In this document: in pieces, positions 1 to 64,000 of the stretch
Layout of the letters: the number at the start of each line of letters is the position of its first letter
How positions within the stretch are numbered: position 1 is the stretch's first letter
Virus record (IMG/VR): IMGVR_UViG_3300020441_000003
Location: 25,546 to 89,545 of that record
Length of the DNA: 64,000 nucleotides
From: a virus
Lineage: Duplodnaviria; Caudoviricetes
Reading direction: 5' to 3' (one strand)
Notes under the pieces: generated by a model
The model's input: the letters and a program-made list of their open reading frames with translations, nothing else
The model's database searches: none
Told to the model about the DNA's origin: nothing
Made by a program: the position numbers and the translations under genes

Positions 1-894
1 ATTTACATTATCTTTTCGCCAATCGGGGTCTATCGCCCTTAAACCTAATAATGTATCTGCATTGATAAGAGTATTACCAGTTCCTAAGAAACTATTACCA
101 TACTCTTGTTCAAACTGTGCATCTGATGTATTTGCAATGGTCATCTTCTTCCATTCTTCATCTCGACCTGGCACATCAAACCAGTTGATTAGAAAACTTT
201 TATACTCTGAGTTACCATGCACTGCGCTTTCATATATCTTATGAAACATATTACCCACACCATTTGCAGTAGATGTTATAATAACTTTAGAATCTTTACC
301 TGATGTGATTACAGGATATGTTGCAGTATAAAATGTTTCTGCATCTTCTACGAATGCAAACTCATCAAGATATAACATGTTGATTGACATACCACGAATC
401 GAACTTGATGATGTAGCGGCCGCCACAAGTTTACTATCATTACCAAACTCTATATTACCTTTATTCAGTATCTTTACGCCTGGTTGTAAGAAGAATGGAA
501 CGGTTTCCAACATGGTTACAATACGAGATACCATCTCTCTAGCAATCGCACCTTTGTTCGCCAGAATCGCAACGGTGACTTCTGGTGTGAATAGGAGATA
601 CCATAGTAGATATGCACAAGATGTTATTGATTTACCAGACTGGCGAGCAGCTAATACTACACTAAATCTATTATCGTTAAAATGATTGATTAATTTCTCT
701 TGATATCCTCGAAGATTAAAAGGCACAAGTCCTTCATCTAGAGATATAATCTGAGTATATTTTTCTATAAAATGTGTAGGGTCACTAGAACACTTTTGAT
801 ATTCTGCAATCTGTTCTTCGGTGTATTGTGTTTCTACACCTGCTCTTTTGATTAGATTATTACCTAGATAACCCTCATTTTTTGGTTGAACCAT
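1..894 (-). CDS. gp17: Terminase large subunit, N-terminal part (runs off window start)
   Basis: Manual translation from ATG at 894: MVQPKNEGYLGNNLIKRAG...VVLAARQSGKSIT (Walker A)...MLYLDEFAF (Walker B). Absent from the ORF track because it is truncated. Confidence 0.95.
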   Translation of the reverse strand, partial: MVQPKNEGYLGNNLIKRAGVETQYTEEQIAEYQKCSSDPTHFIEKYTQIISLDEGLVPFNLRGYQEKLINHFNDNRFSVVLAARQSGKSITSCAYLLWYLLFTPEVTVAILANKGAIAREMVSRIVTMLETVPFFLQPGVKILNKGNIEFGNDSKLVAAATSSSSIRGMSINMLYLDEFAFVEDAETFYTATYPVITSGKDSKVIITSTANGVGNMFHKIYESAVHGNSEYKSFLINWFDVPGRDEEWKKMTIANTSDAQFEQEYGNSFLGTGNTLINADTLLGLRAIDPDWRKDNVN

Positions 895-896
895 AT

Positions 897-1292
897 TTAA
901 TCTTTATTCTTTTTGAGAAACTTCTGCAACTCTGATGTTGAACCCACATATAAGTGGTTATGTTGTGTGCCTACTTTTTGTTCTTCATCTTCTAGTTTTT
1001 TTAATTTACTTTGTAAGTCAATAAGTTTCTCTGCTGTTTCTCCTACAGTTTTAATTAATTGACCTGCAACTTCGTAAGCTCTAGGGTGTTCTGTTTCTTT
1101 TGATAACTGTAAAATACCATCGATTGCATCTTGACCTCTTTCTACTAAACCATAGAGATTTTCTCTTGCATATCTATAATCAGTTTCAATATTTTCTGAT
1201 CTTTCAGGAACTTTTACTATTTCTGTTTTTTTCTTAATATCAGATTCGATATTTAGTATATCATCTAATTGTTGATCTATTTCTTTTGCCAT
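897..1292 (-). CDS. gp16: Terminase small subunit
   Basis: DYRYARENLY...HPRAYEVAGQLIK motif; directly upstream of gp17. Confidence 0.9.
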   Translation of the reverse strand: MAKEIDQQLDDILNIESDIKKKTEIVKVPERSENIETDYRYARENLYGLVERGQDAIDGILQLSKETEHPRAYEVAGQLIKTVGETAEKLIDLQSKLKKLEDEEQKVGTQHNHLYVGSTSELQKFLKKNKD

Positions 1293-1294
1293 AA

Positions 1295-2350
1295 TTAACT
1301 TGCATCTTCGGTCTGATTCTCACTAAATGTATCTTCAGCACCATCATCGTAAAATTTCACATTCTCTGCAACTACAAATGTATCTGTTGGGTCAACAGAA
1401 CCTACAAACTTCAATGTAGTATTTGCAGGTATTGTTATTGCACTACTTACTACAATAGACAATTTATTACTAGCTATACTAGAGATAGTCGGATTCGTTG
1501 TTAAGTTTGTTCCGAACACTTCGTTGCCTACTGCTATCTTAGTATTTATTGCAGTATCAAAAGTAACCGTGGTCGAACTAGATACTGCATTTGCAACTTC
1601 ACCAAATGCAGGTTCGTAATGTTTTACTTCTTTAATTAGACCTGAACTATTGATTTGTGTTGTCGTAAATCCTGGGTCTGTTGTAAATTCTCCACTTGGT
1701 ATGTAAGTTCTTTCGATAACATTCTTAATCATTCTGCCAGTGTAAATAGGTCCGAAGAAGTATGTTTTCATTTGAAAATCAAGAGTATATTCTATAATTC
1801 TTCTATCTTCAAAACTGCCCTCATATTCATCTGAGAAAGATACACCATTTAAAACTATAGGCACATCTCTGTTATCGGGTATGCCATCAACCATTTTCAT
1901 TGTGACTGTATATTCTGGTTGAAAATATGGTATAATTTGTTCTACTATTTGCAATGCTTCATTCATATTTTTTGCAAGAATAGAAAGTGTAAAGTTTAAA
2001 TTATATGGCGCAGGTGCGTATTGAAACCCTCTTTTACCATCTGATTCATATTGATTCTTGACTGATCTGATTAATTTATTTTGTTGTCTCTGTGCATCGT
2101 ATTCAAAACCTGTAAGTTCAAATGCCATACGAGGCAGTGTAATCGCACTTCTATTTCTATCTGATAGATTAGGTTCTTCTGCAAGTCTATCTAAAAACTT
2201 TTGTTTAGGGCCATAGGATATAGGAACTCTAAATTGAGACAATACGGTGCCATCAGATTTAACTTTTTTTACATCCACATTATTAAACATTGTGCCAAAA
2301 ACAGACACACATCGTTTAATAGTTTCATTATAGAAATATGTTCCAAACAT
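1295..2350 (-). CDS. gp15: Tail sheath stabilizer / tail terminator with extra C-terminal domain
   Basis: MFGTYFYNETIKR...VPISYGPKQKFL...LPRM and synteny gp14-gp15-gp16. Confidence 0.93.
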   Translation of the reverse strand: MFGTYFYNETIKRCVSVFGTMFNNVDVKKVKSDGTVLSQFRVPISYGPKQKFLDRLAEEPNLSDRNRSAITLPRMAFELTGFEYDAQRQQNKLIRSVKNQYESDGKRGFQYAPAPYNLNFTLSILAKNMNEALQIVEQIIPYFQPEYTVTMKMVDGIPDNRDVPIVLNGVSFSDEYEGSFEDRRIIEYTLDFQMKTYFFGPIYTGRMIKNVIERTYIPSGEFTTDPGFTTTQINSSGLIKEVKHYEPAFGEVANAVSSSTTVTFDTAINTKIAVGNEVFGTNLTTNPTISSIASNKLSIVVSSAITIPANTTLKFVGSVDPTDTFVVAENVKFYDDGAEDTFSENQTEDAS

Positions 2351-2565
2351 TATGCGTTCTCTTCGATATACTCTTTTATTTTGCCAACTGTATCTAGACT
2401 CTCTGCATCTTCATCTGGTATTTGTATATCAAATTGATTTTCAAATTCCATTATTAATTCTACAGTATGCAAAGAATCTGCACCTAAGTCATCTATAATA
2501 TGTTTATCATCTGTCACTTCTGACAAATCAAGACCTAAATGGTCTGCAATTATTTTCTCTATCAT
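2350..2565 (-). CDS. acpP: Acyl carrier protein
   Basis: DDLGADSLHTVELIMEFENQFDIQIPDEDAE: phosphopantetheine-attachment DSL motif; acidic, 71 aa. Confidence 0.93.
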   Translation of the reverse strand: MIEKIIADHLGLDLSEVTDDKHIIDDLGADSLHTVELIMEFENQFDIQIPDEDAESLDTVGKIKEYIEENA

Positions 2566-3419
2566 TATGGTTCTCCAAATGGATTTACTTCACTCAGATC
2601 AAGATAATTAGAATCTTGGTCTTCAAAGTCTTTGTTTTGAGCAGATGCATCATTACTAAACACCATTCTATCATCAATAGAGTTTATAGTATATTGTGCT
2701 GTTGATGTGGCACCCACTAACACATCAGTTGTTGCAAGTGTCGTAGTGACATCTTTAATTGTAAGTTTACTTGTAATATTATTCCACGCAACAACTTCAC
2801 CAACAACAGTTCCACTCTTAGTTATATTTTCATTCACAACATAATTTTGACCGTTACCACTAGCCATTGTCATAACAGTTGTATATGCTTGTTCATCTTC
2901 GATAAGATCGATATCACCGATACCTGTATCAAAGTCTTCTTGACTGTATTCAAACAATTCACATTGTAATTTAAACACAAATAGTTTACCCACTTGATAA
3001 AATGGGTCTTCATGTTCTACGAATTTGATTTCAAACATAGAACCTGATAATGGGAAGTAAATTAAATCTCCTTCATTAGGTCTGAATGATGTTGCAAGAT
3101 TATCATCTAAAGATATGAATCTTTCCCATGTTCTTAATGATATGATAAATGTCGCTTGGTCTCTGATTTGAACACCAAACTTAGACATGAGATCACCCTC
3201 ACCCTCGAAACCATCGGTGTTCTCAATATACATTTCAACTTGATAAGAATCACCAAATTTAGATTGCACATCTTCATTTAAGATTGAATCTTCTTCGATT
3301 ACTTCTCTAGGCAGATAAAAGACATTATGCCCATACATGCGTAGGGCTTCAACAACTAAATCTTCGTATAGATGTTGTTCTGTCTGGACTGCATGATTAA
3401 AAAATACATTTGTTGGCAT
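2565..3419 (-). CDS. gp14: Neck protein
   Basis: EQHLYEDLVVEALRMYGHNVFYLPRE...PNEGDLIYFP...FYQVGK. Confidence 0.93.
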   Translation of the reverse strand: MPTNVFFNHAVQTEQHLYEDLVVEALRMYGHNVFYLPREVIEEDSILNEDVQSKFGDSYQVEMYIENTDGFEGEGDLMSKFGVQIRDQATFIISLRTWERFISLDDNLATSFRPNEGDLIYFPLSGSMFEIKFVEHEDPFYQVGKLFVFKLQCELFEYSQEDFDTGIGDIDLIEDEQAYTTVMTMASGNGQNYVVNENITKSGTVVGEVVAWNNITSKLTIKDVTTTLATTDVLVGATSTAQYTINSIDDRMVFSNDASAQNKDFEDQDSNYLDLSEVNPFGEP

Positions 3420-3423
3420 ATCA

Positions 3424-4239
3424 CTATCCTATCATGTCCATAGGTAACATGTCATGATTAAGTCTCGCTTCCTCTTCTAGTCTTGTTATTTCTTCCTGTG
3501 CTTCTGTTTTTAATTGTTGTCCATCAAGTGTCACACCACCAGGTAATGCGATACCTTGAAACTTAGATAGGTTTTCACCCCATTGATATTTGACTTTTGC
3601 AGTTGCATATTTTTTCAACCACATATCATTATAGATATCTGTAAAGTCTGTAGGGTCAAGTTTTCTATAACACTCTATAATTATAAACTCGTTGTTGTTT
3701 ATCATGTCTACATCCATATCTAAGTATAATCTATTTTGGTGTTGATTAAATCTGATAGGTTGTCGACCAACTAGAATGTTATCTAGTAATCTTATGTGTT
3801 GTTGCACCATTTCGTAATATAATACATTTGTTGCAGTTAAATCATATAAGTCATTGAGTCTTAATTGATATCTTAAATCAAACATATTTAAGTTATGTTT
3901 ATCATTAAAAGGAAAGATATTCATAACTGCCATTACAAAATCAGGCAATACTACATAATTTTGTTGTTGTTTAAATTGTTCGTCTGTATATGCATGTGTT
4001 CCAGCGGCTGTCTCTGTAAATGATTCATCAGTCTTCATTGTTGTAATTTTTGAATCAGTAATCTGATGTTTGAGATACATCTTCATAGAACCCTCATAAT
4101 GATACTGGTGAAAGTATTGTAGCGCTTCGTCTATTCTATCATCAAACTGGTCATCATCGACATTGATTTCTAGAACAGGTGCACCAAGAGCTCTCTTGAT
4201 GTATGCTTTTAATGTTGCTTTGCTATTTGGTGATGCCAT
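3424..4239 (-). CDS. gp13: Neck protein
   Basis: LGAPVLEINVDDDQ...DEALQYF...WGENLSKFQGIALPGGVTLDG. Confidence 0.95.
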   Translation of the reverse strand: MASPNSKATLKAYIKRALGAPVLEINVDDDQFDDRIDEALQYFHQYHYEGSMKMYLKHQITDSKITTMKTDESFTETAAGTHAYTDEQFKQQQNYVVLPDFVMAVMNIFPFNDKHNLNMFDLRYQLRLNDLYDLTATNVLYYEMVQQHIRLLDNILVGRQPIRFNQHQNRLYLDMDVDMINNNEFIIIECYRKLDPTDFTDIYNDMWLKKYATAKVKYQWGENLSKFQGIALPGGVTLDGQQLKTEAQEEITRLEEEARLNHDMLPMDMIG

Positions 4240-4277
4240 AGTAATATTCCTGTCTAATATTACTATTTATGTGAAAT

Positions 4278-4538
4278 CTATTCTTGAAAATAAGTTCTTT
4301 GTTGAAGTCTATCTATTTTTTCATCTATCTTATCTATAGAGTCCATGAGTCTTTCGAAAGTCGCTTCCATACTTTCTCTGGTTACATAATCTTTGGCTAT
4401 CTCTTCTCTTGTTTTATTGATAAGAATATCAAGTCTTTTTTGTTCACCAAGTATTGATCTCATCAAAAAACCTAATGGCAAAATGACTATTGTTAGAACA
4501 ATGTTCCAAAGAACTTCGGGATTTACTGCTATTTCCAT
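4278..4538 (-). CDS. Small protein with N-terminal TM helix and coiled coil
   Basis: VLWNIVLTIVILPLGFLM hydrophobic stretch; preceded by TAAATA near 4544-4549. Confidence 0.7.
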   Translation of the reverse strand: MEIAVNPEVLWNIVLTIVILPLGFLMRSILGEQKRLDILINKTREEIAKDYVTRESMEATFERLMDSIDKIDEKIDRLQQRTYFQE

Positions 4539-4546
4539 ACAACTAT

Positions 4547-5263
4547 TTAGTAAATAAAGTCGCCGTTTTCATCTACTTCCCACTCTAAATCATGATTTTT
4601 TATGTTCTGTCTTTCTCGTCCACCAGTCACATCCCAATTAAAAGAAATACTGTATCTATCTTTTTGAGTTAGATTAGGTTCGACCATATGCATGAGACCA
4701 CTAGGAAAAAGATATAGATCACCAGTCTTTGGTCTAACTCCCCATGACTCCCATATTCTTGCCTGTGAAGAAGGAAAGTTTGAAACTATTTTATGGTCTG
4801 TATCAACCATTCTAAGATCACCCTCATCTCCTTCTGCTTGAATAAAGAATACACCTGAATAAAAACAACCATTATGTAAGTGTGGGGCGTTCCAAGCGCC
4901 TGGATAGTTAATGTTTGCCCATGAGTTATGCAACTCTATCTTTGCTGAATCTTTTTCGATTCCGAGAAAAGGAACAAGTTCATCTCTAAATTCTCTTTTA
5001 ATTTGTCTTAATGCACGAATAAAAACAGGATTTTTATCTATACCATCTATTGATTGCCAACCATTTCTATTAGATATATTTCTACCTTTGGGGTCACGCT
5101 TTCTCATTGCATCAATTTCTTCTTTCAATGCAACCATATATTCTGGTGTAATCTCAGAACATTTATCTCTATCAAGATATTGTTTAGTTAAAACGAATGT
5201 TGGAAATAATAATTTAATCATCTTTTTCACTCTTATGAAAAGGACACTCAGGTGGTGGTTCAT
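4547..5263 (-). CDS. 2OG-Fe(II) oxygenase-like protein (TIGR02466-like)
   Basis: WANINYPGAWNAPHLHNGCFYSGVFFI...GDLYLFPSGLMHMVEPN...RYSISFN. Real start probably the second Met (MIKLLFPT). Confidence 0.82.
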   Translation of the reverse strand: MNHHLSVLFIRVKKMIKLLFPTFVLTKQYLDRDKCSEITPEYMVALKEEIDAMRKRDPKGRNISNRNGWQSIDGIDKNPVFIRALRQIKREFRDELVPFLGIEKDSAKIELHNSWANINYPGAWNAPHLHNGCFYSGVFFIQAEGDEGDLRMVDTDHKIVSNFPSSQARIWESWGVRPKTGDLYLFPSGLMHMVEPNLTQKDRYSISFNWDVTGGRERQNIKNHDLEWEVDENGDFIY

Positions 5264-6053
5264 CTTCTTTATAGAACTGACCTTTCTCTTGCCAATATCC
5301 TTCTAGACGATAAGGACCCATTTTACCGTCTTTCTTCATGTCATCATATTTAGTTCGACCCATTTCATCCATTGTTGGCATATCATCATGTGCAGTATAC
5401 TTACTTCTATTATCGTGCCAAGTTTGTGAATCTTTCAATTGATATGTTGCAACCCATTCTTCCCTTTTGTAAGGTATTATTTGAACTAATGGTGTGCCTT
5501 TCTTAATTACAAATGAATGGTCTACTTTTGGATAAAAAATTATTTGTGAGTTATCATAATTAGTATTAAACTTATCTGTATCAATTATTCCATGCCATGT
5601 AGAAAAGAATTTGTTTTGATGTAAAAATGGGTCAACATAAAAACAAGAATATCCTGGCGGTGTTTTAATATTCCAGGCACTTCTCATTTTAAATGCATCT
5701 CTAACTGGATTATCACCACCTAGATATTCAAATGTATGGTCTACTTGATCTGCTGGGTGTGATGGCGAATTGTAATTGCCTTTCTCATCTTTAGTTATAT
5801 AACTAGAACTGTTTTCTGAAAATCTATCAGCGCCTACTAAAACTTGCATATCTCTATTTGCAGTTATAAACCATCCTGATTTTGTCCAGTCATGCATAGC
5901 TGGACATGCACGAATAGTCTGAGTAAACTTACCTCTAATAGATTGATTTACTTTCATTTTTTTCCACCAATCAGGTAATAAACTCTTTGCAAGAACTGGT
6001 TTAAAGTCTCTTAAACTATCTTCATTGAATGTTATAAAGTCTATTGTAGGCAT
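5214..6053 (-). CDS. Conserved phage protein, beta-rich (dUTPase/cupin-like fold suspected)
   Basis: TIRACPAM...W.IKTPPGYSC...KKGTPLVQIIPYKREEW pattern, often found beside phage oxygenases. Confidence 0.6.
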   Translation of the reverse strand: MPTIDFITFNEDSLRDFKPVLAKSLLPDWWKKMKVNQSIRGKFTQTIRACPAMHDWTKSGWFITANRDMQVLVGADRFSENSSSYITKDEKGNYNSPSHPADQVDHTFEYLGGDNPVRDAFKMRSAWNIKTPPGYSCFYVDPFLHQNKFFSTWHGIIDTDKFNTNYDNSQIIFYPKVDHSFVIKKGTPLVQIIPYKREEWVATYQLKDSQTWHDNRSKYTAHDDMPTMDEMGRTKYDDMKKDGKMGPYRLEGYWQEKGQFYKEDEPPPECPFHKSEKDD

Positions 6054-6724
6054 GTTAATTCTACCTCGTCCCCTCTCAATACGATTGATCTTCTATCTGC
6101 ATATCTAGCTCTTTCGTTAGGCGCATCTGCACCGTGTGGTATTCTTCCGTCAAACATAAGTAATCTATTTGGTTTAAAATCAACTTCTGCTATTTGATGA
6201 TTTTCTATATGTTCATTTCTGCCTTCTAAACCTTGTTGATGTTCATTATAAAATCTCAATGTTCCGCCCCAATCATCATTCCAAAAAGTATTGTAATAGT
6301 ATAGAAAAGATAAATTATAATCATCATCTTTGTCACAATCTGAATGTGTAGTTCCGTGTTGACCATATGTTTGTGAATTAGTTCCCATATATTGAAATCT
6401 TATCCAATCAAATCCAAAATCAGTTTTTATTTTATCATTCAAATATTTTGCCATATATGTATATTGTTTTGGAATATCTTCAATCATTTGACCATTTTTT
6501 GCAGTAAAGAAACTTGAACCCCAAAATTGATGGTGAGGCAAACCTGTTTTACTTTGACCTCTAACAGAATTTGTTTTAGACCATGTTGGCATATTTGTTA
6601 TCTGTTGATTTAAAAAATGATGCAATGATTGTTCTAGATAATTGTCTATTACATATACTTTATCTAAAGGCAATTTATCAATATGAAAAGGTTTATCAAC
6701 CTTAACTATTTCTAAAGAGTTCAT
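6041..6724 (-). CDS. 2OG-Fe(II) oxygenase (prolyl hydroxylase-like)
   Basis: HSD (HxD), WNDDWGGTLRFY, PNRLLMFDGRIPHGA...R.SIVLR. Confidence 0.88.
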   Translation of the reverse strand: MNSLEIVKVDKPFHIDKLPLDKVYVIDNYLEQSLHHFLNQQITNMPTWSKTNSVRGQSKTGLPHHQFWGSSFFTAKNGQMIEDIPKQYTYMAKYLNDKIKTDFGFDWIRFQYMGTNSQTYGQHGTTHSDCDKDDDYNLSFLYYYNTFWNDDWGGTLRFYNEHQQGLEGRNEHIENHQIAEVDFKPNRLLMFDGRIPHGADAPNERARYADRRSIVLRGDEVELTCLQ

Positions 6725-7275
6725 TAGTCTATGAAAGCTTTTTGTGGTGGCGGTATTAGATTTGCATAATCTTCAAATGGTTTTAAAACATCTTCTCTAG
6801 TTGACTGTATTTCATTAGCAACATTGATGTATACATTCCAGACGGCATCATAATACTCTAATACTCTTCTTGCATCTGATCTTAAAGGGTGATTTGAACC
6901 CTCTCTGCCAGCCGCTATAACATCTATAGAATCTGTGAATCCATATGATTCAGATTGTTGATACACATAATCTTTACACATTTCATTTAGATTTTCTGAA
7001 TATTGATTGTTTAGATTTACATTTTCTGGTGGTGCAGAATTTTCAATGTAAGTTTCTATTGCATCTATTTCAGTATCGTTTAGATTTACTTTCACTTGTT
7101 CATCAAAACAGACATTATCTTTCCATTCTAGTATTTTAACTTCTATGTCGTCATAGACTACAACATCGTATTCAAATCCTAATTCAGGTTTATCTGTATT
7201 TTCAAAGTTGTATTGTAATCCATTCGGTTTTCTAACAGTTAGAGTTCCGTTTTCATCGTATATAAACATATTCAT
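6724..7275 (-). CDS. Tail-fibre assembly chaperone-like protein
   Basis: C-terminal YGF.D.I.V...S.HP.R.DA..VLEYYDAVW pattern resembles phage fibre chaperones; lies just downstream of the fibre genes. Confidence 0.5.
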   Translation of the reverse strand: MNMFIYDENGTLTVRKPNGLQYNFENTDKPELGFEYDVVVYDDIEVKILEWKDNVCFDEQVKVNLNDTEIDAIETYIENSAPPENVNLNNQYSENLNEMCKDYVYQQSESYGFTDSIDVIAAGREGSNHPLRSDARRVLEYYDAVWNVYINVANEIQSTREDVLKPFEDYANLIPPPQKAFID

Positions 7276-7292
7276 AATAACTCCATTATATC

Positions 7293-8831
7293 TTAATTGT
7301 TATGTTTTGCCAATAGTTTTTCGTAAATATTTAGGTGTTGTATCTCAGATGTATCCATACCCTCAATCCAAGGTCCGCCTCTTGTGTAATGAACTGCAAG
7401 TGGTCTCCATACTTTATCTGTATATGCATGTCCTTCTGTAATTACAAACCATTCTGGTATTTCTGATATTGCATCAGTCCATTCAAATTGATGTAAGTAT
7501 TTTCCTGTTTCTGTATTCACTACTTCTGGTGTTAGTTTTTTACAGTCTTCATGACCATTATTAAATATCATAAGCGAGGACCAAAGTTTCTTCGGATATG
7601 ATACATTCTTTTCACCTGTAAATTTAGTTTCAGGATACTTATCAAAGTCGTATTGTATACATGCAACTGCATCATCAGGATTCATAAAGTAAAACATAGG
7701 TAAAATACTTCCGTCAAATAGAATATCATCATCTAAAAAGATACTAAATCCTTCATAGTTTTCTAAATGTGGTATTAAAAATCTACTATATGTAAATTCA
7801 GTAGATTGATTTGCATAGTCTCTAGTATACTCAGGTATCTTTGAAATGTCAAGAAACTTTATTTCTGGTCGCCATTTAGACATCGAACCATTGATATCAC
7901 CTCCACCAAAACCATGATTTATACCTTTCTCTAAACATTTTTTACATAAGTCTGCAAGGTCTGTATGTCTTGAATCATAACCAACATATATGTTTAGTGG
8001 TTTACCTTTACATAACTTAGATACTTTTCTATTGAACTCATATACATTTTGTCTGAAAGATGTTTGAACTGATGCTTCGCAAGATATCTCTATGTAACCA
8101 TTAGAATAATTAAACGATATATTCTTATGACCTTTTTTTGTAAATTCATTTTCTTTTACATCTTCTATCAGTTCTTCAATAGTATATTCTGGTGAATCTA
8201 TAACATCAAACTCGTCCCAAATCCACATTGGCAATGTAGGGTCATCAAGTATTTCGAAGACACCTGATCTTACAGAACCTGGGTGTATTGCGAGTCTATA
8301 TTTATCATTGTGTCCTTCATTTACTTTACCTTGAATAGGATTCCAAAGTCCTTCTTTTCTAATACTGTCAATCAACCAATGTGCCTTTGCAGAATGATAA
8401 TAAGAAGAATTTAATGCATCTCTCTTTCTACCCTCATACTCATAGTCTACATTAGTAAAGTCACAATGATTACCTATTTCTTCATATTCATCATTAACAT
8501 TTTTAAAGTCCATGCCAGATTTGCCTGGTTCTGGAAGTTCAGGTTTTTCAGTATACCCATAAGGCAAAAAATATTGATAAGTAAATGATTGTGATTGTAA
8601 TTGATTCCAACCCCACATCTTACCGTCTTTAATAAGTTGTGCGATTTCACCCCATGTAGTTTTTTTGAGTTTAATACCTAAATGATCTTTCAACCACTTA
8701 AATGTTTTGTATGCATTTTCATCTTCGTATGGTTGATCTACTTCAAAACCACCTAAATGGTAATGAAAAAATTTATCCTTAGGTTCAGAAAATGTTTCTT
8801 TAACTTGTTCTAGAGTTTTTGATTTCATCAT
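7293..8831 (-). CDS. Fusion of a ParB/Srx-like domain and a GT-A (GT8-like) glycosyltransferase
   Basis: C-terminal IYVGYDSR...TEFTYSRFLIP...IFLDDD (DxD)...YPKKLWSSLMIFN...VHYTRGGPW; middle LIDSIRKEGLWNPI...IHPGSVR. Confidence 0.78.
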   Translation of the reverse strand: MMKSKTLEQVKETFSEPKDKFFHYHLGGFEVDQPYEDENAYKTFKWLKDHLGIKLKKTTWGEIAQLIKDGKMWGWNQLQSQSFTYQYFLPYGYTEKPELPEPGKSGMDFKNVNDEYEEIGNHCDFTNVDYEYEGRKRDALNSSYYHSAKAHWLIDSIRKEGLWNPIQGKVNEGHNDKYRLAIHPGSVRSGVFEILDDPTLPMWIWDEFDVIDSPEYTIEELIEDVKENEFTKKGHKNISFNYSNGYIEISCEASVQTSFRQNVYEFNRKVSKLCKGKPLNIYVGYDSRHTDLADLCKKCLEKGINHGFGGGDINGSMSKWRPEIKFLDISKIPEYTRDYANQSTEFTYSRFLIPHLENYEGFSIFLDDDILFDGSILPMFYFMNPDDAVACIQYDFDKYPETKFTGEKNVSYPKKLWSSLMIFNNGHEDCKKLTPEVVNTETGKYLHQFEWTDAISEIPEWFVITEGHAYTDKVWRPLAVHYTRGGPWIEGMDTSEIQHLNIYEKLLAKHNN

Positions 8832-8846
8832 ATAGTTTCATAATAT

Positions 8847-10055
8847 TTATCCAGTTATAGGACTGCCTGGCCACGAACCTGCTGGGTCACCGTCCCACCT
8901 AATTACAGGCGTTCTGCCTTGTCTTGCATATGTAGACGGACTTCTGTGATTGTATGTAAAAGGTGTTCGACCTTGTCTTGCATAAGTCGATGGTGATCTA
9001 TGGTTATAAGTCAACGGACTTCTATGTTGATATGTCAAAGGACTTCTATGTTGATATGTGCCAGGTTGTCTTGAATCTCTAATATTAGGTTCTTGTGCAT
9101 TTGAAGCCACTTGATAGATTGCAGGTTGTCTTGCATCTCTAATATTAGGTTCTTGTTGGTTTCTAATAAACGGATTCTGTGCATTAACAATAGAAGGCTG
9201 TTGTTGGTCACGAATATTAGGTTCTTGTGCATTTGAAGCCACTTGATAAATCAATGGTTGTCTTGCATCTCTAATGTTCGGTTCTTGTCCAGCCCTTATA
9301 AAAGGATTTTGTGCATTGGCAATAGAAGGCTGTTGTTGGTCACGAATATTTGGTTGTTGTGCGTTTGAGGCAACTTGATATATAAGAGGTTGTCTCGCAT
9401 CTCTAATATTAGGTTCCTGTTGGTCTCTAATAACAGGTTGTTGATTAGCTCTTATATTTGGTTCTTGTCCTGACCTGATATTTGGTTCCTGTGCATTTGA
9501 GGCCACTTGATAAATTAGTGGTTGTCTTGCATCTCTAATGTTTGGTTCTTGTTGCGATCTTATATTTGGTTCTTGTTGGTCTCTTATATTAGGTTGTTGT
9601 GCTGAACGAATATTTGGTTGTTGTGCATTGGAAGCCACTTGATAAATTAGTGGTTGTCTTGCATCTCTAATGTTTGGTTCTTGTGCATTTCTGATACTTG
9701 GTTCTTGAGCCGACCTGATATTTGGTTGTTGAGAAGACCTAATATTTGGTTCTTGTGCTGATACAGGATTTCTATATGTGAAAGGCGACCTGTGATTATA
9801 TGTAAAAGGCAACTGATAACCAACAGGGTTTCTGTAACCGAATGGTGATCTATGATTATATGTAAACGGATTTCTGTATGTAAAGGGCGACTGAAATGTA
9901 AATGGTTGTTGTCCTGCTACAGGGTTTCTATATGTAAATGGATTTCTATATGAATATGTTTGTTGACCAGACACAGGTGACCTATAAGTGAAAGGGTTTC
10001 TTCCACTGTTTGGTTGTCTTGCGTTTGCTATTGTTGGTTGCTGTGCTGACGGCAT
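8847..10055 (-). CDS. Octapeptide-repeat fibre protein (xxQEPNIR-rich partner)
   Basis: 8-aa repeats with invariant Pro; five DARQPLIYQVAS-containing units with 44-aa period. Confidence 0.85.
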   Translation of the reverse strand: MPSAQQPTIANARQPNSGRNPFTYRSPVSGQQTYSYRNPFTYRNPVAGQQPFTFQSPFTYRNPFTYNHRSPFGYRNPVGYQLPFTYNHRSPFTYRNPVSAQEPNIRSSQQPNIRSAQEPSIRNAQEPNIRDARQPLIYQVASNAQQPNIRSAQQPNIRDQQEPNIRSQQEPNIRDARQPLIYQVASNAQEPNIRSGQEPNIRANQQPVIRDQQEPNIRDARQPLIYQVASNAQQPNIRDQQQPSIANAQNPFIRAGQEPNIRDARQPLIYQVASNAQEPNIRDQQQPSIVNAQNPFIRNQQEPNIRDARQPAIYQVASNAQEPNIRDSRQPGTYQHRSPLTYQHRSPLTYNHRSPSTYARQGRTPFTYNHRSPSTYARQGRTPVIRWDGDPAGSWPGSPITG

Positions 10056-10058
10056 AAA

Positions 10059-11891
10059 CTATTTCGGTAAACCGCCCCCTGGATTCATATTTTCCATGTT
10101 ATGCACTAACATACCATTAGCAAAGAAATTATGATTTTCATTTACTCCCGATAAGTTATATACTTGCATGTCTGTGTTTTCGTTTATAGAAATTATTTCT
10201 AATCCTACATCGTCTGTTCTGTCAAACATAATCGCATCTGTCATTGAGAATAAACTATCACCAACTTTAAGTTCATGAGAGTTTACGCCCTCCATCCAAT
10301 CATGTTGTCTCTGACATTTTTCAACATCAAATGCTCCCCATTCTCCGTTAGTCATCATTAGTGGATGACTATCTGTGACTTGTAATATTCTTCCGTCTGA
10401 TAACTCTACATCATATATAGAGTCTATTCTTGGTACCATCACATGATATATTGATTTTGGTTCTATTATCTTTGTGCTTTCGTTCCAAGTCATTATGTAT
10501 TGTCCATTCACACAATGCTCGATAGGCGCATGACTGCCATCTCCTAACCAAATCATTGTGCCAGGTGCGAAACAACCGCCACCAAATGGTATCTGAATCG
10601 GATTTCTATGTTGATATGTAAACGGCGATTGAGATGTAAATGGTTGTTGTCCGTTTACAGGATTTCTATATGTAAATGGTGTTCTTCCTATAACTGGTTG
10701 TTGTCCATTTACAGGGTTTCTGTATGTAAATGGATTTCTTGCACTATTCGGTTGTCTTGCATTACTTGGTGATTGTGCTGACCTAATATTTGGTTCTTGT
10801 GCGTTTACAGGATTTCTATATCCTCTCGGCGTTCTTGCATTTCTGATATTAGGTTGTTGACCAGATACAGGTGATCTATAAGTGAAAGGCGATCTATGCT
10901 GATATGTAAACGGTGACCTATGGCCATAAGTAAGAGGCGATCTAAAGTTATAAGTAGACGGACTTCTATGTTGATATGTAAACGGCGCTTGATAACTTCT
11001 AGGGTCTTGATATATAGAAGGCGATCTATGTTGATATTCAAACGGACTTCTATGTTGATAAGTTGTAGGCGATCTATGTTGATAAGTTGCAGGTGACCTA
11101 TGTTGATATGTAAACGGCGCTTGATAACTTCTAGGGTCTTGGTATATAGAAGGCGATCTATGTTGATATGTAAACGGTGACCTGTGTTGATAATTAGACG
11201 GACTTCTATGTTGATAAGTTGTAGGCGATCTATGTTGATATGTAAATGGCGCTTGATAACTTCTAGGGTCTTGATATATTGACGGACTTCTGTGTTGATA
11301 TATTACAGGCGTTCTTAAATTATATGTAGACGGACTTCTATGCTGATATGTAAACGGACTTCTGTGTTGATATGTAAAAGGCGTTTGATAACTTCTAGGG
11401 TCTTGGTATATTGAAGGCGATCTATGTTGATAAATTATCGGTGTTCTTAAATTATATGTAGATGGACTTCTGTGTTGATAAGTTGCAGGCGACCTGTGAT
11501 TATATGTGAAAGGTACCTGATAACTTCTCGGGTCTTGATATATTGACGGACTTCTGTGTTGATATGTAAAAGGCGTCTGATTACTTCTTATATTAGGTTC
11601 TTGTTGTGACCTTATATTGGGTTCTTGTTGGTCTCTAATTACAGGTTCTTGTGCATTCGCAATATAAGGATATGGTTGTTGGCCATTTCTAATAAAAGGA
11701 TTTTGAGCGTTCGCAATATAAGGATAAGGCTGTTGAACGCTCTCCTGTCCTGATGCATTGTTCCAACCAGAAGGCGTTTTGATATAGATTTGATCTACAT
11801 CTTTCCATGTGCCTGAAGCTGTTTTTACCCAAGCACCTCGGGTTGCTGACCAACCTGAAGGAGTTTTTACCTTTTGTGAACCTGTTGCCAT
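10059..11891 (-). CDS. Octapeptide-repeat fibre protein (QHRSPxTY-rich) with N-terminal WVK docking domain and C-terminal Hint domain
   Basis: N-terminal KVKTPSGW..WVKT..WK; five QDPRSY units with 44-aa period; GGG|CFAPGT...HNFFANGMLVHN. Confidence 0.88.
   Translation of the reverse strand: MATGSQKVKTPSGWSATRGAWVKTASGTWKDVDQIYIKTPSGWNNASGQESVQQPYPYIANAQNPFIRNGQQPYPYIANAQEPVIRDQQEPNIRSQQEPNIRSNQTPFTYQHRSPSIYQDPRSYQVPFTYNHRSPATYQHRSPSTYNLRTPIIYQHRSPSIYQDPRSYQTPFTYQHRSPFTYQHRSPSTYNLRTPVIYQHRSPSIYQDPRSYQAPFTYQHRSPTTYQHRSPSNYQHRSPFTYQHRSPSIYQDPRSYQAPFTYQHRSPATYQHRSPTTYQHRSPFEYQHRSPSIYQDPRSYQAPFTYQHRSPSTYNFRSPLTYGHRSPFTYQHRSPFTYRSPVSGQQPNIRNARTPRGYRNPVNAQEPNIRSAQSPSNARQPNSARNPFTYRNPVNGQQPVIGRTPFTYRNPVNGQQPFTSQSPFTYQHRNPIQIPFGGGCFAPGTMIWLGDGSHAPIEHCVNGQYIMTWNESTKIIEPKSIYHVMVPRIDSIYDVELSDGRILQVTDSHPLMMTNGEWGAFDVEKCQRQHDWMEGVNSHELKVGDSLFSMTDAIMFDRTDDVGLEIISINENTDMQVYNLSGVNENHNFFANGMLVHNMENMNPGGGLPK
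10098..10574 (-). other. Hint (intein-like) autoprocessing domain, non-splicing type
   Basis: Block A CFAPGT at residue 440, block B VTDSHPL, block F VYNL, block G HNFFANGMLVHN; residue after HN is Met; no endonuclease insert. Confidence 0.9.
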
Positions 11892-11909
11892 GTTATATCC
11901 TAATTACTC

Positions 11910-14384
11910 TTATGAGTATAGTATCCATAAATCTCCAACTGCACCATCTGAACTACCAGGCGCTGAAGTTGATTGATATATGTTTCTCGCTACACCACCA
12001 CTATTATTTGCGTATGATGTTGTAATTTGTGAGGCTCTAAAGTTTGCCTCTGAAAATGTTAAGTTACCAGTTGATGCACCAGTAAATGAACCAGTTCCTA
12101 CTGTCACTCTATCTGCACTTTCATCCCAACCAATAAATACATTGTCTGAACTTCCTCTTTCAAAAACAAGACCCATATCGTTGCCTGGTGTGCCTGTTGT
12201 TCCAGTTCCTAATTCTATTAATCTATCTTCGATAGTTGTGTTTGTTGATGATGCAGTTGTTGTTGCACCATTAACAGTTAAATTACCTGTGACTGTTAAA
12301 TCGTTTGTGACTGCTAAATCATTTCCTATTGTCACATCATCTGGTAATGAAATTGTGACACCTGCTGTTTCTGAACCAGAACCTGATACTGTAATTTCAT
12401 TTGAGGTACCTGCTACAGTTGCAACATAGTTTCCTGTTGTATCTGTGCCTAGTGCAACTGAGTTAGCGGCGATAGTAGTTGATATTGATACATTGCCTTT
12501 TGCAGTCTGAGTTGCGGTACCTGTGACATCACCTGTCAATGCAAAGTCTGAGTTTGCAACTACGAAATCTAAATTACCATCTGTATCATCGTATGATACT
12601 GAGATACCTGTTTCGGTACCATCTAACATACCACCAACAAAGTCTTCTACATTTTCTTGTGTAAGTTGAGTATTGTTTGTTGATATTGAACCACCAAGTG
12701 ATACTGCTGTGCCATCGATTGTTATTGAACTATTTGATAGTAATGAGTTACCAATAGAACCTGCAAGTTTGCCAGCGGCTATCGAACCTGCCAACATGGC
12801 ATTTGTGACACCACCTGCTTTAACTTGTAATTGATCTGAACTTGTTTCTATTGAACTATCATCTACACCAACTGCAAGAGATACGGAACTTCCAAGTGAT
12901 ACTGAACCACCACCTGATAAACCGTCACCTGCTGTGACTGTGACTGCACTATTAGCGAGTTTGCCATTTGCGATTGAACCTGCTAACATAGCGTTTGTGA
13001 CACCTGATGCCTTGATTCTTAATGCATCACTGTTTGTTTCTATAGAACTGTCATCTACGCCTACTGCAAGAACACCACTTGTTGCAGATAAACCATCACC
13101 TGCAATTGCAGTCACTACATCTGCGACTGCCTCTTTCTTAGAACTGTTATCGCCTGCATCTATAATAGCAATACTATCATTTGCAACATCTACGGCGGCC
13201 GCTGTTAGTTCGTTTAAATCTAATGCAAGTGATACTGCACCTGATGTGCCACCACCTGAGAGTCCGTTTCCTGCTGTGACTCCTGTAATATCGGCACTAT
13301 TTGAGTTTGTTATTGTTAATGAATTAGCGGCGTCATCATATGATAATGATATACCAGTTCCTGCTGTTAGTAGTGCATTTACTCTGTCATCTACTCTTTC
13401 GTTTGTGTGATATAAATTAGATGAACCCTCTCCAACACTATCTGTATTGAGAGTTAAAGAACCACCTAATGAAACTGAACTACTGTTTAATGTTATTGCA
13501 GAGTTGGCTAATTCTGCGTTTGCAACACCACCGTCTTTGATTGTGACTGCGCCACTTGATACTGCAAAATTATCTGAACTAAATGATGCAACACCTTTGT
13601 TAGATGTAGTTGCATCTTCGGCTGAATATGTGACTGTGCCTGAACTTTCTGCAACATCGATTCCTTCTCCAGCACTGAATGTTATTGTTCCACCTAATGA
13701 TGTTGCAGTCGAATTACTGCCATCGGTAACTGTGATTGATGAGTTTGCAAGTTTAGAGTTCGCAATCGAACCACCTAACATTGCATTTGTGACACCTGAT
13801 GCTTTTACTTGAAGTGTATCAGAAGAAATCTCTATTGAACTATCATCTACTTGAACATTAAGTGTGACATCTCCTGATGTGCCACCACCTGTCAAACCAC
13901 TTCCTGCAACGACAGATGATATATCTCCTGTTTCTGATATACTTAATACACCACTAGATGCATTTAATCCTGAACCTGCCATGGCAGATACTAAATCTGC
14001 AATCGTTTCTTTTTTACTTGCGTTTGAATCGTTAGCATCTATTAATACGACACTATCGTTTGCGACATCAACTGTAGCCGCTGTTAATTCGTTCAGATCA
14101 AGAGCAAGTGATAATGCACCTGATGTGCCACCACCTGATAATCCATTTCCTGCTGTGACACCTGTAATGTCACCTACTTGTCCGTTAATTGTTAGGGTTC
14201 CAGCGGCGTCATCATATGATAACGATATACCTGTTCCCGCTGTTAAGAGAGTATTTACTTGGTCATCAATAACTTCTAGAGCTGCTGTGGAAAAAGCAGC
14301 TGCTGTCAAGTCACCTGAACTGTCGATGACTTCCGTAGAACCAATACTAAGTCCGTTTTTGATTCTAAAATTTTGAGCTGCCAT
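11910..14384 (-). CDS. Long tail fibre protein (824 aa)
   Basis: Gly/Ser/Thr-rich fibre repeats (VTAGNGLSGGG); C-terminal TSAPGSSDGAVGDLWILYS. Confidence 0.82.
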   Translation of the reverse strand: MAAQNFRIKNGLSIGSTEVIDSSGDLTAAAFSTAALEVIDDQVNTLLTAGTGISLSYDDAAGTLTINGQVGDITGVTAGNGLSGGGTSGALSLALDLNELTAATVDVANDSVVLIDANDSNASKKETIADLVSAMAGSGLNASSGVLSISETGDISSVVAGSGLTGGGTSGDVTLNVQVDDSSIEISSDTLQVKASGVTNAMLGGSIANSKLANSSITVTDGSNSTATSLGGTITFSAGEGIDVAESSGTVTYSAEDATTSNKGVASFSSDNFAVSSGAVTIKDGGVANAELANSAITLNSSSVSLGGSLTLNTDSVGEGSSNLYHTNERVDDRVNALLTAGTGISLSYDDAANSLTITNSNSADITGVTAGNGLSGGGTSGAVSLALDLNELTAAAVDVANDSIAIIDAGDNSSKKEAVADVVTAIAGDGLSATSGVLAVGVDDSSIETNSDALRIKASGVTNAMLAGSIANGKLANSAVTVTAGDGLSGGGSVSLGSSVSLAVGVDDSSIETSSDQLQVKAGGVTNAMLAGSIAAGKLAGSIGNSLLSNSSITIDGTAVSLGGSISTNNTQLTQENVEDFVGGMLDGTETGISVSYDDTDGNLDFVVANSDFALTGDVTGTATQTAKGNVSISTTIAANSVALGTDTTGNYVATVAGTSNEITVSGSGSETAGVTISLPDDVTIGNDLAVTNDLTVTGNLTVNGATTTASSTNTTIEDRLIELGTGTTGTPGNDMGLVFERGSSDNVFIGWDESADRVTVGTGSFTGASTGNLTFSEANFRASQITTSYANNSGGVARNIYQSTSAPGSSDGAVGDLWILYS
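13065..14265 (-). repeat. Internal duplication of about 110 aa in the 824-aa fibre (approx. 13065-13390 and 13945-14265)
   Basis: Both copies read LLTAGTGISLSYDDAA...ITGVTAGNGLSGGGTSGA.SLALDLNELTAA.VDVANDS...SKKE. Confidence 0.85.
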
Positions 14385-14590
14385 TAAAAGGTTCCTCCAT
14401 CTATAGTCGAGCTGTCTAATCTAGTATCAAATCTAGAATTTGTAAAATAGAGATTTGATGAGCCTTCTGAGAGATTATCTGTATCTAAATTAGACACTGC
14501 GTTAGAAACCACTTTACCATTATTATCAATGACATCTGTTGTTCCGACAGAAACTCCATACTCTACTCTAAATTTTTTAGTGTCAGCCAT
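14384..14590 (-). CDS. Mini fibre/adaptor protein ending IDGGTF
   Basis: N-terminus resembles that of the 824-aa fibre; one SEGSSNLYFT module; stop/start overlap with the next gene. Confidence 0.75.
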   Translation of the reverse strand: MADTKKFRVEYGVSVGTTDVIDNNGKVVSNAVSNLDTDNLSEGSSNLYFTNSRFDTRLDSSTIDGGTF

Positions 14591-14654
14591 ATTGTCCTTA
14601 TATAAGTTTGTGTTATAACACCTTTATTTATGAATGTTTTATGTTTAAAAAAAG

Positions 14655-14682
14655 AAAAAGGGGGAGAACTCCCCCTTTTTTT
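14655..14682 (-). terminator. Rho-independent terminator (bidirectional-looking)
   Basis: AAAAAGGGGGAG-AA-CTCCCCCTTTTT perfect stem flanked by A/T tracts, at the end of the 136-aa gene. Confidence 0.88.
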
Positions 14683-15091
14683 AAGCGTCTATTAAAGTTC
14701 TATCGAATTTGATTACTGTTGAATCTGAACTCGCTGGAGTGCATCGTAATCTAACATCTGAACCACTAATGTCTGCATCAAATGTAGCTAATGTTGCATC
14801 TAGTAATGTGCCGTATTGTGTAATATCAACACTGGTACCATCATGCACCATCATAATTTCAGTCGAATGGAAATTAGTTCCTTTAGACATTGCAACGATA
14901 TATCTAGCTGCTCTAAAATCTGCTTTCGCAAAAGTATCTAAATTGAATTGAGTTGTAGCAGTTTTAGTCACTGCATCTCGTTTCTTATCTTTAGTACCCA
15001 CTGATTTTGTAGTAGATATGATATCATTCGTTGAATCATATTCAATATGACGGATAAGTTCAGCCAATTTAAAAGATTTAGTTATTGCCAT
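14681..15091 (-). CDS. Virion structural/adaptor protein
   Basis: RAARYIV...HSTEIMMVHDG...QYG domain, paralogous to the C-terminus of the 275-aa protein. Confidence 0.7.
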   Translation of the reverse strand: MAITKSFKLAELIRHIEYDSTNDIISTTKSVGTKDKKRDAVTKTATTQFNLDTFAKADFRAARYIVAMSKGTNFHSTEIMMVHDGTSVDITQYGTLLDATLATFDADISGSDVRLRCTPASSDSTVIKFDRTLIDA

Positions 15092-15101
15092 TTCTTACCC
15101 C

Positions 15102-15929
15102 CTATGTATGTCTAATTTGAAATGTATCAATTGTTGTATTCGTATTTGCAGGTGTGACAAGTAATCTCATATTACCTGAATTTATATCTGCACTTAAAGA
15201 AAATAACGATGAGTTTGAAAAAACATCACCGTATTGAACAAAGAATGCATTTGAACCGTCATTAACTAACAATACTTCAGCGGCGTGTGTGCCAGCTGAG
15301 GCATGTGTAGCACTAATGACATATTTTACTGTTTTATTTGCTACTGCATTTGACGACAATACTTGGTTTGCTGTTGTTGCTGAAAATGATGTTGCTGTGT
15401 AAGCGCCTTGAACTAAATCTGTAGCGTTTACGGCAACTACTTCTAAAACATCACCATTAATTGCGTTCTGAGCCAAAGTGATAGTTGATGTATTTGTGGC
15501 AGTATAATCTGTTCCACCATCAACAAGTTTGACACCATTTAAGTATACTTGTTCTGTCCCTATATTGTATGCTAATGAATTACTATCATCATCATTACCT
15601 GTAAAAACAGTTGTATTACTTGATACAGTGTATTTAAAAACTGTTGTTGCACCACCTGATGTGGCACTTCCAAAAGTTAAACTTCCAGAACCATCTGTTT
15701 TTAAAACTTGACCATCTGAGCCATCACTTGTTGGAAAAGAGTAAGCGCCATTAATAGTTAAAGTAGTAGGAATAGTTCCGACTTCAACAATAGCTGCTGA
15801 GCCGTCATTTTTCTCAGTATATAAACGACCATGATAGGTGTTTACTGCGAGTTCCCCTAAACTTAAATCAGAAGTTGTAGGGACATCGTTCTGAGTAGAA
15901 CTCCTTTTTAACTGTATGACTGTTGCCAT
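15102..15929 (-). CDS. Fibre/adaptor protein with Mtd-N-like N-terminus
   Basis: MATVIQLKRSS...LSLGELAVNTYHGRLY; internal VYLNGVKL..GTDYT module. Confidence 0.72.
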   Translation of the reverse strand: MATVIQLKRSSTQNDVPTTSDLSLGELAVNTYHGRLYTEKNDGSAAIVEVGTIPTTLTINGAYSFPTSDGSDGQVLKTDGSGSLTFGSATSGGATTVFKYTVSSNTTVFTGNDDDSNSLAYNIGTEQVYLNGVKLVDGGTDYTATNTSTITLAQNAINGDVLEVVAVNATDLVQGAYTATSFSATTANQVLSSNAVANKTVKYVISATHASAGTHAAEVLLVNDGSNAFFVQYGDVFSNSSLFSLSADINSGNMRLLVTPANTNTTIDTFQIRHT

Positions 15930-15956
15930 CTTTCCCTCCTATTGGTTAAGCGTTAA

Positions 15957-17414
15957 TTAAAATGTTCCGCCGTCAATAGCAGTGATTGATACTGCACCAG
16001 ATGATACTGTAAAGTTTGCAGATGCGAATGAAGCAATACCTTTATTAGTAGTAGTTGCATCTTCACCAGCGATAGTTATGCTACCAGCGCCGTTAGTCAC
16101 ATCGATACCCTCACCAGCAGAGATTGTTCCTAATTGCATGTCACCATTTGAAGAATGACCCATTAGAATCTGACCATTTGTTGGTGCAGAACCATCAATA
16201 CTTGTGATTGAACCTGAGAGTGCAAGACCTGATGCTTCTAATCCACCAAATACTGCGCCAAGGGCGGTACCTGAGAATGTTGAAGAAGAATCTGTCGCAC
16301 TTCCCAATGCTATGAATTTACCTGTTGAATCATCGAAACCGAAGAAACCAACTTTTGCACCTGATGAGTTATACTTAAATTTAATACCTCTGTCTAGGTT
16401 GTCATCTGAACTGTCATCGCCAATTTCAAAAACAGGGTCAGCGATTGACACTGTAGTTGAATTAACAGTAGTAGTTGTTCCACTTACTGTCAAGTTACCA
16501 GCGATTGTGACATTATCAGGTAACCCGATTGTGACGGTGTTTCCTGAACCTGCTGTTGTTATCTCGTTTGCTGTTCCAGCGAATGTTAATGTTTCACTGT
16601 CTAGATCAATTGCTAATGCGCCACCTGAATCTGCTTGAAAGTCCAAGTCTTGTGCTGTAATTAAAGACTGAATTTTGTCTTGAACGGCCGCTGATGTCAT
16701 GATAGATACATCATCGTCACTAAAAGATTCACCTGATGTTTGAACCATTGCACCTGCCAATGAACCAAATACAACTGCACTAGCAGCTAATTGGTCTGCG
16801 CCTACGGCGTCATCGGCTATCATTGCTTGTTCTACAGCATCGTTAGCGATTGTTAATGCTCCGTTTGCAGCTAAAGTTGCATCTCCTGATACTGAAACAT
16901 TATCAAATGAATTTGAACCATCATGAACAAGTATTTGTCCTGATGATGCAGATGATATGTCTGTATCTGATGCGCCTGCAATCGAACTTGTAGTAGATAC
17001 GAATGATAATACTCCTGAACCGTTAGTACCTAAAACCTGACCGTTTGAACCATCTGAACTAGGTAATGTTAATGTTATATTACTACCTATTGTGTCTGGT
17101 GCTTTAAGACCTACGAAGTTTGTTCCGTTATCGGAATCTTCCATAATTTTTAAAGTACCGCCAGATGATGACCCATTACCAACTAAGAAGTCGGCAGGTG
17201 TAGCACTTGAACCATCTATGATATCGGTGTAATATTTACCACCAACTTCATGAATAACTGCTGAACCACCTGAGTCTACAGATTCTATGTATAACTTAGC
17301 AGAAGCACCACTATTCGATCTATCTTGCACATACGCTAATTCGCCCTCAGCAAGATCACTTACTGCTGGCGCACTCGCTCCTGTGCTTCTTTTGATTTGA
17401 ATTACTGTTGCCAT
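15957..17414 (-). CDS. Tail fibre protein with Mtd-N-like N-terminus, ends IDGGTF
   Basis: MATVIQIKRST...LAEGELAY; fibre repeats; DRGIKFKY..GFFGFDDS module. Confidence 0.75.
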   Translation of the reverse strand: MATVIQIKRSTGASAPAVSDLAEGELAYVQDRSNSGASAKLYIESVDSGGSAVIHEVGGKYYTDIIDGSSATPADFLVGNGSSSGGTLKIMEDSDNGTNFVGLKAPDTIGSNITLTLPSSDGSNGQVLGTNGSGVLSFVSTTSSIAGASDTDISSASSGQILVHDGSNSFDNVSVSGDATLAANGALTIANDAVEQAMIADDAVGADQLAASAVVFGSLAGAMVQTSGESFSDDDVSIMTSAAVQDKIQSLITAQDLDFQADSGGALAIDLDSETLTFAGTANEITTAGSGNTVTIGLPDNVTIAGNLTVSGTTTTVNSTTVSIADPVFEIGDDSSDDNLDRGIKFKYNSSGAKVGFFGFDDSTGKFIALGSATDSSSTFSGTALGAVFGGLEASGLALSGSITSIDGSAPTNGQILMGHSSNGDMQLGTISAGEGIDVTNGAGSITIAGEDATTTNKGIASFASANFTVSSGAVSITAIDGGTF

Positions 17415-17542
17415 TTCTTTCTCCTAAGAAAATAGTTTTTTTAAAATTTTAAAATTTCTCTTCACTATCGAGAACATTATATACCAATCCACTCACTATG
17501 TGGGTCGTGTCTCAATGAATGACACCTTGATTGTTGTTTAAT

Positions 17543-17550
17543 TATTTATA
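17543..17550 (-). promoter_or_regulatory. T4-type late promoter TATAAATA
   Basis: Exact consensus about 130 nt upstream of the 485-aa gene. Confidence 0.75.
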
Positions 17551-17553
17551 CGA

Positions 17554-17763
17554 CTAGAATGTTCCACCATCAATAACAGTGGTTGTTTTCCACTTGTCTG
17601 ATGCTTGGTCGTATTGAAGAAGGCCTTTATTTGTTTCGGCTGCCTCTACATCTGAAAGTTCTTGAATTGATTTTGTTGCGAGATTTACAGAAGATGCACC
17701 AATAGAAACTTGTTTCGCTCTAACATTTGGGTTTGCGACTATTCTTGCCTTTACTGTTGCCAT
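17554..17763 (-). CDS. Small adaptor protein ending IDGGTF
   Basis: LSDV......GLLQYDQASDKW collar-like module plus C-terminal motif; TAATG coupling to the upstream gene. Confidence 0.7.
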   Translation of the reverse strand: MATVKARIVANPNVRAKQVSIGASSVNLATKSIQELSDVEAAETNKGLLQYDQASDKWKTTTVIDGGTF

Positions 17764-18095
17764 TATCGGGTTACTCCTGGTGTGACTATTGCTTGTCCTT
17801 CGACAACTCTTGTTTTATCTCCTGCACCGCTTGTAATATTTAGATCATAAACATACCTGCCAGCATCTAGAGCTGCTGTGACTGAATCTGTCAACTGCAT
17901 AACTACTTGACCATTTGCACCATTATGAGATGTTGAAAATGTTGCAGATGCGTTTGTAGAACCGTAAGTCTTTCTCATTTGAGCGGCTATCGTATAACCT
18001 GTTAAATCTAATGCATTACCTAATGCATTTTGAACATCAACAGTCAATGAGAAATCACTTCCTTGGTCTATGAATATATTACTTATGATTGCCAT
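17763..18095 (-). CDS. Conserved virion structural protein (BppU-N-like)
   Basis: NIFIDQGSDF...DLTGYTIAAQMRK...GRYVYDL...RVVEGQAIVTPGVTR. Confidence 0.72.
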   Translation of the reverse strand: MAIISNIFIDQGSDFSLTVDVQNALGNALDLTGYTIAAQMRKTYGSTNASATFSTSHNGANGQVVMQLTDSVTAALDAGRYVYDLNITSGAGDKTRVVEGQAIVTPGVTR

Positions 18096-18100
18096 ATAAC

Positions 18101-18108
18101 TATTTATA
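18101..18108 (-). promoter_or_regulatory. T4-type late promoter TATAAATA
   Basis: Exact consensus just upstream of ATG 18095. Confidence 0.8.
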
Positions 18109-18112
18109 TATT

Positions 18113-18886
18113 TTAATCGCTAAATTGTGCAGTAGGTACCGATTGATGTATTTTTTCTACTGTCGAACTATCTTTTTTCACAAATACTTGACTTACTTTC
18201 GATACACCTTGTGCTTGTTTCTTAAATACACCTTTAACTTTTGCTACTTGTTGTATAGGTCTAGTTGTAATATATGGTTGTTGATATATAAACGGACTTC
18301 TATACCCATATGGTAATGTATATGGTTGTTGAGTATTAGCAGATGTTTGTGCGTTTCTTATAAAAGGACTTTGTGCATTCGAAGGATTCCTATAAGTTGA
18401 CGGCGATCTATGTTGATACTGTATAGGACTTCTATGATTATAAAAAGTCGGTGATCTATGTTGATAGATTACTGGTTGTCTAGAATCTCTGATATTAGGT
18501 TCTTGTTGGTCTCTTATATTTGGTTCTTGTGCATTTCTAATATGTGGATTTTGTCTTTCAGCAGGTTGTCTTCCGATATATGGACTTTGTGCATTTTTAA
18601 TTACAGGTTCTTGATACGCAACAGGATTTCTGTAGAATGCAGGTTGTTGTTGAGCTCTCTCGTTAGGTTGTTGAGCATCTGCGATATACGGATATGGTTG
18701 TTGTTGACTTCTAATAAAAGGATTTGCTTTATTTCTAATAAAAGGATTCTGCACACTGTAAGTTGACGGTGATCTATGTTGATACGAAGATGGTTGTCTT
18801 GCATTTCTGATATGTGGATTTTGCACATCATAAGATGCAGGTTGTCTTGCAATTATCGGAGTTGTAAACTGATATGCTACGCCCAT
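18113..18886 (-). CDS. Octapeptide-repeat fibre protein with C-terminal docking domain
   Basis: QEPNIR/QNPFIR/QHRSP repeats; C-terminal KVKGVFKK..VSKVSQVFVKK. Confidence 0.82.
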   Translation of the reverse strand: MGVAYQFTTPIIARQPASYDVQNPHIRNARQPSSYQHRSPSTYSVQNPFIRNKANPFIRSQQQPYPYIADAQQPNERAQQQPAFYRNPVAYQEPVIKNAQSPYIGRQPAERQNPHIRNAQEPNIRDQQEPNIRDSRQPVIYQHRSPTFYNHRSPIQYQHRSPSTYRNPSNAQSPFIRNAQTSANTQQPYTLPYGYRSPFIYQQPYITTRPIQQVAKVKGVFKKQAQGVSKVSQVFVKKDSSTVEKIHQSVPTAQFSD

Positions 18887-18889
18887 TGC

Positions 18890-20467
18890 TTATTCTCCCT
18901 CTTCCTCGTCATCATTATTAGATTCAGCACTGGCACCAACTGCAAAAACAATTAGTAAATCACATTTATGTTCTACATTTGTGTCTAAATCTTTTATCAT
19001 AAATTCTAAAATAGTTGATGAACCCCTATTATCAGCTGCGGAACCCTCACTTCCGTTAGTATCAACAGTAGTGCTATAACCTATTTCAAGTCCGTGGGTG
19101 CCTAGATTTTGATATGAAGTTGTTATTCCAGTCACACCAGTCGGAACTCCTAAAGCATGTTTTCTAGTAGTGGTCTCATCTGGATTACCATCATTGGTAG
19201 TTACCGAAGTCACACCAGTGGTTGTTCGTGGCCATTGCTCTGGTGTGCCTAAGCATCCCATATCACTTGCTAGTTCAGCATAATTAGATGCATCTGGAGT
19301 ATATCCCTTACTGGCAAGTTGACCATTCCATTGTGAGACATTTAAACTGTAAGGAGATGCTGTCGGGTTTGCATAATTAACTTTTACTTGAGCTCTTGAA
19401 GCTCCTATATTTGTAAGTTTAAATATTTGAGAAAAAGAAGAAGTTCCTATATCACTGGTTGTATAACTAAATGAACTAGATGCTGATGATGACATATTAC
19501 CTATTCTAGAATGATGTGGTGTCGTATTTGATAAAGTATCAACTGAACTAGCCTCTCTTACAAGAATTTCAACATCATTAGTATTTGTATATTGAACTTT
19601 AAATTCAAATCCAGCACCTGCTACGGCAGTTGAACCAGAGGCACTTGTATCTAAATCAAATCCACCATCAATACCAATAATACTTGAAGCTCCTTGTTGT
19701 CTTATTGAATTGCCAGTGTTCGTATCATTTGGTATACCAGCACCTGTGCCAAATCCTGTTATAAGTTCTGATGCTCTTGCAATATATTCAACTTGACCTA
19801 CTGTTAAAAATCCTGATGCAGGTTGTTGATGACTGTAAGTTGTTTGATATGAACCTATTGACGGACTTCTAAAGACATATGTAAATGGTGTTTGTGCGTT
19901 TCTTATAAACGGATTTTGTGCATTTGCAATCGATGGTGATCTATGACTATATGTGCTTGGACTTTGATGCTGATAGATAACTGGATTTCGACCTGTCGCC
20001 TGATATGAAGACGGACTTCTATGTTGATATATTATAGGGTGTCTGTATGCAACTGGACTTCGATAAGTTCCTGGTGATCTATGTTGATATGTTGAAGGCT
20101 GTCTTGCTTGATAACTTACCTGATAAATCGATGGTGATCTATGTGAATATTCAAATGGACTTCTATGGTTATAAGTCAACGGACTTCTATGTTGATATGT
20201 AAACGGAATCTGTTGCGCTCTAATATTAGGTTCTTGTTGTGACCTTATATTAGGTTCTTGTTGGTTTCTAATAAAAGGATTCTGTGTTGCTACAGGATTC
20301 TGATATGTTGACGGTGATCTATGAGCGTAAGTAGAAGGAACCTGATAGATTGCAGGAGTTCTTGCATCTCTCTGAGCAATTACTGGTTCTTGTGCGTTCT
20401 TTGATGCCCTAGCTATATAAGGTTGTTGAAAGGCCGCTGGGTGTTTGATAAAAATATCATCTGACAT
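18890..20467 (-). CDS. Octapeptide-repeat fibre protein with C-terminal globular (putative receptor-binding) domain
   Basis: N-terminal ~215 aa of QHRSP/QEPNIR repeats, then ~300 aa Ser/Thr/Gly-rich non-repetitive domain. Confidence 0.8.
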   Translation of the reverse strand: MSDDIFIKHPAAFQQPYIARASKNAQEPVIAQRDARTPAIYQVPSTYAHRSPSTYQNPVATQNPFIRNQQEPNIRSQQEPNIRAQQIPFTYQHRSPLTYNHRSPFEYSHRSPSIYQVSYQARQPSTYQHRSPGTYRSPVAYRHPIIYQHRSPSSYQATGRNPVIYQHQSPSTYSHRSPSIANAQNPFIRNAQTPFTYVFRSPSIGSYQTTYSHQQPASGFLTVGQVEYIARASELITGFGTGAGIPNDTNTGNSIRQQGASSIIGIDGGFDLDTSASGSTAVAGAGFEFKVQYTNTNDVEILVREASSVDTLSNTTPHHSRIGNMSSSASSSFSYTTSDIGTSSFSQIFKLTNIGASRAQVKVNYANPTASPYSLNVSQWNGQLASKGYTPDASNYAELASDMGCLGTPEQWPRTTTGVTSVTTNDGNPDETTTRKHALGVPTGVTGITTSYQNLGTHGLEIGYSTTVDTNGSEGSAADNRGSSTILEFMIKDLDTNVEHKCDLLIVFAVGASAESNNDDEEEGE

Positions 20468-20471
20468 ATCA

Positions 20472-22388
20472 TTATATTAAGAAGAATAAATGACCAACAT
20501 CTTTTCCTGAGCCACTTGGTAATCCGCCTGAGAGATCACTATCAGTAATTACACTATAATCAAGTTCGACATTATCACTATTAATCTTTACTCCGTTTTG
20601 TGTATTAACACTCAATGTTGTTCTGCCGTCTAGAGTTGTATCATCGCCTCCATCGGGATTGTCAACATATGCTTTAGCAAGTCCATTACCTGCAACGATA
20701 ACATCATTTACTCTATCGTCTGTAAAGTATTTATTAGTTCCTTCAGAAGTAGAATCAGTGGTTGTAGAGTTGTTAGCAACTTGCAAATTACCAGAACCAT
20801 CAAATGCTAAAATTTGTCCTGCACTAGGACTTCCTAATGAACCTACATCTGATAGTGCGGCTATACTAGCAGCTGCTATTCTGGCATCTGCTCTTGCATT
20901 TGTAAAGTAGAGATTACTTGAACCCTCTGTTATTGAATCTGTATTTGATATTGCAAAGTCTACTGTGCCATCACCATCATTATATGTGACTGTAATACCT
21001 GTTTCTGTATTACCAGTAAACATACCACCAACGGCATCTTGAGCTCTTTCATTTGTAAAATATAGATTAGATGAACCCTCTGATAAACTATCTGTGTTTG
21101 GCAATACTGCACTTACTCTTGCATCTGCTCTTGCGTTTGTAAAGTAGAGATTTGTATTTTCTGTTAAATTTGCAGTTGTATGATTTGATATACTTGAAAC
21201 TGTTCCTGTTAAGGCGCCTGTTGCAACATCTAATACTGTTGTTGAACCATCCGCAGGAGATTTTATAGTTGATAATCTTACACTTGCATCTGTTCCGTTT
21301 GTGCCACTATCTAATATCGATTGACCACCACTTGATAAAACATCACCAGTTAAATTACCTGTTGCATTACCAACTAGATTACCAGTGAAAGTTGTTGAGT
21401 GAACATTTGACCATTTAAGTGTTGAAAGACCTAAAGTGTATGCATTGTTTGTATCTGGTCTTAGATTAGATGCGGCTTTACCTGTGAATGTAATTGTATC
21501 TGATGCGTTATCACCTAATGTTGTATTACCATTTACATTTAAGTTTGCTGTTAATGTAGTATTACCTGTGACTGCTAAATCGCCACCTATTGATGCATCA
21601 TCGCTAACTGCTAAATCATCTGTTGATACTAAATGTTCTGCTTGAACTTGTCCTGAGAATGTTCCGTTTACTGCACTTGTTAATGAACCACTTGATAGTG
21701 ATGCAACACTATCTGATATGATTGGTGCCTGAAACTTTTTACCTGCAACTGTAGTTATGATATCATCTTCTGCAAAAGTTTTACCTGCAAGTTGTAATGT
21801 AAATCCTGATTCTAATGTTGTGGTTGCAGACGAGTTATCACCGTTTAAGATAACACCATTTGCATTTATATTTTGTATTGTATTCTCAGCAGTTTTCTGG
21901 AAGAAAGATGATACATCACCTGTGATATTTGTTCCTATGAATGCACCTGTGAAAGAATAGATTGTTAGTTGATCACCAGCCGCCATCTGTTTTGATTGAC
22001 CAGATGCATAGTCACCAATTAGTGTAATACCTGTATGTGAAGAACCTGACGGTAATGCGACCTGATAGTCGACATTCTCTCTTAAATGTTCTTCATTTTT
22101 AAATACTTGAACTTTCTCGTCTTTGTAGATAAGTGTATTATTAAATGCATCAGCACCACTAAAACTTGCATCACCAGCTGATACACCATTTTGACCTACT
22201 GCAAATACAAACTCTTGAAAGAAGAATTGTTTATCTTCTAATACATTAATTGCATCTACTAGTGTATCATTATTACCAGCTTTTAATGCATCACGAAGAC
22301 CAGATACATCACCTACATCGAATGCAAGTTCGTTATAGGTCTTTCTAAAATCTTCTATTGTGCTGAAGTTGTCTACTGTTTTAGCCAT
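20472..22388 (-). CDS. Baseplate-proximal tail fibre protein
   Basis: N-terminal STIEDFRKTYNEL baseplate-binding-like motif; four TxxLxEG.NLYFT..R repeats (approx. 20710-21185); C-terminal PSGSGKDVGHLFFLI. Confidence 0.75.
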   Translation of the reverse strand: MAKTVDNFSTIEDFRKTYNELAFDVGDVSGLRDALKAGNNDTLVDAINVLEDKQFFFQEFVFAVGQNGVSAGDASFSGADAFNNTLIYKDEKVQVFKNEEHLRENVDYQVALPSGSSHTGITLIGDYASGQSKQMAAGDQLTIYSFTGAFIGTNITGDVSSFFQKTAENTIQNINANGVILNGDNSSATTTLESGFTLQLAGKTFAEDDIITTVAGKKFQAPIISDSVASLSSGSLTSAVNGTFSGQVQAEHLVSTDDLAVSDDASIGGDLAVTGNTTLTANLNVNGNTTLGDNASDTITFTGKAASNLRPDTNNAYTLGLSTLKWSNVHSTTFTGNLVGNATGNLTGDVLSSGGQSILDSGTNGTDASVRLSTIKSPADGSTTVLDVATGALTGTVSSISNHTTANLTENTNLYFTNARADARVSAVLPNTDSLSEGSSNLYFTNERAQDAVGGMFTGNTETGITVTYNDGDGTVDFAISNTDSITEGSSNLYFTNARADARIAAASIAALSDVGSLGSPSAGQILAFDGSGNLQVANNSTTTDSTSEGTNKYFTDDRVNDVIVAGNGLAKAYVDNPDGGDDTTLDGRTTLSVNTQNGVKINSDNVELDYSVITDSDLSGGLPSGSGKDVGHLFFLI

Positions 22389-22611
22389 GTAATTTCTCTA
22401 TAATATCTTTCAATAAATCTTTTATTTCTGTTACCTCTTGTTTAAGAGTATTTATTTCAGAACGCTGAGCTTTCATAACTTCTCTGCGTTTCATCACTAA
22501 TCTATAATGTTCAGTATTAGTATTTATTATAGCACTTGAAGTTTCATCTCTTATCAAGTCTATATGTCCTTCTACTTTACTATACTTACTCATTATGCTA
22601 ATGCCATACAT
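22381..22611 (-). CDS. Conserved small coiled-coil protein
   Basis: KVEGH.DL.RD..S.AIINT...EINTLKQEV; usual neighbour of the DUF4815 gene. Start probably MSKY. Confidence 0.65.
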   Translation of the reverse strand: MYGISIMSKYSKVEGHIDLIRDETSSAIINTNTEHYRLVMKRREVMKAQRSEINTLKQEVTEIKDLLKDIIEKLHG

Positions 22612-25600
22612 CTAAGTGCTGATACTAATGGCACGATAGATGTATTCTGTGCTTGTCCTACTATCTTAATCTGGAATGCTGTGAACTCTGCAAGACCATC
22701 TGCTGTATATTCATATTCTTTAAAGTTTCTAGCATCTTGTTCAAGTGCGATATCTGGTGAACCATCTGTGTTAAAGAATTCAAATCCTAAATCATCGATA
22801 GGTGTTGTTTCATCGTTCTTCAATATCTTGAACATGAATTTTAAATCTGTGTCTGGCGGTCTAAAGTTATCTGCAATAACTTTTATTGATGATGCAGGAT
22901 TTTTCAATGCAACTTTTCTTGTTATATAAACAAACTCATTATTATCACCGTCTGGTTCTGTAGATGGTGTGTAAGCTCTTCCTGTTGATACATCGCCTGA
23001 TACATCAATATCATTAATTCTATTCATGATACCTAATGCACCTATTGTGCCTGTATCTATGATTGGTGATATATTTGGATTTGCAGTTATTAATTGCAAT
23101 CTACATTCTAATGATTTTGTTGTAGGTCCACCTGAAACTTCATTGACTTCATTAACAGATGATGCAATAACACTTGGTCTTTCAAAGAAGTTATTATCAT
23201 TTAATGTTATAAAGTCATTTGTTGATCTCATGAGATATGCAGTGTCTAAACTTGATGATTCTGGAGAATTCATACCTGTTCTTCTTACACTCGGTATTAA
23301 ATCACAATCTTTAAATGTTAATGATGGTATCATTGTATGTAATACATCGTAATATAAATTATTTGTCACAAATACACTGCTACCACCACCTATTGTAGAT
23401 TGTATAGCGTTAGTATATGATAAATGGAAACTTGATAAATCAGGTGTCACGCAGAATGAATCTATATCGTAATGGTTTATACTATTGAATACTTGATTCA
23501 ATGCTGATACAGGTAAACCACCTAGTGTATCACCTACACTTGCAATTGTCAATGAGACTGCTGTGCCTGAACCATTTACATCTGCAACTGTTATTGTTTC
23601 GTTAGCTGCATATCCTTGACCTGGATTACTAATAGTTGCACTTGTAGCATTACCAGATGCATCTGTTGTTATTGTTTGTATTACACAACCACCATTTGGA
23701 TTACCACTTGAATTTGAATGTGTTTGAGTTTTAGCACTTACATTAAATGTTGTGCTGTTTGAACCTAATGCAGTAGAAGGAACACTAACTGTTAATACAC
23801 CATTAGTTTTATCACCTGCTACTCCTGATATTACAACATTTGAATTTGTTGAATAATTACCGTGTGAGTATGAATAGAATCTAGCAAATGATTGATTACT
23901 GTATACTTCTACACTGTTCTCTTTTATTAGATTTGCAGGTAAATGTTCGTTTTCAAATATGACATTTCCTGCAACATTTGTTGTAAACTTGGCTATCTTC
24001 ATATGGAACTTTAAGTCGTCCATTTGTTCTGCACTCCAAGTAGATGCGTTTTGTGAAGTAAATAATGAACCTGCGTATGGTTGTCCTGATATTACTTGAC
24101 CTGTTATTAAGTCTACTTCTCCCATTCTTGAAATGAAACACTCGTAATTGTTTGAATTTGAGTAAACAACAAAACACATTTCTTTGCCTTCTTCAAGATA
24201 TACAGGTGATTCAAAACTAAATGTAGTTGCAACTGAACCATCTTCTGATATGTTTACATCTCCTGGATTCTTTGTGACTATTGAGAATGGTAATGTCACT
24301 TTACCAGGATATCCGTTTACTACATCTCTAATTTCTACTGAAACTGGTAATGATGCATCTTTTGATTTAAAGAATAGATCAATAGAAGTCAACATCATAC
24401 CGCCATCTGCTTCTACTAAGAAAGTTTCTGCTAATGGGTCCATCCATCCTTCGTTTGTTCTCTCTGCTCTAAACACTCTTTCATCATCTGGCGCCACAAA
24501 TCTATCGAATGGTGGAACTGGAGGTTGAACAGGCAACGGCACAGGCGTTGGTGCAGGTGTCGGTGCTGGCGTAGGCGCTGGTGTCGGCGCTGGAGGCGGA
24601 GGCGGAGGTGGATTAGGTGTCAACGCCGGAGTTGGAGGCGGAGGCGGTGGCGGAGGAGGTGGCGGTGGTGCTGGAGGCGGTGGAGGTGGAGTTGGTGGTA
24701 ATGAACCATCACTCTCAATATTTAATCTTTCACCTCTTCTCATTATCTGCCTTTCGCCAGACAATCTCTCCATAATTACACGGCCATTTCTTGTAGATAC
24801 TATCTCTGTTTGAGATGTATTTAATAATCCTTGTGCCTGATAATTAGAACTTGCTCTTGAATCAGGATTGTTTAAATTAGTTGCACTAGATGTGACTAAT
24901 ACTTGTCTTTGACCTGTAGGGAATCTCTGATTATCGTCATTTGGTATGTTAAAATGACATATAACTCTTCCGTTACCATCTGTTTTTACACCAGATGTCA
25001 CTGTCGTGCCTGAGTCTTGTGAATAGTTTGCATTGTCAGGTCTTACAAATTGGTCTACTCTAATACCATCAAAGTATATAAAGTGATTTGTGTTTGGTTT
25101 TAAATTTGTTGCATCAATCTTAATCTCTCTTGATCTGATGAAAGGTATAACTGATACACTAACAACTCTGTCATTTCTTGTTTCTACAAAGTCTTCAACT
25201 ACTGATGTTCTTACACCTGTTCTTGATTGTATCTCAGGCGTATCTGTAATTTCTCTAGTTATTGTTGTGCCTTGTGTCCATTCACCGCCTTGAGCTGGGT
25301 CGCCAGACCAAGAACCTGGTACTGCAGCTACTGATTCTGTCTCTACGACTTGTGGTTCACCGACCCATGTTGTTTGCCATTCATTCCAGACTGTTCCTAG
25401 AGAGTTTTCGTTTTCTGCTAATACTGCATCAAAGTTTCCTTCTCTGTTAATCCTGACATCAGGAAGTTGTTCGTGGTCATTCCATATATCTGTTTCTGGT
25501 GTAAGTTTAACATTACCAATAAATGCAAAGACATGATATGGGTTTACATTGATATGTCTTGATGCTTTATTTTGATTTACATAAGATATTTCTGAAAATG

Positions 25601-28600
25601 GTAATGTAATAAGATCACCAGTCTTTTGATAACCTGATGATTGTGCAGTGTTTAATGAAATATCAAAGAATTGTGTATAATTTTTAGGTCTTAAATGACC
25701 TAATTTTGTATCTATTGCAACATTGTAATCTGGATGTGTGACATCTCCTACTTTGTGACCTCTAAAATTATCTACTAAAAATCCTGATTTGAATCTATCT
25801 AAACCATCTGCATCTAAAACTTGTAATGTTTGTGTGTCTTTTTCTAATAAAGATAATGCTGTGACTCTTTCTAAGTTTGTGACTCTTTGATTAATTTTAC
25901 CAATATCTGACATGGTAAATCTTCTATAATCTCTTGACCTTGAACGAATCTCATTTGCATTTTTAGTAAATGGTGGCACAAACAATTCGAACATTTCAAT
26001 CGCATCATCTATGGCGGCTGGTTTTCTAGGCGTAATCGAAGGAACACCTTGTGCTAATTGAAAACTTCCACTTTTGTGTAAGAAAATCTTATCTATTCTA
26101 GGCACATAAAAAGATATATTACCTTTTGTCATAGAAGTTGGTAATGGACATCTAGAGAACGATGCTCTAGTTGTTGTAATACTTGGAGATGATAACGATG
26201 CCTCAAAACTTCTTGACTCATATGCAAATGGTGATACTAAATGACCTGCACTTGAATGATCTGATAAGTTTATTGTATTCTGTATATCAAAGTCGGTACT
26301 AGATTGACCAAATGTAGAACTTCCAAATATTTGACCAACAGATGGTCTATAGTCTACTGTATCTGCTAATTCAAATGTTCCGTCTGGTTCAAAACCACCT
26401 GCATCTACTTTATTTGGCGAGAATATTGGTATTTCATCATAATCAACACCAGAATAAGAAGATACATCATAATAATCACCAGAACCACCAACAAAGTAAT
26501 CAAACAATATTGTTATCGGGTTATTAGGTGTTGGTTCACCTGTCTTTAATATTAATTTACCAAGATCGTAATAACCATCTCTTTGACCGTTATCTAAGAA
26601 ATATCTATTTTTAATATCTGGTGAACTTGTGCCAATAGATGTTAGTGTTGCAACTGCACCTGATGTTTCGTCTACTACAGTTTCGCCTGCTGTAAATTTA
26701 GCATTACCAAGATAGTAGAAAAATGCAGTAGTATCATCTACAACTGTATCAATAAGTTTTGCACGAACACCTGTTGTTTGTCCTTTTACAATATTACCTG
26801 CACCAAATGTTCCTGACGATACATTAAATACTGCGTTTGGTGGTGTTGCGACTTCTACACTTTCTGAACTATCTGTTGTTGTAGTTCCTGGAACTGCTTC
26901 GAATATACCTCTAATTTTAAATATATCTGATACACCTAAACTGATTTCTTTGTGGTCATATGCAGTTCCATAAAAGTTTGTTTGTGCATCACTCTTCATT
27001 ACTCTTAATGCACGATACTCTCTTAAATCTTTACTCTTTGCAGTTGGGCTATTTACACTTACTGTATATGATGCTCTTACAATAGCATTTTCATCAGCAG
27101 ATGTTCCTATTGTGACTGCTCTGTTATTACCTGAGGCAGCTGCAAATGTCACATCGTCAGCATGAAATACTGCACCATCGATTCTCCCACTTGATGGACT
27201 TGCAGTTGCATTCATAATTGCAAATTGATAATTATCGTTATTAACTGGTTCAAAACTTTCGTTTGATTGTTTTGTTAATGTAATGGTACCACTTGCACTA
27301 ACTTGAAATTCTTTTTGTATTTTGACTGTAGTTTCTGTGCCTGTATGTGTTTTGACATAATCTCTTGGCCATGCAAAGATAGATGCTGACTGATCTTGAT
27401 TATAAAGTTTTGCTCTCTTTCTAATAAGACCTGCACCTGGATTTGCAATTACACCATTTGAACCAGGTGATGCAACTGTTTGTGCATTTGAATTATCTGT
27501 GACTGTATTAATTACTTGTTCAGCACCATTACCATCTACAATTATATCGCCTGGTCTTAATTCGTTTAAGAATGCTGTTCCTGTTCCTGTTAATGCACCA
27601 CTTGATGACAATACTGTTGCACCCGATATAATTTTAACACTATCTGTTGGTATAGTTGCAGTGAAGTTTTTGTCTGCACTTGAAGCAGTTGATGGTTCTT
27701 GACCAACACCTCTTGCATCTTCTATATTATAAGTTCTGATAGCAGTTGGATTTACTGTTGTGCTACTATAATCACCAACACCTTTTACTTCTAATGCATC
27801 TGCTGTAGTAAATGTGCCGACTACATCATGCAACATTACAAAGTTATTTGAATGGTCTGAATATGCAACTATACCTGTTGCACCTGAACCACCAGCACTT
27901 GTGCCAGTATCTACAATACCTGTGACTTTATCACCTGGTTTAAATTCGTTTGCATCACCAATTGTAATACTAATTTTTGTAAACATCTTGATATCAAATA
28001 GATATAGATTGCTTAATGTAGATGATTGTTCATCTATGCATCTTACTCTTGCAAAACCGATATGTGTGTTAGGTATTGTATTTCTTGTTGATGCATCTGA
28101 TTGATCAATAACAGTATCTAAAAGTTTGATAGGTTTATATGATGTCATTGTTGTAGAATCACCAAACTCTGGAAGACCATGCACATTTTGTAATCTTAAT
28201 TTATTACCTAATCTCGCAGGTGTATTTGCGTTTGATAATGATTCTGTTGTTCTTGCTTTATTGATGTTTAGATTTGTTGTGCCGTCTTTTGTGACATCAA
28301 AACCTTTGACATATGCTTTACCTGGTGATATTTGCATGACGACTTTACTTTCGTCACCACCTTGGAATGATTCGTAAAAACCTCTATTGAAACCATCTAT
28401 TAAATGTTCTCTGAACGAACTTGTAAATTGTCTTACTACAAAGTCACCGTTTGCATCAAAGGTTCTTCTTGCTAATGCTTGTTCTATGTGACCATATATT
28501 GGTCTATTGATTTCTAATTCTATAACACCTGCATTTACTCTTCCAAGTTCTACAAAGTTTGTATCTGTTGTGTCTGTTAAACTAAATTTAGAAAGTGTTA

Positions 28601-29399
28601 ATGTGAATTTAAGTCTGTCTGCACCTGGAGCGTTTTCGTTTGTTGTTCCTTGTGAGTTATCTAATAGTGATGTATCTGATGCTGATGTTTCTATACTCTC
28701 TACAACATTTATACCAATTCTAAATGATGGTTTACCACTATATTTTTCTAATACTAATGTTTGTGCATCTACTTTTACAAAAAACCCTCTGATGAATACA
28801 ACACCCTCATTAATATTTGCAACAGATGAACGACCAACAAAATTTGTATCTGTTGATTCACTAACAACTTTAAATTCGTTGTTGTTTGATGCGACTGATA
28901 TTCCGCCAGATGAACTTACTGTGACTTCTCTAAGTTCTTCAGCAGCTTTAAATCTTACAGATGCTTGAACTGTAGAAGAACCATCTGAACCCTCTTGTAA
29001 ATATTTAACTATAAGTGTATCGGGGTCTGTAGATGTCTGTGCTACTGTTGTTATGACCTCTGCGACTGCACCAGAACTCTCTCCTTGAATAATTTTACCT
29101 TTGAAGTCTGCAATGTATGATGATACATCTGCTGTTCCTGCGCCATTTGGGTTTGTTGCCTCTAGTTTAACAAACTCGACATCCATATCGATGTCTGTTT
29201 CGGCTCCATTTACGATAGAACCCTCTTTAAACATGTGATCACCGAATCTTTGAACTTGATTCTGTAGTAATGATTGAGATTGTGTTAATTCTCTTGCTTG
29301 AACTGGACGACCTGCTCTAAAGAGAACTTTATGGAAGTTTTTACTCTCTGAAAAGTCATCGTAATATGGTGATATGTTTAAATCTGTTTTCTGCGACAT
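22593..29399 (-). CDS. Large baseplate/structural protein (DUF4815/VrlC-like)
   Basis: MSQKTDLNISPYYDDF...VLFRAGRPVQARELTQ; DPLAETF; internal poly-Pro linker. Confidence 0.85.
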   Translation of the reverse strand: MSQKTDLNISPYYDDFSESKNFHKVLFRAGRPVQARELTQSQSLLQNQVQRFGDHMFKEGSIVNGAETDIDMDVEFVKLEATNPNGAGTADVSSYIADFKGKIIQGESSGAVAEVITTVAQTSTDPDTLIVKYLQEGSDGSSTVQASVRFKAAEELREVTVSSSGGISVASNNNEFKVVSESTDTNFVGRSSVANINEGVVFIRGFFVKVDAQTLVLEKYSGKPSFRIGINVVESIETSASDTSLLDNSQGTTNENAPGADRLKFTLTLSKFSLTDTTDTNFVELGRVNAGVIELEINRPIYGHIEQALARRTFDANGDFVVRQFTSSFREHLIDGFNRGFYESFQGGDESKVVMQISPGKAYVKGFDVTKDGTTNLNINKARTTESLSNANTPARLGNKLRLQNVHGLPEFGDSTTMTSYKPIKLLDTVIDQSDASTRNTIPNTHIGFARVRCIDEQSSTLSNLYLFDIKMFTKISITIGDANEFKPGDKVTGIVDTGTSAGGSGATGIVAYSDHSNNFVMLHDVVGTFTTADALEVKGVGDYSSTTVNPTAIRTYNIEDARGVGQEPSTASSADKNFTATIPTDSVKIISGATVLSSSGALTGTGTAFLNELRPGDIIVDGNGAEQVINTVTDNSNAQTVASPGSNGVIANPGAGLIRKRAKLYNQDQSASIFAWPRDYVKTHTGTETTVKIQKEFQVSASGTITLTKQSNESFEPVNNDNYQFAIMNATASPSSGRIDGAVFHADDVTFAAASGNNRAVTIGTSADENAIVRASYTVSVNSPTAKSKDLREYRALRVMKSDAQTNFYGTAYDHKEISLGVSDIFKIRGIFEAVPGTTTTDSSESVEVATPPNAVFNVSSGTFGAGNIVKGQTTGVRAKLIDTVVDDTTAFFYYLGNAKFTAGETVVDETSGAVATLTSIGTSSPDIKNRYFLDNGQRDGYYDLGKLILKTGEPTPNNPITILFDYFVGGSGDYYDVSSYSGVDYDEIPIFSPNKVDAGGFEPDGTFELADTVDYRPSVGQIFGSSTFGQSSTDFDIQNTINLSDHSSAGHLVSPFAYESRSFEASLSSPSITTTRASFSRCPLPTSMTKGNISFYVPRIDKIFLHKSGSFQLAQGVPSITPRKPAAIDDAIEMFELFVPPFTKNANEIRSRSRDYRRFTMSDIGKINQRVTNLERVTALSLLEKDTQTLQVLDADGLDRFKSGFLVDNFRGHKVGDVTHPDYNVAIDTKLGHLRPKNYTQFFDISLNTAQSSGYQKTGDLITLPFSEISYVNQNKASRHINVNPYHVFAFIGNVKLTPETDIWNDHEQLPDVRINREGNFDAVLAENENSLGTVWNEWQTTWVGEPQVVETESVAAVPGSWSGDPAQGGEWTQGTTITREITDTPEIQSRTGVRTSVVEDFVETRNDRVVSVSVIPFIRSREIKIDATNLKPNTNHFIYFDGIRVDQFVRPDNANYSQDSGTTVTSGVKTDGNGRVICHFNIPNDDNQRFPTGQRQVLVTSSATNLNNPDSRASSNYQAQGLLNTSQTEIVSTRNGRVIMERLSGERQIMRRGERLNIESDGSLPPTPPPPPPAPPPPPPPPPPPPTPALTPNPPPPPPPAPTPAPTPAPTPAPTPVPLPVQPPVPPFDRFVAPDDERVFRAERTNEGWMDPLAETFLVEADGGMMLTSIDLFFKSKDASLPVSVEIRDVVNGYPGKVTLPFSIVTKNPGDVNISEDGSVATTFSFESPVYLEEGKEMCFVVYSNSNNYECFISRMGEVDLITGQVISGQPYAGSLFTSQNASTWSAEQMDDLKFHMKIAKFTTNVAGNVIFENEHLPANLIKENSVEVYSNQSFARFYSYSHGNYSTNSNVVISGVAGDKTNGVLTVSVPSTALGSNSTTFNVSAKTQTHSNSSGNPNGGCVIQTITTDASGNATSATISNPGQGYAANETITVADVNGSGTAVSLTIASVGDTLGGLPVSALNQVFNSINHYDIDSFCVTPDLSSFHLSYTNAIQSTIGGGSSVFVTNNLYYDVLHTMIPSLTFKDCDLIPSVRRTGMNSPESSSLDTAYLMRSTNDFITLNDNNFFERPSVIASSVNEVNEVSGGPTTKSLECRLQLITANPNISPIIDTGTIGALGIMNRINDIDVSGDVSTGRAYTPSTEPDGDNNEFVYITRKVALKNPASSIKVIADNFRPPDTDLKFMFKILKNDETTPIDDLGFEFFNTDGSPDIALEQDARNFKEYEYTADGLAEFTAFQIKIVGQAQNTSIVPLVSALRCMALA
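24511..24698 (-). repeat. Poly-proline / (PT-PA)n low-complexity GC-rich insert
   Basis: Encodes PPTPPPPPPAPPPPPPPPPPPPTPALTPNPPPPPPPAPTPAPTPAPTPAPTPVPLPVQPPVPP. Confidence 0.95.
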
Positions 29400-29417
29400 A
29401 TTTTAATCTTTTAGTTG

Positions 29418-29433
29418 TGGGTCCGAAGACCCA
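29418..29433 (-). promoter_or_regulatory. C(UUCG)G tetraloop hairpin between gp8 and the DUF4815 gene
   Basis: Minus strand TGGGTC-TTCG-GACCCA; no U-tract follows. Confidence 0.75.
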
Positions 29434-29437
29434 TTAA

Positions 29438-30928
29438 TTACATTTCAATAATCAGTTTGATGTCTTCAATCTGATCAGCGGCTCTTGATACTGCACCTCT
29501 ATTCTCAACATAGAGAATTTGTCCAGTAAATCTAGTCATCTCTGGATGTGCAGATGATACACCTGATGAACTCACATCAACACTTGTATCTGAACCATCT
29601 TTAAATATACTATTCGAGTTTGCAAAATTGACATACTCACCACCTGAGTTTACAACTGGTAATAGTTTTAAAACATTGCCTGTTTTAGATACTATTCTTG
29701 CTTTTGCAGTTGTAGCTGACTCTGAAGCTGCGTTTGTAATTACATCATCTACAGTTAAACTTGTTGCATTGTCAACTGTGACTTGATTAGTTGCAGTCAA
29801 CGAAGCTTCTGTAGATATTGTTGAATCAGATGATTGAACTGGATTCTTAATTAATCCTATTCTTCTAAAATCATTATCTGTTGGGAAATCACCTGAACCC
29901 TCACCAAACTCTAATCTAGAGTTTACTATTACATAATTACCGCCTAATTCTTCAAGCGGGTTTGCACCATGTCCGTTGATTGGTGATATAATAGGTTTAA
30001 ATGTTGCACCTGTTCCAGCAGTTAAACCTGATAATGCAGATGCTAATGTTGGATGAGATGCTCTTTTATAACCTGAACCGAATGAACTTGTATCTTTTCT
30101 CTGAACTCTTTTCAGAGCACCACTTTCAAATGATAATGTTGCAACAGCACCCGAACCGTCTCCTTCAATATTGACATCAAAGTCAAAAGTTCCAGATGAA
30201 CCATTATTATATCCTGAACCGGCAGCTGTCACGACATAATGATAGATTGCACCATCAACGGAGCCATTTTCTACATCCCACTGAGCAGAACTATCGTCTG
30301 TTGCAGTTGAACCAAATTGTCCGTTTGTACCTGAACCTGCAACTCCTGATTTTGCACCTATTGTTTTTACTGGTATAAAATCATTTGTCACAAATTTAAT
30401 AACATCTGATGCGCCTATTGAATACATAAATTTCCACATATAACCATGAGTTGCACCTGTATCTGATGTAATTTGTGGTATTGTTGATGAAGTAGTATCA
30501 GGCTTTACAGTTGAATTTACAGCAACACCACTAGAATTTACTCCTGTTCTTAAACACTTGTATACTCTAAAGTCTTCTGTAATTACATAACCTCTTGCAT
30601 CAAAAAAGTTTGATGCGCCTGTCACATTTGATGTATTAGTTGATGAGTAATCATCTCTATATTCATCATACTTTGTGCTGTGTGTTGAATCCCAATTGTA
30701 TCTTACTAGACCATGTGAAACATCTGTTGATGCCACTTTTTTAAGTGCAATCATATCTTCGTATGCACTTATCTCTTCGCTCTCTGAATTAGCAGGAGCA
30801 GGTGGGTTATTATCGTCTGTCCACGAATGTGGTCTGCCAATGAAGACATATTGCGACTCTTCGGTAAAGTCTTCTATGAACTGCCTTGCATTGTGCGTTC
30901 TAAATTTTTCTGTTATTATAGCTGCCAT
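29438..30928 (-). CDS. gp8: Baseplate wedge subunit
   Basis: MAAIITEKFR..NA..F; YVFIGRP..W; YMWKFMY; GHG..P.EELG..YVIVN; IEDIKLIIEM. Confidence 0.92.
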   Translation of the reverse strand: MAAIITEKFRTHNARQFIEDFTEESQYVFIGRPHSWTDDNNPPAPANSESEEISAYEDMIALKKVASTDVSHGLVRYNWDSTHSTKYDEYRDDYSSTNTSNVTGASNFFDARGYVITEDFRVYKCLRTGVNSSGVAVNSTVKPDTTSSTIPQITSDTGATHGYMWKFMYSIGASDVIKFVTNDFIPVKTIGAKSGVAGSGTNGQFGSTATDDSSAQWDVENGSVDGAIYHYVVTAAGSGYNNGSSGTFDFDVNIEGDGSGAVATLSFESGALKRVQRKDTSSFGSGYKRASHPTLASALSGLTAGTGATFKPIISPINGHGANPLEELGGNYVIVNSRLEFGEGSGDFPTDNDFRRIGLIKNPVQSSDSTISTEASLTATNQVTVDNATSLTVDDVITNAASESATTAKARIVSKTGNVLKLLPVVNSGGEYVNFANSNSIFKDGSDTSVDVSSSGVSSAHPEMTRFTGQILYVENRGAVSRAADQIEDIKLIIEM

Positions 30929-30958
30929 TTTTTTAACTCTCCAGTTATCTTATTAAAC

Positions 30959-30966
30959 TATTTATA
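30959..30966 (-). promoter_or_regulatory. Late promoter TATAAATA
   Basis: Exact consensus upstream of gp8. Confidence 0.78.
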
Positions 30967-33900
30967 AGGATTGTAGAGTAGAATTGGTAACATTTGATGA
31001 ATTAACATACGAACTAAACCCTATGTTTGTTCTTTTTCTTGTTAAATCATCTAAATCGTTGACATAGGTATTTCCTAGCAACGAATCCAATTGACTAATA
31101 TTCAATCCGTCTTCTTTTGATTCTTCTGATAATATCGCACTGATACCATCTTCCATTAAAATCTTATCTTCGTCATTTGTATCAGATGTCTCATCTAAAA
31201 GATAGTAAGAAATCTTATAACAATTTTGGAATGCGATCTTATTTAGTGTTCTAAAAGTAGGTCCTATTGGCACAAATGTATGCACACTTTCACCTGCATC
31301 TTCTTTTAATACTGCATCACCATCTTCCATGACGACTCTATCTCCGTCTTCATGATATACAAATGGATTTGATAATTCTATTGTTCTTTCTGTGACAAAA
31401 TACTCTCTCTCTTCTGGAACTGTGTCATCTTCTAATAGTGTAGTGCCACTGCCATCTTCTAGAAGTATTTTATGTCCGTGTAAATCTCTATCGAATGGTT
31501 CTTGTCTTAAAAAGTTTAATGGTTCTTCGTTTAGTATTTTAAAACCGTCTTCAAATATTAATAATTCTTCTTCGGGATTGTATAATTGAAATACTAATCC
31601 TGAATCTGATGGTCTTACTGCAACTGCACCTCTATCTACACCACCAGTCAAGTCTGGAATATAGTAATCATTTTCTTTGTCGACAATATTTGATACACTC
31701 AATGCACCATCTCTTCTAGGAGATTTTTGTATGACCGCATTGAATGTTGCTGTTGTAGGAAAATTATTGCCTGATACTCTTGTTGATATAATAGATTGTG
31801 AATCACTATCAATAAATTTTCTAACAGATAAAACATTGACATGGTGTGCATCTTTTATTGTTTCGCCACCAATTTTTGTATTTGTTATAGCATGTTTCAA
31901 GTCGTTTATAAGTTTTAAACCACCATCTACTTCTGTTTTTGTTGTTAAAATTAAGAATACTCTTTCTCTATTTGTTATTGCAACATTGTCTCTTGATTCT
32001 TCATTTTCTAGGAGATCACCAGTTTCTAATAATACTCTGACTGGCGCATCTCTTGTTGATTCTTCAAACAACATATTGTTTGTTGGGAAAGATGGTATAA
32101 CAATAGTAGGCACAAAATTTGTAGATATGATACCTAACTGGTTATCTGAGTCAACTTCAAATCGACCACCTAAACTAGAACTTAATATTTGTGATTTAAC
32201 TGCAACTTCACCAAAGAATACATGACCTGCTGGGTGAACTAACTCTTTTAGTATACCTCTATATTTGTTTATTGATTGACCAACTTTAACTACATAACTG
32301 TGACTCTGATAAAACTTACTATCTTGTATGTGTGCATTCTCTCCTGATACGAAACCTTGGTCGCTTAAGAAATTATCATTTAATAATCCTTCACCTGCAA
32401 CTTTACCTCTTGCAGTGTAATTATCATTCTTTAAAATTTTAAATGTATCTGAACTATTATATGTGACTGTTTCATTATCTCTAAATTGACCATTTAGACT
32501 TGTATATTTTAGTATTTGTCTTTGACTGTCATATGACTGAACTAAAGCAGTAGTTCCTGATTTAGAACCAGTAATTGTCAAACCTTTTGTAGGTGTTGCA
32601 GATGGTCCTGTTATTAACATATTATGAAATGATGTATTACCAATAATCGCATCGCCGTCAAAATTATATCCTTGATCTGAGATTGTTAGTTTTTCAACTG
32701 CACCAATTTGTGATGACCATGCAAATATCTTGGCACCTGTTCCGCTTGAAACTTTTGCAAGCGTGTTTGTTCTTACAGTTGTTGATACTGAACCTGTAAT
32801 AGATTCAGCTGTTTGAAAAACACCTGTGTTTGCATTCGTTCTTCTAATCACAAGTCTATTAGATTCTATTCTTAATATTATACCAGTTGCGTTTGAAGTT
32901 CCACCTGTGACTGTCTCACCAACTTGATATCCTGATGTATCGCTAAAATAAAGATAACCACCTGGAAATGCAGTTGGTAATTTTTCATAACCTACACCAG
33001 GGTTTGTAATCTGAACATTTCTAATTCTTTGGTCTGTAGAAACTGTTGAATTATCTTTGTTAATATATGAACTTAATAAGATAGGTTCATCGTCTTCGTA
33101 TATTAATCTACTCTTGTCTGAAAATATTTCTACTCTATCACCATTTGATAAATTTGGGTTTGTAGTAAATGTTATGCCGTCTAATGCAAATGAAAATGTA
33201 TTCTCTGCTTGTGCAACACCATTGATATGAACTTCTACATTACCTGCTGGTGATAGTGCAACTGGTTTACCATGTAAATCTCTATTTGCTTGACCATCTG
33301 TGATACCACCAAATACTGTTTGATTTGCTGTTGCAGAAAACTCATATTGTTCTGTAGCAAGTGCATCTTCTAATATTAATTCGTCACCAGTTGAACCAAT
33401 GACTGCCTCTGCACCATTACCACCTGTTGCACTGTCATCAAATACAACTATATCACCTGCATCATAATTTTGACCTGCACTTTCAATGTAAACTTTTTCT
33501 ATACCACCTCTTGATAGTCCAGTGACATTTGAACTTGCTGTAATTGCATCTGTATCTGTTTTACCACCTGAAAAAGTTATTAAGTCTTGTATATCATACA
33601 TCGAACCGAAAGATGTTTTCTCTAATAATAAACCATTTCCGTCTTCGTCTAATATATCGCCACTATCATCTTCTTGTGATAGATATACAGAACCGTTAGA
33701 GTTATCGACTGTTGATACGATACCTAAAACTGTTGCAGTATTTTCTGATACACCATCTCTATCTACGAATGTGACTAATCTGTTAAATTCAAATTCACCT
33801 CTATGTAAATAAGATATTGAAATTGAATATATGTCATTTGATTGATCTATAATTGTGACACTTTCTACTACTGCTTCTGCTGAAACTAATGTAGGTGTTG

Positions 33901-34738
33901 ATACATCAAATTGTTTTATTTTATCTGTTGCAACAGGCAATTTATCAGCGACAGTCATCTTAACTGTCATTCTTCTTTCTTCGCTAAATTTTGAATCAGA
34001 TAATACTACTGTTTCATCTACAGGATATTTTATCTCTGCATCTTCACCATACAGAAGTCTCATTAAAAATTTAACTGAGTCTGCGGTACCTTTTTGTTTG
34101 TATAGTGAACCTATATTTTTTAATGTTAATCTAGGATTTTGTGTTGTTCTTAAATCTAGAGACGGTATGAAATCTTTTTGAAAGTAAGATAAAAATGTCT
34201 CTAGTGTTTGGTCTATATCTGAATAATCTAATAGTCTATTGTTTGCGACAACACTATTCTCTTTGTATGTCTTAATTACACCAGTTTGATTTCCATCTCT
34301 TCCTACTATTGATTCGCCTGATGCAAATCCTGTGCCAGATATAGAGTCTACTATAAGTGTATTGCCGTTTATGACTTTAATTTTTGCAAGTGAACCGTTT
34401 GTCTGTCCGAAAACATATTCACCTATTTGGAATGGTTCTAATTCTTGACCGCTATTATTTTGTTGTGCGACTAAAAGTTTAGAACTATCTTTATCTGGTG
34501 AGGCGGGATTGGTACCTGCTTCTAATAACAAACTAGCTGCTATTTCAGAGGTACCATCCTCTAACCTTATGCCCTCTAATTCTGATTTAGATTCGAGAAC
34601 AATAATTTCTGATTCTAGGAACTCGAAATACGCTTGTAAAAATGATTCAAATATCGGAGCCTCATCTTGTATCCATTCTGGAAGAAGACTAGGTAATCTT
34701 GTCGATAGTCGATCTACAATGTGTTTTTCGTGTGCCAT
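30962..34738 (-). CDS. gp7: Baseplate wedge initiator
   Basis: LPEWIQDEAP.F..FL.AYFEFLE; LYKQKGT..S.KFL.RLLYG; DSKFYQSHSYV; LVHPAGH; acidic LxEDG repeats. Confidence 0.82.
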   Translation of the reverse strand: MAHEKHIVDRLSTRLPSLLPEWIQDEAPIFESFLQAYFEFLESEIIVLESKSELEGIRLEDGTSEIAASLLLEAGTNPASPDKDSSKLLVAQQNNSGQELEPFQIGEYVFGQTNGSLAKIKVINGNTLIVDSISGTGFASGESIVGRDGNQTGVIKTYKENSVVANNRLLDYSDIDQTLETFLSYFQKDFIPSLDLRTTQNPRLTLKNIGSLYKQKGTADSVKFLMRLLYGEDAEIKYPVDETVVLSDSKFSEERRMTVKMTVADKLPVATDKIKQFDVSTPTLVSAEAVVESVTIIDQSNDIYSISISYLHRGEFEFNRLVTFVDRDGVSENTATVLGIVSTVDNSNGSVYLSQEDDSGDILDEDGNGLLLEKTSFGSMYDIQDLITFSGGKTDTDAITASSNVTGLSRGGIEKVYIESAGQNYDAGDIVVFDDSATGGNGAEAVIGSTGDELILEDALATEQYEFSATANQTVFGGITDGQANRDLHGKPVALSPAGNVEVHINGVAQAENTFSFALDGITFTTNPNLSNGDRVEIFSDKSRLIYEDDEPILLSSYINKDNSTVSTDQRIRNVQITNPGVGYEKLPTAFPGGYLYFSDTSGYQVGETVTGGTSNATGIILRIESNRLVIRRTNANTGVFQTAESITGSVSTTVRTNTLAKVSSGTGAKIFAWSSQIGAVEKLTISDQGYNFDGDAIIGNTSFHNMLITGPSATPTKGLTITGSKSGTTALVQSYDSQRQILKYTSLNGQFRDNETVTYNSSDTFKILKNDNYTARGKVAGEGLLNDNFLSDQGFVSGENAHIQDSKFYQSHSYVVKVGQSINKYRGILKELVHPAGHVFFGEVAVKSQILSSSLGGRFEVDSDNQLGIISTNFVPTIVIPSFPTNNMLFEESTRDAPVRVLLETGDLLENEESRDNVAITNRERVFLILTTKTEVDGGLKLINDLKHAITNTKIGGETIKDAHHVNVLSVRKFIDSDSQSIISTRVSGNNFPTTATFNAVIQKSPRRDGALSVSNIVDKENDYYIPDLTGGVDRGAVAVRPSDSGLVFQLYNPEEELLIFEDGFKILNEEPLNFLRQEPFDRDLHGHKILLEDGSGTTLLEDDTVPEEREYFVTERTIELSNPFVYHEDGDRVVMEDGDAVLKEDAGESVHTFVPIGPTFRTLNKIAFQNCYKISYYLLDETSDTNDEDKILMEDGISAILSEESKEDGLNISQLDSLLGNTYVNDLDDLTRKRTNIGFSSYVNSSNVTNSTLQSL

Positions 34739-34752
34739 ATTTTAATCAGTTA

Positions 34753-35244
34753 TTATACACCTGATACTGATGAACCTGTACCTAATATACTAATTGGGTA
34801 CCAAACTAATGAACCCTCAGCACCTAGAGCGATACAGACTACTGCACCACCTGTTTCTAGAACGATGTCATTACTAGATGAACCATCTGTCCATGAGGTT
34901 ACATTAATTATCAAGTCATCAGAATCATTATCGTCTTTTCTTACGATGATTTTTAACTGACCAACAGATGATGCATTCGCCAATGTCATAGTGACATTAC
35001 CAGATGTGCCTGTTAAATCAATTAATGATACTGCTTTTGTTGCACTGACAGCTGATGCAGTCTCATCTAAAGACTCAACATCATCCAATGCTACATAAGT
35101 TGGTATATTGTTAAACAATCTACTCAAACTCATTTTCTTATTGACTGGAGAGCCTGATGGATTGTCAACGATGTGTAGTAAATCTACTGCATTAACATCA
35201 CCAGCTGCTATCTCAGACAACGCTGTTATTTTCTTATCTGCCAT
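34753..35244 (-). CDS. Virion structural protein with MADKKITAL N-terminus
   Basis: Strong SD (AGGAGG); beta-rich C-terminal domain. Confidence 0.65.
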   Translation of the reverse strand: MADKKITALSEIAAGDVNAVDLLHIVDNPSGSPVNKKMSLSRLFNNIPTYVALDDVESLDETASAVSATKAVSLIDLTGTSGNVTMTLANASSVGQLKIIVRKDDNDSDDLIINVTSWTDGSSSNDIVLETGGAVVCIALGAEGSLVWYPISILGTGSSVSGV

Positions 35245-35315
35245 TCTATTTTCCTCCTGTAATCCAATTGAATGGGAAACTACTCATGGTAAATGCCATG
35301 ACCACTTTACTCATA

Positions 35316-37187
35316 TTAATAACTAGAACTAGATGTAGATGTATAACCTACACCAGCGCTACTCTCACCACTTGTAATGGTGTCTATTTCACCTGATGTC
35401 TTTATGTCATCGATGCTGATGTCAATCAAAGAACCTCTGATTGCAACTACATCGTCACTTGAAGGTATCACGGTGTAATCGATTGATGTATCATTGTTTA
35501 CAGTTGAAGTAAACTTAATGGCATTAATCGAAACTTTACCACTGGTATAATCTATGGTACCAGCAGATTGATCTGCGATGACTCTTGTAGTTCCTGATAG
35601 TGAGTATCTTCTCACATTACCTGAACCATCGTCATCAAAAAAGTATGTGTTGACTGTATCGCCGTCAACTTTAAAACCTGTTGTTGAAAGAATACCACCT
35701 GAGTCTTTGTTATGACCATCGTGTGGGTGGAAGAAACCATTACCGAAGTTAATTACTAATCCTTCTGATTTATTTAATGTAATAGTTTTTTTCTTTTTCA
35801 ATCTTATATTTGTTATGTTAGATATGATAGATGTATCAGTATCGTCAATTGACTTGACAAGATTTGAATGTCTGAATATACTATCAAAGTTGTTTAAATT
35901 TGTATTATCAAAATTTACAATTGTGTTCTTTACCAATGCTTCTAGTTCGCCTTTTGATAATGTTGTTTCGTTTTCGTTGTATTTGAATATTGATGTAATT
36001 AAAATCTTTACTATCTCTGCATCTACTATCTCAGGTCTTACAGTCAACATGTTTAACTGATTTAGTTTACCTTGCACCTCTGATTTTTCTATTTCAGAAA
36101 GATAATCTGAGTTTTGTGGTTTGAGAGAGATGAATACTTTACCGTATTGTGGTGGGTCATTGTCTTCACCGCCCCACACTGCAACTGCATCTGCGTTAGG
36201 ATAGTATTCACTTACTTTTGCCTTATAGTCATTGAGTGTGACTAATCTGTTTTGTGATGTATAGAATTTTGTTGCTTTAAATTTAATTGAGTCTATACTT
36301 TCTTTTTCTGCACCACCATTTGCAGGCGTAGATGTTGTTATCAAGACATTTGTAAATCCGTTGATTGCATCTGCCATTGTAAATGACTTTGCACCATCAG
36401 CATGTATATCATCTACAATGATATATGTCACACTAATTTGGTCGCCGTCTAAAAGACCTTGACCTAAAACACCATCACCAAAATATATCTCTATGAATCC
36501 TTCTTCGTTTTCTTGCGTATAAAATACTTTAGTTGAACTTGTTATTGTTGATACATCTGTAGACAATGTATACTTACTAGTAGAACCATCTGAATTTACA
36601 GATACTTCTAAAGTTGATTTATCAACTCTTGCGTTTGACAAAACAAATTTAGCGTTTTTAATTTGATTGTCAAATATGTATTGATCTGTTGAATATTGAC
36701 CTTGTGAAATATTTACATTTGAATATGTAAAATCCATGTTATCTCTAATTGGTGTGACACTATCAACACAAACAAAATTATATGACACACCATCATATAC
36801 AGTTGTGAAGTTATGACCTCTTGGCAAAATCATGTCATTTTCAGTAGGTATTGTCTGATCTGCATTTCTTATATTTGATGCTTTAATATCTACGACTGCA
36901 CTCGAAGTTTTTTCAGATGCAGGAACAAAACCTAAATCTTTTGCACGAGATACTACATTCTTTCTGATCTGAGCAGAATCTAAGAACATCTCTGAAGCAG
37001 CTATATTGGTGTTTAAAGCACCTATATGTGATGCATATGCCATCATATCTACTAAGACATTGATATTTGAACCCTCAAAATCATAGTCTTTAAAAATAGT
37101 CTGACCTTTTAAATATGATTTTAGATTTTCTGCTATATCATTAAAATCTAAATCTGTTGTGTTTATTAGTGAACTTTTTGTTGACAT
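35316..37187 (-). CDS. gp6: Baseplate wedge subunit
   Basis: LDFNDI...DYDFEGS...EMFLDSAQIR..VVSRAK.LG; QNRLVT..DY; WGGEDNDPPQYGKVFIS. Confidence 0.95.
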   Translation of the reverse strand: MSTKSSLINTTDLDFNDIAENLKSYLKGQTIFKDYDFEGSNINVLVDMMAYASHIGALNTNIAASEMFLDSAQIRKNVVSRAKDLGFVPASEKTSSAVVDIKASNIRNADQTIPTENDMILPRGHNFTTVYDGVSYNFVCVDSVTPIRDNMDFTYSNVNISQGQYSTDQYIFDNQIKNAKFVLSNARVDKSTLEVSVNSDGSTSKYTLSTDVSTITSSTKVFYTQENEEGFIEIYFGDGVLGQGLLDGDQISVTYIIVDDIHADGAKSFTMADAINGFTNVLITTSTPANGGAEKESIDSIKFKATKFYTSQNRLVTLNDYKAKVSEYYPNADAVAVWGGEDNDPPQYGKVFISLKPQNSDYLSEIEKSEVQGKLNQLNMLTVRPEIVDAEIVKILITSIFKYNENETTLSKGELEALVKNTIVNFDNTNLNNFDSIFRHSNLVKSIDDTDTSIISNITNIRLKKKKTITLNKSEGLVINFGNGFFHPHDGHNKDSGGILSTTGFKVDGDTVNTYFFDDDGSGNVRRYSLSGTTRVIADQSAGTIDYTSGKVSINAIKFTSTVNNDTSIDYTVIPSSDDVVAIRGSLIDISIDDIKTSGEIDTITSGESSAGVGYTSTSSSSY

Positions 37188-37618
37188 TACCTTACCCTAC
37201 TTACTTTGAAACTTATATCTTGTGCCTCTGAGACATTTTGCATTGTGAAAAAGATTGTGACATCTAATGCATTTCTTAAAATAGCATCATCACTAATTCT
37301 TAGTTCTAGACTTTCTATTCTAGGTTCGAGTCGCATAATAGACTGAGTTATTAATTGAGAAGTTCTATCACCTAACTCACCGTCTCTGAGTTCAAATAAT
37401 CTGGTTCTTAAATTAGAACCGAAATTTGGTTTAAAAGGTCTTTCGTAATGATTAGTTAAAACTATATTTTTTAAAGACCTTTTTACAGCATCTACATCTC
37501 TTTTTACAGTTATATCTTCCGTTATTGGATGTCTCTCGAAAGATATATCTATATCTGTATAGATGTCCTTTGTTGCAACATTTTTAGCGTTTGGTTTTAT
37601 ATAATCTCTGGATGCCAT
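37187..37618 (-). CDS. gp25: Baseplate wedge / sheath-initiator
   Basis: DVDAVKRSLKNIVLTNHYERPFKPNFGSNL...EPRI. Confidence 0.92.
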   Translation of the reverse strand: MASRDYIKPNAKNVATKDIYTDIDISFERHPITEDITVKRDVDAVKRSLKNIVLTNHYERPFKPNFGSNLRTRLFELRDGELGDRTSQLITQSIMRLEPRIESLELRISDDAILRNALDVTIFFTMQNVSEAQDISFKVSRVR

Positions 37619-37623
37619 TTAAC

Positions 37624-37631
37624 TATTTATA
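37624..37631 (-). promoter_or_regulatory. Late promoter TATAAATA
   Basis: Exact consensus immediately upstream of gp25. Confidence 0.8.
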
Positions 37632-37642
37632 CACCTTTTACA

Positions 37643-39577
37643 TTAAATTTTTAGTATTGATACACTTTGAGTAGATAAAAGTGCTGAACTAAGAACAACA
37701 TTGCCACTTGCAATGGTGTAATCTGTTCCTAATGATAATTCTGAACCGTCTCTAAACACTTTTAATGTGCCTGATGCACTTGGTATACTAAACGAAGTAG
37801 TAGTTCCGTCTCCGTTTTTAAAGTTTACTTCATCATCTACAAATTTCTGTTGTTCTGATGTATCTAAGAGACGAGATGATGTAGATTTGTTTTCGTTCTT
37901 TACAGACATAACACCTGCAACACCAGCAATAGCAGGTATTGTGAATGGCATGCCTATTAGTTTTAAGAAGTCACACCATGTTAAACTTAACAAATCAAAT
38001 ATTGCACCTAATCCTATTGCATTGAAAAACTTTTTAACTATATTGACCCACTCCATCATAATTTTCTTATGCCAATTTAGTTTGAAGTCTTGAAACTCTA
38101 ATGAAATTTCTGCAATCTTTTCTTCTATAGATTCAGTAAACGATTCAATCTTACCACCTATAATTGCAGTTATATCAAAACCAAAAATTTGTATTTCTTC
38201 AATTAAACTTAAAACTCCTTCGTTAAATTCTCTAACTTCTTTTAGAAGATCATCTTCTAATGCTTTTTTCTCTGCATTTTTCTTTTCTAATTCTTCCAAT
38301 AACTTTGTTCTTTCTTCTTCACTTAAATTTTCGTTTTCTAATTTTTTGTTAATCTCTTCTATCTCTTTTTTAACGGTATTAATTTGTTTGATTTTACCTA
38401 ACTTTGTTTGTTTAAACTTTTCTTTTAGACTATCTATCTTTGCTCTTATCAATGCACCAATGTCTAGATTAATTATTGCCAATAACTCTGAAAAAGGAAG
38501 ACTTGGTAAACCTAAAGCGTCCCATATCTCATCAAATTTGTCTATTAACTTCTGAAATACTTTTACTAGACCTTGTTGTATGTATTCTTTAATTTCAGTT
38601 TTAATATATTTCCAGGTTAATTTTGCTTTTGCTTCTTCATCTAATACACCAAACTCACCATCAAATTGTCTAAACTCCTCTGGAATCAAACTAAAGAATC
38701 TATCTACATGTTCTGTTCTTGCCTTTTCTAATGCTTCGATTTCTTCTTGTAATTTTACCTTTTCTTCTTGCAAAGCTTTAAGTTCTTCTCTATTGTCAAC
38801 TGTCACAACATAGTTACCAGTAATCGGGTCTGTTGTACCAGTCGTAGTATGATTATCAACAAACTTTACAATTTCTTCATTTACTTCTGCTAATCTTTTT
38901 CTTTTTGCTATTATCTGTAAAGTAAAACTTTTACCAGCAATTTGATCTTGTATTTCTTTACGATAGTTAGGACTTGTTATTAACTTTAAAACATCTAATT
39001 GTAAACCTAATACATTTATAGTAAAAGAAATAGAAACTATTTTAGATATTAACTCTGCAACTTTAGTAGATATGTAAGTATGAAACTCTGATAACAATTC
39101 TGTAAATGCATCTTTAGCCTCTTTTGGCCAATCTCTTTTTTGTTCTGACTTTTCCCAATATGGTGATAGTATGTCACTTAAATCTTCTACAAAATCTGTT
39201 ATTGTTTGATCTATTTCATCTACTTGTTTTTGTATACCATCTACAATTGCAGTTTGTATAAACTTTTCTTTTTCTTCTATCTGTTTTTCTATTTCTGTTA
39301 TTTCTTCTGGAGTTAGATCTGGATTTTTTAAAAGTTCTTGCAGTTCTGCAATCTCTTTTTCTCTATTTGCCTTTCTCTCTTGAACAGATGCTACAAGTTC
39401 ACCAGGTATTCCAGCTATTTCATTAAAAGCATTTGTTATGTCTGCTCTTGTTGGTAAAGAAAAGAGGTCTCCCTCAGGACAAGGAAAACTATCTGCAATT
39501 GTTTTTTCTACAGATGTTTCTTTTTTCTGTTCTTCAGCTTGTTTGTCAAGAAGTTCTTGTAGTGTTGTGTTTGACAT
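37643..39577 (-). CDS. Large helical/coiled-coil protein downstream of gp5
   Basis: 644 aa; E/K coiled coils alternate with amphipathic helices; short C-terminal beta module (GDGTTTSF...GTDYT). Confidence 0.6.
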   Translation of the reverse strand: MSNTTLQELLDKQAEEQKKETSVEKTIADSFPCPEGDLFSLPTRADITNAFNEIAGIPGELVASVQERKANREKEIAELQELLKNPDLTPEEITEIEKQIEEKEKFIQTAIVDGIQKQVDEIDQTITDFVEDLSDILSPYWEKSEQKRDWPKEAKDAFTELLSEFHTYISTKVAELISKIVSISFTINVLGLQLDVLKLITSPNYRKEIQDQIAGKSFTLQIIAKRKRLAEVNEEIVKFVDNHTTTGTTDPITGNYVVTVDNREELKALQEEKVKLQEEIEALEKARTEHVDRFFSLIPEEFRQFDGEFGVLDEEAKAKLTWKYIKTEIKEYIQQGLVKVFQKLIDKFDEIWDALGLPSLPFSELLAIINLDIGALIRAKIDSLKEKFKQTKLGKIKQINTVKKEIEEINKKLENENLSEEERTKLLEELEKKNAEKKALEDDLLKEVREFNEGVLSLIEEIQIFGFDITAIIGGKIESFTESIEEKIAEISLEFQDFKLNWHKKIMMEWVNIVKKFFNAIGLGAIFDLLSLTWCDFLKLIGMPFTIPAIAGVAGVMSVKNENKSTSSRLLDTSEQQKFVDDEVNFKNGDGTTTSFSIPSASGTLKVFRDGSELSLGTDYTIASGNVVLSSALLSTQSVSILKI

Positions 39578-39579
39578 GA

Positions 39580-40659
39580 TTAACTGTTAGGTCTAAATTT
39601 CTGCGCTCTGACAATTACATCTCTGCCAGATTGTAATTTTATATCACCACCTGCTTCTATATCTAATTTACCAGCGACATCAATCTTACCATCATTGAAA
39701 CTTGATATATCTACTTTACCATTTGCATGTATCTTAGCGTCACCTAAAACTTTTATATTGACATTACCAGCAACAAACAATTCTTCATCTTTACATATGA
39801 CTGTATATCTATCATTTACTACTCTATGAATCTCATTACCATCTTTATCTATTTCGTAGAAAGTTCCTGTTCTATGTTCTACTGATAATCTTTCATTGTC
39901 TCTTGTATCGTCTACTTCTAATACATGACCTGATTCTGTTCTTGTCGCTTTGTTGTAAGGATACATTGGCGTTGCATTTGACTTTGCACCTGTAATGATT
40001 GGGTCCATATTTCTATCATCATATTTTGCATCGCCTGTTGTAAATACATTTATATCTGTAGCATCTTTTACAAGTGGATAATATGGTTTTTGTATCTTAG
40101 TTTCGCCATCAACTGTTGTGATAGTAATGTATTCTAACTTTTCACTTTCTTTAAATTCTTCTTTTTTAGAACCAGTACCAGTATATCTGATATTTTGTGC
40201 TTTAAGAAAATGAGGTGCAGTATCTATAGAAGATGTAAGTTCGTTACCTCTTTGAGGTGCAGATGGTGGATTTGTACCATCGTTCGAATTACTATACATC
40301 GATTGTTTTTCTCTTCTCGGGTCATTAAATCCTTTTTCAACACTTCTCTCTAATATTTCATTTGTAATTGTTTCTCTATAACCTTGTTGAGGTATTCCTT
40401 GACTTACACCTAATACAACAAATTGTTGTTGTAAAGAATCTGAGAATATACCGAAAACTGTTGCGCCCTCTACTAACGAGTGTGTATTACCTAAACCACC
40501 TAGACCAGCAGTTGTCACTGGCATTATGACATGTGACCATGGTAAATCAGCAGATGATATGAATTGTTTGTCGTCTGTATGTAATGCATGAATACGAACT
40601 CTTACACGACCTATCTTTAATGGGTCGTTTCTATCTTCTACTATTCCATAATGATACAT
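39580..40659 (-). CDS. gp5: Baseplate hub / central spike, without lysozyme domain
   Basis: YGIVEDRNDPLKIGRVRVR..LPW OB-fold; YPYNK..TESGHV.E.DDT...ER....HRTGTF.E. Confidence 0.9.
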   Translation of the reverse strand: MYHYGIVEDRNDPLKIGRVRVRIHALHTDDKQFISSADLPWSHVIMPVTTAGLGGLGNTHSLVEGATVFGIFSDSLQQQFVVLGVSQGIPQQGYRETITNEILERSVEKGFNDPRREKQSMYSNSNDGTNPPSAPQRGNELTSSIDTAPHFLKAQNIRYTGTGSKKEEFKESEKLEYITITTVDGETKIQKPYYPLVKDATDINVFTTGDAKYDDRNMDPIITGAKSNATPMYPYNKATRTESGHVLEVDDTRDNERLSVEHRTGTFYEIDKDGNEIHRVVNDRYTVICKDEELFVAGNVNIKVLGDAKIHANGKVDISSFNDGKIDVAGKLDIEAGGDIKLQSGRDVIVRAQKFRPNS

Positions 40660-40661
40660 TA

Positions 40662-42134
40662 TTATTCCTCAATCACTGTGTTTTCTAATTCAGACAATGG
40701 GTTATGTTCTTTTATATTTTTTGCGAAACTATCTTTTGCACAAGTTAATGTTACCTGTCCTGTATTCTCTAATGGTAAAAAATGATATCTTACAGCTGTT
40801 ACCAAATATCTATCATCTTGTAATTGGTCTCTATCGTCTTCATTTTCTTGATGACCAAAAGGTGGAAATCTTAATCTTACAGTAGTGCCACAATTTACAT
40901 CCGTTCTAAAAGGTATTGTGACTAGAGTGCTATTTTGATTAAAATTGGTTAACATAGCAACTCTTTGTAAATCACCTGTATCTCTACTTTCCATGCCTAG
41001 TTGTTGTGTTTTAACTGAATCGCTGTTTGTGTCTATTAATTTTGCTTCGTCTGAAAAAGCATTTGTAGGATTTACACTGTATGCATGATAACTATCAAAC
41101 TTATCTGTAGGTTTTAAATCTACAAAATCTTCTGATAATTGAAAACTTCTTTTGCCTGTACCAATACCATCTTTAGCGCCATATATTATCTCTTGATCTT
41201 CTGTATTGATTAATGGAAATTTTGAAACATGTCCTTGTTTTTCATTTTTAAAAGAATCTGTAATTTTATATATGTTATCTTCTTCTAATTTTCTGACAGG
41301 GTCGTATGTAATCTGTTTTGATGCAAATGCACCTTGTGTATAACCTTTTAGTATATCTGCTCTTGATGGTTGTATCATGCCTAAAATTTCTGTGCCTGTT
41401 CCAACATTCGGAGAATCATCATCAAACTCATCGTTTTCTTTATCTGTCCTAGTAGACATATCAAAAACAACAGGTTCTTCTAATTGTTGCACCATTGTAT
41501 CGAAAGATGTAAATCTAAAACCTCCGTTCATGGTCTGATAGAAAAACATATTATTTGCATAACTGTTATCTTTTGATTTTTTACTTGAATTTTCTACGCA
41601 TACACTAATAAACTTTTCTATCGTCCAGTTAGGACATATTATTTGTAGATTTGTTGGTTCTGTTTCTTCCCAAAAATCAGTTGTATCATTCGGGTCTCTC
41701 TGAAACTTAAAGTTTGCATCTTCTTGTAATACTTTTAATAACATACTAGAATAAGAACCTCTTACAGTTTTACTTAATCTTGTTGTCTTACAAGTTATCA
41801 TTTTTGGGTCGCAAAAATGTAAACGATAACTTTGTGCTTTTTTAAGGTCATCACCCACTACATTATCTATGGCATAAATTCTAAAAACTTTTCTAAATGT
41901 AGAGTTTGCTGATGAAACTTGAATTGTTATAGATTCTTGACCGACAAGTTTATAATTTTTTAACATTTGTATACCATCAACAACTGTTAATTTGCCTTTA
42001 ACAAATTGTTGTTGTATACCCTCGTAAAGTTTTACATCAGTTGTTATAGGTGCAATATTAATTGCATCTTGGTCTTGATTTACTATTGTTAGCTGATGGA
42101 TTTTAAATGCACCAGGTCTGTTAGAACCTATCAT
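40662..42134 (-). CDS. Baseplate hub protein (gp27-like)
   Basis: Between gp53 and gp5; MFFYQTMNGGFRFTSF; YLVTAVRYHF. Confidence 0.65.
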   Translation of the reverse strand: MIGSNRPGAFKIHQLTIVNQDQDAINIAPITTDVKLYEGIQQQFVKGKLTVVDGIQMLKNYKLVGQESITIQVSSANSTFRKVFRIYAIDNVVGDDLKKAQSYRLHFCDPKMITCKTTRLSKTVRGSYSSMLLKVLQEDANFKFQRDPNDTTDFWEETEPTNLQIICPNWTIEKFISVCVENSSKKSKDNSYANNMFFYQTMNGGFRFTSFDTMVQQLEEPVVFDMSTRTDKENDEFDDDSPNVGTGTEILGMIQPSRADILKGYTQGAFASKQITYDPVRKLEEDNIYKITDSFKNEKQGHVSKFPLINTEDQEIIYGAKDGIGTGKRSFQLSEDFVDLKPTDKFDSYHAYSVNPTNAFSDEAKLIDTNSDSVKTQQLGMESRDTGDLQRVAMLTNFNQNSTLVTIPFRTDVNCGTTVRLRFPPFGHQENEDDRDQLQDDRYLVTAVRYHFLPLENTGQVTLTCAKDSFAKNIKEHNPLSELENTVIEE

Positions 42135-42139
42135 AATTT

Positions 42140-42868
42140 TTAACCTGACATTATTTCATTAAATCTCGATATTACATCACTCATTAAATTTTGTTTGATA
42201 TATTTAATTGTTCTTTTTTCTTCGTTTAAATCATACTCATCAGTATAAAACGATACACTACTATAACCTGATAACTCAGTGTTTCTTCTTAAACCATTTG
42301 AATTTTTATAATATTTTACACCATCTTTTTGATCTACAACAGATGTTGGTGTAAATGAGTTACCTGATACTGAACCTGTAATTAACTCGTTTGCAACAAA
42401 ATTACCACCCTCTATACAAATTCTCTTTTCTAAAGGCGATACTTCTATAATTCTTCCCTCTGATGATACACTTGTGACTTTTTCACCTAATAAAAATTTA
42501 TGTGTAGTAGAATCACCTACTTGTTTTGCAACAATATCTGTCGATTGTGTTCCTATTGCTAATTGACCTGGAAACTTTTTATTGATATATCTTTCAAAAG
42601 TTTCATTATCTTTATGCCAATCGTAATAGTTTTCTATATCATTCACTAAAAAAAATGTCCAATGTAAATGTTGATCGTTGTATAATCTAGCGGCTGCTAC
42701 ATCAGGTCTTTCACCGTCTTTCAATTCATATAGATTGTATTCTATTATTGAGTTTACAGCTTCTTGTTCTATTTTAGATTTACGGAAGAAATCTTTGATA
42801 GTGACAATTTTACCATTATCTAATTCGTAATTAATCTCTGGAAAATTTTTAAAATATGTTGATGCCAT
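42140..42868 (-). CDS. gp53: Baseplate wedge subunit
   Basis: YFKNFPEINY...GERPD.AA.RLY....HW...L.N (LysM-like); EEKRTIK.IK. Confidence 0.88.
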   Translation of the reverse strand: MASTYFKNFPEINYELDNGKIVTIKDFFRKSKIEQEAVNSIIEYNLYELKDGERPDVAAARLYNDQHLHWTFFLVNDIENYYDWHKDNETFERYINKKFPGQLAIGTQSTDIVAKQVGDSTTHKFLLGEKVTSVSSEGRIIEVSPLEKRICIEGGNFVANELITGSVSGNSFTPTSVVDQKDGVKYYKNSNGLRRNTELSGYSSVSFYTDEYDLNEEKRTIKYIKQNLMSDVISRFNEIMSG

Positions 42869-44169
42869 TAATTATCTCCGTTTGGTGGTGGTGGAACTGG
42901 AGTTCCAGATTGATATTTACCTTTTTTGTGTAATTTATCTAATTCGCTAGGTGTTCCACTAAACTTAAATCTATCTGAATATAGAGTGCTACCAGTTTCA
43001 TCTAGAGCTGTAGCAGCTATAGCATCATAGTTATTGAGAGTCATAATCTTAATTTCTAAGAAGTTTAAAGTCAACTGAACTTTTGCAGGCATACCGTCAT
43101 GATAAGTTGAGAATTTTTGACCACCAGAGTAATCGACCTGTGCGTTCGTGCAAACAGCAGGTAAAAATCCATCAATATTATCTGCAAGTGGACCTATAAA
43201 TTGTATGTCAAATATATTTGGATATAAAAACATATTTTGTATGCCTTTTTCACCTATTGCAAATAATGATTCATTAAAACCTGGATCGCCTTTTCTCTTT
43301 TTATTGCCATCTCTTATAACTAAATTAAGGCCTGGATTATTTCCGTCTGCATCTACTTCTGTGCCTGAGTTATGTTCGATATTTACATTACGATTGAATT
43401 GTAAAGAACCTGTATCAGGTAACATAGAACTTCTAAAAGCATAAATGATTCTTCTAATTTCTAATGCTTCTTTTTCAGATTTAGGATAAAAATCAAATGT
43501 AAAGTCCCATGATCTAAAAGGTATACCATCTAGTATTTGTTCGTTCTTAGGATTAGCTGCAATACCAGCTTTTAAACCTGCAAGACCTCCAGTCAAACCT
43601 TGTAGACCTTTAAATGCCATTTCTGTTAAAACTGTATTTGCATTGGTACCCATATTTTCAGCACCACTTTCAAAAACATCAGCAATAGCTTTTGCCATTG
43701 ATTTCATACCCTCTTGACGATATTGAACATTTGCCTGTGATATCAAAGTATCAGGAACATAAAGTGCAATAGATCGTTCTTTAAAAACTGGATGATTTGA
43801 TGAACCATCAGGTCTTACAGTATTACTGCCATCCATTTTTTCACCGCCGATGCCCTGGTTATTTCTAGGTCTTATATTAAAAAGTATGTAATTAGCCAAT
43901 GCATCATGATAAGGATAAATTATTTGTTGTTCTTTTTCTGCTGGTATTTTACCAACAAAGCTTTGTGCTTGTTCTTTTTGTGTTAATGCAGATGATAATC
44001 TGGCACCTCTTCTCTCTAATTGATTTTGGGCTTCTTTTGATTGTTTTCCTAATTCATCTATAGCAGATGTATAGTTAATTGATTGAATTTTACTTTGAAT
44101 ACCTTTGAGAGAGTTGATTGCACTCTTGGCCTTATTGAATTTGTCTAGGAGTTTGTCGATATATGCCAT
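42868..44169 (-). CDS. gp48: Baseplate tail-tube cap
   Basis: NPKNEQILDGIPFRSWDFTFDFYPKSEKEA..I..I...F; YPNIFDI; VCTNAQVDY. Confidence 0.88.
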   Translation of the reverse strand: MAYIDKLLDKFNKAKSAINSLKGIQSKIQSINYTSAIDELGKQSKEAQNQLERRGARLSSALTQKEQAQSFVGKIPAEKEQQIIYPYHDALANYILFNIRPRNNQGIGGEKMDGSNTVRPDGSSNHPVFKERSIALYVPDTLISQANVQYRQEGMKSMAKAIADVFESGAENMGTNANTVLTEMAFKGLQGLTGGLAGLKAGIAANPKNEQILDGIPFRSWDFTFDFYPKSEKEALEIRRIIYAFRSSMLPDTGSLQFNRNVNIEHNSGTEVDADGNNPGLNLVIRDGNKKRKGDPGFNESLFAIGEKGIQNMFLYPNIFDIQFIGPLADNIDGFLPAVCTNAQVDYSGGQKFSTYHDGMPAKVQLTLNFLEIKIMTLNNYDAIAATALDETGSTLYSDRFKFSGTPSELDKLHKKGKYQSGTPVPPPPNGDN

Positions 44170-44204
44170 ATAAATAACCTTAAAGTCTTAATATAGTTAT
44201 TTAT
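44169..44204. promoter_or_regulatory. Divergent overlapping late promoters: TATAAATA (+, 44169-44176) for gp4 and ATAAATA (-, 44198-44204) for gp48
   Basis: Both boxes are visible between the divergent gp48 and gp4 starts. Confidence 0.8.
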
Positions 44205-44643
44205 GTCGTATAGTGGTAAGTTTAAACCTAAGAATTACAAAAAATATCGAGGTGACCCTACAAAAATCTTTTATCGCTCACTTTGGGAGCGAAGATTTAT
44301 GGTTTACTGCGATAATAACTCAAAAATCATAGAATGGGGCAGTGAAGAGATAATAATACCATATAAATCGCCTTTAGACAAAAAAACCCATAGATATTTC
44401 CCCGATTTTTATGTAAAATATATTAATAAGGATAAAAAAGTAGTTCGTGAAATTATTGAAGTCAAACCAAAGAGACATCTTTTGCCTCCGAAAGAACCTA
44501 AACGAAGGACTCAAAGATATTTGAATGAAGTTGCGACATATCATAAGAATAAGGCAAAATTTAAGGCGGCTGAAGAATATTGTAAAGACAGAAAGTATAA
44601 TTTTAGAATACTAACAGAAGACCAACTATTACCAAAGAAATGA
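44203..44643 (+). CDS. gp4: Head completion protein
   Basis: YSGKFKPKNYKKYRGDPTKIFYRSLWE...WGSEE..IPY..P.D...HRYFPDF..IEVKP. Confidence 0.95.
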   Translation: MSYSGKFKPKNYKKYRGDPTKIFYRSLWERRFMVYCDNNSKIIEWGSEEIIIPYKSPLDKKTHRYFPDFYVKYINKDKKVVREIIEVKPKRHLLPPKEPKRRTQRYLNEVATYHKNKAKFKAAEEYCKDRKYNFRILTEDQLLPKK

Positions 44644-45233
44644 AGACATATATTTTTGATTTAGACGGCGTTTTAATAGACTCAGCACATATGATGGAAC
44701 AATCATGGAACACATGCATGTTAGAACATGAACTAACACAACCTTTTTCAGAATACTTCAAACATATTGGCAAACCTTTTCGTGATATCATGAAAGAATT
44801 GAATGTTGAAAATGTTGAAGCAGTCAAATACACTTATGATAAGGCATCTTTAGAACTTATGGAATATTGTTTAGAGTTTTACGATGGTGTCGAAGATACA
44901 TTAAAAGAAATAAAGAAGAATAGTAAGATTGCAGTAGTCACATCAAAGACTGCTGAAAGAACAAATGTAATTCTAGATCATTTAGATGTAGAATTTGATT
45001 ATGTTGTAAGTCCTAAAAAAGGATTGAGAGGCAAACCAGCGCCAGATCAAATTCTTTTTTGTCTTGCAATGACACAAACTGACCCTAAAGATGCAGTCTA
45101 CATAGGAGACATGCAAGTTGACTATGAGGCGGCTACTAGGGCAGGTATAGACTTTATACATGCAAGTTATGGTTATGGAAAATGCGATCACTCAGTAAAA
45201 TCGATAGAGAATCTAAACTCGTTGTTGGATTAA
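44640..45233 (+). CDS. HAD-family hydrolase (subfamily IA, phosphatase)
   Basis: FDLDGVLIDS motif I; VVTSK; KPAPD; YIGDMQVD. Confidence 0.9.
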   Translation: MKTYIFDLDGVLIDSAHMMEQSWNTCMLEHELTQPFSEYFKHIGKPFRDIMKELNVENVEAVKYTYDKASLELMEYCLEFYDGVEDTLKEIKKNSKIAVVTSKTAERTNVILDHLDVEFDYVVSPKKGLRGKPAPDQILFCLAMTQTDPKDAVYIGDMQVDYEAATRAGIDFIHASYGYGKCDHSVKSIENLNSLLD

Positions 45234-45934
45234 TACCAGCAAGGTGGCATTCGACTCGTTTCGAAGGCAAACCTTTGGCGTTAATCAATGGCGTGCCTAT
45301 GATTCGTAGAGTTTACGACCAAGCTTGTGCATCTGAGAAACTTGATACAGTTGTAGTATTAACTGATAGTCAAAAAGTAAATGAGTATTGTGCAAAACAT
45401 GAAATGCGTTGCATAGTAATTGATGATGATGTGCGTTCTGGAACAGACAGGTGTGCGAAAGCGATCGAGTTAATTGATGGTGATGTATTCGTAAACATTC
45501 AAGGTGACGAACCACTAATCAATCCTGATGCAATAGATACTTTAGTAGAACAGTTTGATAAGTCTATTGGTATTGGTAATGCATATGTCTATGTCAATGA
45601 TAATTATAAATTACATGATAGTAATGTTGTAAAAGTTGTGACTGATCTGAGCAACAATGCAGTTTACTATTCAAGATTTGGTATACCTTTTCATAAGAAA
45701 GAAGAGGTGCCTTTCAAACAACAACTAGGTCTGTATGCGTTCAATCGTCATATGTTAGAATTGTTTATAGAACTAGAAGTTGGCGAATTAGAAAAAGCAG
45801 AATCAGTAGAAATGTTAAGATACATTGAAAATGGTTTTGCAGTTAAAATGATAGAAGTAGAAGACCACGGATTATCCGTAGATACAGAAGATGACTTAAA
45901 AAGAGTCGAGGAGTTTTTAAATGCCTATAATTGA
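45182..45934 (+). CDS. kdsB: CMP-KDO synthetase-like cytidylyltransferase
   Basis: IPARWHSTRFEGKPLALING.PMI; SGTDR; VNIQGDEP; VKVV; LEKAESVEMLR; SVDTEDDL. Confidence 0.88.
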   Translation: MRSLSKIDRESKLVVGLIPARWHSTRFEGKPLALINGVPMIRRVYDQACASEKLDTVVVLTDSQKVNEYCAKHEMRCIVIDDDVRSGTDRCAKAIELIDGDVFVNIQGDEPLINPDAIDTLVEQFDKSIGIGNAYVYVNDNYKLHDSNVVKVVTDLSNNAVYYSRFGIPFHKKEEVPFKQQLGLYAFNRHMLELFIELEVGELEKAESVEMLRYIENGFAVKMIEVEDHGLSVDTEDDLKRVEEFLNAYN

Positions 45935-46808
45935 TATTACACCACAGAACAATAATGTCAATTTTGAAAAGTTCAAAAGATACTTTACAATCACTACTGA
46001 GACTAGAGATTGTTTTGATTACATATCTGAACATTCAAAACCTTATCTTGTCACATTACAAGACTGTATCAATGTTGGTCTTTATGGACCTAACACACAA
46101 AGATATGGCACTGAAAAACTTTTAGAACATGTTATTGCTTTGATCAAGGGCATAGACGGTAATTCAATAGACATGCAAAATTTCTCTGAACAAACTGCTG
46201 ACAATGAACAGAATATGTTATATCATTGTTGTAAGATTATGTATCTTATAGAACAGTATAATACTGTTGGTTTACATTCTACAATGCAGGCACTAACAGA
46301 AGGAAATCATATGTTCGTGCATCCAGGTTGTTCTCGTATACATGCACATTCATATCTACAGGCATACGATGAAAAAATTATTGTTTGGGACAGACATAAC
46401 AAGTTTTCCGAGGCTAATTCGGGTTGGCCAAGAACACAATTAACATTTGAAGAATGGCATGAAATTTTTAAGAAAGCAGATAAAGATATATTTGCAGTTA
46501 ATGATAATGGCCAAATACTTGAAATGCATATGCAAGAAGAAAGAAAAGACATTGTAGGTTCTGTTCAAAGTATTCGTGCAATGTTTAACTTTCAGAAACC
46601 TATATTGATAGGTGATTGTGAAGATGATGTCTTTGAGTTTATTAGACCAAACTACTATTCGCCAGATGATACATCAGAATCAAAAGGCGTAATCATCGAT
46701 AGTGGTAATTATAAATTTAAGAGAGAAGACTTGGTACATCTTCTTGCCTTATATCCTTATACATCTGAAAAAGTTGTGAAAGAAAATTTCGTTATCTATA
46801 CAAACTAA
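45921..46808 (+). CDS. Uncharacterised protein with a ParB/Srx-like segment paralogous to 7293-8831
   Basis: YHCCKIMYLIEQYNTVGLHSTMQ...FVHPGCSR...IIVWD aligns with YHSAKAHWLIDSIRKEGLWNPIQ...IHPGSVR...WIWD. Confidence 0.6.
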   Translation: MPIIDITPQNNNVNFEKFKRYFTITTETRDCFDYISEHSKPYLVTLQDCINVGLYGPNTQRYGTEKLLEHVIALIKGIDGNSIDMQNFSEQTADNEQNMLYHCCKIMYLIEQYNTVGLHSTMQALTEGNHMFVHPGCSRIHAHSYLQAYDEKIIVWDRHNKFSEANSGWPRTQLTFEEWHEIFKKADKDIFAVNDNGQILEMHMQEERKDIVGSVQSIRAMFNFQKPILIGDCEDDVFEFIRPNYYSPDDTSESKGVIIDSGNYKFKREDLVHLLALYPYTSEKVVKENFVIYTN

Positions 46809-46809
46809 A

Positions 46810-48894
46810 TTACAGCCCCGATAGCCCTGGAATATTAGGTATAACAATTCCATTGTTTGAACTAGTGCTTGAACCTGTATCATTTTGTGGCACTACAGTT
46901 TGTTGAACATTAGAACTCGAATCAACATAAGTGTTTACAACCTGTGTTGCAGCTTCTTTACCTAAATCAGTCATTTCCATTAAGTCTTCTACTAACATTG
47001 CTCTAATATCTTCATCTGATTTTAGTGCCCAATTAAATTGGCCTGCCATTCTTTCTTTATCGATATAATCTTTGTAATAGAAACTCCTGTCTTTTCTGTC
47101 AGGAGCTTGGTCAAAGTATATGCCATATTCACTTGCATCACCACCCTTTCTTTGATATGATTCTAAATCATTGAGAAGTTCTCTGTCCTTTTCTGTCATT
47201 TCTCCATCTTTTGAAAGTATATCTTCTAATCTAAGTTCTAAGAGTTCATCTTCACCTATCATAATTTCTTGATCTAGTTTTGCTTCATTGATTAAGTCTG
47301 AAGCTCCAGCATCCAACTTTCTCTCAGATTCTTCTATACTCTCGTCAGAAAATGCATTAAAATATCTAACCACTTGGCCAAATCCAAGCGCATCAAAAAA
47401 CGGTAATTTTTCAGCTTCTACTAATCTATTATTCTCATCAAGTTCAAAACCATAGCCCTCAATAGCTGCTTGCATACCTCTGTCTTCTACATATCCACCA
47501 TCATCTCCTTCTTTAAGTTTTATAGCGCCTGGCATTATACTATTATCAACATATCCTTCTGTAGATATTATGGTACCCTCTGGTCCAAAAGCAATACCTG
47601 GTGCCTCTGCGACTATTTCCATAGCAAGAACTCGTGCCTCTTCTCGGGTAGCGAATGCGTTTGGATCATTTTTGGCTATTAATTGATCTGTTAAGTCATC
47701 TACGGTTAGGGGAGTGCCATCTGCTTTATCGATTGTTCTAACACCATATACATTGTCATCAAAAAGAATACCTAAACCTACTTGCCTAGTTTCAGTAAAC
47801 TGACTAGAAGTTCTTAATGTAGAACCTAAACCCATGTCTGATGTAAGTTCTGACATGTTTAAATTTTTAATCGTTTTTTTAGTGTCTAAAGAATATGAAG
47901 CTGAATCCGTAGCAGCTACACTGCCTAAGTTTAATGTTATATTTTGACCTTGTTCATTTTTACCTAAAACTGTTTTATCAACTCTTTCTCTCATTGAACC
48001 TGAGTCTCTGGCCATAGCCTTTTGAGCATCCGATTTTTCTATGCCATATCCTTTTGTTGTAGCTAAATTAGCAATATAAGCTGCTTGACCAGCTTTTGAA
48101 GGAATTGTTGCTAATGCCTGTTTATCTGCTTCAGTTAAATTAGGTACGACTTTTTTTTCAATTATAAGAGCGGCTTTCTCTTCTCTTAACATTTCTAATT
48201 TCTGTTCTTTACCAAATATCTTTGCTATACCCAATTGTAAATCTATAAGGCCCACTCTGAAATTTGTAGCTAAGTCATCGAGTAGTTTGAATAGACCCTT
48301 ACCCACTAACCAGTTGTATAACATTAACAATCCGGCTGATATGGCTAATACTGCGCCTATCAATAATACAGGTTTTAACATAGTTGCAAATCGCATGAAA
48401 CCACCACGACCTTTTTTGGCTTCTTTACGATCTTTGTCTCTTTCTTTTTTCTTTCCTTTCTCTAAAGCGTTTTTAATTTTGCCTTCTTTTTTATCTTTTT
48501 TATCTTCTTCTTTATCTTTCTTTTTGAAAGCATTGGCGATTGCTCTAGGTATAGACATTAAGATATTGAAGAACCCCTTAAAGATTGTAAATAAGTTTCC
48601 TATTTTTGATGCAAACCCCTTAACAAAATCTACAAGAACTGTTAATGGTCCTAGACCTGCACCTAAACCTGAAAGTCCTTCTTTGATTTGACCTACACCA
48701 CCTGAAAAACCACTATCAAAATCTTCTTTGGTTAAAGCTTTATCTTTACCATTACCATTACCATTTTTAGAACCGCCAGTAGCAGCTGCTACAGCAGTTT
48801 GTAATTCTGGAAATTGAACCGCCTTGGTAACCGTGAATTGGTTAACAACCATGTTTCTTGCTTTTTGATTATTTGGTAAAGGTCTTTTAGCCAT
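46810..48894 (-). CDS. Tape-measure-like / hub protein (gp29 position)
   Basis: 694 aa, helical, TM-like segments and a lysine-rich stretch; lies downstream of gp26/gp51. Confidence 0.55.
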   Translation of the reverse strand: MAKRPLPNNQKARNMVVNQFTVTKAVQFPELQTAVAAATGGSKNGNGNGKDKALTKEDFDSGFSGGVGQIKEGLSGLGAGLGPLTVLVDFVKGFASKIGNLFTIFKGFFNILMSIPRAIANAFKKKDKEEDKKDKKEGKIKNALEKGKKKERDKDRKEAKKGRGGFMRFATMLKPVLLIGAVLAISAGLLMLYNWLVGKGLFKLLDDLATNFRVGLIDLQLGIAKIFGKEQKLEMLREEKAALIIEKKVVPNLTEADKQALATIPSKAGQAAYIANLATTKGYGIEKSDAQKAMARDSGSMRERVDKTVLGKNEQGQNITLNLGSVAATDSASYSLDTKKTIKNLNMSELTSDMGLGSTLRTSSQFTETRQVGLGILFDDNVYGVRTIDKADGTPLTVDDLTDQLIAKNDPNAFATREEARVLAMEIVAEAPGIAFGPEGTIISTEGYVDNSIMPGAIKLKEGDDGGYVEDRGMQAAIEGYGFELDENNRLVEAEKLPFFDALGFGQVVRYFNAFSDESIEESERKLDAGASDLINEAKLDQEIMIGEDELLELRLEDILSKDGEMTEKDRELLNDLESYQRKGGDASEYGIYFDQAPDRKDRSFYYKDYIDKERMAGQFNWALKSDEDIRAMLVEDLMEMTDLGKEAATQVVNTYVDSSSNVQQTVVPQNDTGSSTSSNNGIVIPNIPGLSGL

Positions 48895-48897
48895 TTA

Positions 48898-49278
48898 CTA
48901 TTTTCCTCCGAATGCCTTGCCTGCTTCTGATATTCCAAAGGCACCTAGTGTCACTACTACAAATGATGTGTAGATAGTTTCAGAAACCTTTAAATCCATA
49001 TCCCATACTATAGCGGTAACTAAATCAGTCACACCAAATATAGTCATTAATAAGAATGATATAAAACCTATAATAGACTTTTCATTGATATCATTGTCAT
49101 CTAGAAATAGATCTATCATCTTTCTTTTAGGTGGTGAAAGTTGAGACTTTGCTTTACGAGCCTCTTCTTGCATCTCCTTGATCTTGTCTTCTTGCTCATC
49201 GAGCTGGTCGATAAGTGCCATATACTTATCTAAATCTATCTCGACTTCATTTCTGTCATTATCTCTATCTTTAGCCAT
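48898..49278 (-). CDS. Membrane protein with two TM helices (holin-like candidate)
   Basis: N-terminal coiled coil, then IIGFISFLLMTIFGV and IYTSFVVVTLGAFGI. Confidence 0.55.
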   Translation of the reverse strand: MAKDRDNDRNEVEIDLDKYMALIDQLDEQEDKIKEMQEEARKAKSQLSPPKRKMIDLFLDDNDINEKSIIGFISFLLMTIFGVTDLVTAIVWDMDLKVSETIYTSFVVVTLGAFGISEAGKAFGGK

Positions 49279-49487
49279 TATCTTTTCCTTCTTTGTTTTC
49301 TTGCTTGAGCAATTTTTTTATTCTTCTCGTTTTCTTCTTCGACCCATTGTTTTAATAGTCTTATGTATACTTCCCTTTCCCATGGTATCATATTTTCTAA
49401 CTCTGTAAGACTATATTTGTGATTTTGTAATAATGTAAAATTAGTCTTATAATAGCTTTCTATATTTTCATGCGAAAGGCCTACTAA
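49278..49487 (-). CDS. gp51: Baseplate hub assembly catalyst with no in-frame start codon (reachable by -1 frameshift from gp26)
   Basis: Manual translation: LVGLSHENIESYYKTNFTLLQNHKYSLTELENMIPWEREVYIRLLKQWVEEENEKNKKIAQARKQRRKR*; KYSL.E.ENM.PWER is the gp51 signature; TAATG overlap with the next gene. Confidence 0.85.
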   Translation of the reverse strand, partial: LVGLSHENIESYYKTNFTLLQNHKYSLTELENMIPWEREVYIRLLKQWVEEENEKNKKIAQARKQRRKR

Positions 49488-50200
49488 AAAAAATTTGCAA
49501 ATCCTTGTAATGTATCTTTAGATTTTGCTCCACATTTTTCGCAAACTCCGTCCATTTCTAAACTAACAGTCGGCACTTCTTCAAAAAATCTACTGATTAA
49601 TGTAAATTGTTCTATAGTTAAACTTTCTATAAAATCAATTATTTCTGAATCTCTATATTCTTTTAGATCATAAATGTTTTCTTTATCATAAATTTTTTCT
49701 AAACTAATCAAACATAATTTTCTTATCATATCAGATTCATTATCGATATCAGCAACTGTCATCATTTGTTTAGAAGTAGGAACTTTTAATTGAACTGTTA
49801 ATTCATCATTCAGTTCTATTTTTCCTTTATCGTCAACTCTAATTTTAGGTTCATTAATCTTTAAATTAGTCATATCAACCTTAAAGTTTACAGTGCCATC
49901 ACAATCTTTTTCTCTACAAGGTGCCTTAACATCTTGTGTTTCGCCTACAGACCGTGCCCTTACATTCATAAACATATACTCTACATCTGTCATTGGCAGT
50001 TGATCTATTTCAAGATCACTTATACAGACACTTTGCAACATGTTAATTAATGCATAATACATTTCAGTTGGCGTAGCATCTTCTTTGACCATTATCATGT
50101 TTCTTTGTTCTTTAACAAGAAATGGCCTAAATTTTACAGTCTGTTTAGAGACTGGTAATTCGACACGATACTCTGGTGCCGATTGTATAGGTAATTGCAT
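49484..50200 (-). CDS. gp26: Baseplate hub assembly chaperone
   Basis: LPVSKQTVKFRPFLVKE...D.EYMFMNVRARSVGE...; ends GFANFF*. Confidence 0.92.
   Translation of the reverse strand: MQLPIQSAPEYRVELPVSKQTVKFRPFLVKEQRNMIMVKEDATPTEMYYALINMLQSVCISDLEIDQLPMTDVEYMFMNVRARSVGETQDVKAPCREKDCDGTVNFKVDMTNLKINEPKIRVDDKGKIELNDELTVQLKVPTSKQMMTVADIDNESDMIRKLCLISLEKIYDKENIYDLKEYRDSEIIDFIESLTIEQFTLISRFFEEVPTVSLEMDGVCEKCGAKSKDTLQGFANFF
49487..49493 (-). other. Candidate -1 slippery heptamer T-TTT-TTT (AAT TTT TTT TAG)
   Basis: Run of 8 T on the minus strand at the gp26 stop; the -1 frame opens directly into gp51. Confidence 0.7.
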
Positions 50201-50230
50201 AATTTATTCTCCTAATTATTTAAAAAGGTA

Positions 50231-50971
50231 TTAACCTAATATACCATCTAATTTCGCTAATCTATCACTAAACCTTTGAAGACTATCATTAGATTTATTA
50301 CCACCTTTTCTTAAATTCTTGATGTCTAATATAGCATCTAATATTCTTCTTCCTCTATTTATTCCACTTACAGGATTAGGTTTTCTGTAATCTGCATCCC
50401 ATGTTCTATAAGCAAATGTGCATTCAAATTTCATTATCTCATCAGTTGTTGATGCCGATAAGGGCATTGGATTCATTGATACAGGATATGCCTCATGCAG
50501 TGTATGAACCAATGATTTTTTTCCTGAACGAGTAAATTGTTCTATTTCAACTGTTCCAGTGTAAGAGTTATAATATGACCACATTGGGTGTGCAGAACTT
50601 CCTGCTATATTTCCAAATGGTTGAACCAACTCTTCATTATTTTCTACTTCTGGTGGTTCTGGTATTTCGCCTGCATATATCAATGATTGCCATGCATCTA
50701 TAACAAAACGGTCTGCAAAAGTAGAATCACAAAGAAAAGTAAATGCAATTTCTTGACCATCATTTGATACATTAAATGGATATTTTATATTAGGTCCATA
50801 TGTTGAAAAATCTGATACTTCTAATTGACGACCTGGTATTTGTGCTTCAAGGCATCTTATACCAAAATCTTTTAGGCCTAATTGTGGACATAATATTCTG
50901 ACTTCGAATCTATTTGATCTTGCACCTTGGTCCATGTTGGCTAAAAGTTTATCTATTCTCTGTGTTGTCAT
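50231..50971 (-). CDS. gp54: Baseplate tail-tube initiator (tube-protein fold)
   Basis: GARSNRFEV...EAQIPGRQL...FTFLCD...WQ..I...EAYP.S.NP..LS...F.CTFAYR.W. Confidence 0.8.
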   Translation of the reverse strand: MTTQRIDKLLANMDQGARSNRFEVRILCPQLGLKDFGIRCLEAQIPGRQLEVSDFSTYGPNIKYPFNVSNDGQEIAFTFLCDSTFADRFVIDAWQSLIYAGEIPEPPEVENNEELVQPFGNIAGSSAHPMWSYYNSYTGTVEIEQFTRSGKKSLVHTLHEAYPVSMNPMPLSASTTDEIMKFECTFAYRTWDADYRKPNPVSGINRGRRILDAILDIKNLRKGGNKSNDSLQRFSDRLAKLDGILG

Positions 50972-50979
50972 ATTTTTAC

Positions 50980-51594
50980 CTAACTAAAAGCAGCTTTTCT
51001 ACTTTCTGCATATACTCTGTTTATGTTTTCTTTTTTAAATCTTGCAAGTGGTAACATTGCCATTACATCCCATTTATCTGGTGTTATTTCTAGGGCAGGT
51101 CCAACAACATGGTCTAATCTATATCTCTTATAACAAGGTTTTGCCCACCTTAATTTAGCAGTCTTACTTAAAATTTCATATGTGATACGAATCTTATTTG
51201 TCATATCATTCGCCTCTTCATCATCTTTAATGATATATTGATATAACTCTTTAAGTAATAATACTCTATATCTAGGTGCCAAATAATGAAAATTTAAACC
51301 TGAAAATGAGTTAGAGTCCGAATCAATAATTAATGTGACAGGAAAAATATCATAATAAGGCAATATATCTCTGTATTTAGGTTGATAGAAATAAGTATAG
51401 AAACGACCAGTTAAAATTCTTCTGGTTTTATCTAAAGGCGCAGTTCTCATAAACTCTTTTGCACTAAGTCTTACTGATCTCATCTGCTCTTGATACCATC
51501 TAAGAGACTCTTCTGATCTTGCTTTATATTCAGAAGGAGTTTCGTGTATCAATCTACTTAATATATCGAGATTTTCTTGGGTATCATCTGCCAT
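50980..51594 (-). CDS. gp2: DNA end protector protein
   Basis: GRFYTYFYQPKYRDILPYYD.FP...GLNFHYL...KPCYKRY..DHV. Confidence 0.9.
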   Translation of the reverse strand: MADDTQENLDILSRLIHETPSEYKARSEESLRWYQEQMRSVRLSAKEFMRTAPLDKTRRILTGRFYTYFYQPKYRDILPYYDIFPVTLIIDSDSNSFSGLNFHYLAPRYRVLLLKELYQYIIKDDEEANDMTNKIRITYEILSKTAKLRWAKPCYKRYRLDHVVGPALEITPDKWDVMAMLPLARFKKENINRVYAESRKAAFS

Positions 51595-51599
51595 ACCCT

Positions 51600-51606
51600 T
51601 ATTTAT
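51600..51606 (-). promoter_or_regulatory. Late promoter (C)ATAAATA
   Basis: Immediately upstream of the gp2 ATG. Confidence 0.72.
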
Positions 51607-51607
51607 G

Positions 51608-51802
51608 CTATTTGTGTTTAGCTTTTCTAGGAATTATTTTTGTTTTATCTTTATGCACCTGAGTAGATGCTTGAGGTGGTGTAATCTTACGAGGAAAGAT
51701 ATTGTCCCATGCTTCTTGAAACTTATCGTCTGATACGATTTGTGGTCTTCTTTTACTTCCTTTACCCATATCGAGTGCCATCGTCCTCTTCGATAGGCGC
51801 AT
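51608..51802 (-). CDS. Small basic hypothetical protein
   Basis: MGKGSKRRP...FQEAWDNIF; real start probably at 51769 or 51781. Confidence 0.6.
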   Translation of the reverse strand: MRLSKRTMALDMGKGSKRRPQIVSDDKFQEAWDNIFPRKITPPQASTQVHKDKTKIIPRKAKHK

Positions 51803-51941
51803 CGTAATAGTTTTTGATATCTAAAGCAGTTGGTGGTTTAAAAACAAAGAAGATATAGATTGCACCAGCAATAAGAAGAAGAGCAGTGATAGTAGAAACA
51901 AGGCGTCTTCGAATGATACGCTTTTCTCTTTTACTACGCAT
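51762..51941 (-). CDS. 59-aa single-pass membrane protein (below the ORF-track cutoff)
   Basis: MRSKREKRIIRRR-LVSTITALLLIAGAIYIFFVF-KPP...; ATG overlaps the bS21 stop (TAATG). Confidence 0.65.
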   Translation of the reverse strand: MRSKREKRIIRRRLVSTITALLLIAGAIYIFFVFKPPTALDIKNYYDAPIEEDDGTRYG

Positions 51942-52174
51942 TACTTTCTCCTGTAAGTTTTGAATTCTGCTTTGCGAGCGTCTAGTTTTTTCTTTCTCTT
52001 GATTGCTTGATTGCGTTGATTTCTAGTGTCGTTAGGTTTCTCGTGATATTGTCTATCTCGACATTCTTTAACTATACCTTTTCTATCACAGGCCTTTTTA
52101 AATCTTCGCAACATACGATCGAAAGACTCTACTTGTCTCGTCTTAGGATGCATTTTAGGTTTCACCATTGTCAT
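51941..52174 (-). CDS. rpsU: Ribosomal protein bS21
   Basis: ESFDRMLRRFKKACDRKGIVKECRDRQYHEKP. Confidence 0.92.
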   Translation of the reverse strand: MTMVKPKMHPKTRQVESFDRMLRRFKKACDRKGIVKECRDRQYHEKPNDTRNQRNQAIKRKKKLDARKAEFKTYRRK

Positions 52175-52191
52175 AATTAATTTATTAAAGT

Positions 52192-52342
52192 GTGTAGTCG
52201 CCCCATACTTTTATAGCAACCTCGCTCTACACCAGATAACACCGCATCAGTTTTTGTTATCTTTTCCCCTACTATGATACCCCCATATCCACGGTCATAG
52301 TCAGTTGTAGCAAAACACGAATACATATTATAAACTACAACT
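52192..52342 (-). ncRNA. Candidate structured RNA with four tandem hairpins between gp32 and bS21
   Basis: Stem pairs: 52192-97/52227-32, 52234-40/52256-62, 52271-77/52295-301, 52303-10/52335-42. Confidence 0.5.
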
Positions 52343-52356
52343 CCCTAATAAGAAAC

Positions 52357-53256
52357 TTACTCAGTTGCAAGCTTCTTAAAGTAATCCATCGCTTCATCTC
52401 CCTCTGAATCACTTGGGGAAGATTCTGCTGATGCGATTACAGGTTCGTCTGCTACTGTATCAGTATTTACGCCAGACCAAGGCACTTCGTCAAGGTCTTC
52501 TGCAACTGACTCAGCAGTAGATGTGCTAACATCACCAGTTAAACCTAATACTCTATCGAGTTTAGTTTTCAGTTCATCATAAGATTTGAACTGGTCTGGT
52601 GCAATAATTGAAGATAAAGGACTCAGCGTAGTATATATATCATTCAGCTGATTTTCATCTTCAAAAAGTGGTGCAGGACTATCAAACTCAGACTTGTCAT
52701 AGTTCCAATAACCATCGACTTTTCTGATTTTAATTTTAAAGTTTGCACCCTCGCCTCTAAGATCAAAAGGATTTATAGCAGCTTCATCTTCAAATGCTGG
52801 AGAGATTGCCTCTTTCAACATTTCAAAAATCTTCTTACCATAACGGTACATGAATACCTTTCCTTCATTCTCGGGATGTTTAGGGTCCGAAACAACATAG
52901 ATGTTAGACACATAGTGAAGTCTACGCTTCTGCTTTCTTGCCTGTTCTCTGTTTGCTTCGATGTTAGTGTTCCACAACTGAGTGTTGTATTCACTAACAG
53001 GATCATTTTTACTGAGAGTCGTTAAAGACTTCTCAATATACCAACCGCCAGGTCCTTGGAAACCATGGTCGAAGTAAGACACCCATGGCATCTCTTCGTT
53101 TTCTGGTGTTGGTAAGAATCTAACTATTGCATAACCGTTACCTGATTTATCAAGTTCTGGTTTCCAATACTTATCATCATCGTAGGATTTTTTCTCACCT
53201 TGTGTAGGTGAAGCAGTTTCCATGGCCTGCCTTAATTTATCTAAAGATGTAGACAT
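52357..53256 (-). CDS. gp32: Single-stranded DNA-binding protein
   Basis: DKSGNGYAIVRFLP...HGFQGPGGWYIEKSLTTL...DPVSE..KR.LHY..NIYVV.DP.HPENEGKVF; acidic tail. Confidence 0.97.
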   Translation of the reverse strand: MSTSLDKLRQAMETASPTQGEKKSYDDDKYWKPELDKSGNGYAIVRFLPTPENEEMPWVSYFDHGFQGPGGWYIEKSLTTLSKNDPVSEYNTQLWNTNIEANREQARKQKRRLHYVSNIYVVSDPKHPENEGKVFMYRYGKKIFEMLKEAISPAFEDEAAINPFDLRGEGANFKIKIRKVDGYWNYDKSEFDSPAPLFEDENQLNDIYTTLSPLSSIIAPDQFKSYDELKTKLDRVLGLTGDVSTSTAESVAEDLDEVPWSGVNTDTVADEPVIASAESSPSDSEGDEAMDYFKKLATE

Positions 53257-53271
53257 TGTATTATACTCCTT

Positions 53272-53310
53272 ATAGCATTATATCGCATTGTATTTGCATT
53301 TTATCGCATC
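53272..53310 (-). repeat. Four imperfect ATGC(G/A/T)A direct repeats with 10-11 nt period before the gp32 RBS
   Basis: GCAT on the plus strand at 53275, 53285, 53296 and 53306. Confidence 0.7.
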
Positions 53311-53313
53311 TTA

Positions 53314-54060
53314 TTAAAGTTCGGATTCGAAACACGCTGTGCCTAGAACCCACCTATCTTCGATATTTAACCGAGATACTATATCAGTATAATCGATTTT
53401 ATCGAATCCGTCAATAGAGTTTTTAAAATATAACTCTACATCTGGATAGTCCTTATTTATGTGTTCCAGCAATGCAACAAATTGTGCCTGCTGAGGTTTT
53501 CCCACACCTGAATTTTGTTCTGTATATGTCTCGTTGTATGTATAACAGTCTTCTGGTCCGTATATATTCTGTAGATCACCGTATTGTAATGAATCATAAC
53601 CTGCTAAACATATCTTCTTATGACCGTGATGCACTGCATAACCTAATGCATAGATGCCACAAAAAGTGTTCTTGAGCAATTCATTTGTATATATAACTAT
53701 GTTGTTTGCCTCCGCAGAGGAATATCCAATCATATATGTTCTCTGTCCTTCGCCTCGATAATCTTCTCCTTGCACCACAAACCTGTCGTCTGTCGGCAAT
53801 CGATTCTCAATTACTTCACCTGGTAATCCGAACTTCATAATATCAAACATATCCATAGGCAGTTCGTTCCATTCTCCCACACATACTGGATGTTTCTTGT
53901 AGTATTGATCTGTAATCATTTCATTTTGTGGGGCGACATCTTGCACAAACAGTAAGTCTGGTGTATGGTCTCTATAAACCATATTCATTCCCCACCAGTT
54001 GTCTAGTGTTTCTAAATCTAAGTCTTTACGACTTGGTCCGTTTCCTACTAAGTAGAGCAT
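53314..54060 (-). CDS. DUF115/Maf/Cst-like (CMP-sugar transferase-like) protein
   Basis: YLVGNGPSR...WGMN..YRD..PD.L..D; G.YALG.A...G.K.I.L.GYD. Confidence 0.6.
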   Translation of the reverse strand: MLYLVGNGPSRKDLDLETLDNWWGMNMVYRDHTPDLLFVQDVAPQNEMITDQYYKKHPVCVGEWNELPMDMFDIMKFGLPGEVIENRLPTDDRFVVQGEDYRGEGQRTYMIGYSSAEANNIVIYTNELLKNTFCGIYALGYAVHHGHKKICLAGYDSLQYGDLQNIYGPEDCYTYNETYTEQNSGVGKPQQAQFVALLEHINKDYPDVELYFKNSIDGFDKIDYTDIVSRLNIEDRWVLGTACFESEL

Positions 54061-54641
54061 AGTTCAATTAATTTTTGTTTGTATTGTTTAAAGTCATATG
54101 ATAAGAATGTTCTGTATTTTTTAATCTTATGATATGTATCAGGATATACGATGTTCTCTTTGATGAGTTTATTCCATGTTATACTGTAATCTGTTATATC
54201 ATTTAGAATACACATTGTTTCAATAGATATTTTTTTACCTAGAAATTGTTTAAGTAAATATGGATGTTGACCATTCGAACATGTAAGAACTTCTTGTATT
54301 GTTTTCTTTTCTAATAACTCTTTGACTTCTTGTTCGAACATGTGTGATAGTTTTTGTTTTCTTTTCTTGTATTCTGTAAATCTATTTTGTGCCTCTTTTT
54401 CTAAAAGTTCACCAGCCCAATAATCACCTTGTGATAAGTTTGCAACATAGAAATCTTTAAGTTCATGTTTATATGTTCTTGATAATTTTGCAAAGTGAAA
54501 CTTATCATTTCGTTTCATAAAAGATGATAAGTCTGCCTTTACACGAGCGTTGTATTTTATAAAATCATAGTCTTCATTTTTAAAATGCAACTTAACTGCG
54601 AGATACAGTTGATAACTATCAAAACCCTCTCGACTTGACAT
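54048..54641 (-). CDS. gp59: Helicase loader
   Basis: FDSYQLYLAVKLHF...YDF.KYN.....F.KRNDKFHF.KL...ISIET..IL. Confidence 0.85.
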   Translation of the reverse strand: MSSREGFDSYQLYLAVKLHFKNEDYDFIKYNARVKADLSSFMKRNDKFHFAKLSRTYKHELKDFYVANLSQGDYWAGELLEKEAQNRFTEYKKRKQKLSHMFEQEVKELLEKKTIQEVLTCSNGQHPYLLKQFLGKKISIETMCILNDITDYSITWNKLIKENIVYPDTYHKIKKYRTFLSYDFKQYKQKLIELCST

Positions 54642-54940
54642 TACTTATTAACTATAATCTTTTTCTTTTTAGGTGCTACGATGCCACTTACTGCCGTATT
54701 ATATGCTGTCACTATGTCATCGTTAGTTTCTGTCATGAATACATAATTCTGTATTGAAACACTTGTAGGGTTTACACAACCTGTGACACAAATGCCTTTT
54801 GCAAATCCCATTTTACCCTCTGGTGTATTTACTATAATTCTAGGGTCTGCTAACTCAACACAATCGTGTCTGTTAGAAACCAATTTACCGATATACTCAC
54901 CACTTACGGTGATCACGGATACTATATCGCCCTCTTTCAT
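54641..54940 (-). CDS. Small beta-barrel (Sm-like) hypothetical protein
   Basis: GDIVSV.TVSGEYIGKL...L..PR pattern. Confidence 0.5.
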   Translation of the reverse strand: MKEGDIVSVITVSGEYIGKLVSNRHDCVELADPRIIVNTPEGKMGFAKGICVTGCVNPTSVSIQNYVFMTETNDDIVTAYNTAVSGIVAPKKKKIIVNK

Positions 54941-54942
54941 AT

Positions 54943-55197
54943 TTACTCCTTACTCATAAAAGTTGTCAAAGAACCTCGACTGGCCTTTTGACGATTAATT
55001 AACTTTAAACTTTCTGCTTCTGCTTCTAGTTTTTCTCTCAGAGGTATAGATAGTAATCTCTTAGCACCCTCTGGTTCTACATTGTTGACCTCACACACTT
55101 TGAGTATTGCACTCATTACATCTGTTCTGCCACCAACTATAAGTCTTTCGACTTGTTCTGTAAATTCTTTTCTTGTTATCATTTTATAATACCTCAA
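54943..55197 (-). CDS. gp33: Late-transcription coactivator
   Basis: F...VE......AIL..C..N..E.E....L.S..L.EKLEAEA..LK.I. Confidence 0.85.
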   Translation of the reverse strand: MRYYKMITRKEFTEQVERLIVGGRTDVMSAILKVCEVNNVEPEGAKRLLSIPLREKLEAEAESLKLINRQKASRGSLTTFMSKE

Positions 55198-55651
55198 ATA
55201 TTAAATGCACCCTAGATTCCTGGCCTGCATTAACAAATGTATGCAAGGATTCGGTGTCTGCTTTGTATATACAACCATCAACTTTCATATGATATGACTC
55301 TGAATCATATACAAAATGACAGCCAGGATTCGATATTAAAGGTATATGATAAGAGATTTTACCACTATCCTTATGCCAATTATATGCAGTGTTAGGTTCA
55401 ACACTTCGATAGGTTATACTATTAAAATTAAATAATTCTCTTATCTGATTTGAAACTTCAAAGGTATAAGGAAAATCTCTTTGGCTAATTGAATGTAAAG
55501 GGTTAAGGTTTCCTCTAAACAGTATATGGAATCTTTTCTGAACCAATACTGCATTACCTTGATTAGAAACTTCATCCATCTTGTCACTTATGTTTAGATA
55601 CTCTTCTAAAAGTTTCTTAGTATCAACTTTACCGAAAGATTCTACTTTCAT
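55184..55651 (-). CDS. Aspartyl/asparaginyl beta-hydroxylase-like 2OG oxygenase
   Basis: WHKD...YHIPLISNPGC...LHTFVNAG.ESRVHLIF. Confidence 0.8.
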   Translation of the reverse strand: MKVESFGKVDTKKLLEEYLNISDKMDEVSNQGNAVLVQKRFHILFRGNLNPLHSISQRDFPYTFEVSNQIRELFNFNSITYRSVEPNTAYNWHKDSGKISYHIPLISNPGCHFVYDSESYHMKVDGCIYKADTESLHTFVNAGQESRVHLIFEVL

Positions 55652-56253
55652 TTTATAAACTCTCTTTCTCTAAACCACAAATTAAAAGCATACTTCTCTC
55701 CTTCTAATACAGGTAAACCTGCATGTTGAGATTTGATTTCTCTCTTTGTTGTATTAGGTTCAACATTCCACCACACAATGATACTGCCTCTTCTAGGTTG
55801 AATGTTTACACCTAGATGATTAAAACCAGTTTCACCTCCTTTCGGCACATCTCTCAAATATCCTAAAACAGTAATCAATCTTTGACCGCCATTCTTTGTA
55901 TACTCTTCTGTTGCGACATCATCAGATTCATCAAAACTATCCCAATGATAATCGTATTCTTCATTTTCTCCGTAATGCACAACTTGGAAAGGTTCTGCAT
56001 TCTGTAATGGCATTCTCACCATCTGTGATATTCGTTCTGCAACATCTTTTATTATAGGTGATGCATCATGCTGTAACCATGTATTTGAACCTGTCCTCTT
56101 ACTATGTTTTTGACCTTTACCATCTTTACTTGCAACGGTTGATCTTTCCATATTTTGCCAAGAATGTGCAAGTATTTCTTCGCACTCATCTTGTGTTATA
56201 AAATCATGCACTACTGCAATCATCTGTTTATCGTTATCGTAAATGTGTATCAT
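55648..56253 (-). CDS. Prolyl 4-hydroxylase-like 2OG oxygenase
   Basis: KRTGSNTWL...AEPFQVVHY...YHWD...GGQRLITVLGYL.DV..GGETGF...HAGLPV.EGEKY. Confidence 0.9.
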   Translation of the reverse strand: MIHIYDNDKQMIAVVHDFITQDECEEILAHSWQNMERSTVASKDGKGQKHSKRTGSNTWLQHDASPIIKDVAERISQMVRMPLQNAEPFQVVHYGENEEYDYHWDSFDESDDVATEEYTKNGGQRLITVLGYLRDVPKGGETGFNHLGVNIQPRRGSIIVWWNVEPNTTKREIKSQHAGLPVLEGEKYAFNLWFREREFIK

Positions 56254-56930
56254 ATACCGTAAAGGTTTCTATATTGTTTTCTAAGTCCGTATAACTCATC
56301 TACATGTTTTGTTGGGTCTGAAACAAATAATTGAAATGTGTTTAGACCCTCAACTGCCACAATGGCACATATCTCTTTGATTGGTTCGCCTGTAAGTTCT
56401 TCGACCATAATTGCATAGGCAGTCATTTGTAAATACCAAGGTTTAGCCATATATTCTTGTTTAGGTTTTGAACTTGATTTGAAATCTATAATTGCAAGTT
56501 GGTCATGTGCAACACCAATACAGTCGACACGACCTGCCATTTGTAATTCATGAGAATACAAAGGTGCTTCAAGGGCAATAGGTATAATCTCATCTAACAT
56601 GGGTTGAACTGATTTAAACATTTGTTCTTGTAATATGTTATCAAACTCAATAAAGTCTTTTTCTTTTCTAAGATAATCTTCTACATGTTGATGAAACGAG
56701 GTGCCTCGTTTTGTTGCTCTCTTAGTTATTTTATTGGCTTCTTTTTCGCCAACTCTTTCTCGCCATAGTTTGATTTGTTTTTTTGAATGTAGACCAACAA
56801 CTGTAGTGACACTAGGATATTTCATATCATCTTCGCCAAGATAATATCTTTTACCCTCGTGATTGATTGTTTTAAGTTTTATATTTTCTAAATCTGTAAG
56901 TTCTAAAAGATTCATATTCACTTTAGTCAT
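56250..56930 (-). CDS. PD-(D/E)xK (Cas4-like) exonuclease
   Basis: YPSVTT...RGT.FH...E.PLYS...AGRVDCI....IIDFK.S...LQ..AYA. Confidence 0.85.
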   Translation of the reverse strand: MTKVNMNLLELTDLENIKLKTINHEGKRYYLGEDDMKYPSVTTVVGLHSKKQIKLWRERVGEKEANKITKRATKRGTSFHQHVEDYLRKEKDFIEFDNILQEQMFKSVQPMLDEIIPIALEAPLYSHELQMAGRVDCIGVAHDQLAIIDFKSSSKPKQEYMAKPWYLQMTAYAIMVEELTGEPIKEICAIVAVEGLNTFQLFVSDPTKHVDELYGLRKQYRNLYGI

Positions 56931-56935
56931 AATGT

Positions 56936-56964
56936 ATTATACTATTTTTTGCTTTGTAATGCAA
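56936..56964 (-). promoter_or_regulatory. Sigma70-like promoter TTGCAT-N17-TATAAT
   Basis: Directly upstream of the exonuclease ATG. Confidence 0.65.
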
Positions 56965-57235
56965 TGTGTTTATTAACAACTTCTCTTGTTTTAATTTCCT
57001 TTGCGGACTTTTTATGCAAGTGAGAACCTGGATGTCCTTCACCTATTTTTGATAACACTTCTTTAAAACCTGCATCTGTCTTAACTCTGTCACCATGACC
57101 ACCTACAATATTAGGTGCTGTTATTTGTTGCATTAAATGGGGATTATTTTCCTTAAACTCGTCTAAGTCTTTATAAGACATAAAGTGTTCTTCAAGATCA
57201 CCTGTCTCTGTATTTAAGAAATCATAATTGGGCAT
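56942..57235 (-). CDS. FmdB-like small protein (Cys ligands absent)
   Basis: MPNYDF.N..TG...E..M.......F...NPH..Q pattern. Confidence 0.6.
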   Translation of the reverse strand: MPNYDFLNTETGDLEEHFMSYKDLDEFKENNPHLMQQITAPNIVGGHGDRVKTDAGFKEVLSKIGEGHPGSHLHKKSAKEIKTREVVNKHIALQSKK

Positions 57236-57425
57236 CTAATTCACTAACCTTTTTTTGTGCTATCTCTAATACTGTTTTCTTATTATACCAAACACCTGAA
57301 AAGATTTGTTCATTTCTAAAACCGAAATCTGGATCGATTGTCTCTATAATATATCTTGGTATGCCTACGAGTGATCTATCTTTAAACACTCTAACATCTC
57401 CGTAATTTTCTACTAATATTCTCAT
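57222..57425 (-). CDS. Hypothetical protein
   Basis: ORF tightly packed between its neighbours. Confidence 0.55.
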   Translation of the reverse strand: MRILVENYGDVRVFKDRSLVGIPRYIIETIDPDFGFRNEQIFSGVWYNKKTVLEIAQKKVSELDAQL

Positions 57426-57961
57426 ATGAAATTTATATTTATGTTGACTCTAAGATTGGTATCCGATTGACCGACAGAACGATGTTGTTCTTCACCTGCA
57501 AATAGAATCATTTTATTTGCCTCCGATTTAGTTAAAAAATGATGTTCGTTTGTAAACTCTGTATAACCATTACAATCATTAATAGATAATATGCCTGTTG
57601 TATGTGGAAAATCAAAGTCACTATGAAATTCAGAAGGCGGATATTGTTTACTATTTCGTAATGTTTGACGAGGATAACAATTTACTTTTACTCTCAATAA
57701 TCTTTTCATTGGTAAACGAGATACAATTGGTAATGCAATCTCATTAAATAGATTGATATCAGGTATTTGTTCTTCATTCATCAGACAATTACCAAAAGCA
57801 AAACCCTCTGTATCATCATCTGTAGTTAATCCTTTTCTATAAAAATATGGCATCTGCATACTGTTATGTGACATTAATAATGATTGTATATTATTAAATA
57901 TATCATCTGGTAAAAAATTATCTATGTGTTGATAACCTTTTACATTATAAACTGAACTCAT
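57422..57961 (-). CDS. 2OG-Fe(II) oxygenase-like protein (start corrected to 57961)
   Basis: FHSD...TGILSINDCNGYT.F...N..ILF....HRS...R.NININF; ATGA overlap with the upstream gene. Confidence 0.75.
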   Translation of the reverse strand: MSSVYNVKGYQHIDNFLPDDIFNNIQSLLMSHNSMQMPYFYRKGLTTDDDTEGFAFGNCLMNEEQIPDINLFNEIALPIVSRLPMKRLLRVKVNCYPRQTLRNSKQYPPSEFHSDFDFPHTTGILSINDCNGYTEFTNEHHFLTKSEANKMILFAGEEQHRSVGQSDTNLRVNININFI

Positions 57962-58521
57962 GCTACTCCTTGATAACCTTGCCACCATTCTGGCGCTGGT
58001 CTTTTCCACTCCCACTTTGCAAATGGTTTTGCTGTGTGATAGTAATTTCTATAAGCTTTGACTGCATCGCCTTTTACAATACAATCTGGATAGTGTGACA
58101 TTGCTTGTGCAAACTCTGTAAGATCACCGTCAGGAATATTTTTTGGTGGTTTTGCCAACATGATACCTAACTTTCTAAAAGTTTCATGTAATCTATTTCT
58201 ACGATATTGATATTCTAGATTCATTTCATGGAAATGTTCATAGTGCCAAAGATAGTTTTCTTTTGACTGCATAGTCCATGTTGTGCATGGATGATATTTG
58301 TGAACTGCAAGATAATACATATCATCTCGTTCATCGCCAAAAGTATAATAAGTTTGAATTGTTTTGCCAGACCTTGAAGGTTTTTTTATTGGCGTGCCAT
58401 CTAACATTCGATGTGCAGTAGATAACATTTGTGCAGACTCGACAATCATTTTAGGGACATGTTTGTCACATAACATTCTAGCCGCTTCTCTTGGGTCGTT
58501 ATCTAATACAAAGATGTTCAT
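57958..58521 (-). CDS. Pyrimidine-dimer DNA glycosylase family (DenV-like)
   Basis: MNIFVLD.DP..AA...CDKHV.KM.VESAQMLSTAH...HP...W...AYR.YY. Confidence 0.8.
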   Translation of the reverse strand: MNIFVLDNDPREAARMLCDKHVPKMIVESAQMLSTAHRMLDGTPIKKPSRSGKTIQTYYTFGDERDDMYYLAVHKYHPCTTWTMQSKENYLWHYEHFHEMNLEYQYRRNRLHETFRKLGIMLAKPPKNIPDGDLTEFAQAMSHYPDCIVKGDAVKAYRNYYHTAKPFAKWEWKRPAPEWWQGYQGVA

Positions 58522-58704
58522 ATGAAATTTTTAAGTATAAACATTAAAGGTATAAAAAAATATAAACCTATTAATAACTTTTCTACTCTGTCGAATTGTT
58601 CGTCTGTTGGCATTATCCGTTTCTCCTATCTTGTGCTTGTTGTTTCTTTTTTTCTTCCAGTTTTTTATCTACTGGTCTTTGTTGTGATTGTTTTTGTGCC
58701 ATAA

Positions 58705-59232
58705 TTATTTGTAAAATATGTGGTCAGTTATTTGAACTGTCTCGTTTAATGTTTCTGCCCAATATGGTTCGACCATAATGGAATGATAGTGTGTTGCACC
58801 CTCAGTAATATCAGGATACTTACCCATAAGAACATCTGATGCAATTACATAAGACTCGAAGAATGTATCAGTGTCTAATGGTTCGTCTGATTTGCCGTCA
58901 CAGAACCAACTGAATTGACATTGATGTCTAACTGGCACCATATTGCCTTTCCAATTCTCACGCCATCTGGCTTGATATACAACATCACAGACATTATCAC
59001 CGTATGCACTATGCTCGATTCTATTTAGAACAACTTGTGCAACTGCAACTTTACCTGCGAGTGGTTGATTACCTGCCTCGAAGTAAATGTTTTTTGCCAT
59101 GCAAACTGCCTCGCCATTCTCATCTGATGCATACATCTTTGATGATAGACCTGCGACTAGACCCAATAATGCGCCTAATATAAAATAAAAGTATCTAATT
59201 CTCACGACTTGTTTTTTAGTCCTATAATACAC
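58705..59232 (-). CDS. SleB-like cell wall hydrolase with N-terminal TM/signal segment
   Basis: CMAKNIYFEA.NQP.AG..AVAQVVLNR...CQFSW.CDG...GATHYH..; true start probably slightly downstream of 59232. Confidence 0.88.
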   Translation of the reverse strand: MYYRTKKQVVRIRYFYFILGALLGLVAGLSSKMYASDENGEAVCMAKNIYFEAGNQPLAGKVAVAQVVLNRIEHSAYGDNVCDVVYQARWRENWKGNMVPVRHQCQFSWFCDGKSDEPLDTDTFFESYVIASDVLMGKYPDITEGATHYHSIMVEPYWAETLNETVQITDHIFYK

Positions 59233-59252
59233 TATGACCTCCTCTTAGTCAA
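59224..59252 (-). promoter_or_regulatory. Sigma70-like promoter TTGACT-N17-TATTAT
   Basis: Upstream of the SleB-like gene. Confidence 0.6.
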
Positions 59253-59263
59253 GTTAGTTTTCT

Positions 59264-59458
59264 CTATCTAGGATAGATCGTAAATGAAGTAGCAAATTCT
59301 CTAATGCAATGAGATGCTGGTCTATTGTAAATACCAGGTATAGATTTACCTCTGTATCTAACTCTTGAAGGATTATTCTTCAAGAATCTTAATACAATAG
59401 GATTCTCTCTCTCACTCATAGGTAAATTCGCATGTTTTATATCATATAAATTTATCAT
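59264..59458 (-). CDS. Hypothetical protein (start corrected to 59458)
   Basis: Basic RVRYRG...PR pattern; the longer track ORF overlaps another gene. Confidence 0.5.
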   Translation of the reverse strand: MINLYDIKHANLPMSERENPIVLRFLKNNPSRVRYRGKSIPGIYNRPASHCIREFATSFTIYPR

Positions 59459-59459
59459 A

Positions 59460-59627
59460 TTAATACCCACTTGTATAATGTGCATATTCATCGGGACAAT
59501 CTTTTTCCCCACATACACATTCGTCTCCTGTTTCATCGTCTAAACTATCGAGAGCGGCATCTACATGTGCTTGTTCACTCTCTGATAGATTATTATAATT
59601 TTTTATTGCTTCTTTTAACCAATCCAT
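59460..59627 (-). CDS. 55-aa acidic protein with CxCxxxxC..H motif (below the ORF-track cutoff)
   Basis: MDWLKEAIK...ECVCGEKDCPDEYAHYTSGY*; GAGG SD upstream. Confidence 0.6.
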   Translation of the reverse strand: MDWLKEAIKNYNNLSESEQAHVDAALDSLDDETGDECVCGEKDCPDEYAHYTSGY

Positions 59628-59630
59628 AAT

Positions 59631-60050
59631 TTACCTCAAATAATCTGGACCATAAATTCTTGAAGAATTAGGGTCAACATAACCTTTTATACTAATATCA
59701 AACAGGTTACCTCTCGGCGCATTTAAAGCAGGTGTAGCCCAACCAGCGGCTTTTAGAATATCACCCTCTTTGAAAGTAATACCTGTCCTACCTTTTTGCC
59801 ATTCTTTTTTGTTAATAAAACCCCAAACAGAAGTGTTGAGGCCGTCATTATCATTACTGATAATCTTGATATATTTTGGACCAACTTTATAACTAAAGTA
59901 AGTCTTACCTATTGTGTGTTTCCACCTAGTATGCATTGCATCTGTTAAAGTCTCACACAACTCATTGACTAGATACATAAGGTCTTGTTCTTGATTGACC
60001 TCGTTTACTAAATCTGATAGTTTCATATTTTCTCCTTTATTACTCATCAT
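59631..60050 (-). CDS. Conserved hypothetical early protein
   Basis: KYIKI...SVWGFI.K...GDILKAAGW..PA.N..RGN. Confidence 0.6.
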   Translation of the reverse strand: MMSNKGENMKLSDLVNEVNQEQDLMYLVNELCETLTDAMHTRWKHTIGKTYFSYKVGPKYIKIISNDNDGLNTSVWGFINKKEWQKGRTGITFKEGDILKAAGWATPALNAPRGNLFDISIKGYVDPNSSRIYGPDYLR

Positions 60051-60054
60051 GGAT

Positions 60055-60084
60055 ATAATAACAAAAAAGTGATGTCATTGTCAA
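60055..60084 (-). promoter_or_regulatory. Early promoter TTGACA-N18-TATTAT
   Basis: Perfect -35 box; spacer ATGACATCACTTTTTTGT. Confidence 0.7.
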
Positions 60085-60332
60085 GCCTTAATATAGTCAA
60101 GATAACCTAACACTGCCTTTCGTTCATCTTGTGTAAGATCACCTACAGTTTTGACTCTTGCCCATGTGGTGCCTACAGTCGTAAGTTTATTACCTGCCAC
60201 AACGGCACAGTTCCATAGATAGTCGTCTTTAGGGAATAGTTTATTTTCTTCGCACAACCTTATCATGTTGCGCCCAATTTCTACGAGTTTTTTCACCTCT
60301 GGCGAATCATCGTAATATGAAAAGTTTGACAT
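60081..60332 (-). CDS. Hypothetical early protein
   Basis: GGAG SD and its own promoter. Confidence 0.6.
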   Translation of the reverse strand: MSNFSYYDDSPEVKKLVEIGRNMIRLCEENKLFPKDDYLWNCAVVAGNKLTTVGTTWARVKTVGDLTQDERKAVLGYLDYIKA

Positions 60333-60361
60333 TTCATTTCTCCATAGTTAATATAGATAGT

Positions 60362-60391
60362 ATTCTATCAAAAAATGAGAGTCATAGTAAA
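60362..60391 (-). promoter_or_regulatory. Early promoter TTTACT-N18-TAGAAT
   Basis: Spacer ATGACTCTCATTTTTTGA resembles that of the 60055 promoter. Confidence 0.62.
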
Positions 60392-60397
60392 GGGGTT

Positions 60398-60658
60398 TTA
60401 TACGATATTTTTTTGAATGTCGTCTAATTCTTTTAGTTTCTTTGTGAGTATATCTAATCTGTTTGGCCAGTAGATATAATCTTTATCAGAATCTTTTGCA
60501 AGATTCTCTAAAAGAGGACGAACAAAGTTATCGAGTTTCTCAATAACTGCTTTTGCTGTTGTAGTTGTTTCAACTATTTTAGTATCAACAGATGCCAACT
60601 CATCGGCATCCATAGCGGTAAAACCAAAATCATTGTATTCTATTTGATTATCTGACAT
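60398..60658 (-). CDS. Conserved hypothetical protein (start corrected to MSDNQ)
   Basis: DFGFTA...PLL.NL.K..DKDYIYWPNR; TATAAATA at 60664-60671 immediately upstream. Confidence 0.7.
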   Translation of the reverse strand: MSDNQIEYNDFGFTAMDADELASVDTKIVETTTTAKAVIEKLDNFVRPLLENLAKDSDKDYIYWPNRLDILTKKLKELDDIQKNIV

Positions 60659-60662
60659 AGTA

Positions 60663-61100
60663 TTATTTATAGTATTCGGACCATGAATGTTGTTTTTCAC
60701 ATAAGATATGTCGTTCTACTTCTTCTGTTTGTTGTATCAGTGTCATTACATATTCTCCTTCATCAAACACGCCTAATGGCACCTGAAAATATTGTGGGTC
60801 TTCATCGACTCTTGCTGGTGATCTTAAACTTCTAGTTGTATTATACCAGTGCAAATCGACATCACACACCTTTTCATAAGGTAATGTTAATAGTGATAAT
60901 GCAAGTTTACTTCCTTTTTTATAAATCTGTAATGGTATCTCTGCGTATCTTGTTCCTAGTATTGTTGCAAGTTCTTTACATATACGAACTTTACTAGACC
61001 CACCATCATTTGTAACCAGACTTTTAGAAGTAACCTCCATCTTTTTGATTATCGGTATCGCCATCTTCATCATCAGTTGTTGCAGAAATAAACTCACCAC
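60663..61100 (-). CDS. Hypothetical protein (start probably MEVTSK, near 61040)
   Basis: ORF fills the gap between two genes on the same strand. Confidence 0.5.
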   Translation of the reverse strand: MVSLFLQQLMMKMAIPIIKKMEVTSKSLVTNDGGSSKVRICKELATILGTRYAEIPLQIYKKGSKLALSLLTLPYEKVCDVDLHWYNTTRSLRSPARVDEDPQYFQVPLGVFDEGEYVMTLIQQTEEVERHILCEKQHSWSEYYK

Positions 61101-62112
61101 TCTCTTGTAGATTGGCGATATATTCTTCTGTTTGTTTTACAAAAGAACTAATCATTACTGCCTTTGTATCTGCCATTTTAATATTAAAACCAACTTGTTC
61201 TGCAACATCGTTGATTTGAGATTTAGTCATAGACTTTAATTCGTTCTCAGAAGGAATAATAACTTCTTCATATTCTTCTTCATCTTCGACAACATCAACT
61301 TCATCTGCAACTATATCTTCTGCCTGTTCTTCATTTACTTGTGCCTTTGATATTACAGGTGCTGAACTTTCTTGTTCGACTTTTTCTACTTCTTTTAAAA
61401 ACTCGTCTGTTCCTTTTGCATCTTCTGGCACTTCAAGTTCTAATTCTTGTTGAGATTCATCCCATTCTTTAAAAGATTTTTTAGTTGCTTCTACTTTAGT
61501 ATTGAATGCATCTAGTTCTTCATGTGCCCTTTGCATTGCTTCATCATCTATAACTGGTGTTTTAGGTTCAGGATTTAATGCCCTTGCAATTTCAAATGCA
61601 CGAGTAGGTTTCTTTTCTTCAACCTCTTCTTCTATACCATATTTAATTTCTGGATTTGCAACATCTACATTAGGTGTTTCAGCAACATTACCTTGAACAC
61701 CACCAAGTGCCTCTAGTTTTGCTTCTGCGATTGCAAGTTTATCTTGTAAAGTTTTTCTGAGTGATCTCTCATCAACAAGTTTAGTTTCTTGAATTTGTTT
61801 TCTCTCTTCTTCTTTAGCAACTTGAGCAATCTGTTCCTCTTCTGCAAGTTGTTGTAATCTTTTCTGACCATTTTCTAACATAGACCTATAATCTATGTTT
61901 GCTTTGTTAAGGTCATCTCTCATCATAATCAATGCATCTAAGTCTGTAGATTTAACTAGACCTGCTTTGAGTTGTTGTTCTAAAAGTAATTGTGCGACTT
62001 GCACCGATTGAGGTGAGACTTGTGCTTTGTAATTAGAGATACGCTCTCTTATATTTTCGCTTTCAGTTGGTTGAACTGTTGTCTCAGCAAATGTTTTATT
62101 CTCTTCATTCAT
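61024..62112 (-). CDS. Acidic coiled-coil protein with C-terminal Rho-N/HeH-like motif
   Basis: Coiled-coil N-half; ELKSMTKSQINDVAEQVGF..K..DTKA.MI near the C-terminus. Confidence 0.55.
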   Translation of the reverse strand: MNEENKTFAETTVQPTESENIRERISNYKAQVSPQSVQVAQLLLEQQLKAGLVKSTDLDALIMMRDDLNKANIDYRSMLENGQKRLQQLAEEEQIAQVAKEEERKQIQETKLVDERSLRKTLQDKLAIAEAKLEALGGVQGNVAETPNVDVANPEIKYGIEEEVEEKKPTRAFEIARALNPEPKTPVIDDEAMQRAHEELDAFNTKVEATKKSFKEWDESQQELELEVPEDAKGTDEFLKEVEKVEQESSAPVISKAQVNEEQAEDIVADEVDVVEDEEEYEEVIIPSENELKSMTKSQINDVAEQVGFNIKMADTKAVMISSFVKQTEEYIANLQESGEFISATTDDEDGDTDNQKDGGYF

Positions 62113-62213
62113 AATTAAAAATCTCCATGGAGTCCTACACGACTATTTAGTTCTTTACACATTGTTAAAATGAATGTTCATCTTTTATGTATAGTCTCGG
62201 AGGACAATAATAT

Positions 62214-62732
62214 TTATCCAATGTTTGCGTTTGGGAATGCCTTACTGGCAATATCCTTTGTGATGTTTTTGAAAGGCCAAACTTTATCTTTTACTAAGTC
62301 CATCATCTCAGCTTCTTTTGCTGGAATGCTTTCTAACATTTCAATCCACATTGTTTCTCTTCGAGTCTTTGGCACTTCTTCTGTGCAAAAGTATTTAAAC
62401 TTTTTAAACTCAAATCTTAATGCACTCTCAGATAAGTCTGATGCAGGTGCATCGTTCTTTCTGAAAGGTGTTTTACCCTCAGGTAATGTTGATTTGATTC
62501 TATCGTTAAACACCCACTGTAATATATCTTGTAAGGCACCGTTAGTCTGACCGTAGACCATAAGACCATTGATTGCAAAGTCTTCGTTCTCTTGTGCAAC
62601 TAAATCTGCCTGACAGAATATTTCAAAGGCATCTGAATTTTTATATAACTCTTTCTTTTCAGTAATGAGTTCCATTTTAGGTTTATTTGGCGCACCTTTA
62701 GGTCTGCCTCTTCCTTTTTTCTTTGTAGTCAT
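62214..62732 (-). CDS. Conserved T4-like hypothetical protein
   Basis: L...F...I...LPEG..P...L..E.KKF.YF...RRE..WI..LE...AKEA; N-terminal AT-hook-like KGRGRPK. Confidence 0.6.
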   Translation of the reverse strand: MTTKKKGRGRPKGAPNKPKMELITEKKELYKNSDAFEIFCQADLVAQENEDFAINGLMVYGQTNGALQDILQWVFNDRIKSTLPEGKTPFRKNDAPASDLSESALRFEFKKFKYFCTEEVPKTRRETMWIEMLESIPAKEAEMMDLVKDKVWPFKNITKDIASKAFPNANIG

Positions 62733-63565
62733 AATATTGCAAAATCTCCTGCTTGATCTAATAACTGATTGAGACGGTGTTTTTGAAGGTATGTTAAAAC
62801 ATTACCTAATACTGGCGCTGTTTCTGCATACTCTTCTAATATCGCAGACTCTATATCGTCTGGTATAAAACTCAAATCAATCAGCGTTTGATTTCTTAAA
62901 TAATTTCTATAGTATTTATCGTCCTTTTCTATACTAATCCTGAGATATTTATCAAGCACAGGTTTTCTTAAAGGTGTTTGTCTAATGCCTGCATCTAAAC
63001 AATCATCGTTAGATAATATATTAGGCACGCCATCTGACTTGTCACCTTTGAGAATATGCTCTTTTAAAAACATTTCAGGTTCAGGACAATCTATCATTTT
63101 GTTTAAATTAGGTGACCACTGTTCAACACTATCATTATGTAATTGTTGAAAGTCTTTGTCACCACTTATAATCAAAACTTTTTCTTTTGCATGTTTTACA
63201 AGTATTGCAATAATGTCATCTGCCTCACATTTCTCAACATACATATATCGATAAGGAAAGTTCTCTTTGATTTCCATTTTCACTTTATGTAAAGTGTCGA
63301 AGATCAACTGCCAATCTTTATCATCTGCCTCTCTTGATTTCTTTCTGTTTGCTTTATACAAGGGAAAGTAATCTCTACGCCAAGGATTAGATGCATCAGT
63401 GCATAACACTATCTCGCCATACTCTCGTGCATATCTCTTTTGGTAATTTCTGAGACTGTTGAGAATCATATGTCTCAACATGTTTTCATTGATTTCGCCA
63501 TTGTTGCTTTTTATTTGTGCCATCAGACCGGCGATAATAGTCTGGGTAAAGTCAATTAATATCAT
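62729..63565 (-). CDS. rnh: T4-type RNase H / 5'-3' exonuclease
   Basis: ILIDF...WRRDYFPLYKANRK...EADD.I...ISGDKDF.QL...GDKSDGVPN. Confidence 0.93.
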   Translation of the reverse strand: MILIDFTQTIIAGLMAQIKSNNGEINENMLRHMILNSLRNYQKRYAREYGEIVLCTDASNPWRRDYFPLYKANRKKSREADDKDWQLIFDTLHKVKMEIKENFPYRYMYVEKCEADDIIAILVKHAKEKVLIISGDKDFQQLHNDSVEQWSPNLNKMIDCPEPEMFLKEHILKGDKSDGVPNILSNDDCLDAGIRQTPLRKPVLDKYLRISIEKDDKYYRNYLRNQTLIDLSFIPDDIESAILEEYAETAPVLGNVLTYLQKHRLNQLLDQAGDFAIL

Positions 63566-63571
63566 GTTATA

Positions 63572-63601
63572 AGTATACTATTAATGTATGTCAATCGTCA
63601 A
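63572..63601 (-). promoter_or_regulatory. Sigma70-like promoter TTGACG-N18-TATACT
   Basis: Just upstream of the rnh ATG. Confidence 0.62.
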
Positions 63602-63752
63602 GTGATTTTTTCTTTTAATATTTTTTCACAATGAGGACACTTCAAAGGTATGTCTAGAAGTTTACTAATTGCTACATGTTTATCAAAGTCTTCTTTTTCT
63701 TTTTCTGGTGGTGCAAACATCTCAGACGGTAATGGAAATCCTATGTGTTCTG

Positions 63753-63950
63753 TCATTTTCTTTTTTTATAACCTGTAGAAGATTCTATTTGTGCAATTCT
63801 TTCATTGTGTGCCTTTCTCATTTTCTTTTGAAATCTTCTTCGTTCTGAGTCTGCTTTCCATGTTGATTCATTCTTTGCAATATATTTGTCACAACCCTCT
63901 TGTAGTCCCATAACGAATTTAACGAATCTTTTTTTCTGAGGTATAGTCAA
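63753..63950 (-). CDS. Small basic hypothetical protein
   Basis: ORF on the coding strand; no recognisable motif. Confidence 0.45.
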   Translation of the reverse strand: MTIPQKKRFVKFVMGLQEGCDKYIAKNESTWKADSERRRFQKKMRKAHNERIAQIESSTGYKKRK

Positions 63951-64000
63951 GAAAGAGTATGCTTCTATAAAGTCTTCCTCGTCACTGGTAATCTCTTCCA

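Follow-up and report, generated by a model that had tools for sequence, protein, structure and literature searches.

Mirrored repeats in two adjacent genes suggest a two-chain fibre in a pelagimyophage-like marine phage

A repeat gene pair among fibre, baseplate and neck genes

The window, a 64,000-nt stretch of DNA from an uncultured, T4-like tailed phage of marine origin, encodes on its minus strand a 610-aa protein, here called U for its upstream gene, and its 402-aa neighbour, D. The ORF list places both where the first-pass annotation had put them. Two octapeptide units with Pro at position 5, A (QHRSPxTY) and B (xxQEPNIR), recur in the two chains, and TRF detects a 132-nt (44-aa) period with about five copies in each gene. 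The window also holds a second, paralogous pair, U2 and D2, and a cassette of genes downstream of U and D.

10059..11891, minus strand: gene U, 610 aa, with an N-terminal overhang, repeat tract, Hint domain and short tail (ORF list; Pfam Intein_splicing match)
11787..11891, minus strand: U residues 1-35, a conserved N-terminal domain of three KTxxGxW-like strands that overhangs the D C-terminus (pair alignments)
10575..11786, minus strand: U repeat tract, residues 36-439, with a B-type head (10,8,10,8,8,8), a switch unit, five 44-aa super-repeats (A units plus two hexapeptides), an RNPV/hexapeptide tail and poly-Gly (Pro spacing, mirror alignment)
10886..11570, minus strand: U super-repeat array, 132-nt period, ~5.2 copies (TRF)
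10098..10574, minus strand: Hint (intein-like) autoprocessing domain, U residues 440-598, with Cys1 (GGG/CFAPGT), TDSH block B at position 67 and a terminal VHN (Pfam PF14890)
10062..10097, minus strand: 12-aa tail (MENMNPGGGLPK) after the Hint HN, forming the U C-terminus (homologue comparison)
8847..10055, minus strand: gene D, 402 aa, all repeat tract, with an RNPV/hexapeptide head, five 44-aa super-repeats (B units plus a 12-mer), a switch unit, an A-type tail (8,8,8,10,8,10) and a C-terminal cap (ORF list, Pro spacing, mirror alignment)
9081..9758, minus strand: D super-repeat array, 132-nt period, ~5.1 copies (TRF)
8850..8900, minus strand: D C-terminal cap RWDG..WPGSPITG, residues 386-402, nearly invariant and opposite the U IKTPSGW motif (alignment and mirror alignment)
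18890..20467, minus strand: U2, the upstream chain of pair 2, 525 aa, with a repeat tract at about residues 1-225 and a 300-aa variable C-terminal domain (Pro spacing, mirror alignment)
18113..18886, minus strand: D2, the downstream chain of pair 2, 257 aa, with a mirror tract and a C-terminal overhang of about 32 aa (mirror alignment)
4547..8831, minus strand: cassette downstream of the pair, with a ParB-like/GT8 glycosyltransferase (7293-8831), p183, a 2OG-Fe(II) oxygenase of PF13640 type (6041-6724), p279 and a 2OG-Fe(II) oxygenase, PF13759 (4547-5263) (Pfam; synteny)

The U and D genes lie between VrlC-like and fibre genes on one side and the gene for neck protein gp13 on the other, surrounded by fibre, baseplate and neck genes. 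This position falls within a host recognition cluster of the type described for pelagimyophages (PMC7029224) and is one where a T4-like virion fibre would be encoded, and we infer that U and D form a fibre of a T4-like phage virion. Neither protein matched a known fibre family in Pfam or PHROG. The order of the cassette genes is the same in every locus long enough to show it, and this synteny makes the cassette enzymes possible modifiers of the Pro-rich chains.

Searches of the GenBank phage collection (megablast, tblastn) found no cultured phage with the pair, the only matches there being those of the Hint domain to Vibrio phage helicase inteins, and a search of the whole HTVC008M genome returned no match. 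Near-identical DNA does occur in public runs from marine metagenomes of several studies. Logan contigs end inside the repeat arrays, such that array lengths cannot be confirmed from them, and RNA-library contigs touch both genes, one of them spanning the U/D junction, which is no proof of transcription.

The N-terminal domain of U is strongly conserved (mean column identity 83%), found no meaningful match in PDB or Pfam, and is the putative virion attachment end. A Pfam Cementoin match at U 393-421 was put down to the low-complexity resemblance of Gln/Pro hexapeptides.

Mirrored spacing within the pair and across its homologues

Read from P55 toward the C-terminus, the Pro-to-Pro spacing of U is 10,8,10,8,8,8,8,[6+6],(8x4,[6+6])x4,8x4,6,6,8,6,6,8,6x8,8, and that of D, read from P383 toward the N-terminus, is 10,8,10,8,8,8,8,[12],(8x4,[12])x4,8x4,6,6,8,6,6,8,6,6,6,6,[12],6,6,8. 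Over 376 residues these spacings are identical, the 12-mer of U being two hexapeptides and that of D a unit with one Pro, and 47 of the 51 D prolines have a mirror counterpart in U. Shuffling the D intervals gave a mean of 17.8 and a maximum of 33 mirrored prolines, with none of 5000 trials attaining 47, and the best parallel alignment of the two chains matched 32 prolines compared with 47 in the mirror. Reverse-strand DNA similarity between U and D is absent (7 HSPs only, all with E above 0.27, against 154 same-strand HSPs), and the mirror is therefore not the product of a DNA inversion. Because the self-mirror scores of U and of D are at background, neither chain is an intrachain hairpin.

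The first-pass annotation had read U from N to C against D from C to N, and the mirror alignment reproduces the facing elements that it listed: NAQNPFIR opposite NHRSPSTY, the 10-mers (QQPYPYIA.. opposite ARQGRTPFTY), BBB opposite AAA, the switch unit SNQTPFTY opposite DSRQPGTY, five 12-aa inserts opposite five 12-aa inserts spaced by four A against four B, and the RNPV regions opposite each other. Its two-octapeptide vocabulary describes the A and B units correctly but is incomplete, as hexapeptide units (RNPVxx and xxPFTY) are also present. Likewise, the rule that A faces B holds broadly but is not the whole rule, as RNPV-type units face themselves and many Y-ending hexapeptides lie opposite Y-ending units.

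Facing units are of complementary types. B lies opposite B in only 18 cases against about 150 expected, RNPV opposite RNPV is 8-fold enriched, R/Q opposition occurs at P-2 in 79% of facing units, and H-R, L-V, N-A and Y-A/G pairs are seen at P-3/P+3. Covariation between U and D, at positions on opposite sides of Pro, is robust to within-pair shuffling (z 18-54), although these statistics are inflated by phylogenetic and duplication history, since all homologous pairs come from one phage lineage. Even gaps make up 95.8% of Pro gaps, and 97% of prolines share one parity across hundreds of residues; mostly even gaps fit continuous beta-strands. The exact residue register is ambiguous, as good scores are obtained both with Pro facing Pro and with a shift of 2 residues.

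We collected 46 distinct U-D pairs from IMG/VR (about 50 related pairs overall), of which 40 standard pairs were used for counts of tract length and end facing. Across the 46 pairs, the Pro mirror match averages about 0.88 for cognate partners, compared with 0.515 for non-cognate partners and about 0.55 for cognate pairs aligned in parallel, and the cognate D is the top-scoring partner for 38 of the 46 U proteins. Spacing barcodes vary widely among loci and every pair still mirrors its own partner, including those in which gene order is reversed to D then U (L074-L082), so the expectation of the first-pass annotation that homologous loci would keep reverse-complementary strings was borne out in pairs with differing barcodes. 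U and D tracts, which range from 222 to 562 aa, have the same length within 2 residues in 36 of the 40 standard pairs. The four exceptions are L027, L036 and L045, off by 44 or 88 aa, and L052, off by 8 aa; a locus whose mismatch equals one or two of the 44-aa super-repeats could be an evolutionary intermediate.

The chain ends are also aligned. The last residue of D lies opposite U residue 36 in 30 of the 40 pairs and opposite residues 35-37 in 36, while D Met1 lies opposite the U residue that immediately precedes poly-Gly and Hint Cys1; in U proteins that lack a Hint domain, it lies opposite the residue that precedes the short tail. No natural U-D fusion was scored among proteins of 705-2010 aa, which is weak evidence.

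Pair 2 and its relatives follow the mirror rule with different barcodes, and cross-pairing of pair 1 with pair 2 chains (W1 x W2) gives a background-level match of 15/30. In pair 2, the proximal overhang domain is borne by D2, not U2. For the C-terminal domain of U2, which would sit at the distal end, only 13 relatives were found at E<=0.001. Together, the conserved mirror, the equal tract lengths, the second pair family and the complementary unit types support antiparallel pairing of U and D under a rule encoded in their sequences.

The Hint domain, a proposed fibre and its alternatives

U residues 440-598 match PF14890 (Intein_splicing) with 38.9 bits against a cutoff of 35.8, over profile positions 3-155 of 155, and match the DnaB and RadA mini-inteins weakly in PDB. 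Cys1 is present in 19 of 19 homologues and TxxH at position 65-70 in 18 of 19, and the domain thus shows both the above-threshold profile match and the position-1 nucleophile with TxxH that mark the Hint/intein superfamily. The terminal HN is conserved. At the +1 position the 19 homologues have M, F, G, L, Y, K, I or R but in no case C, S or T; in the window the residue there is Met, which is not a splicing nucleophile. A non-conserved tail of 4-27 aa follows, then a stop. The conserved HN without a Cys, Ser or Thr as the first C-extein residue rules out a splicing intein and indicates a cleaving, BIL-like Hint domain, which most likely cuts itself off between Gly439 and Cys440. Its absence from many homologous U proteins shows it to be dispensable.

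Bacterial intein-like (BIL) and Hedgehog-type Hint domains are autoprocessing modules, and the C-terminal domain of U resembles the cleaving BIL domains in its Cys1, TxxH and terminal HN with no +1 nucleophile. The Peptidase_S74 domains of phage fibres are self-cleaving C-terminal intramolecular chaperones; like them, the Hint domain stands at the C-terminus of a putative fibre protein and is probably removed, but it has a different fold. We know of no arrangement in which a Hint domain lies opposite the N-terminus of a partner chain, as here, where Hint Cys1 is 3 residues beyond the U position opposite D Met1. Because the mirror register would set the N-terminus of D (Pro2 after Met removal) 2-3 residues from a Gly439 thioester, it is conceivable, if improbable, that the D alpha-amine resolves this thioester and ligates U and D into one covalently closed hairpin fibre. 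Such a natural trans-ligation of proteins would proceed with no C-extein nucleophile, and would come on top of a programmable, barcoded antiparallel pairing code under which two orthogonal duplex fibres could form in the same cell.

From these sequence patterns, we think it likely that U and D, encoded in the host-recognition cluster of this pelagimyophage-like phage, form an antiparallel beta-duplex fibre. Each chain would be a long Pro-punctuated beta-strand former built from shared 6-, 8-, 10- and 12-residue units, and the two would run antiparallel over their full length, U residues 36-437 against D residues 402-1, in a beta-ribbon. At the level of units, HRSPxTY-type sequences would recognize QEPNIR-type sequences and RNPV would recognize RNPV; at the level of tracts, the aperiodic barcode of irregular units would admit only the cognate partner in one register. 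One end, probably virion-proximal, would consist of the 35-residue N-terminal domain of U and the conserved D cap, and at the opposite end the U poly-Gly linker and Hint domain would meet the D N-terminus, with Hint cleavage leaving the chain ends nearly flush. The needle that the first-pass annotation proposed would reach its 120-130 nm only if the chains were fully extended. The putative ribbon is rather polar on each of its two faces, so an isolated two-stranded ribbon of about 125 nm seems unlikely to be stable without higher-order assembly; a trimer of duplexes is probable.

The mirror and the covariation would fit transient pairing equally well, and D could be a dedicated assembly template or chaperone that pairs antiparallel with U to set its register or length and is absent from the mature virion. 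D is almost only counter-strand with no additional domain, and phage fibres commonly need dedicated chaperones, such as T4 gp38 and gp57A. We consider this role unlikely, however, as a residue-exact template of 222-562 aa used at 1:1 stoichiometry would be costly, the D cap faces the conserved proximal motif of U as expected of a permanent end structure, and a D chain that carries the proximal overhang, as in pair 2, sits poorly with absence from the virion. We also give little credence to separate folding of U and D, as monomeric beta-solenoids or as parallel homotrimeric beta-helices like T4 gp5C, with the finished rods then joined at their ends or lying alongside each other and the mirror arising from how they pack. 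The monomer model of D in the ESM Atlas, which is of low confidence (pLDDT 0.55), resembles right-handed beta-helices (Beta_helix/NosD; TM 0.63 by query), and by this model each chain alone may form a solenoid; the octapeptide periodicity recalls the gp5 triple beta-helix, and the U tail and D head are 77-78% identical when aligned in parallel, as if they were equivalent ends. Yet end-to-end joining explains neither equal lengths nor mirrored barcodes, the unit series (8,8,8,8,6,6 against 8,8,8,8,12) lacks the 3-unit periodicity that a triangular solenoid requires, and irregular units are nearly always even in length, which a solenoid with loops would not need. AF2 with a 38-sequence alignment of D yields no fold and no secondary structure (pLDDT 42), neither chain matches a Pfam beta-helix, and the xxxxPxxx units, in which neither Gly nor Val recurs periodically and for which Pfam and PHROG gave no match, depart from those of a T4 gp5-type triple helix.

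That same lack of predicted structure, a composition rich in Pro, Gln, Asn, Arg and Ser, and the constant adjacency of a P4H-type 2OG oxygenase and a GT8 glycosyltransferase would suit disordered, heavily hydroxylated and glycosylated mucin- or extensin-like bristles, with the mirror a by-product of concerted recombination between the genes. Disorder would not preserve residue-exact lengths, one Pro parity over 400 residues or partner-specific barcodes, and no DNA-level mechanism is visible, given the missing reverse-strand similarity and facing units of different types; we regard this reading as very improbable. A collagen-like triple helix is likewise at odds with periods of 6, 8, 10 and 12, a fixed residue that is Pro rather than Gly, and 96% even gaps. 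Prediction of the preferred duplex itself, from U 30-171 and D 266-402 with alignments, gave an ipSAE of 0.00 and a partner pLDDT under 50, which is evidence neither way, and an AF2 model of a natural Hint-less pair (L054), read through stops as one chain with a 5-sequence alignment, was unusable (pLDDT 36).

Meaning and relation to known systems

Our literature search found no description of such a mirror-coded two-chain fibre. If the chains do pair, they represent a natural recognition system in which partner and register are readable from linear sequence over hundreds of residues, combining unit-type complementarity with an aperiodic length barcode and keeping two pairs orthogonal in one phage. 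Such a system would introduce a new principle of phage-fibre architecture, would put about 50 orthogonal pairs at the disposal of protein designers, and would open a window onto host recognition in abundant, mostly uncultured marine myophages. It also raises the evolutionary question of how the gain and loss of repeats in two separate genes stay in step down to the single residue.

Parts of this arrangement have counterparts elsewhere. The C-terminal domain of T4 gp5 is a parallel homotrimer of VxGxxxxx octapeptides made without a second gene; U and D share with this phage needle a dominant 8-residue period and differ from it in their Pro at position 5, mixed units of 6, 8, 10 and 12 residues, and mirror partner. 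In the tandem beta-zipper, bacterial fibronectin-binding repeats reportedly bind fibronectin F1 modules, a disordered peptide of a few tens of residues lying on folded modules in a pathogen-host pair of proteins. There, as proposed here, antiparallel strand addition reverses motif order between partners and specificity is readable from linear sequence, but U and D would be a self-assembling two-chain fibre. The stalk of streptococcal antigen I/II is said to pair matched numbers of Ala-rich and Pro-rich repeats antiparallel, with a tip domain. As proposed for U and D, it joins two repeat types in matched numbers into a long fibre, but it is a non-phage protein whose single chain pairs an alpha-helix with a PPII helix through repeats of 82 and 39 aa, unlike the two chains, short even period (suggesting beta-strands) and aperiodic barcode of U and D.

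The tip needle of T4 gp37 (PDB 2XGF) reportedly consists of extended strands that run out and back, antiparallel, six in the trimer. Both of its arms belong to one chain, their lengths must match, and iron is coordinated by His in HxH motifs. U and D show no sequence match to gp37, gp37_trimer being only a weak ESM Atlas lead (0.79), and with arms on two chains, one His per A unit, no HxH and self-mirror scores at background they do not form a gp37-type needle. What the two have in common is a phage fibre, putative here, of antiparallel extended strands with arms matched in length; in U and D each arm is a gene product in its own right, 222-562 aa long, and the two carry the unit repeats, type complementarity and barcode that gp37 lacks.

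Mirrored proline spacing in neighbouring genes

The genes U and D (pair 1) adjoin in one reading frame with 3 nt between them (stop plus one codon; junction 10050-10062), and a second, paralogous pair, U2 and D2, lies in the same window.

10059-11891, minus strand: gene U, ORF of 610 aa
8847-10055, minus strand: gene D, ORF of 402 aa
18890-20467, minus strand: U2, 525 aa, of which 300 form a variable C-terminal domain
18113-18886, minus strand: D2, 257 aa, with a C-terminal overhang of ~32 aa
4547-8831, minus strand: cassette from the ParB-like/GT8 glycosyltransferase to the PF13759 2OG oxygenase, which always follows the pair

U consists of a conserved N-terminal domain (residues 1-35), a repeat tract (36-439), a 159-residue Hint domain (440-598) and a 12-residue C-terminal tail, and D is a repeat tract from Met1 up to a conserved C-terminal cap, RWDG..WPGSPITG. 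Over 376 residues, the prolines of U taken from N to C follow the same spacing as those of D taken from C to N; in both series a 10-8-10 signature marks one end and an irregular 6/8 series the far end, and five 44-aa super-repeats (8,8,8,8 plus a 12-mer) are also shared. The first-pass annotation had set the two proteins against each other in this orientation, with A units (HRSPxTY-type octapeptides) facing B units (QEPNIR-type octapeptides), and every unit pairing it listed was borne out in the printed alignment. The mirror takes in 47 of D's 51 prolines, compared with 32 in the best parallel alignment and a mean of 17.8 (maximum 33) over 5000 shuffles of the D interval order. U2 and D2 mirror each other with a barcode, or series of proline spacings, unlike that of pair 1 (24/30, a value reached by 0 of 5000 shuffles), and cross-pairing the two pairs gave background scores of 15/30 and 15/35. 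A Pfam Cementoin match (transglutaminase-substrate hexapeptide) at U residues 393-421 (window 10629-10715) is barely over threshold and probably reflects the compositional likeness of Gln/Pro hexapeptides.

The mirror across homologous loci

Scanning IMG/VR yielded 76 loci with a U homologue, representing 46 distinct pairs, and wherever the contig extended far enough (68/76 loci) a repeat-rich partner gene lay beside it. Barcodes vary widely from locus to locus, and each pair mirrors itself over its whole length. The expectation that homologous loci would keep the two strings mirrored thus held across the 46 pairs, and for 38 of the 46 U proteins the best mirror partner among all 46 D proteins was the cognate one. 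The mirror observation for U and D is confirmed.

Mean fraction of matching prolines
Mirror alignment with the cognate partner: 0.88
Parallel alignment of the same pair: about 0.55
Mirror alignment with a non-cognate partner: 0.515

The register is equally constrained at the chain ends. Among 40 standard pairs, in which D ranges from 222 to 562 aa, U residue 36 lies exactly opposite D's last residue in 30, and residues 35-37 do so in 36. At the other end, D's Met1 faces the residue directly preceding U's poly-Gly and Hint Cys1 or, where U lacks Hint, the residue directly preceding the short C-terminal tail. The 4 exceptions are off by 8 aa (L052) or, in three cases, by 44 or 88 aa (one or two super-repeats). 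The loci with tract differences of exactly 44 or 88 aa between U and D are L027, L036 and L045, and these reflect either collapse of the 132-nt repeat in assembly or genuine evolutionary intermediates. Six loci have D before U and keep the mirror; in L074-L082, where D comes first and U may or may not include Hint, the tracts are short (~190-215 aa) and mirror at 0.88-0.93. IMG/VR relatives of the second family also mirror (for example, 27/31 and 31/39 prolines). In the divergent pairs L052, L121, L122 and L124, D begins MPQQTYSYRV... or MPQGIYDYRV... and the proline mirror scores about 0.45, no more than background; loss of the anchoring proline from their units is possible. In L059, L062, L066 and L068, U ends in a ~145-aa domain (AVWGPYPVTGG...) that is not Hint, and a stretch of ~320 nt, possibly with a small ORF, lies between the two genes.

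Putative pairing rule and two-chain fibre

Across 1892 facing proline pairs, with B-type defined as ..PxI[R/A], B faced B 18 times against about 150 expected and faced Y-ending units 397 and 490 times, by orientation; RNPV-type hexapeptides faced each other 8-fold above expectation, and at P-2 R lay opposite Q, or Q opposite R, in 79%. P-3/P+3 pairs were H-R, Y-A/G, N-A and L-V; in the window, L-V takes the place of the usual H-R where the atypical A unit NLRTPIIY lies opposite the atypical B unit DQQQPSIV. In facing A and B units, excess mutual information joins the pre-proline residues of one chain to the post-proline residues of the other and persists under within-pair shuffling (z = 18-54). 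Common ancestry and the tandem duplication of paired super-repeats inflate all these statistics; the signal runs in the direction that an antiparallel arrangement would predict.

Even numbers make up 95.8% of 4429 proline-to-proline gaps, and within each tract a single parity accounts for 97% of prolines. P, Q, R, T and I are on one face, with Y, F, H, S, A and V on the other. The two-residue period is strictly kept in units of 6, 8, 10 and 12 residues alike, which would fit continuous beta-strands better than collagen/PPII, with its period of 3, and also better than a looped solenoid, since the latter would tolerate odd insertions. That each chain forms a stand-alone solenoid carries little weight: the ESM Atlas monomer model of D resembles a right-handed beta-helix, but at a pLDDT of only 0.55, and AF2 with 38 orthologues returned no structure for D. 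Neither chain mirrors itself, and an intrachain hairpin was rejected. So was an origin by DNA inversion, there being no U/D similarity on the reverse strand; same-strand similarities are many because the unit vocabulary is common to both (the U tail is 77-78% identical to the D head, the U body resembles the D tail, and the U head the D body).

The comparison across loci, a test able to refute it, supports antiparallel, sequence-coded pairing of U and D, and a two-stranded antiparallel ladder requires the residue-exact mirror found here. A Pro-on-Pro register gives 1683 P-P and 1432 aromatic-small pairs, and with the chains offset by 2 residues there are 1961 aromatic-small pairs and like charges do not clash; both are candidate registers. 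Because neither face is strongly hydrophobic, a lone ribbon seems less likely than a bundle, for which three duplexes, on the model of trimeric phage fibres, would be one arrangement. Fully extended, 376-400 residues of the putative fibre would span about 125 nm.

Of 19 homologues, 18-19 keep the Hint Cys1, the TxxH at position 67 and the HN at the end of the domain. None has Cys, Ser or Thr at +1, and the tail beyond is short and poorly preserved between homologues, on which grounds a splicing intein was rejected; the domain appears to be of the cleaving, BIL-like type. Hint comes after a poly-Gly linker at the very point at which the mirror alignment runs out, so that after cleavage the new end of U would lie almost level with the N-terminus of D. 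Many U homologues have no Hint domain, their C-terminus being a short tail or a different domain, which makes Hint dispensable for the proposed pairing. In the second family this position is taken by a domain of 170-345 aa that varies and has few relatives, as would be expected for a receptor-binding tip. The single overhang domain lies at the opposite end (U N-terminus in pair 1, D C-terminus in pair 2). Together these point to a common polarity, with an anchoring overhang at one end and whatever follows U's tract at the other.

Genomic setting and known systems

The window belongs to an 89.5-kb IMG/VR virus record whose baseplate protein gp6 shares ~40% identity with its counterparts in the Pelagibacter phages HTVC008M and Mosig and in Methylophilales phage Melnitz, which makes the phage an uncultured relative of the pelagimyophages, a marine T4-like myophage of low GC content. 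U and D have fibre-like genes on one side and, on the other, a fixed cassette that runs to a neck protein gene, a location corresponding to the host recognition cluster known from pelagimyophages (PMC7029224). Gene order is identical in all sufficiently long loci (fib485, p275, p136, fib824, [U, D], ParB-like/GT8, p183, 2OG oxygenase PF13640, p279, 2OG oxygenase PF13759, p271, gp13), a synteny that is not independent evidence because all loci come from one lineage. A metatranscriptome-library contig (run X15, 9904-10130, no differences) crosses the U/D junction, a hint, short of proof, of co-transcription. Elsewhere in the window, a VrlC-like structural gene (22593-29399, minus strand, 2268 aa) contains short Gly-rich tandem repeats at 24537-24699.

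In a large protein collection there are 406 relatives, unnamed and all from marine metagenomes, and near-identical DNA occurs in marine metagenomes of several studies (2014 to 2025). No U/D pair was found among cultured phages in GenBank, nor a description of a mirror-coded two-protein pair in the full-text literature. The PF13640 oxygenase is of the prolyl-hydroxylase type, and hydroxylation or glycosylation of the proline-rich chains by cassette proteins may be a reasonable lead; the genome of chlorella virus PBCV-1 has genes for both a prolyl 4-hydroxylase and proline-rich repeat proteins. In their own motifs, U and D differ from collagen, gp5 and gp37, each of which is defined by motifs absent from both chains.

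What the first reader, a model, noticed from the sequence alone, without database searches (positions are those of the whole stretch)
18113..20467. Second mirror-complementary pair with a different A/B pattern
Seen: reading the 525-aa protein N to C against the 257-aa protein C to N, AHRSPSTY faces NAQSPFIR, QNPV faces RNPS, BBB faces AAA, the switch unit AQQIPFTY faces DSRQPVIY, AAA faces BBB, and near the far end QHQSPSTY-SHRSPSIA faces NKANPFIR-SVQNPFIR, NAQNPFIR faces QHRSPSTY, NAQTPFTY faces NARQPSSY and VFRSP faces DVQNP; the middle is more irregular. The pattern differs from pair 1 but follows the same rule, so it is an independent replicate. Distinct strings could also stop cross-pairing between the two fibres. 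Here the distal end carries a ~300-aa globular domain (putative adhesin) instead of a Hint domain.
Basis: partly seen in the sequence, partly recalled or inferred. Interest (0 to 1): 0.9.

Follow-up and report, generated by a model that had tools for sequence, protein, structure and literature searches.

The report
Mirror-coded two-protein phage fibre shaft
Two neighbouring genes of an uncultured marine T4-like phage encode proline-punctuated repeat proteins that match each other position by position when one is read backwards, which points to the two chains zipping together head-to-tail into a thin fibre held in register by a pairing code that I could not find described.

Summary
Observation confirmed. 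The 525-aa protein (18890-20467, -) and the 257-aa protein (18113-18886, -) carry about 210 residues each of Pro-centred 6/8/10/12-residue units.

- **Proline mirror:** with one constant (i + j = 224, 0-based), 24 of the 26 shaft prolines of the long protein mirror a proline of the short one. The best parallel offset gives 15. Spacing shuffles give a mean of 13 and a maximum of 20 (0/2000).
- **Unit types:** they are complementary only in antiparallel orientation (z 4.7, against 0.1 in parallel).
- **Specificity:** pairings with the window's other pair stay at chance level.
- **Generality:** the rule holds in about 30 distinct gene pairs from other marine phage contigs. Orthologues of this pair show compensatory Q:R to R:Q swaps in 6 of 28 mirrored columns, and matched 10-11-residue indels.
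- **Single-chain forms:** related phages carry one gene in the same slot. It keeps both conserved termini, and its two arms mirror each other.

Best reading: an antiparallel, register-locked two-chain shaft, probably a beta-ribbon about 70 nm long. The conserved ends would be proximal and the 300-aa beta-rich domain of unknown fold would sit at the tip.

No physical evidence exists, and structure predictors gave nothing for the shafts. This scan has noted the same design on other phage DNA. I found no description of it in the papers searched.

The parts
18890..20467 (-). Gene for the 525-aa long strand ('p525')
   Evidence: ORF. No Pfam or PHROG family. 22 orthologues, all from marine metagenomes and of the same length class.
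19814..20467 (-). p525 residues 1-218: invariant N-terminus MSDDIFIKH, then a shaft of 26 Pro-centred units
   Evidence: 25 consecutive even Pro-Pro spacings. Prolines P16 to P216 mirror p257 prolines P210 to P10. pI 10.2. The N-terminus is invariant in 19 of 19 orthologues.
18893..19813 (-). p525 residues 219-525: acidic beta-rich globular domain, the proposed distal tip
   Evidence: AlphaFold2 pLDDT 84, pTM 0.86. No significant fold match. 37-93% identity among orthologues. pI 4.4.
18887..18907 (-). Junction between the two genes: purine-rich run GAGGAAGAGGGAGAA, then TAA stop, then GCA, directly before the ATG of the second gene. Both genes are in the same frame.
   Evidence: Sequence read. 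The purine run looks like a ribosome-binding site. Translational coupling is inferred, not shown.
18113..18886 (-). Gene for the 257-aa short strand ('p257')
   Evidence: ORF. No Pfam or PHROG family. 125 representative clusters among 1.84 billion proteins.
18251..18886 (-). p257 residues 1-212: shaft whose proline spacing and unit types are the mirror complement of the p525 shaft
   Evidence: pI 10.2.
18116..18250 (-). p257 residues 213-257: conserved Lys/Val-rich C-terminal tail (VAKVKGVF...VFVKKD...EKIHQSVPTAQF). In the mirror register it lies beside the p525 N-terminus.
   Evidence: Conserved in 14 of 14 family members. Kept at the C-terminus of the single-chain forms.
17763..18095 (-). 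110-aa gene that always follows the pair or the single-chain form; a candidate assembly factor
   Evidence: phrog_1084 (E 3e-29) and phrog_3304 'L-shaped tail fiber protein assembly' (E 4e-22). Conserved synteny. Its function was not tested.
20472..22388 (-). 638-aa fibre-like structural protein directly upstream; a candidate carrier to which the zipper attaches
   Evidence: phrog_697 structural protein. Shares fibre motifs with the 824-aa protein that precedes pair 1. A fibre gene occupies this position in all related loci.
8847..11891 (-). Pair 1 of the same window, used as the non-cognate control: 610-aa strand with a C-terminal Hint domain, and 402-aa strand
   Evidence: 47 of 49 prolines mirrored at one constant. 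No match with pair 2 strands. Hint/intein PF14890.

Best explanation
The two proteins are made from adjacent genes that are probably translationally coupled. Their roughly 210-residue repeat regions pair antiparallel and residue for residue into one extended two-chain shaft.

Each unit is 6, 8, 10 or 12 residues long and has one proline. All proline spacings are even, so the prolines lie on one side of an extended strand. I infer that they occupy positions that do not need a backbone NH. The shaft would then be a long two-stranded beta-ribbon of about 70 nm, possibly bundled further.

The units come in two types:
- Type A is NAQEPNIR-like, with Q two residues before the proline and R three after it.
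- Type B is QHRSPSTY-like, with R two before and Y three after.

A pairs with B. In the best-supported register, residue P+k of one chain faces residue P'-2-k of the other. That places R opposite Y, E/Q/N opposite S/T, H opposite N, and a large residue at B+1 opposite a small one at A-3. In that register A:A would put like charges opposite each other (E:E, R:R), and B:B would put the two P-2 arginines diagonally next to each other.

The order of A and B units, together with the irregular unit lengths, acts as a barcode. It fixes the register and keeps this pair from pairing with the second zipper pair of the same phage.

The conserved p525 N-terminus and the conserved p257 C-terminal tail meet at one end, which I infer is proximal and attached to the upstream fibre protein. 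The variable 300-aa domain sits at the other end as the likely host-binding tip.

Shown here: the mirror symmetry, the complementarity, the covariation and the single-chain relatives. Inferred: physical binding, beta-ribbon geometry, stoichiometry and the role as a tail fibre.
For: 1. Proline mirror: 24 of 26 prolines at one constant. Parallel best is 15. 0 of 2000 spacing shuffles reach 24. The pairing runs end to end, and M1 of p257 falls at the start of the p525 globular domain.
2. A/B complementarity is antiparallel only: z 4.7 against 0.1. There is one sharp register peak and none at 16 or 24 residues away.
3. Generality: in 31 distinct adjacent pairs, a median 0.91 of prolines are mirrored at one constant, against 0.50 for non-cognate pairs. 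Antiparallel z is 4 to 8.6 in 16 of the 27 distinct pairs tested. Q:R complementarity is 85% at the true register, against 56-77% when slid.
4. Covariation within this orthologous family: 6 of 28 mirrored columns swap Q:R to R:Q in both proteins. 145 of 175 cells are Q:R. A 10-11-residue indel is matched in both partners.
5. Residue-level coupling: the mutual-information matrix is antiparallel and peaks at offset -2, with even offsets above odd ones. Inside uniform runs, B(+1) couples with A(-3) at z = 19: F with A/G/K, L with Q, S with A/N. R:Y accounts for 264-287 of 549 contexts, and neither Y:Y nor R:R is among the ten commonest pairs.
6. Gene fusion or fission: 8 of the 232 homologues fetched carry both conserved ends. 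7 were tested, and 6 of them have mirror-symmetric arms at 10 or fewer of 1000 shuffles. The two whose contigs I fetched occupy the same slot between the fibre gene and the 110-aa gene.
7. All 25 (p525) and 28 (p257) consecutive proline spacings are even.
8. Context: the genes lie in the fibre cluster next to a VrlC-like baseplate gene of a T4-like marine myophage.
Against: - There is no physical or expression evidence.
- Both shafts are strongly basic, about +14 each, so pairing must overcome like-charge repulsion.
- The offset -2 register and the ribbon geometry rest on covariation that is partly confounded by shared descent and by super-repeats.
- Six of the roughly 37 pairs mirror poorly under a single constant.
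- The stoichiometry is unknown: a plain heterodimer, or three such pairs around a threefold axis.
- Neither face of the proposed ribbon is clearly hydrophobic.
Confidence: 0.7

Rival explanations
1. The two chains do not touch each other. Each lies in opposite polarity along a third periodic scaffold, for example the upstream trimeric fibre protein, and the mirror pattern reflects that scaffold.
For: A fibre-like 638-aa protein is always encoded directly upstream. No direct binding has been shown.
Against: Compensatory Q:R swaps and matched indels between the two proteins need direct coupling. So does the local coupling of B(+1) with A(-3). A scaffold would also have to vary in step with each pair, yet the upstream proteins have no matching periodicity. 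Single-chain forms with mirrored arms point to a fold-back hairpin.
Confidence: 0.06
2. The chains pair antiparallel, but as rungs of a wound multi-strand beta-helix or solenoid with prolines at the corners, rather than as a flat two-stranded ribbon. That would give a much shorter and thicker rod.
For: Octapeptide repeats build the triple-stranded beta-helix of T4 gp5 (own knowledge; the T4 tail review PMC3004832 came up for 'octapeptide', and I did not read the passage). Runs of three units (24 residues) occur in this pair.
Against: Complementarity has one register peak and no second peak one turn away at 16 or 24 residues. A wound two-chain helix would give each strand two neighbours. The unit lengths are irregular (6, 10, 12) but exactly mirrored.
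Confidence: 0.12
3. The proteins are disordered, highly basic, Pro/Gln-rich tentacles or cross-linking substrates, similar to cementoin or to curli-type amyloid. They would stick to cell surfaces or nucleic acid, and the complementarity would have no structural role.
For: pI is about 10.2 for both shafts. Predictors leave the shafts unstructured. There is a borderline Cementoin hit in pair 1's long strand (27.9 bits, cut-off 27). Pelagimyophages carry CsgGF without CsgA/B (PMC9004378).
Against: Disorder or adhesion does not explain an exact proline mirror over 200 residues, compensatory swaps or matched indels. There is no Cementoin hit in p525 or p257. Each shaft has only 2 Lys. There is no signal-peptide-like N-terminus. 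The genes lie in the fibre module, not next to a secretion system.
Confidence: 0.04
4. The mirror pattern is a by-product of DNA-level inversion or chance in low-complexity sequence.
For: The sequences are repetitive and of low complexity.
Against: Both genes are on the same strand. The only inverted DNA repeat in the region is 18 nt long. The antisense frame of A units reads SDIRFLL-like peptides, not B units (+ strand ORF 18458-18766). Shuffles, the parallel orientation, slid registers and non-cognate pairs all fail.
Confidence: 0.01

Closest known systems
Needle of the T4 long-tail-fibre tip, gp37. Homotrimer with seven iron atoms along the needle (PMC6957217). Fold-back of each chain at the tip is from my own knowledge of Bartual et al. 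2010.
   Same: A thin phage fibre built from extended strands that run out to a tip and back, so that antiparallel segments pair. The single-chain relatives of this pair have that out-and-back layout.
   Different: gp37 is one gene. Its strands are held by His-x-His iron sites, and no such motif occurs here. It has no two-letter complementarity code, no proline register and no split into two genes. There is no sequence similarity to any PDB chain.
Triple-stranded beta-helix of T4 gp5C with VxGxxxxx octapeptide repeats (own knowledge)
   Same: Eight-residue periodicity in a phage fibrous beta structure.
   Different: gp5C is a parallel homotrimer whose repeat has Val and Gly. The chains here have no V.G pattern, are antiparallel, form a heteromer and have variable unit lengths.
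Heterospecific coiled-coil zippers such as Fos/Jun (own knowledge)
   Same: Partner choice and register are written in complementary residues along two chains.
   Different: Those are alpha-helical, mostly parallel, and use heptads with e/g charges. A proline every 6-8 residues excludes helices here.
Streptococcal antigen I/II stalk, where Ala-rich and Pro-rich repeats of one chain pair into a long stalk
   Same: A long, thin stalk made by two antiparallel repeat regions that place a globular domain at the far end.
   Different: That stalk pairs an alpha-helix with a polyproline-II helix within one chain. Here both strands carry prolines at even spacing, which fits a two-residue (beta) period rather than a three-residue (PPII) period.
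Two-protein chain-like fibres of podophage A1002 (PMC13730344)
   Same: A phage fibre that needs two different proteins.
   Different: Those fibres are strings of globular dimers docked on a rope protein. They are not two extended chains paired residue by residue.

Membership tests
Fibre / host-recognition module of T4-like marine myophages | Encoded among fibre genes next to the VrlC-like baseplate gene | tested here: met
   VrlC-like 2268-aa gene at 22593-29399, 35% identical to those of Melnitz and Mosig. Fibre PHROGs flank the pair. The same order is seen in 8 related contigs.
Fibre / host-recognition module of T4-like marine myophages | Protein present in the virion as a fibre | not testable with these tools
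   No proteomics or imaging is available. No cultured phage carries the family in the isolate collection (low-complexity filter on).
gp37-type fold-back needle | His-x-His metal sites and sequence or fold similarity to gp37 | tested here: not met
   No HxH motif in either shaft. No PDB sequence hit at E up to 1.
gp37-type fold-back needle | One chain runs to the tip and back | tested here: inconclusive
   This window has two separate chains. Related phages have one chain with mirrored arms.
Triple beta-helix octapeptide repeat (gp5C type) | VxGxxxxx repeat in a parallel homotrimer | tested here: not met
   No V.G pattern. The complementarity is antiparallel and between two different chains.
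Cementoin (PF10511) | Pfam match above the gathering score; Gln/Lys hexapeptide transglutaminase substrate | tested here: not met
   No hit for p525 or p257 at E up to 0.01. Only 2 Lys per shaft. Only pair 1's long strand has a borderline 27.9-bit hit.
Collagen-like triple helix | Gly-X-Y triplets | tested here: not met
   No run of three G-x-x triplets in either shaft.
Curli subunits CsgA/CsgB | Sec signal peptide and curlin repeats | tested here: not met
   No hydrophobic N-terminal segment. No Pfam hit.
Hint / intein-tipped strand (as in pair 1) | C-terminal Hint domain | tested here: not met
   PF14890 hits the 610-aa protein only. p525 ends in a beta-rich domain of unassigned fold.

The most novel reading that the evidence does not exclude
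These phages use a true protein-protein pairing code. It has a two-letter unit alphabet (A pairs with B) plus variable unit length, and is read antiparallel like a nucleic-acid duplex. The code would set partner, register and length of a two-chain beta-ribbon at about 0.33 nm per residue. It would evolve by compensatory changes and allow several orthogonal zippers in one virion. If so, it is a natural, programmable building principle for protein fibres.
Probability: 0.5. Interest if true: 0.95.

Novelty: categorically new. Interest (0 to 1): 0.86.

Why it matters
If the two chains really zip as the sequences imply, this is a fibre architecture with no described counterpart. Length, register and partner specificity would be readable directly from sequence, and covariation between two proteins would be as clear as in an RNA helix.

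It would explain a set of unannotated genes in the host-recognition cluster of abundant marine myophages. It would show how a small genome builds fibres of 70-130 nm from a few hundred residues. It would also offer protein designers a natural set of orthogonal, sequence-addressable beta zippers.

It is directly testable by co-expressing two small proteins.

Tried and rejected
**Structure prediction**
- Complex prediction of p525(1-235) with p257 using alignments: no verdict. The score was 0.00 and the partner pLDDT was under 50. This is evidence neither for nor against binding.
- AlphaFold2 on the in-frame read-through of both genes (TAA read as Q, 784 aa, alignment A7): the globular domain folded, but both shafts came out at pLDDT about 30 with no secondary structure, so there is no model of the shaft.
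- A block-diagonal alignment of both families could not be made. MAFFT laid one family's repeats on the other's.
- The ESM Atlas model of p257 alone has pLDDT 0.49.

**Fold of the C-terminal domain**
- Foldseek against PDB gave nothing at E below 1e-3.
- The wide VIA-align search gave a best Z of 4.2.
- BFVD gave one weak row.
- The Atlas gave TM about 0.3 to Ig/PKD/cadherin-like models.
- The fold stays unassigned.

**Searches that found nothing**
- PDB sequence search with p257 and with pair 1's 402-aa strand.
- blastn and tblastn against 50,697 isolate phage records (the low-complexity filter may hide hits).
- Paper searches for the motifs and for similar fibre designs.
- No similarity was found between the p257 tail and the N-terminus of pair 1's long strand.

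**Readings considered and rejected**
- Parallel pairing.
- Self-pairing: no self-mirror was found within either chain of the seven related pairs checked or in the single-chain homologues; p525 and p257 themselves were not screened.
- Origin by DNA inversion.

**Caveat on one count**
- The 100% even-spacing count is circular, because my parser breaks chains at odd spacings. I rely on the unfiltered lists instead.
Full report
**Where this is.** The window is part of an 89.5-kb IMG/VR virus record that CheckV rates 49% complete. GC content is about 34%. The region is the fibre and baseplate cluster of a T4-like marine myophage. A 2268-aa VrlC-like protein at 22593-29399 is 35% identical to those of the OM43 phage Melnitz and the SAR11 phage Mosig. 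The neighbouring genes match fibre and structural PHROGs. Four genes on the - strand encode proline-punctuated repeat proteins:
- p525 (18890-20467) and p257 (18113-18886), the finding
- a 610-aa and a 402-aa protein (8847-11891), pair 1

Neither p525 nor p257 matches any Pfam or PHROG family. p257 matches no PDB chain by sequence.

Both proteins consist of units of 6, 8, 10 or 12 residues with one proline each. p525 has 25 consecutive even proline spacings and p257 has 28. There are two unit types. Type A is NAQEPNIR-like and type B is QHRSPSTY-like, and recurring units such as DSRQPVIY and AQQIPFTY mark the switch from A to B.

Under one constant (i + j = 224, 0-based), 24 of 26 p525 prolines mirror a p257 proline. 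The mirror runs from P16/P210 to P216/P10. The whole repeat regions therefore pair end to end, and M1 of p257 falls where the globular domain of p525 begins. The best parallel offset gives 15 matches. Shuffling the spacings gives a mean of 13 and a maximum of 20 (0 of 2000 reach 24).

Unit-type complementarity is significant only in the antiparallel orientation: z = 4.7 (0/1000) against z = 0.1 in parallel. It has one sharp register peak. Combining strands of the two pairs gives chance-level values. The pattern does not come from the DNA: both genes are on one strand, the only inverted repeat is 18 nt, and the antisense frame of A units does not read as B units.

**It is a general, co-evolving rule.** Two scans of IMG/VR returned 52 loci. 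They hold 31 distinct adjacent gene pairs, always a long strand followed at once by a short one.
- A median 0.91 of prolines are mirrored under a single constant, against 0.50 for non-cognate combinations.
- Antiparallel A/B complementarity reaches z = 4 to 8.6 in 16 of the 27 distinct pairs tested, with very different patterns and lengths of up to about 470 paired residues.
- The residue two positions before the proline is Q opposite R in 621 of 728 mirrored positions (85%). This falls to 56-77% when the register is slid by one to three units.

I fetched seven orthologous p525/p257 pairs from metagenome contigs.
- Each pair mirrors under one constant.
- A 10-11-residue insertion in the long strand is matched by one in the short strand (the constant is 224/225 in some pairs and 235/236 in others).
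- 6 of 28 mirrored columns show Q:R in some orthologues and R:Q in others, so both proteins changed together.
- 145 of 175 cells are Q:R.

This is the protein analogue of compensatory base changes in an RNA helix.

**Residue-level register.** I compiled 549 non-identical mirrored contexts.
- The mutual-information matrix is clearly antiparallel: positions after the proline in one chain inform positions before it in the other.
- It peaks on the antidiagonal at offset -2, and even offsets score higher than odd ones.
- Within uniform B runs facing A runs, the variable residue B(+1) couples specifically with A(-3) of the facing unit at z = 19. F goes with A/G/K, L with Q, and S with A/N.

In this register the facing residues are as follows:

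| Position in one chain | Position in the other | Residues seen |
|---|---|---|
| +3 | +3 of the neighbouring unit | R:Y in 264-287 of 549 contexts; neither Y:Y nor R:R is among the ten commonest pairs |
| -1 | -1 | E/Q/N opposite S/T |
| proline | -2 | proline opposite Q or R |

Even spacings and an even offset are what an extended two-stranded antiparallel sheet would need if all prolines of both chains are to sit in non-hydrogen-bonded positions. That geometric reading is my inference. Shared descent and super-repeats inflate these statistics, so I hold the exact register less firmly than the pairing itself.

**Single-chain relatives.** Among 232 homologues, eight start with the X-type N-terminus (M-S/A-D-D/E-I-F/Y-I...) and end with the Y-type tail (...EKIHQ...). 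I tested seven full-length ones of 446-541 aa. In six of them the N-terminal and C-terminal arms mirror each other at 10 or fewer of 1000 shuffles. The facing units are complementary, for example NGQEPNIR opposite DHRSPFTY, and the same end contact appears as in the two-gene form (QQPY opposite TTRPI).

Two of these forms sit in exactly the slot that the two genes occupy here. The order is VrlC-like gene, 67-68-aa gene, fibre gene, fused gene, 111-aa gene, 72-73-aa gene. A chain with mirrored arms must fold back on itself. The fused forms therefore independently support antiparallel pairing. They also place the variable part at the hairpin tip and the two conserved termini together at the base.

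**Anatomy and proposed working.** The p525 N-terminus (MSDDIFIKH) is invariant in 19 orthologues. The last 45 or so residues of p257 are conserved across the family. The p525 C-terminal domain varies between 37 and 93% identity.

The C-terminal domain folds confidently into a beta-rich structure (pLDDT 84, pTM 0.86). It has no significant match in PDB, BFVD or the ESM Atlas. Calling it an adhesin is therefore reasonable by position only.

The genes are separated by TAA-GCA, and a purine-rich run precedes the second ATG, which suggests coupled translation. At 0.32-0.34 nm per residue the paired region would be about 70 nm long, against about 125 nm for pair 1. Both shafts are very basic (pI 10.2) and the tip domain is acidic (pI 4.4).

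**What failed.** The complex predictor gave no verdict. AlphaFold2 on the read-through of both genes left the shafts unmodelled. The Atlas model of p257 alone is of low confidence. None of this counts for or against binding. No cultured phage in the isolate collection carries the family. The family is small, with 125 representative clusters in 1.84 billion proteins.

**Comparison with what is known.** I found no paper that describes these motifs or this design.
- The nearest known architecture is the fold-back needle of T4 gp37. It is a homotrimer held by iron-binding histidines (PMC6957217), and the shafts here have no HxH motif.
- Octapeptide beta-helices (gp5C), coiled-coil zippers, the antigen I/II stalk and the two-protein chain-like fibres of phage A1002 each share one aspect. 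None shares the antiparallel, two-gene, two-letter complementarity.
- Earlier notes of this scan report the same design in other phage genomes. I treated those notes as leads and retested the points I used.

**Verdict.** Direct antiparallel pairing is very likely, about 0.85. The specific beta-ribbon model, the register and the tail-fibre role are inferred, about 0.5-0.7. Nothing has been shown physically.

Noticed in passing
L069:3001-4377, L071:3001-4536 (also P0029, P0132, P0160, P0161): Related phages have one gene where this window has two. The chain keeps the long strand's N-terminus and the short strand's C-terminal tail. Its two arms mirror each other around a tip region in the middle of the chain.
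   Followed up: yes
window 17763-18095 (-) and 17554-17763 (-): A 110-aa gene (phrog_1084; also matches 'L-shaped tail fiber protein assembly' phrog_3304) and a gene of about 69 aa always follow the zipper pair or its fused form. They are possible assembly factors.
   Followed up: partly
window 14384-17763 (-): Three proteins (68, 485 and 69 aa) end in IDGGTF. Two proteins (485 and 275 aa) start with MATVIQ(I/L)KRS. These look like matching end tags on successive fibre parts, as first-stage notes also remarked.
   Followed up: no
window 22593-29399 (-): The VrlC-like 2268-aa protein contains a run of about 60 residues that is almost pure Pro with Ala and Thr (PPPPPPAPPPPPP...TPAPTPAP). It looks like a long rigid linker.
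   Followed up: no
window 10059-10598 (-): Pair 1's long strand ends in a Hint/intein-type domain (PF14890, E 1e-9) where pair 2 has the beta-rich domain. Many homologues of the family carry PF14890.
   Followed up: no
window 11910-14384 and 20472-22388 (-): The fibre proteins that precede each zipper pair share the motif SEGSSNLY(F/H)TNER and end in similar hydrophobic C-termini (GDLWILYS and GHLFFLI). These are possible docking sites for the zipper base.
   Followed up: partly
L006, L034, L035, L037, L050, L051: Some adjacent repeat-protein pairs mirror poorly under a single constant (0.44-0.58 of prolines). They may have units without proline or a shifted register, or they may be a different subfamily.
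   Followed up: partly
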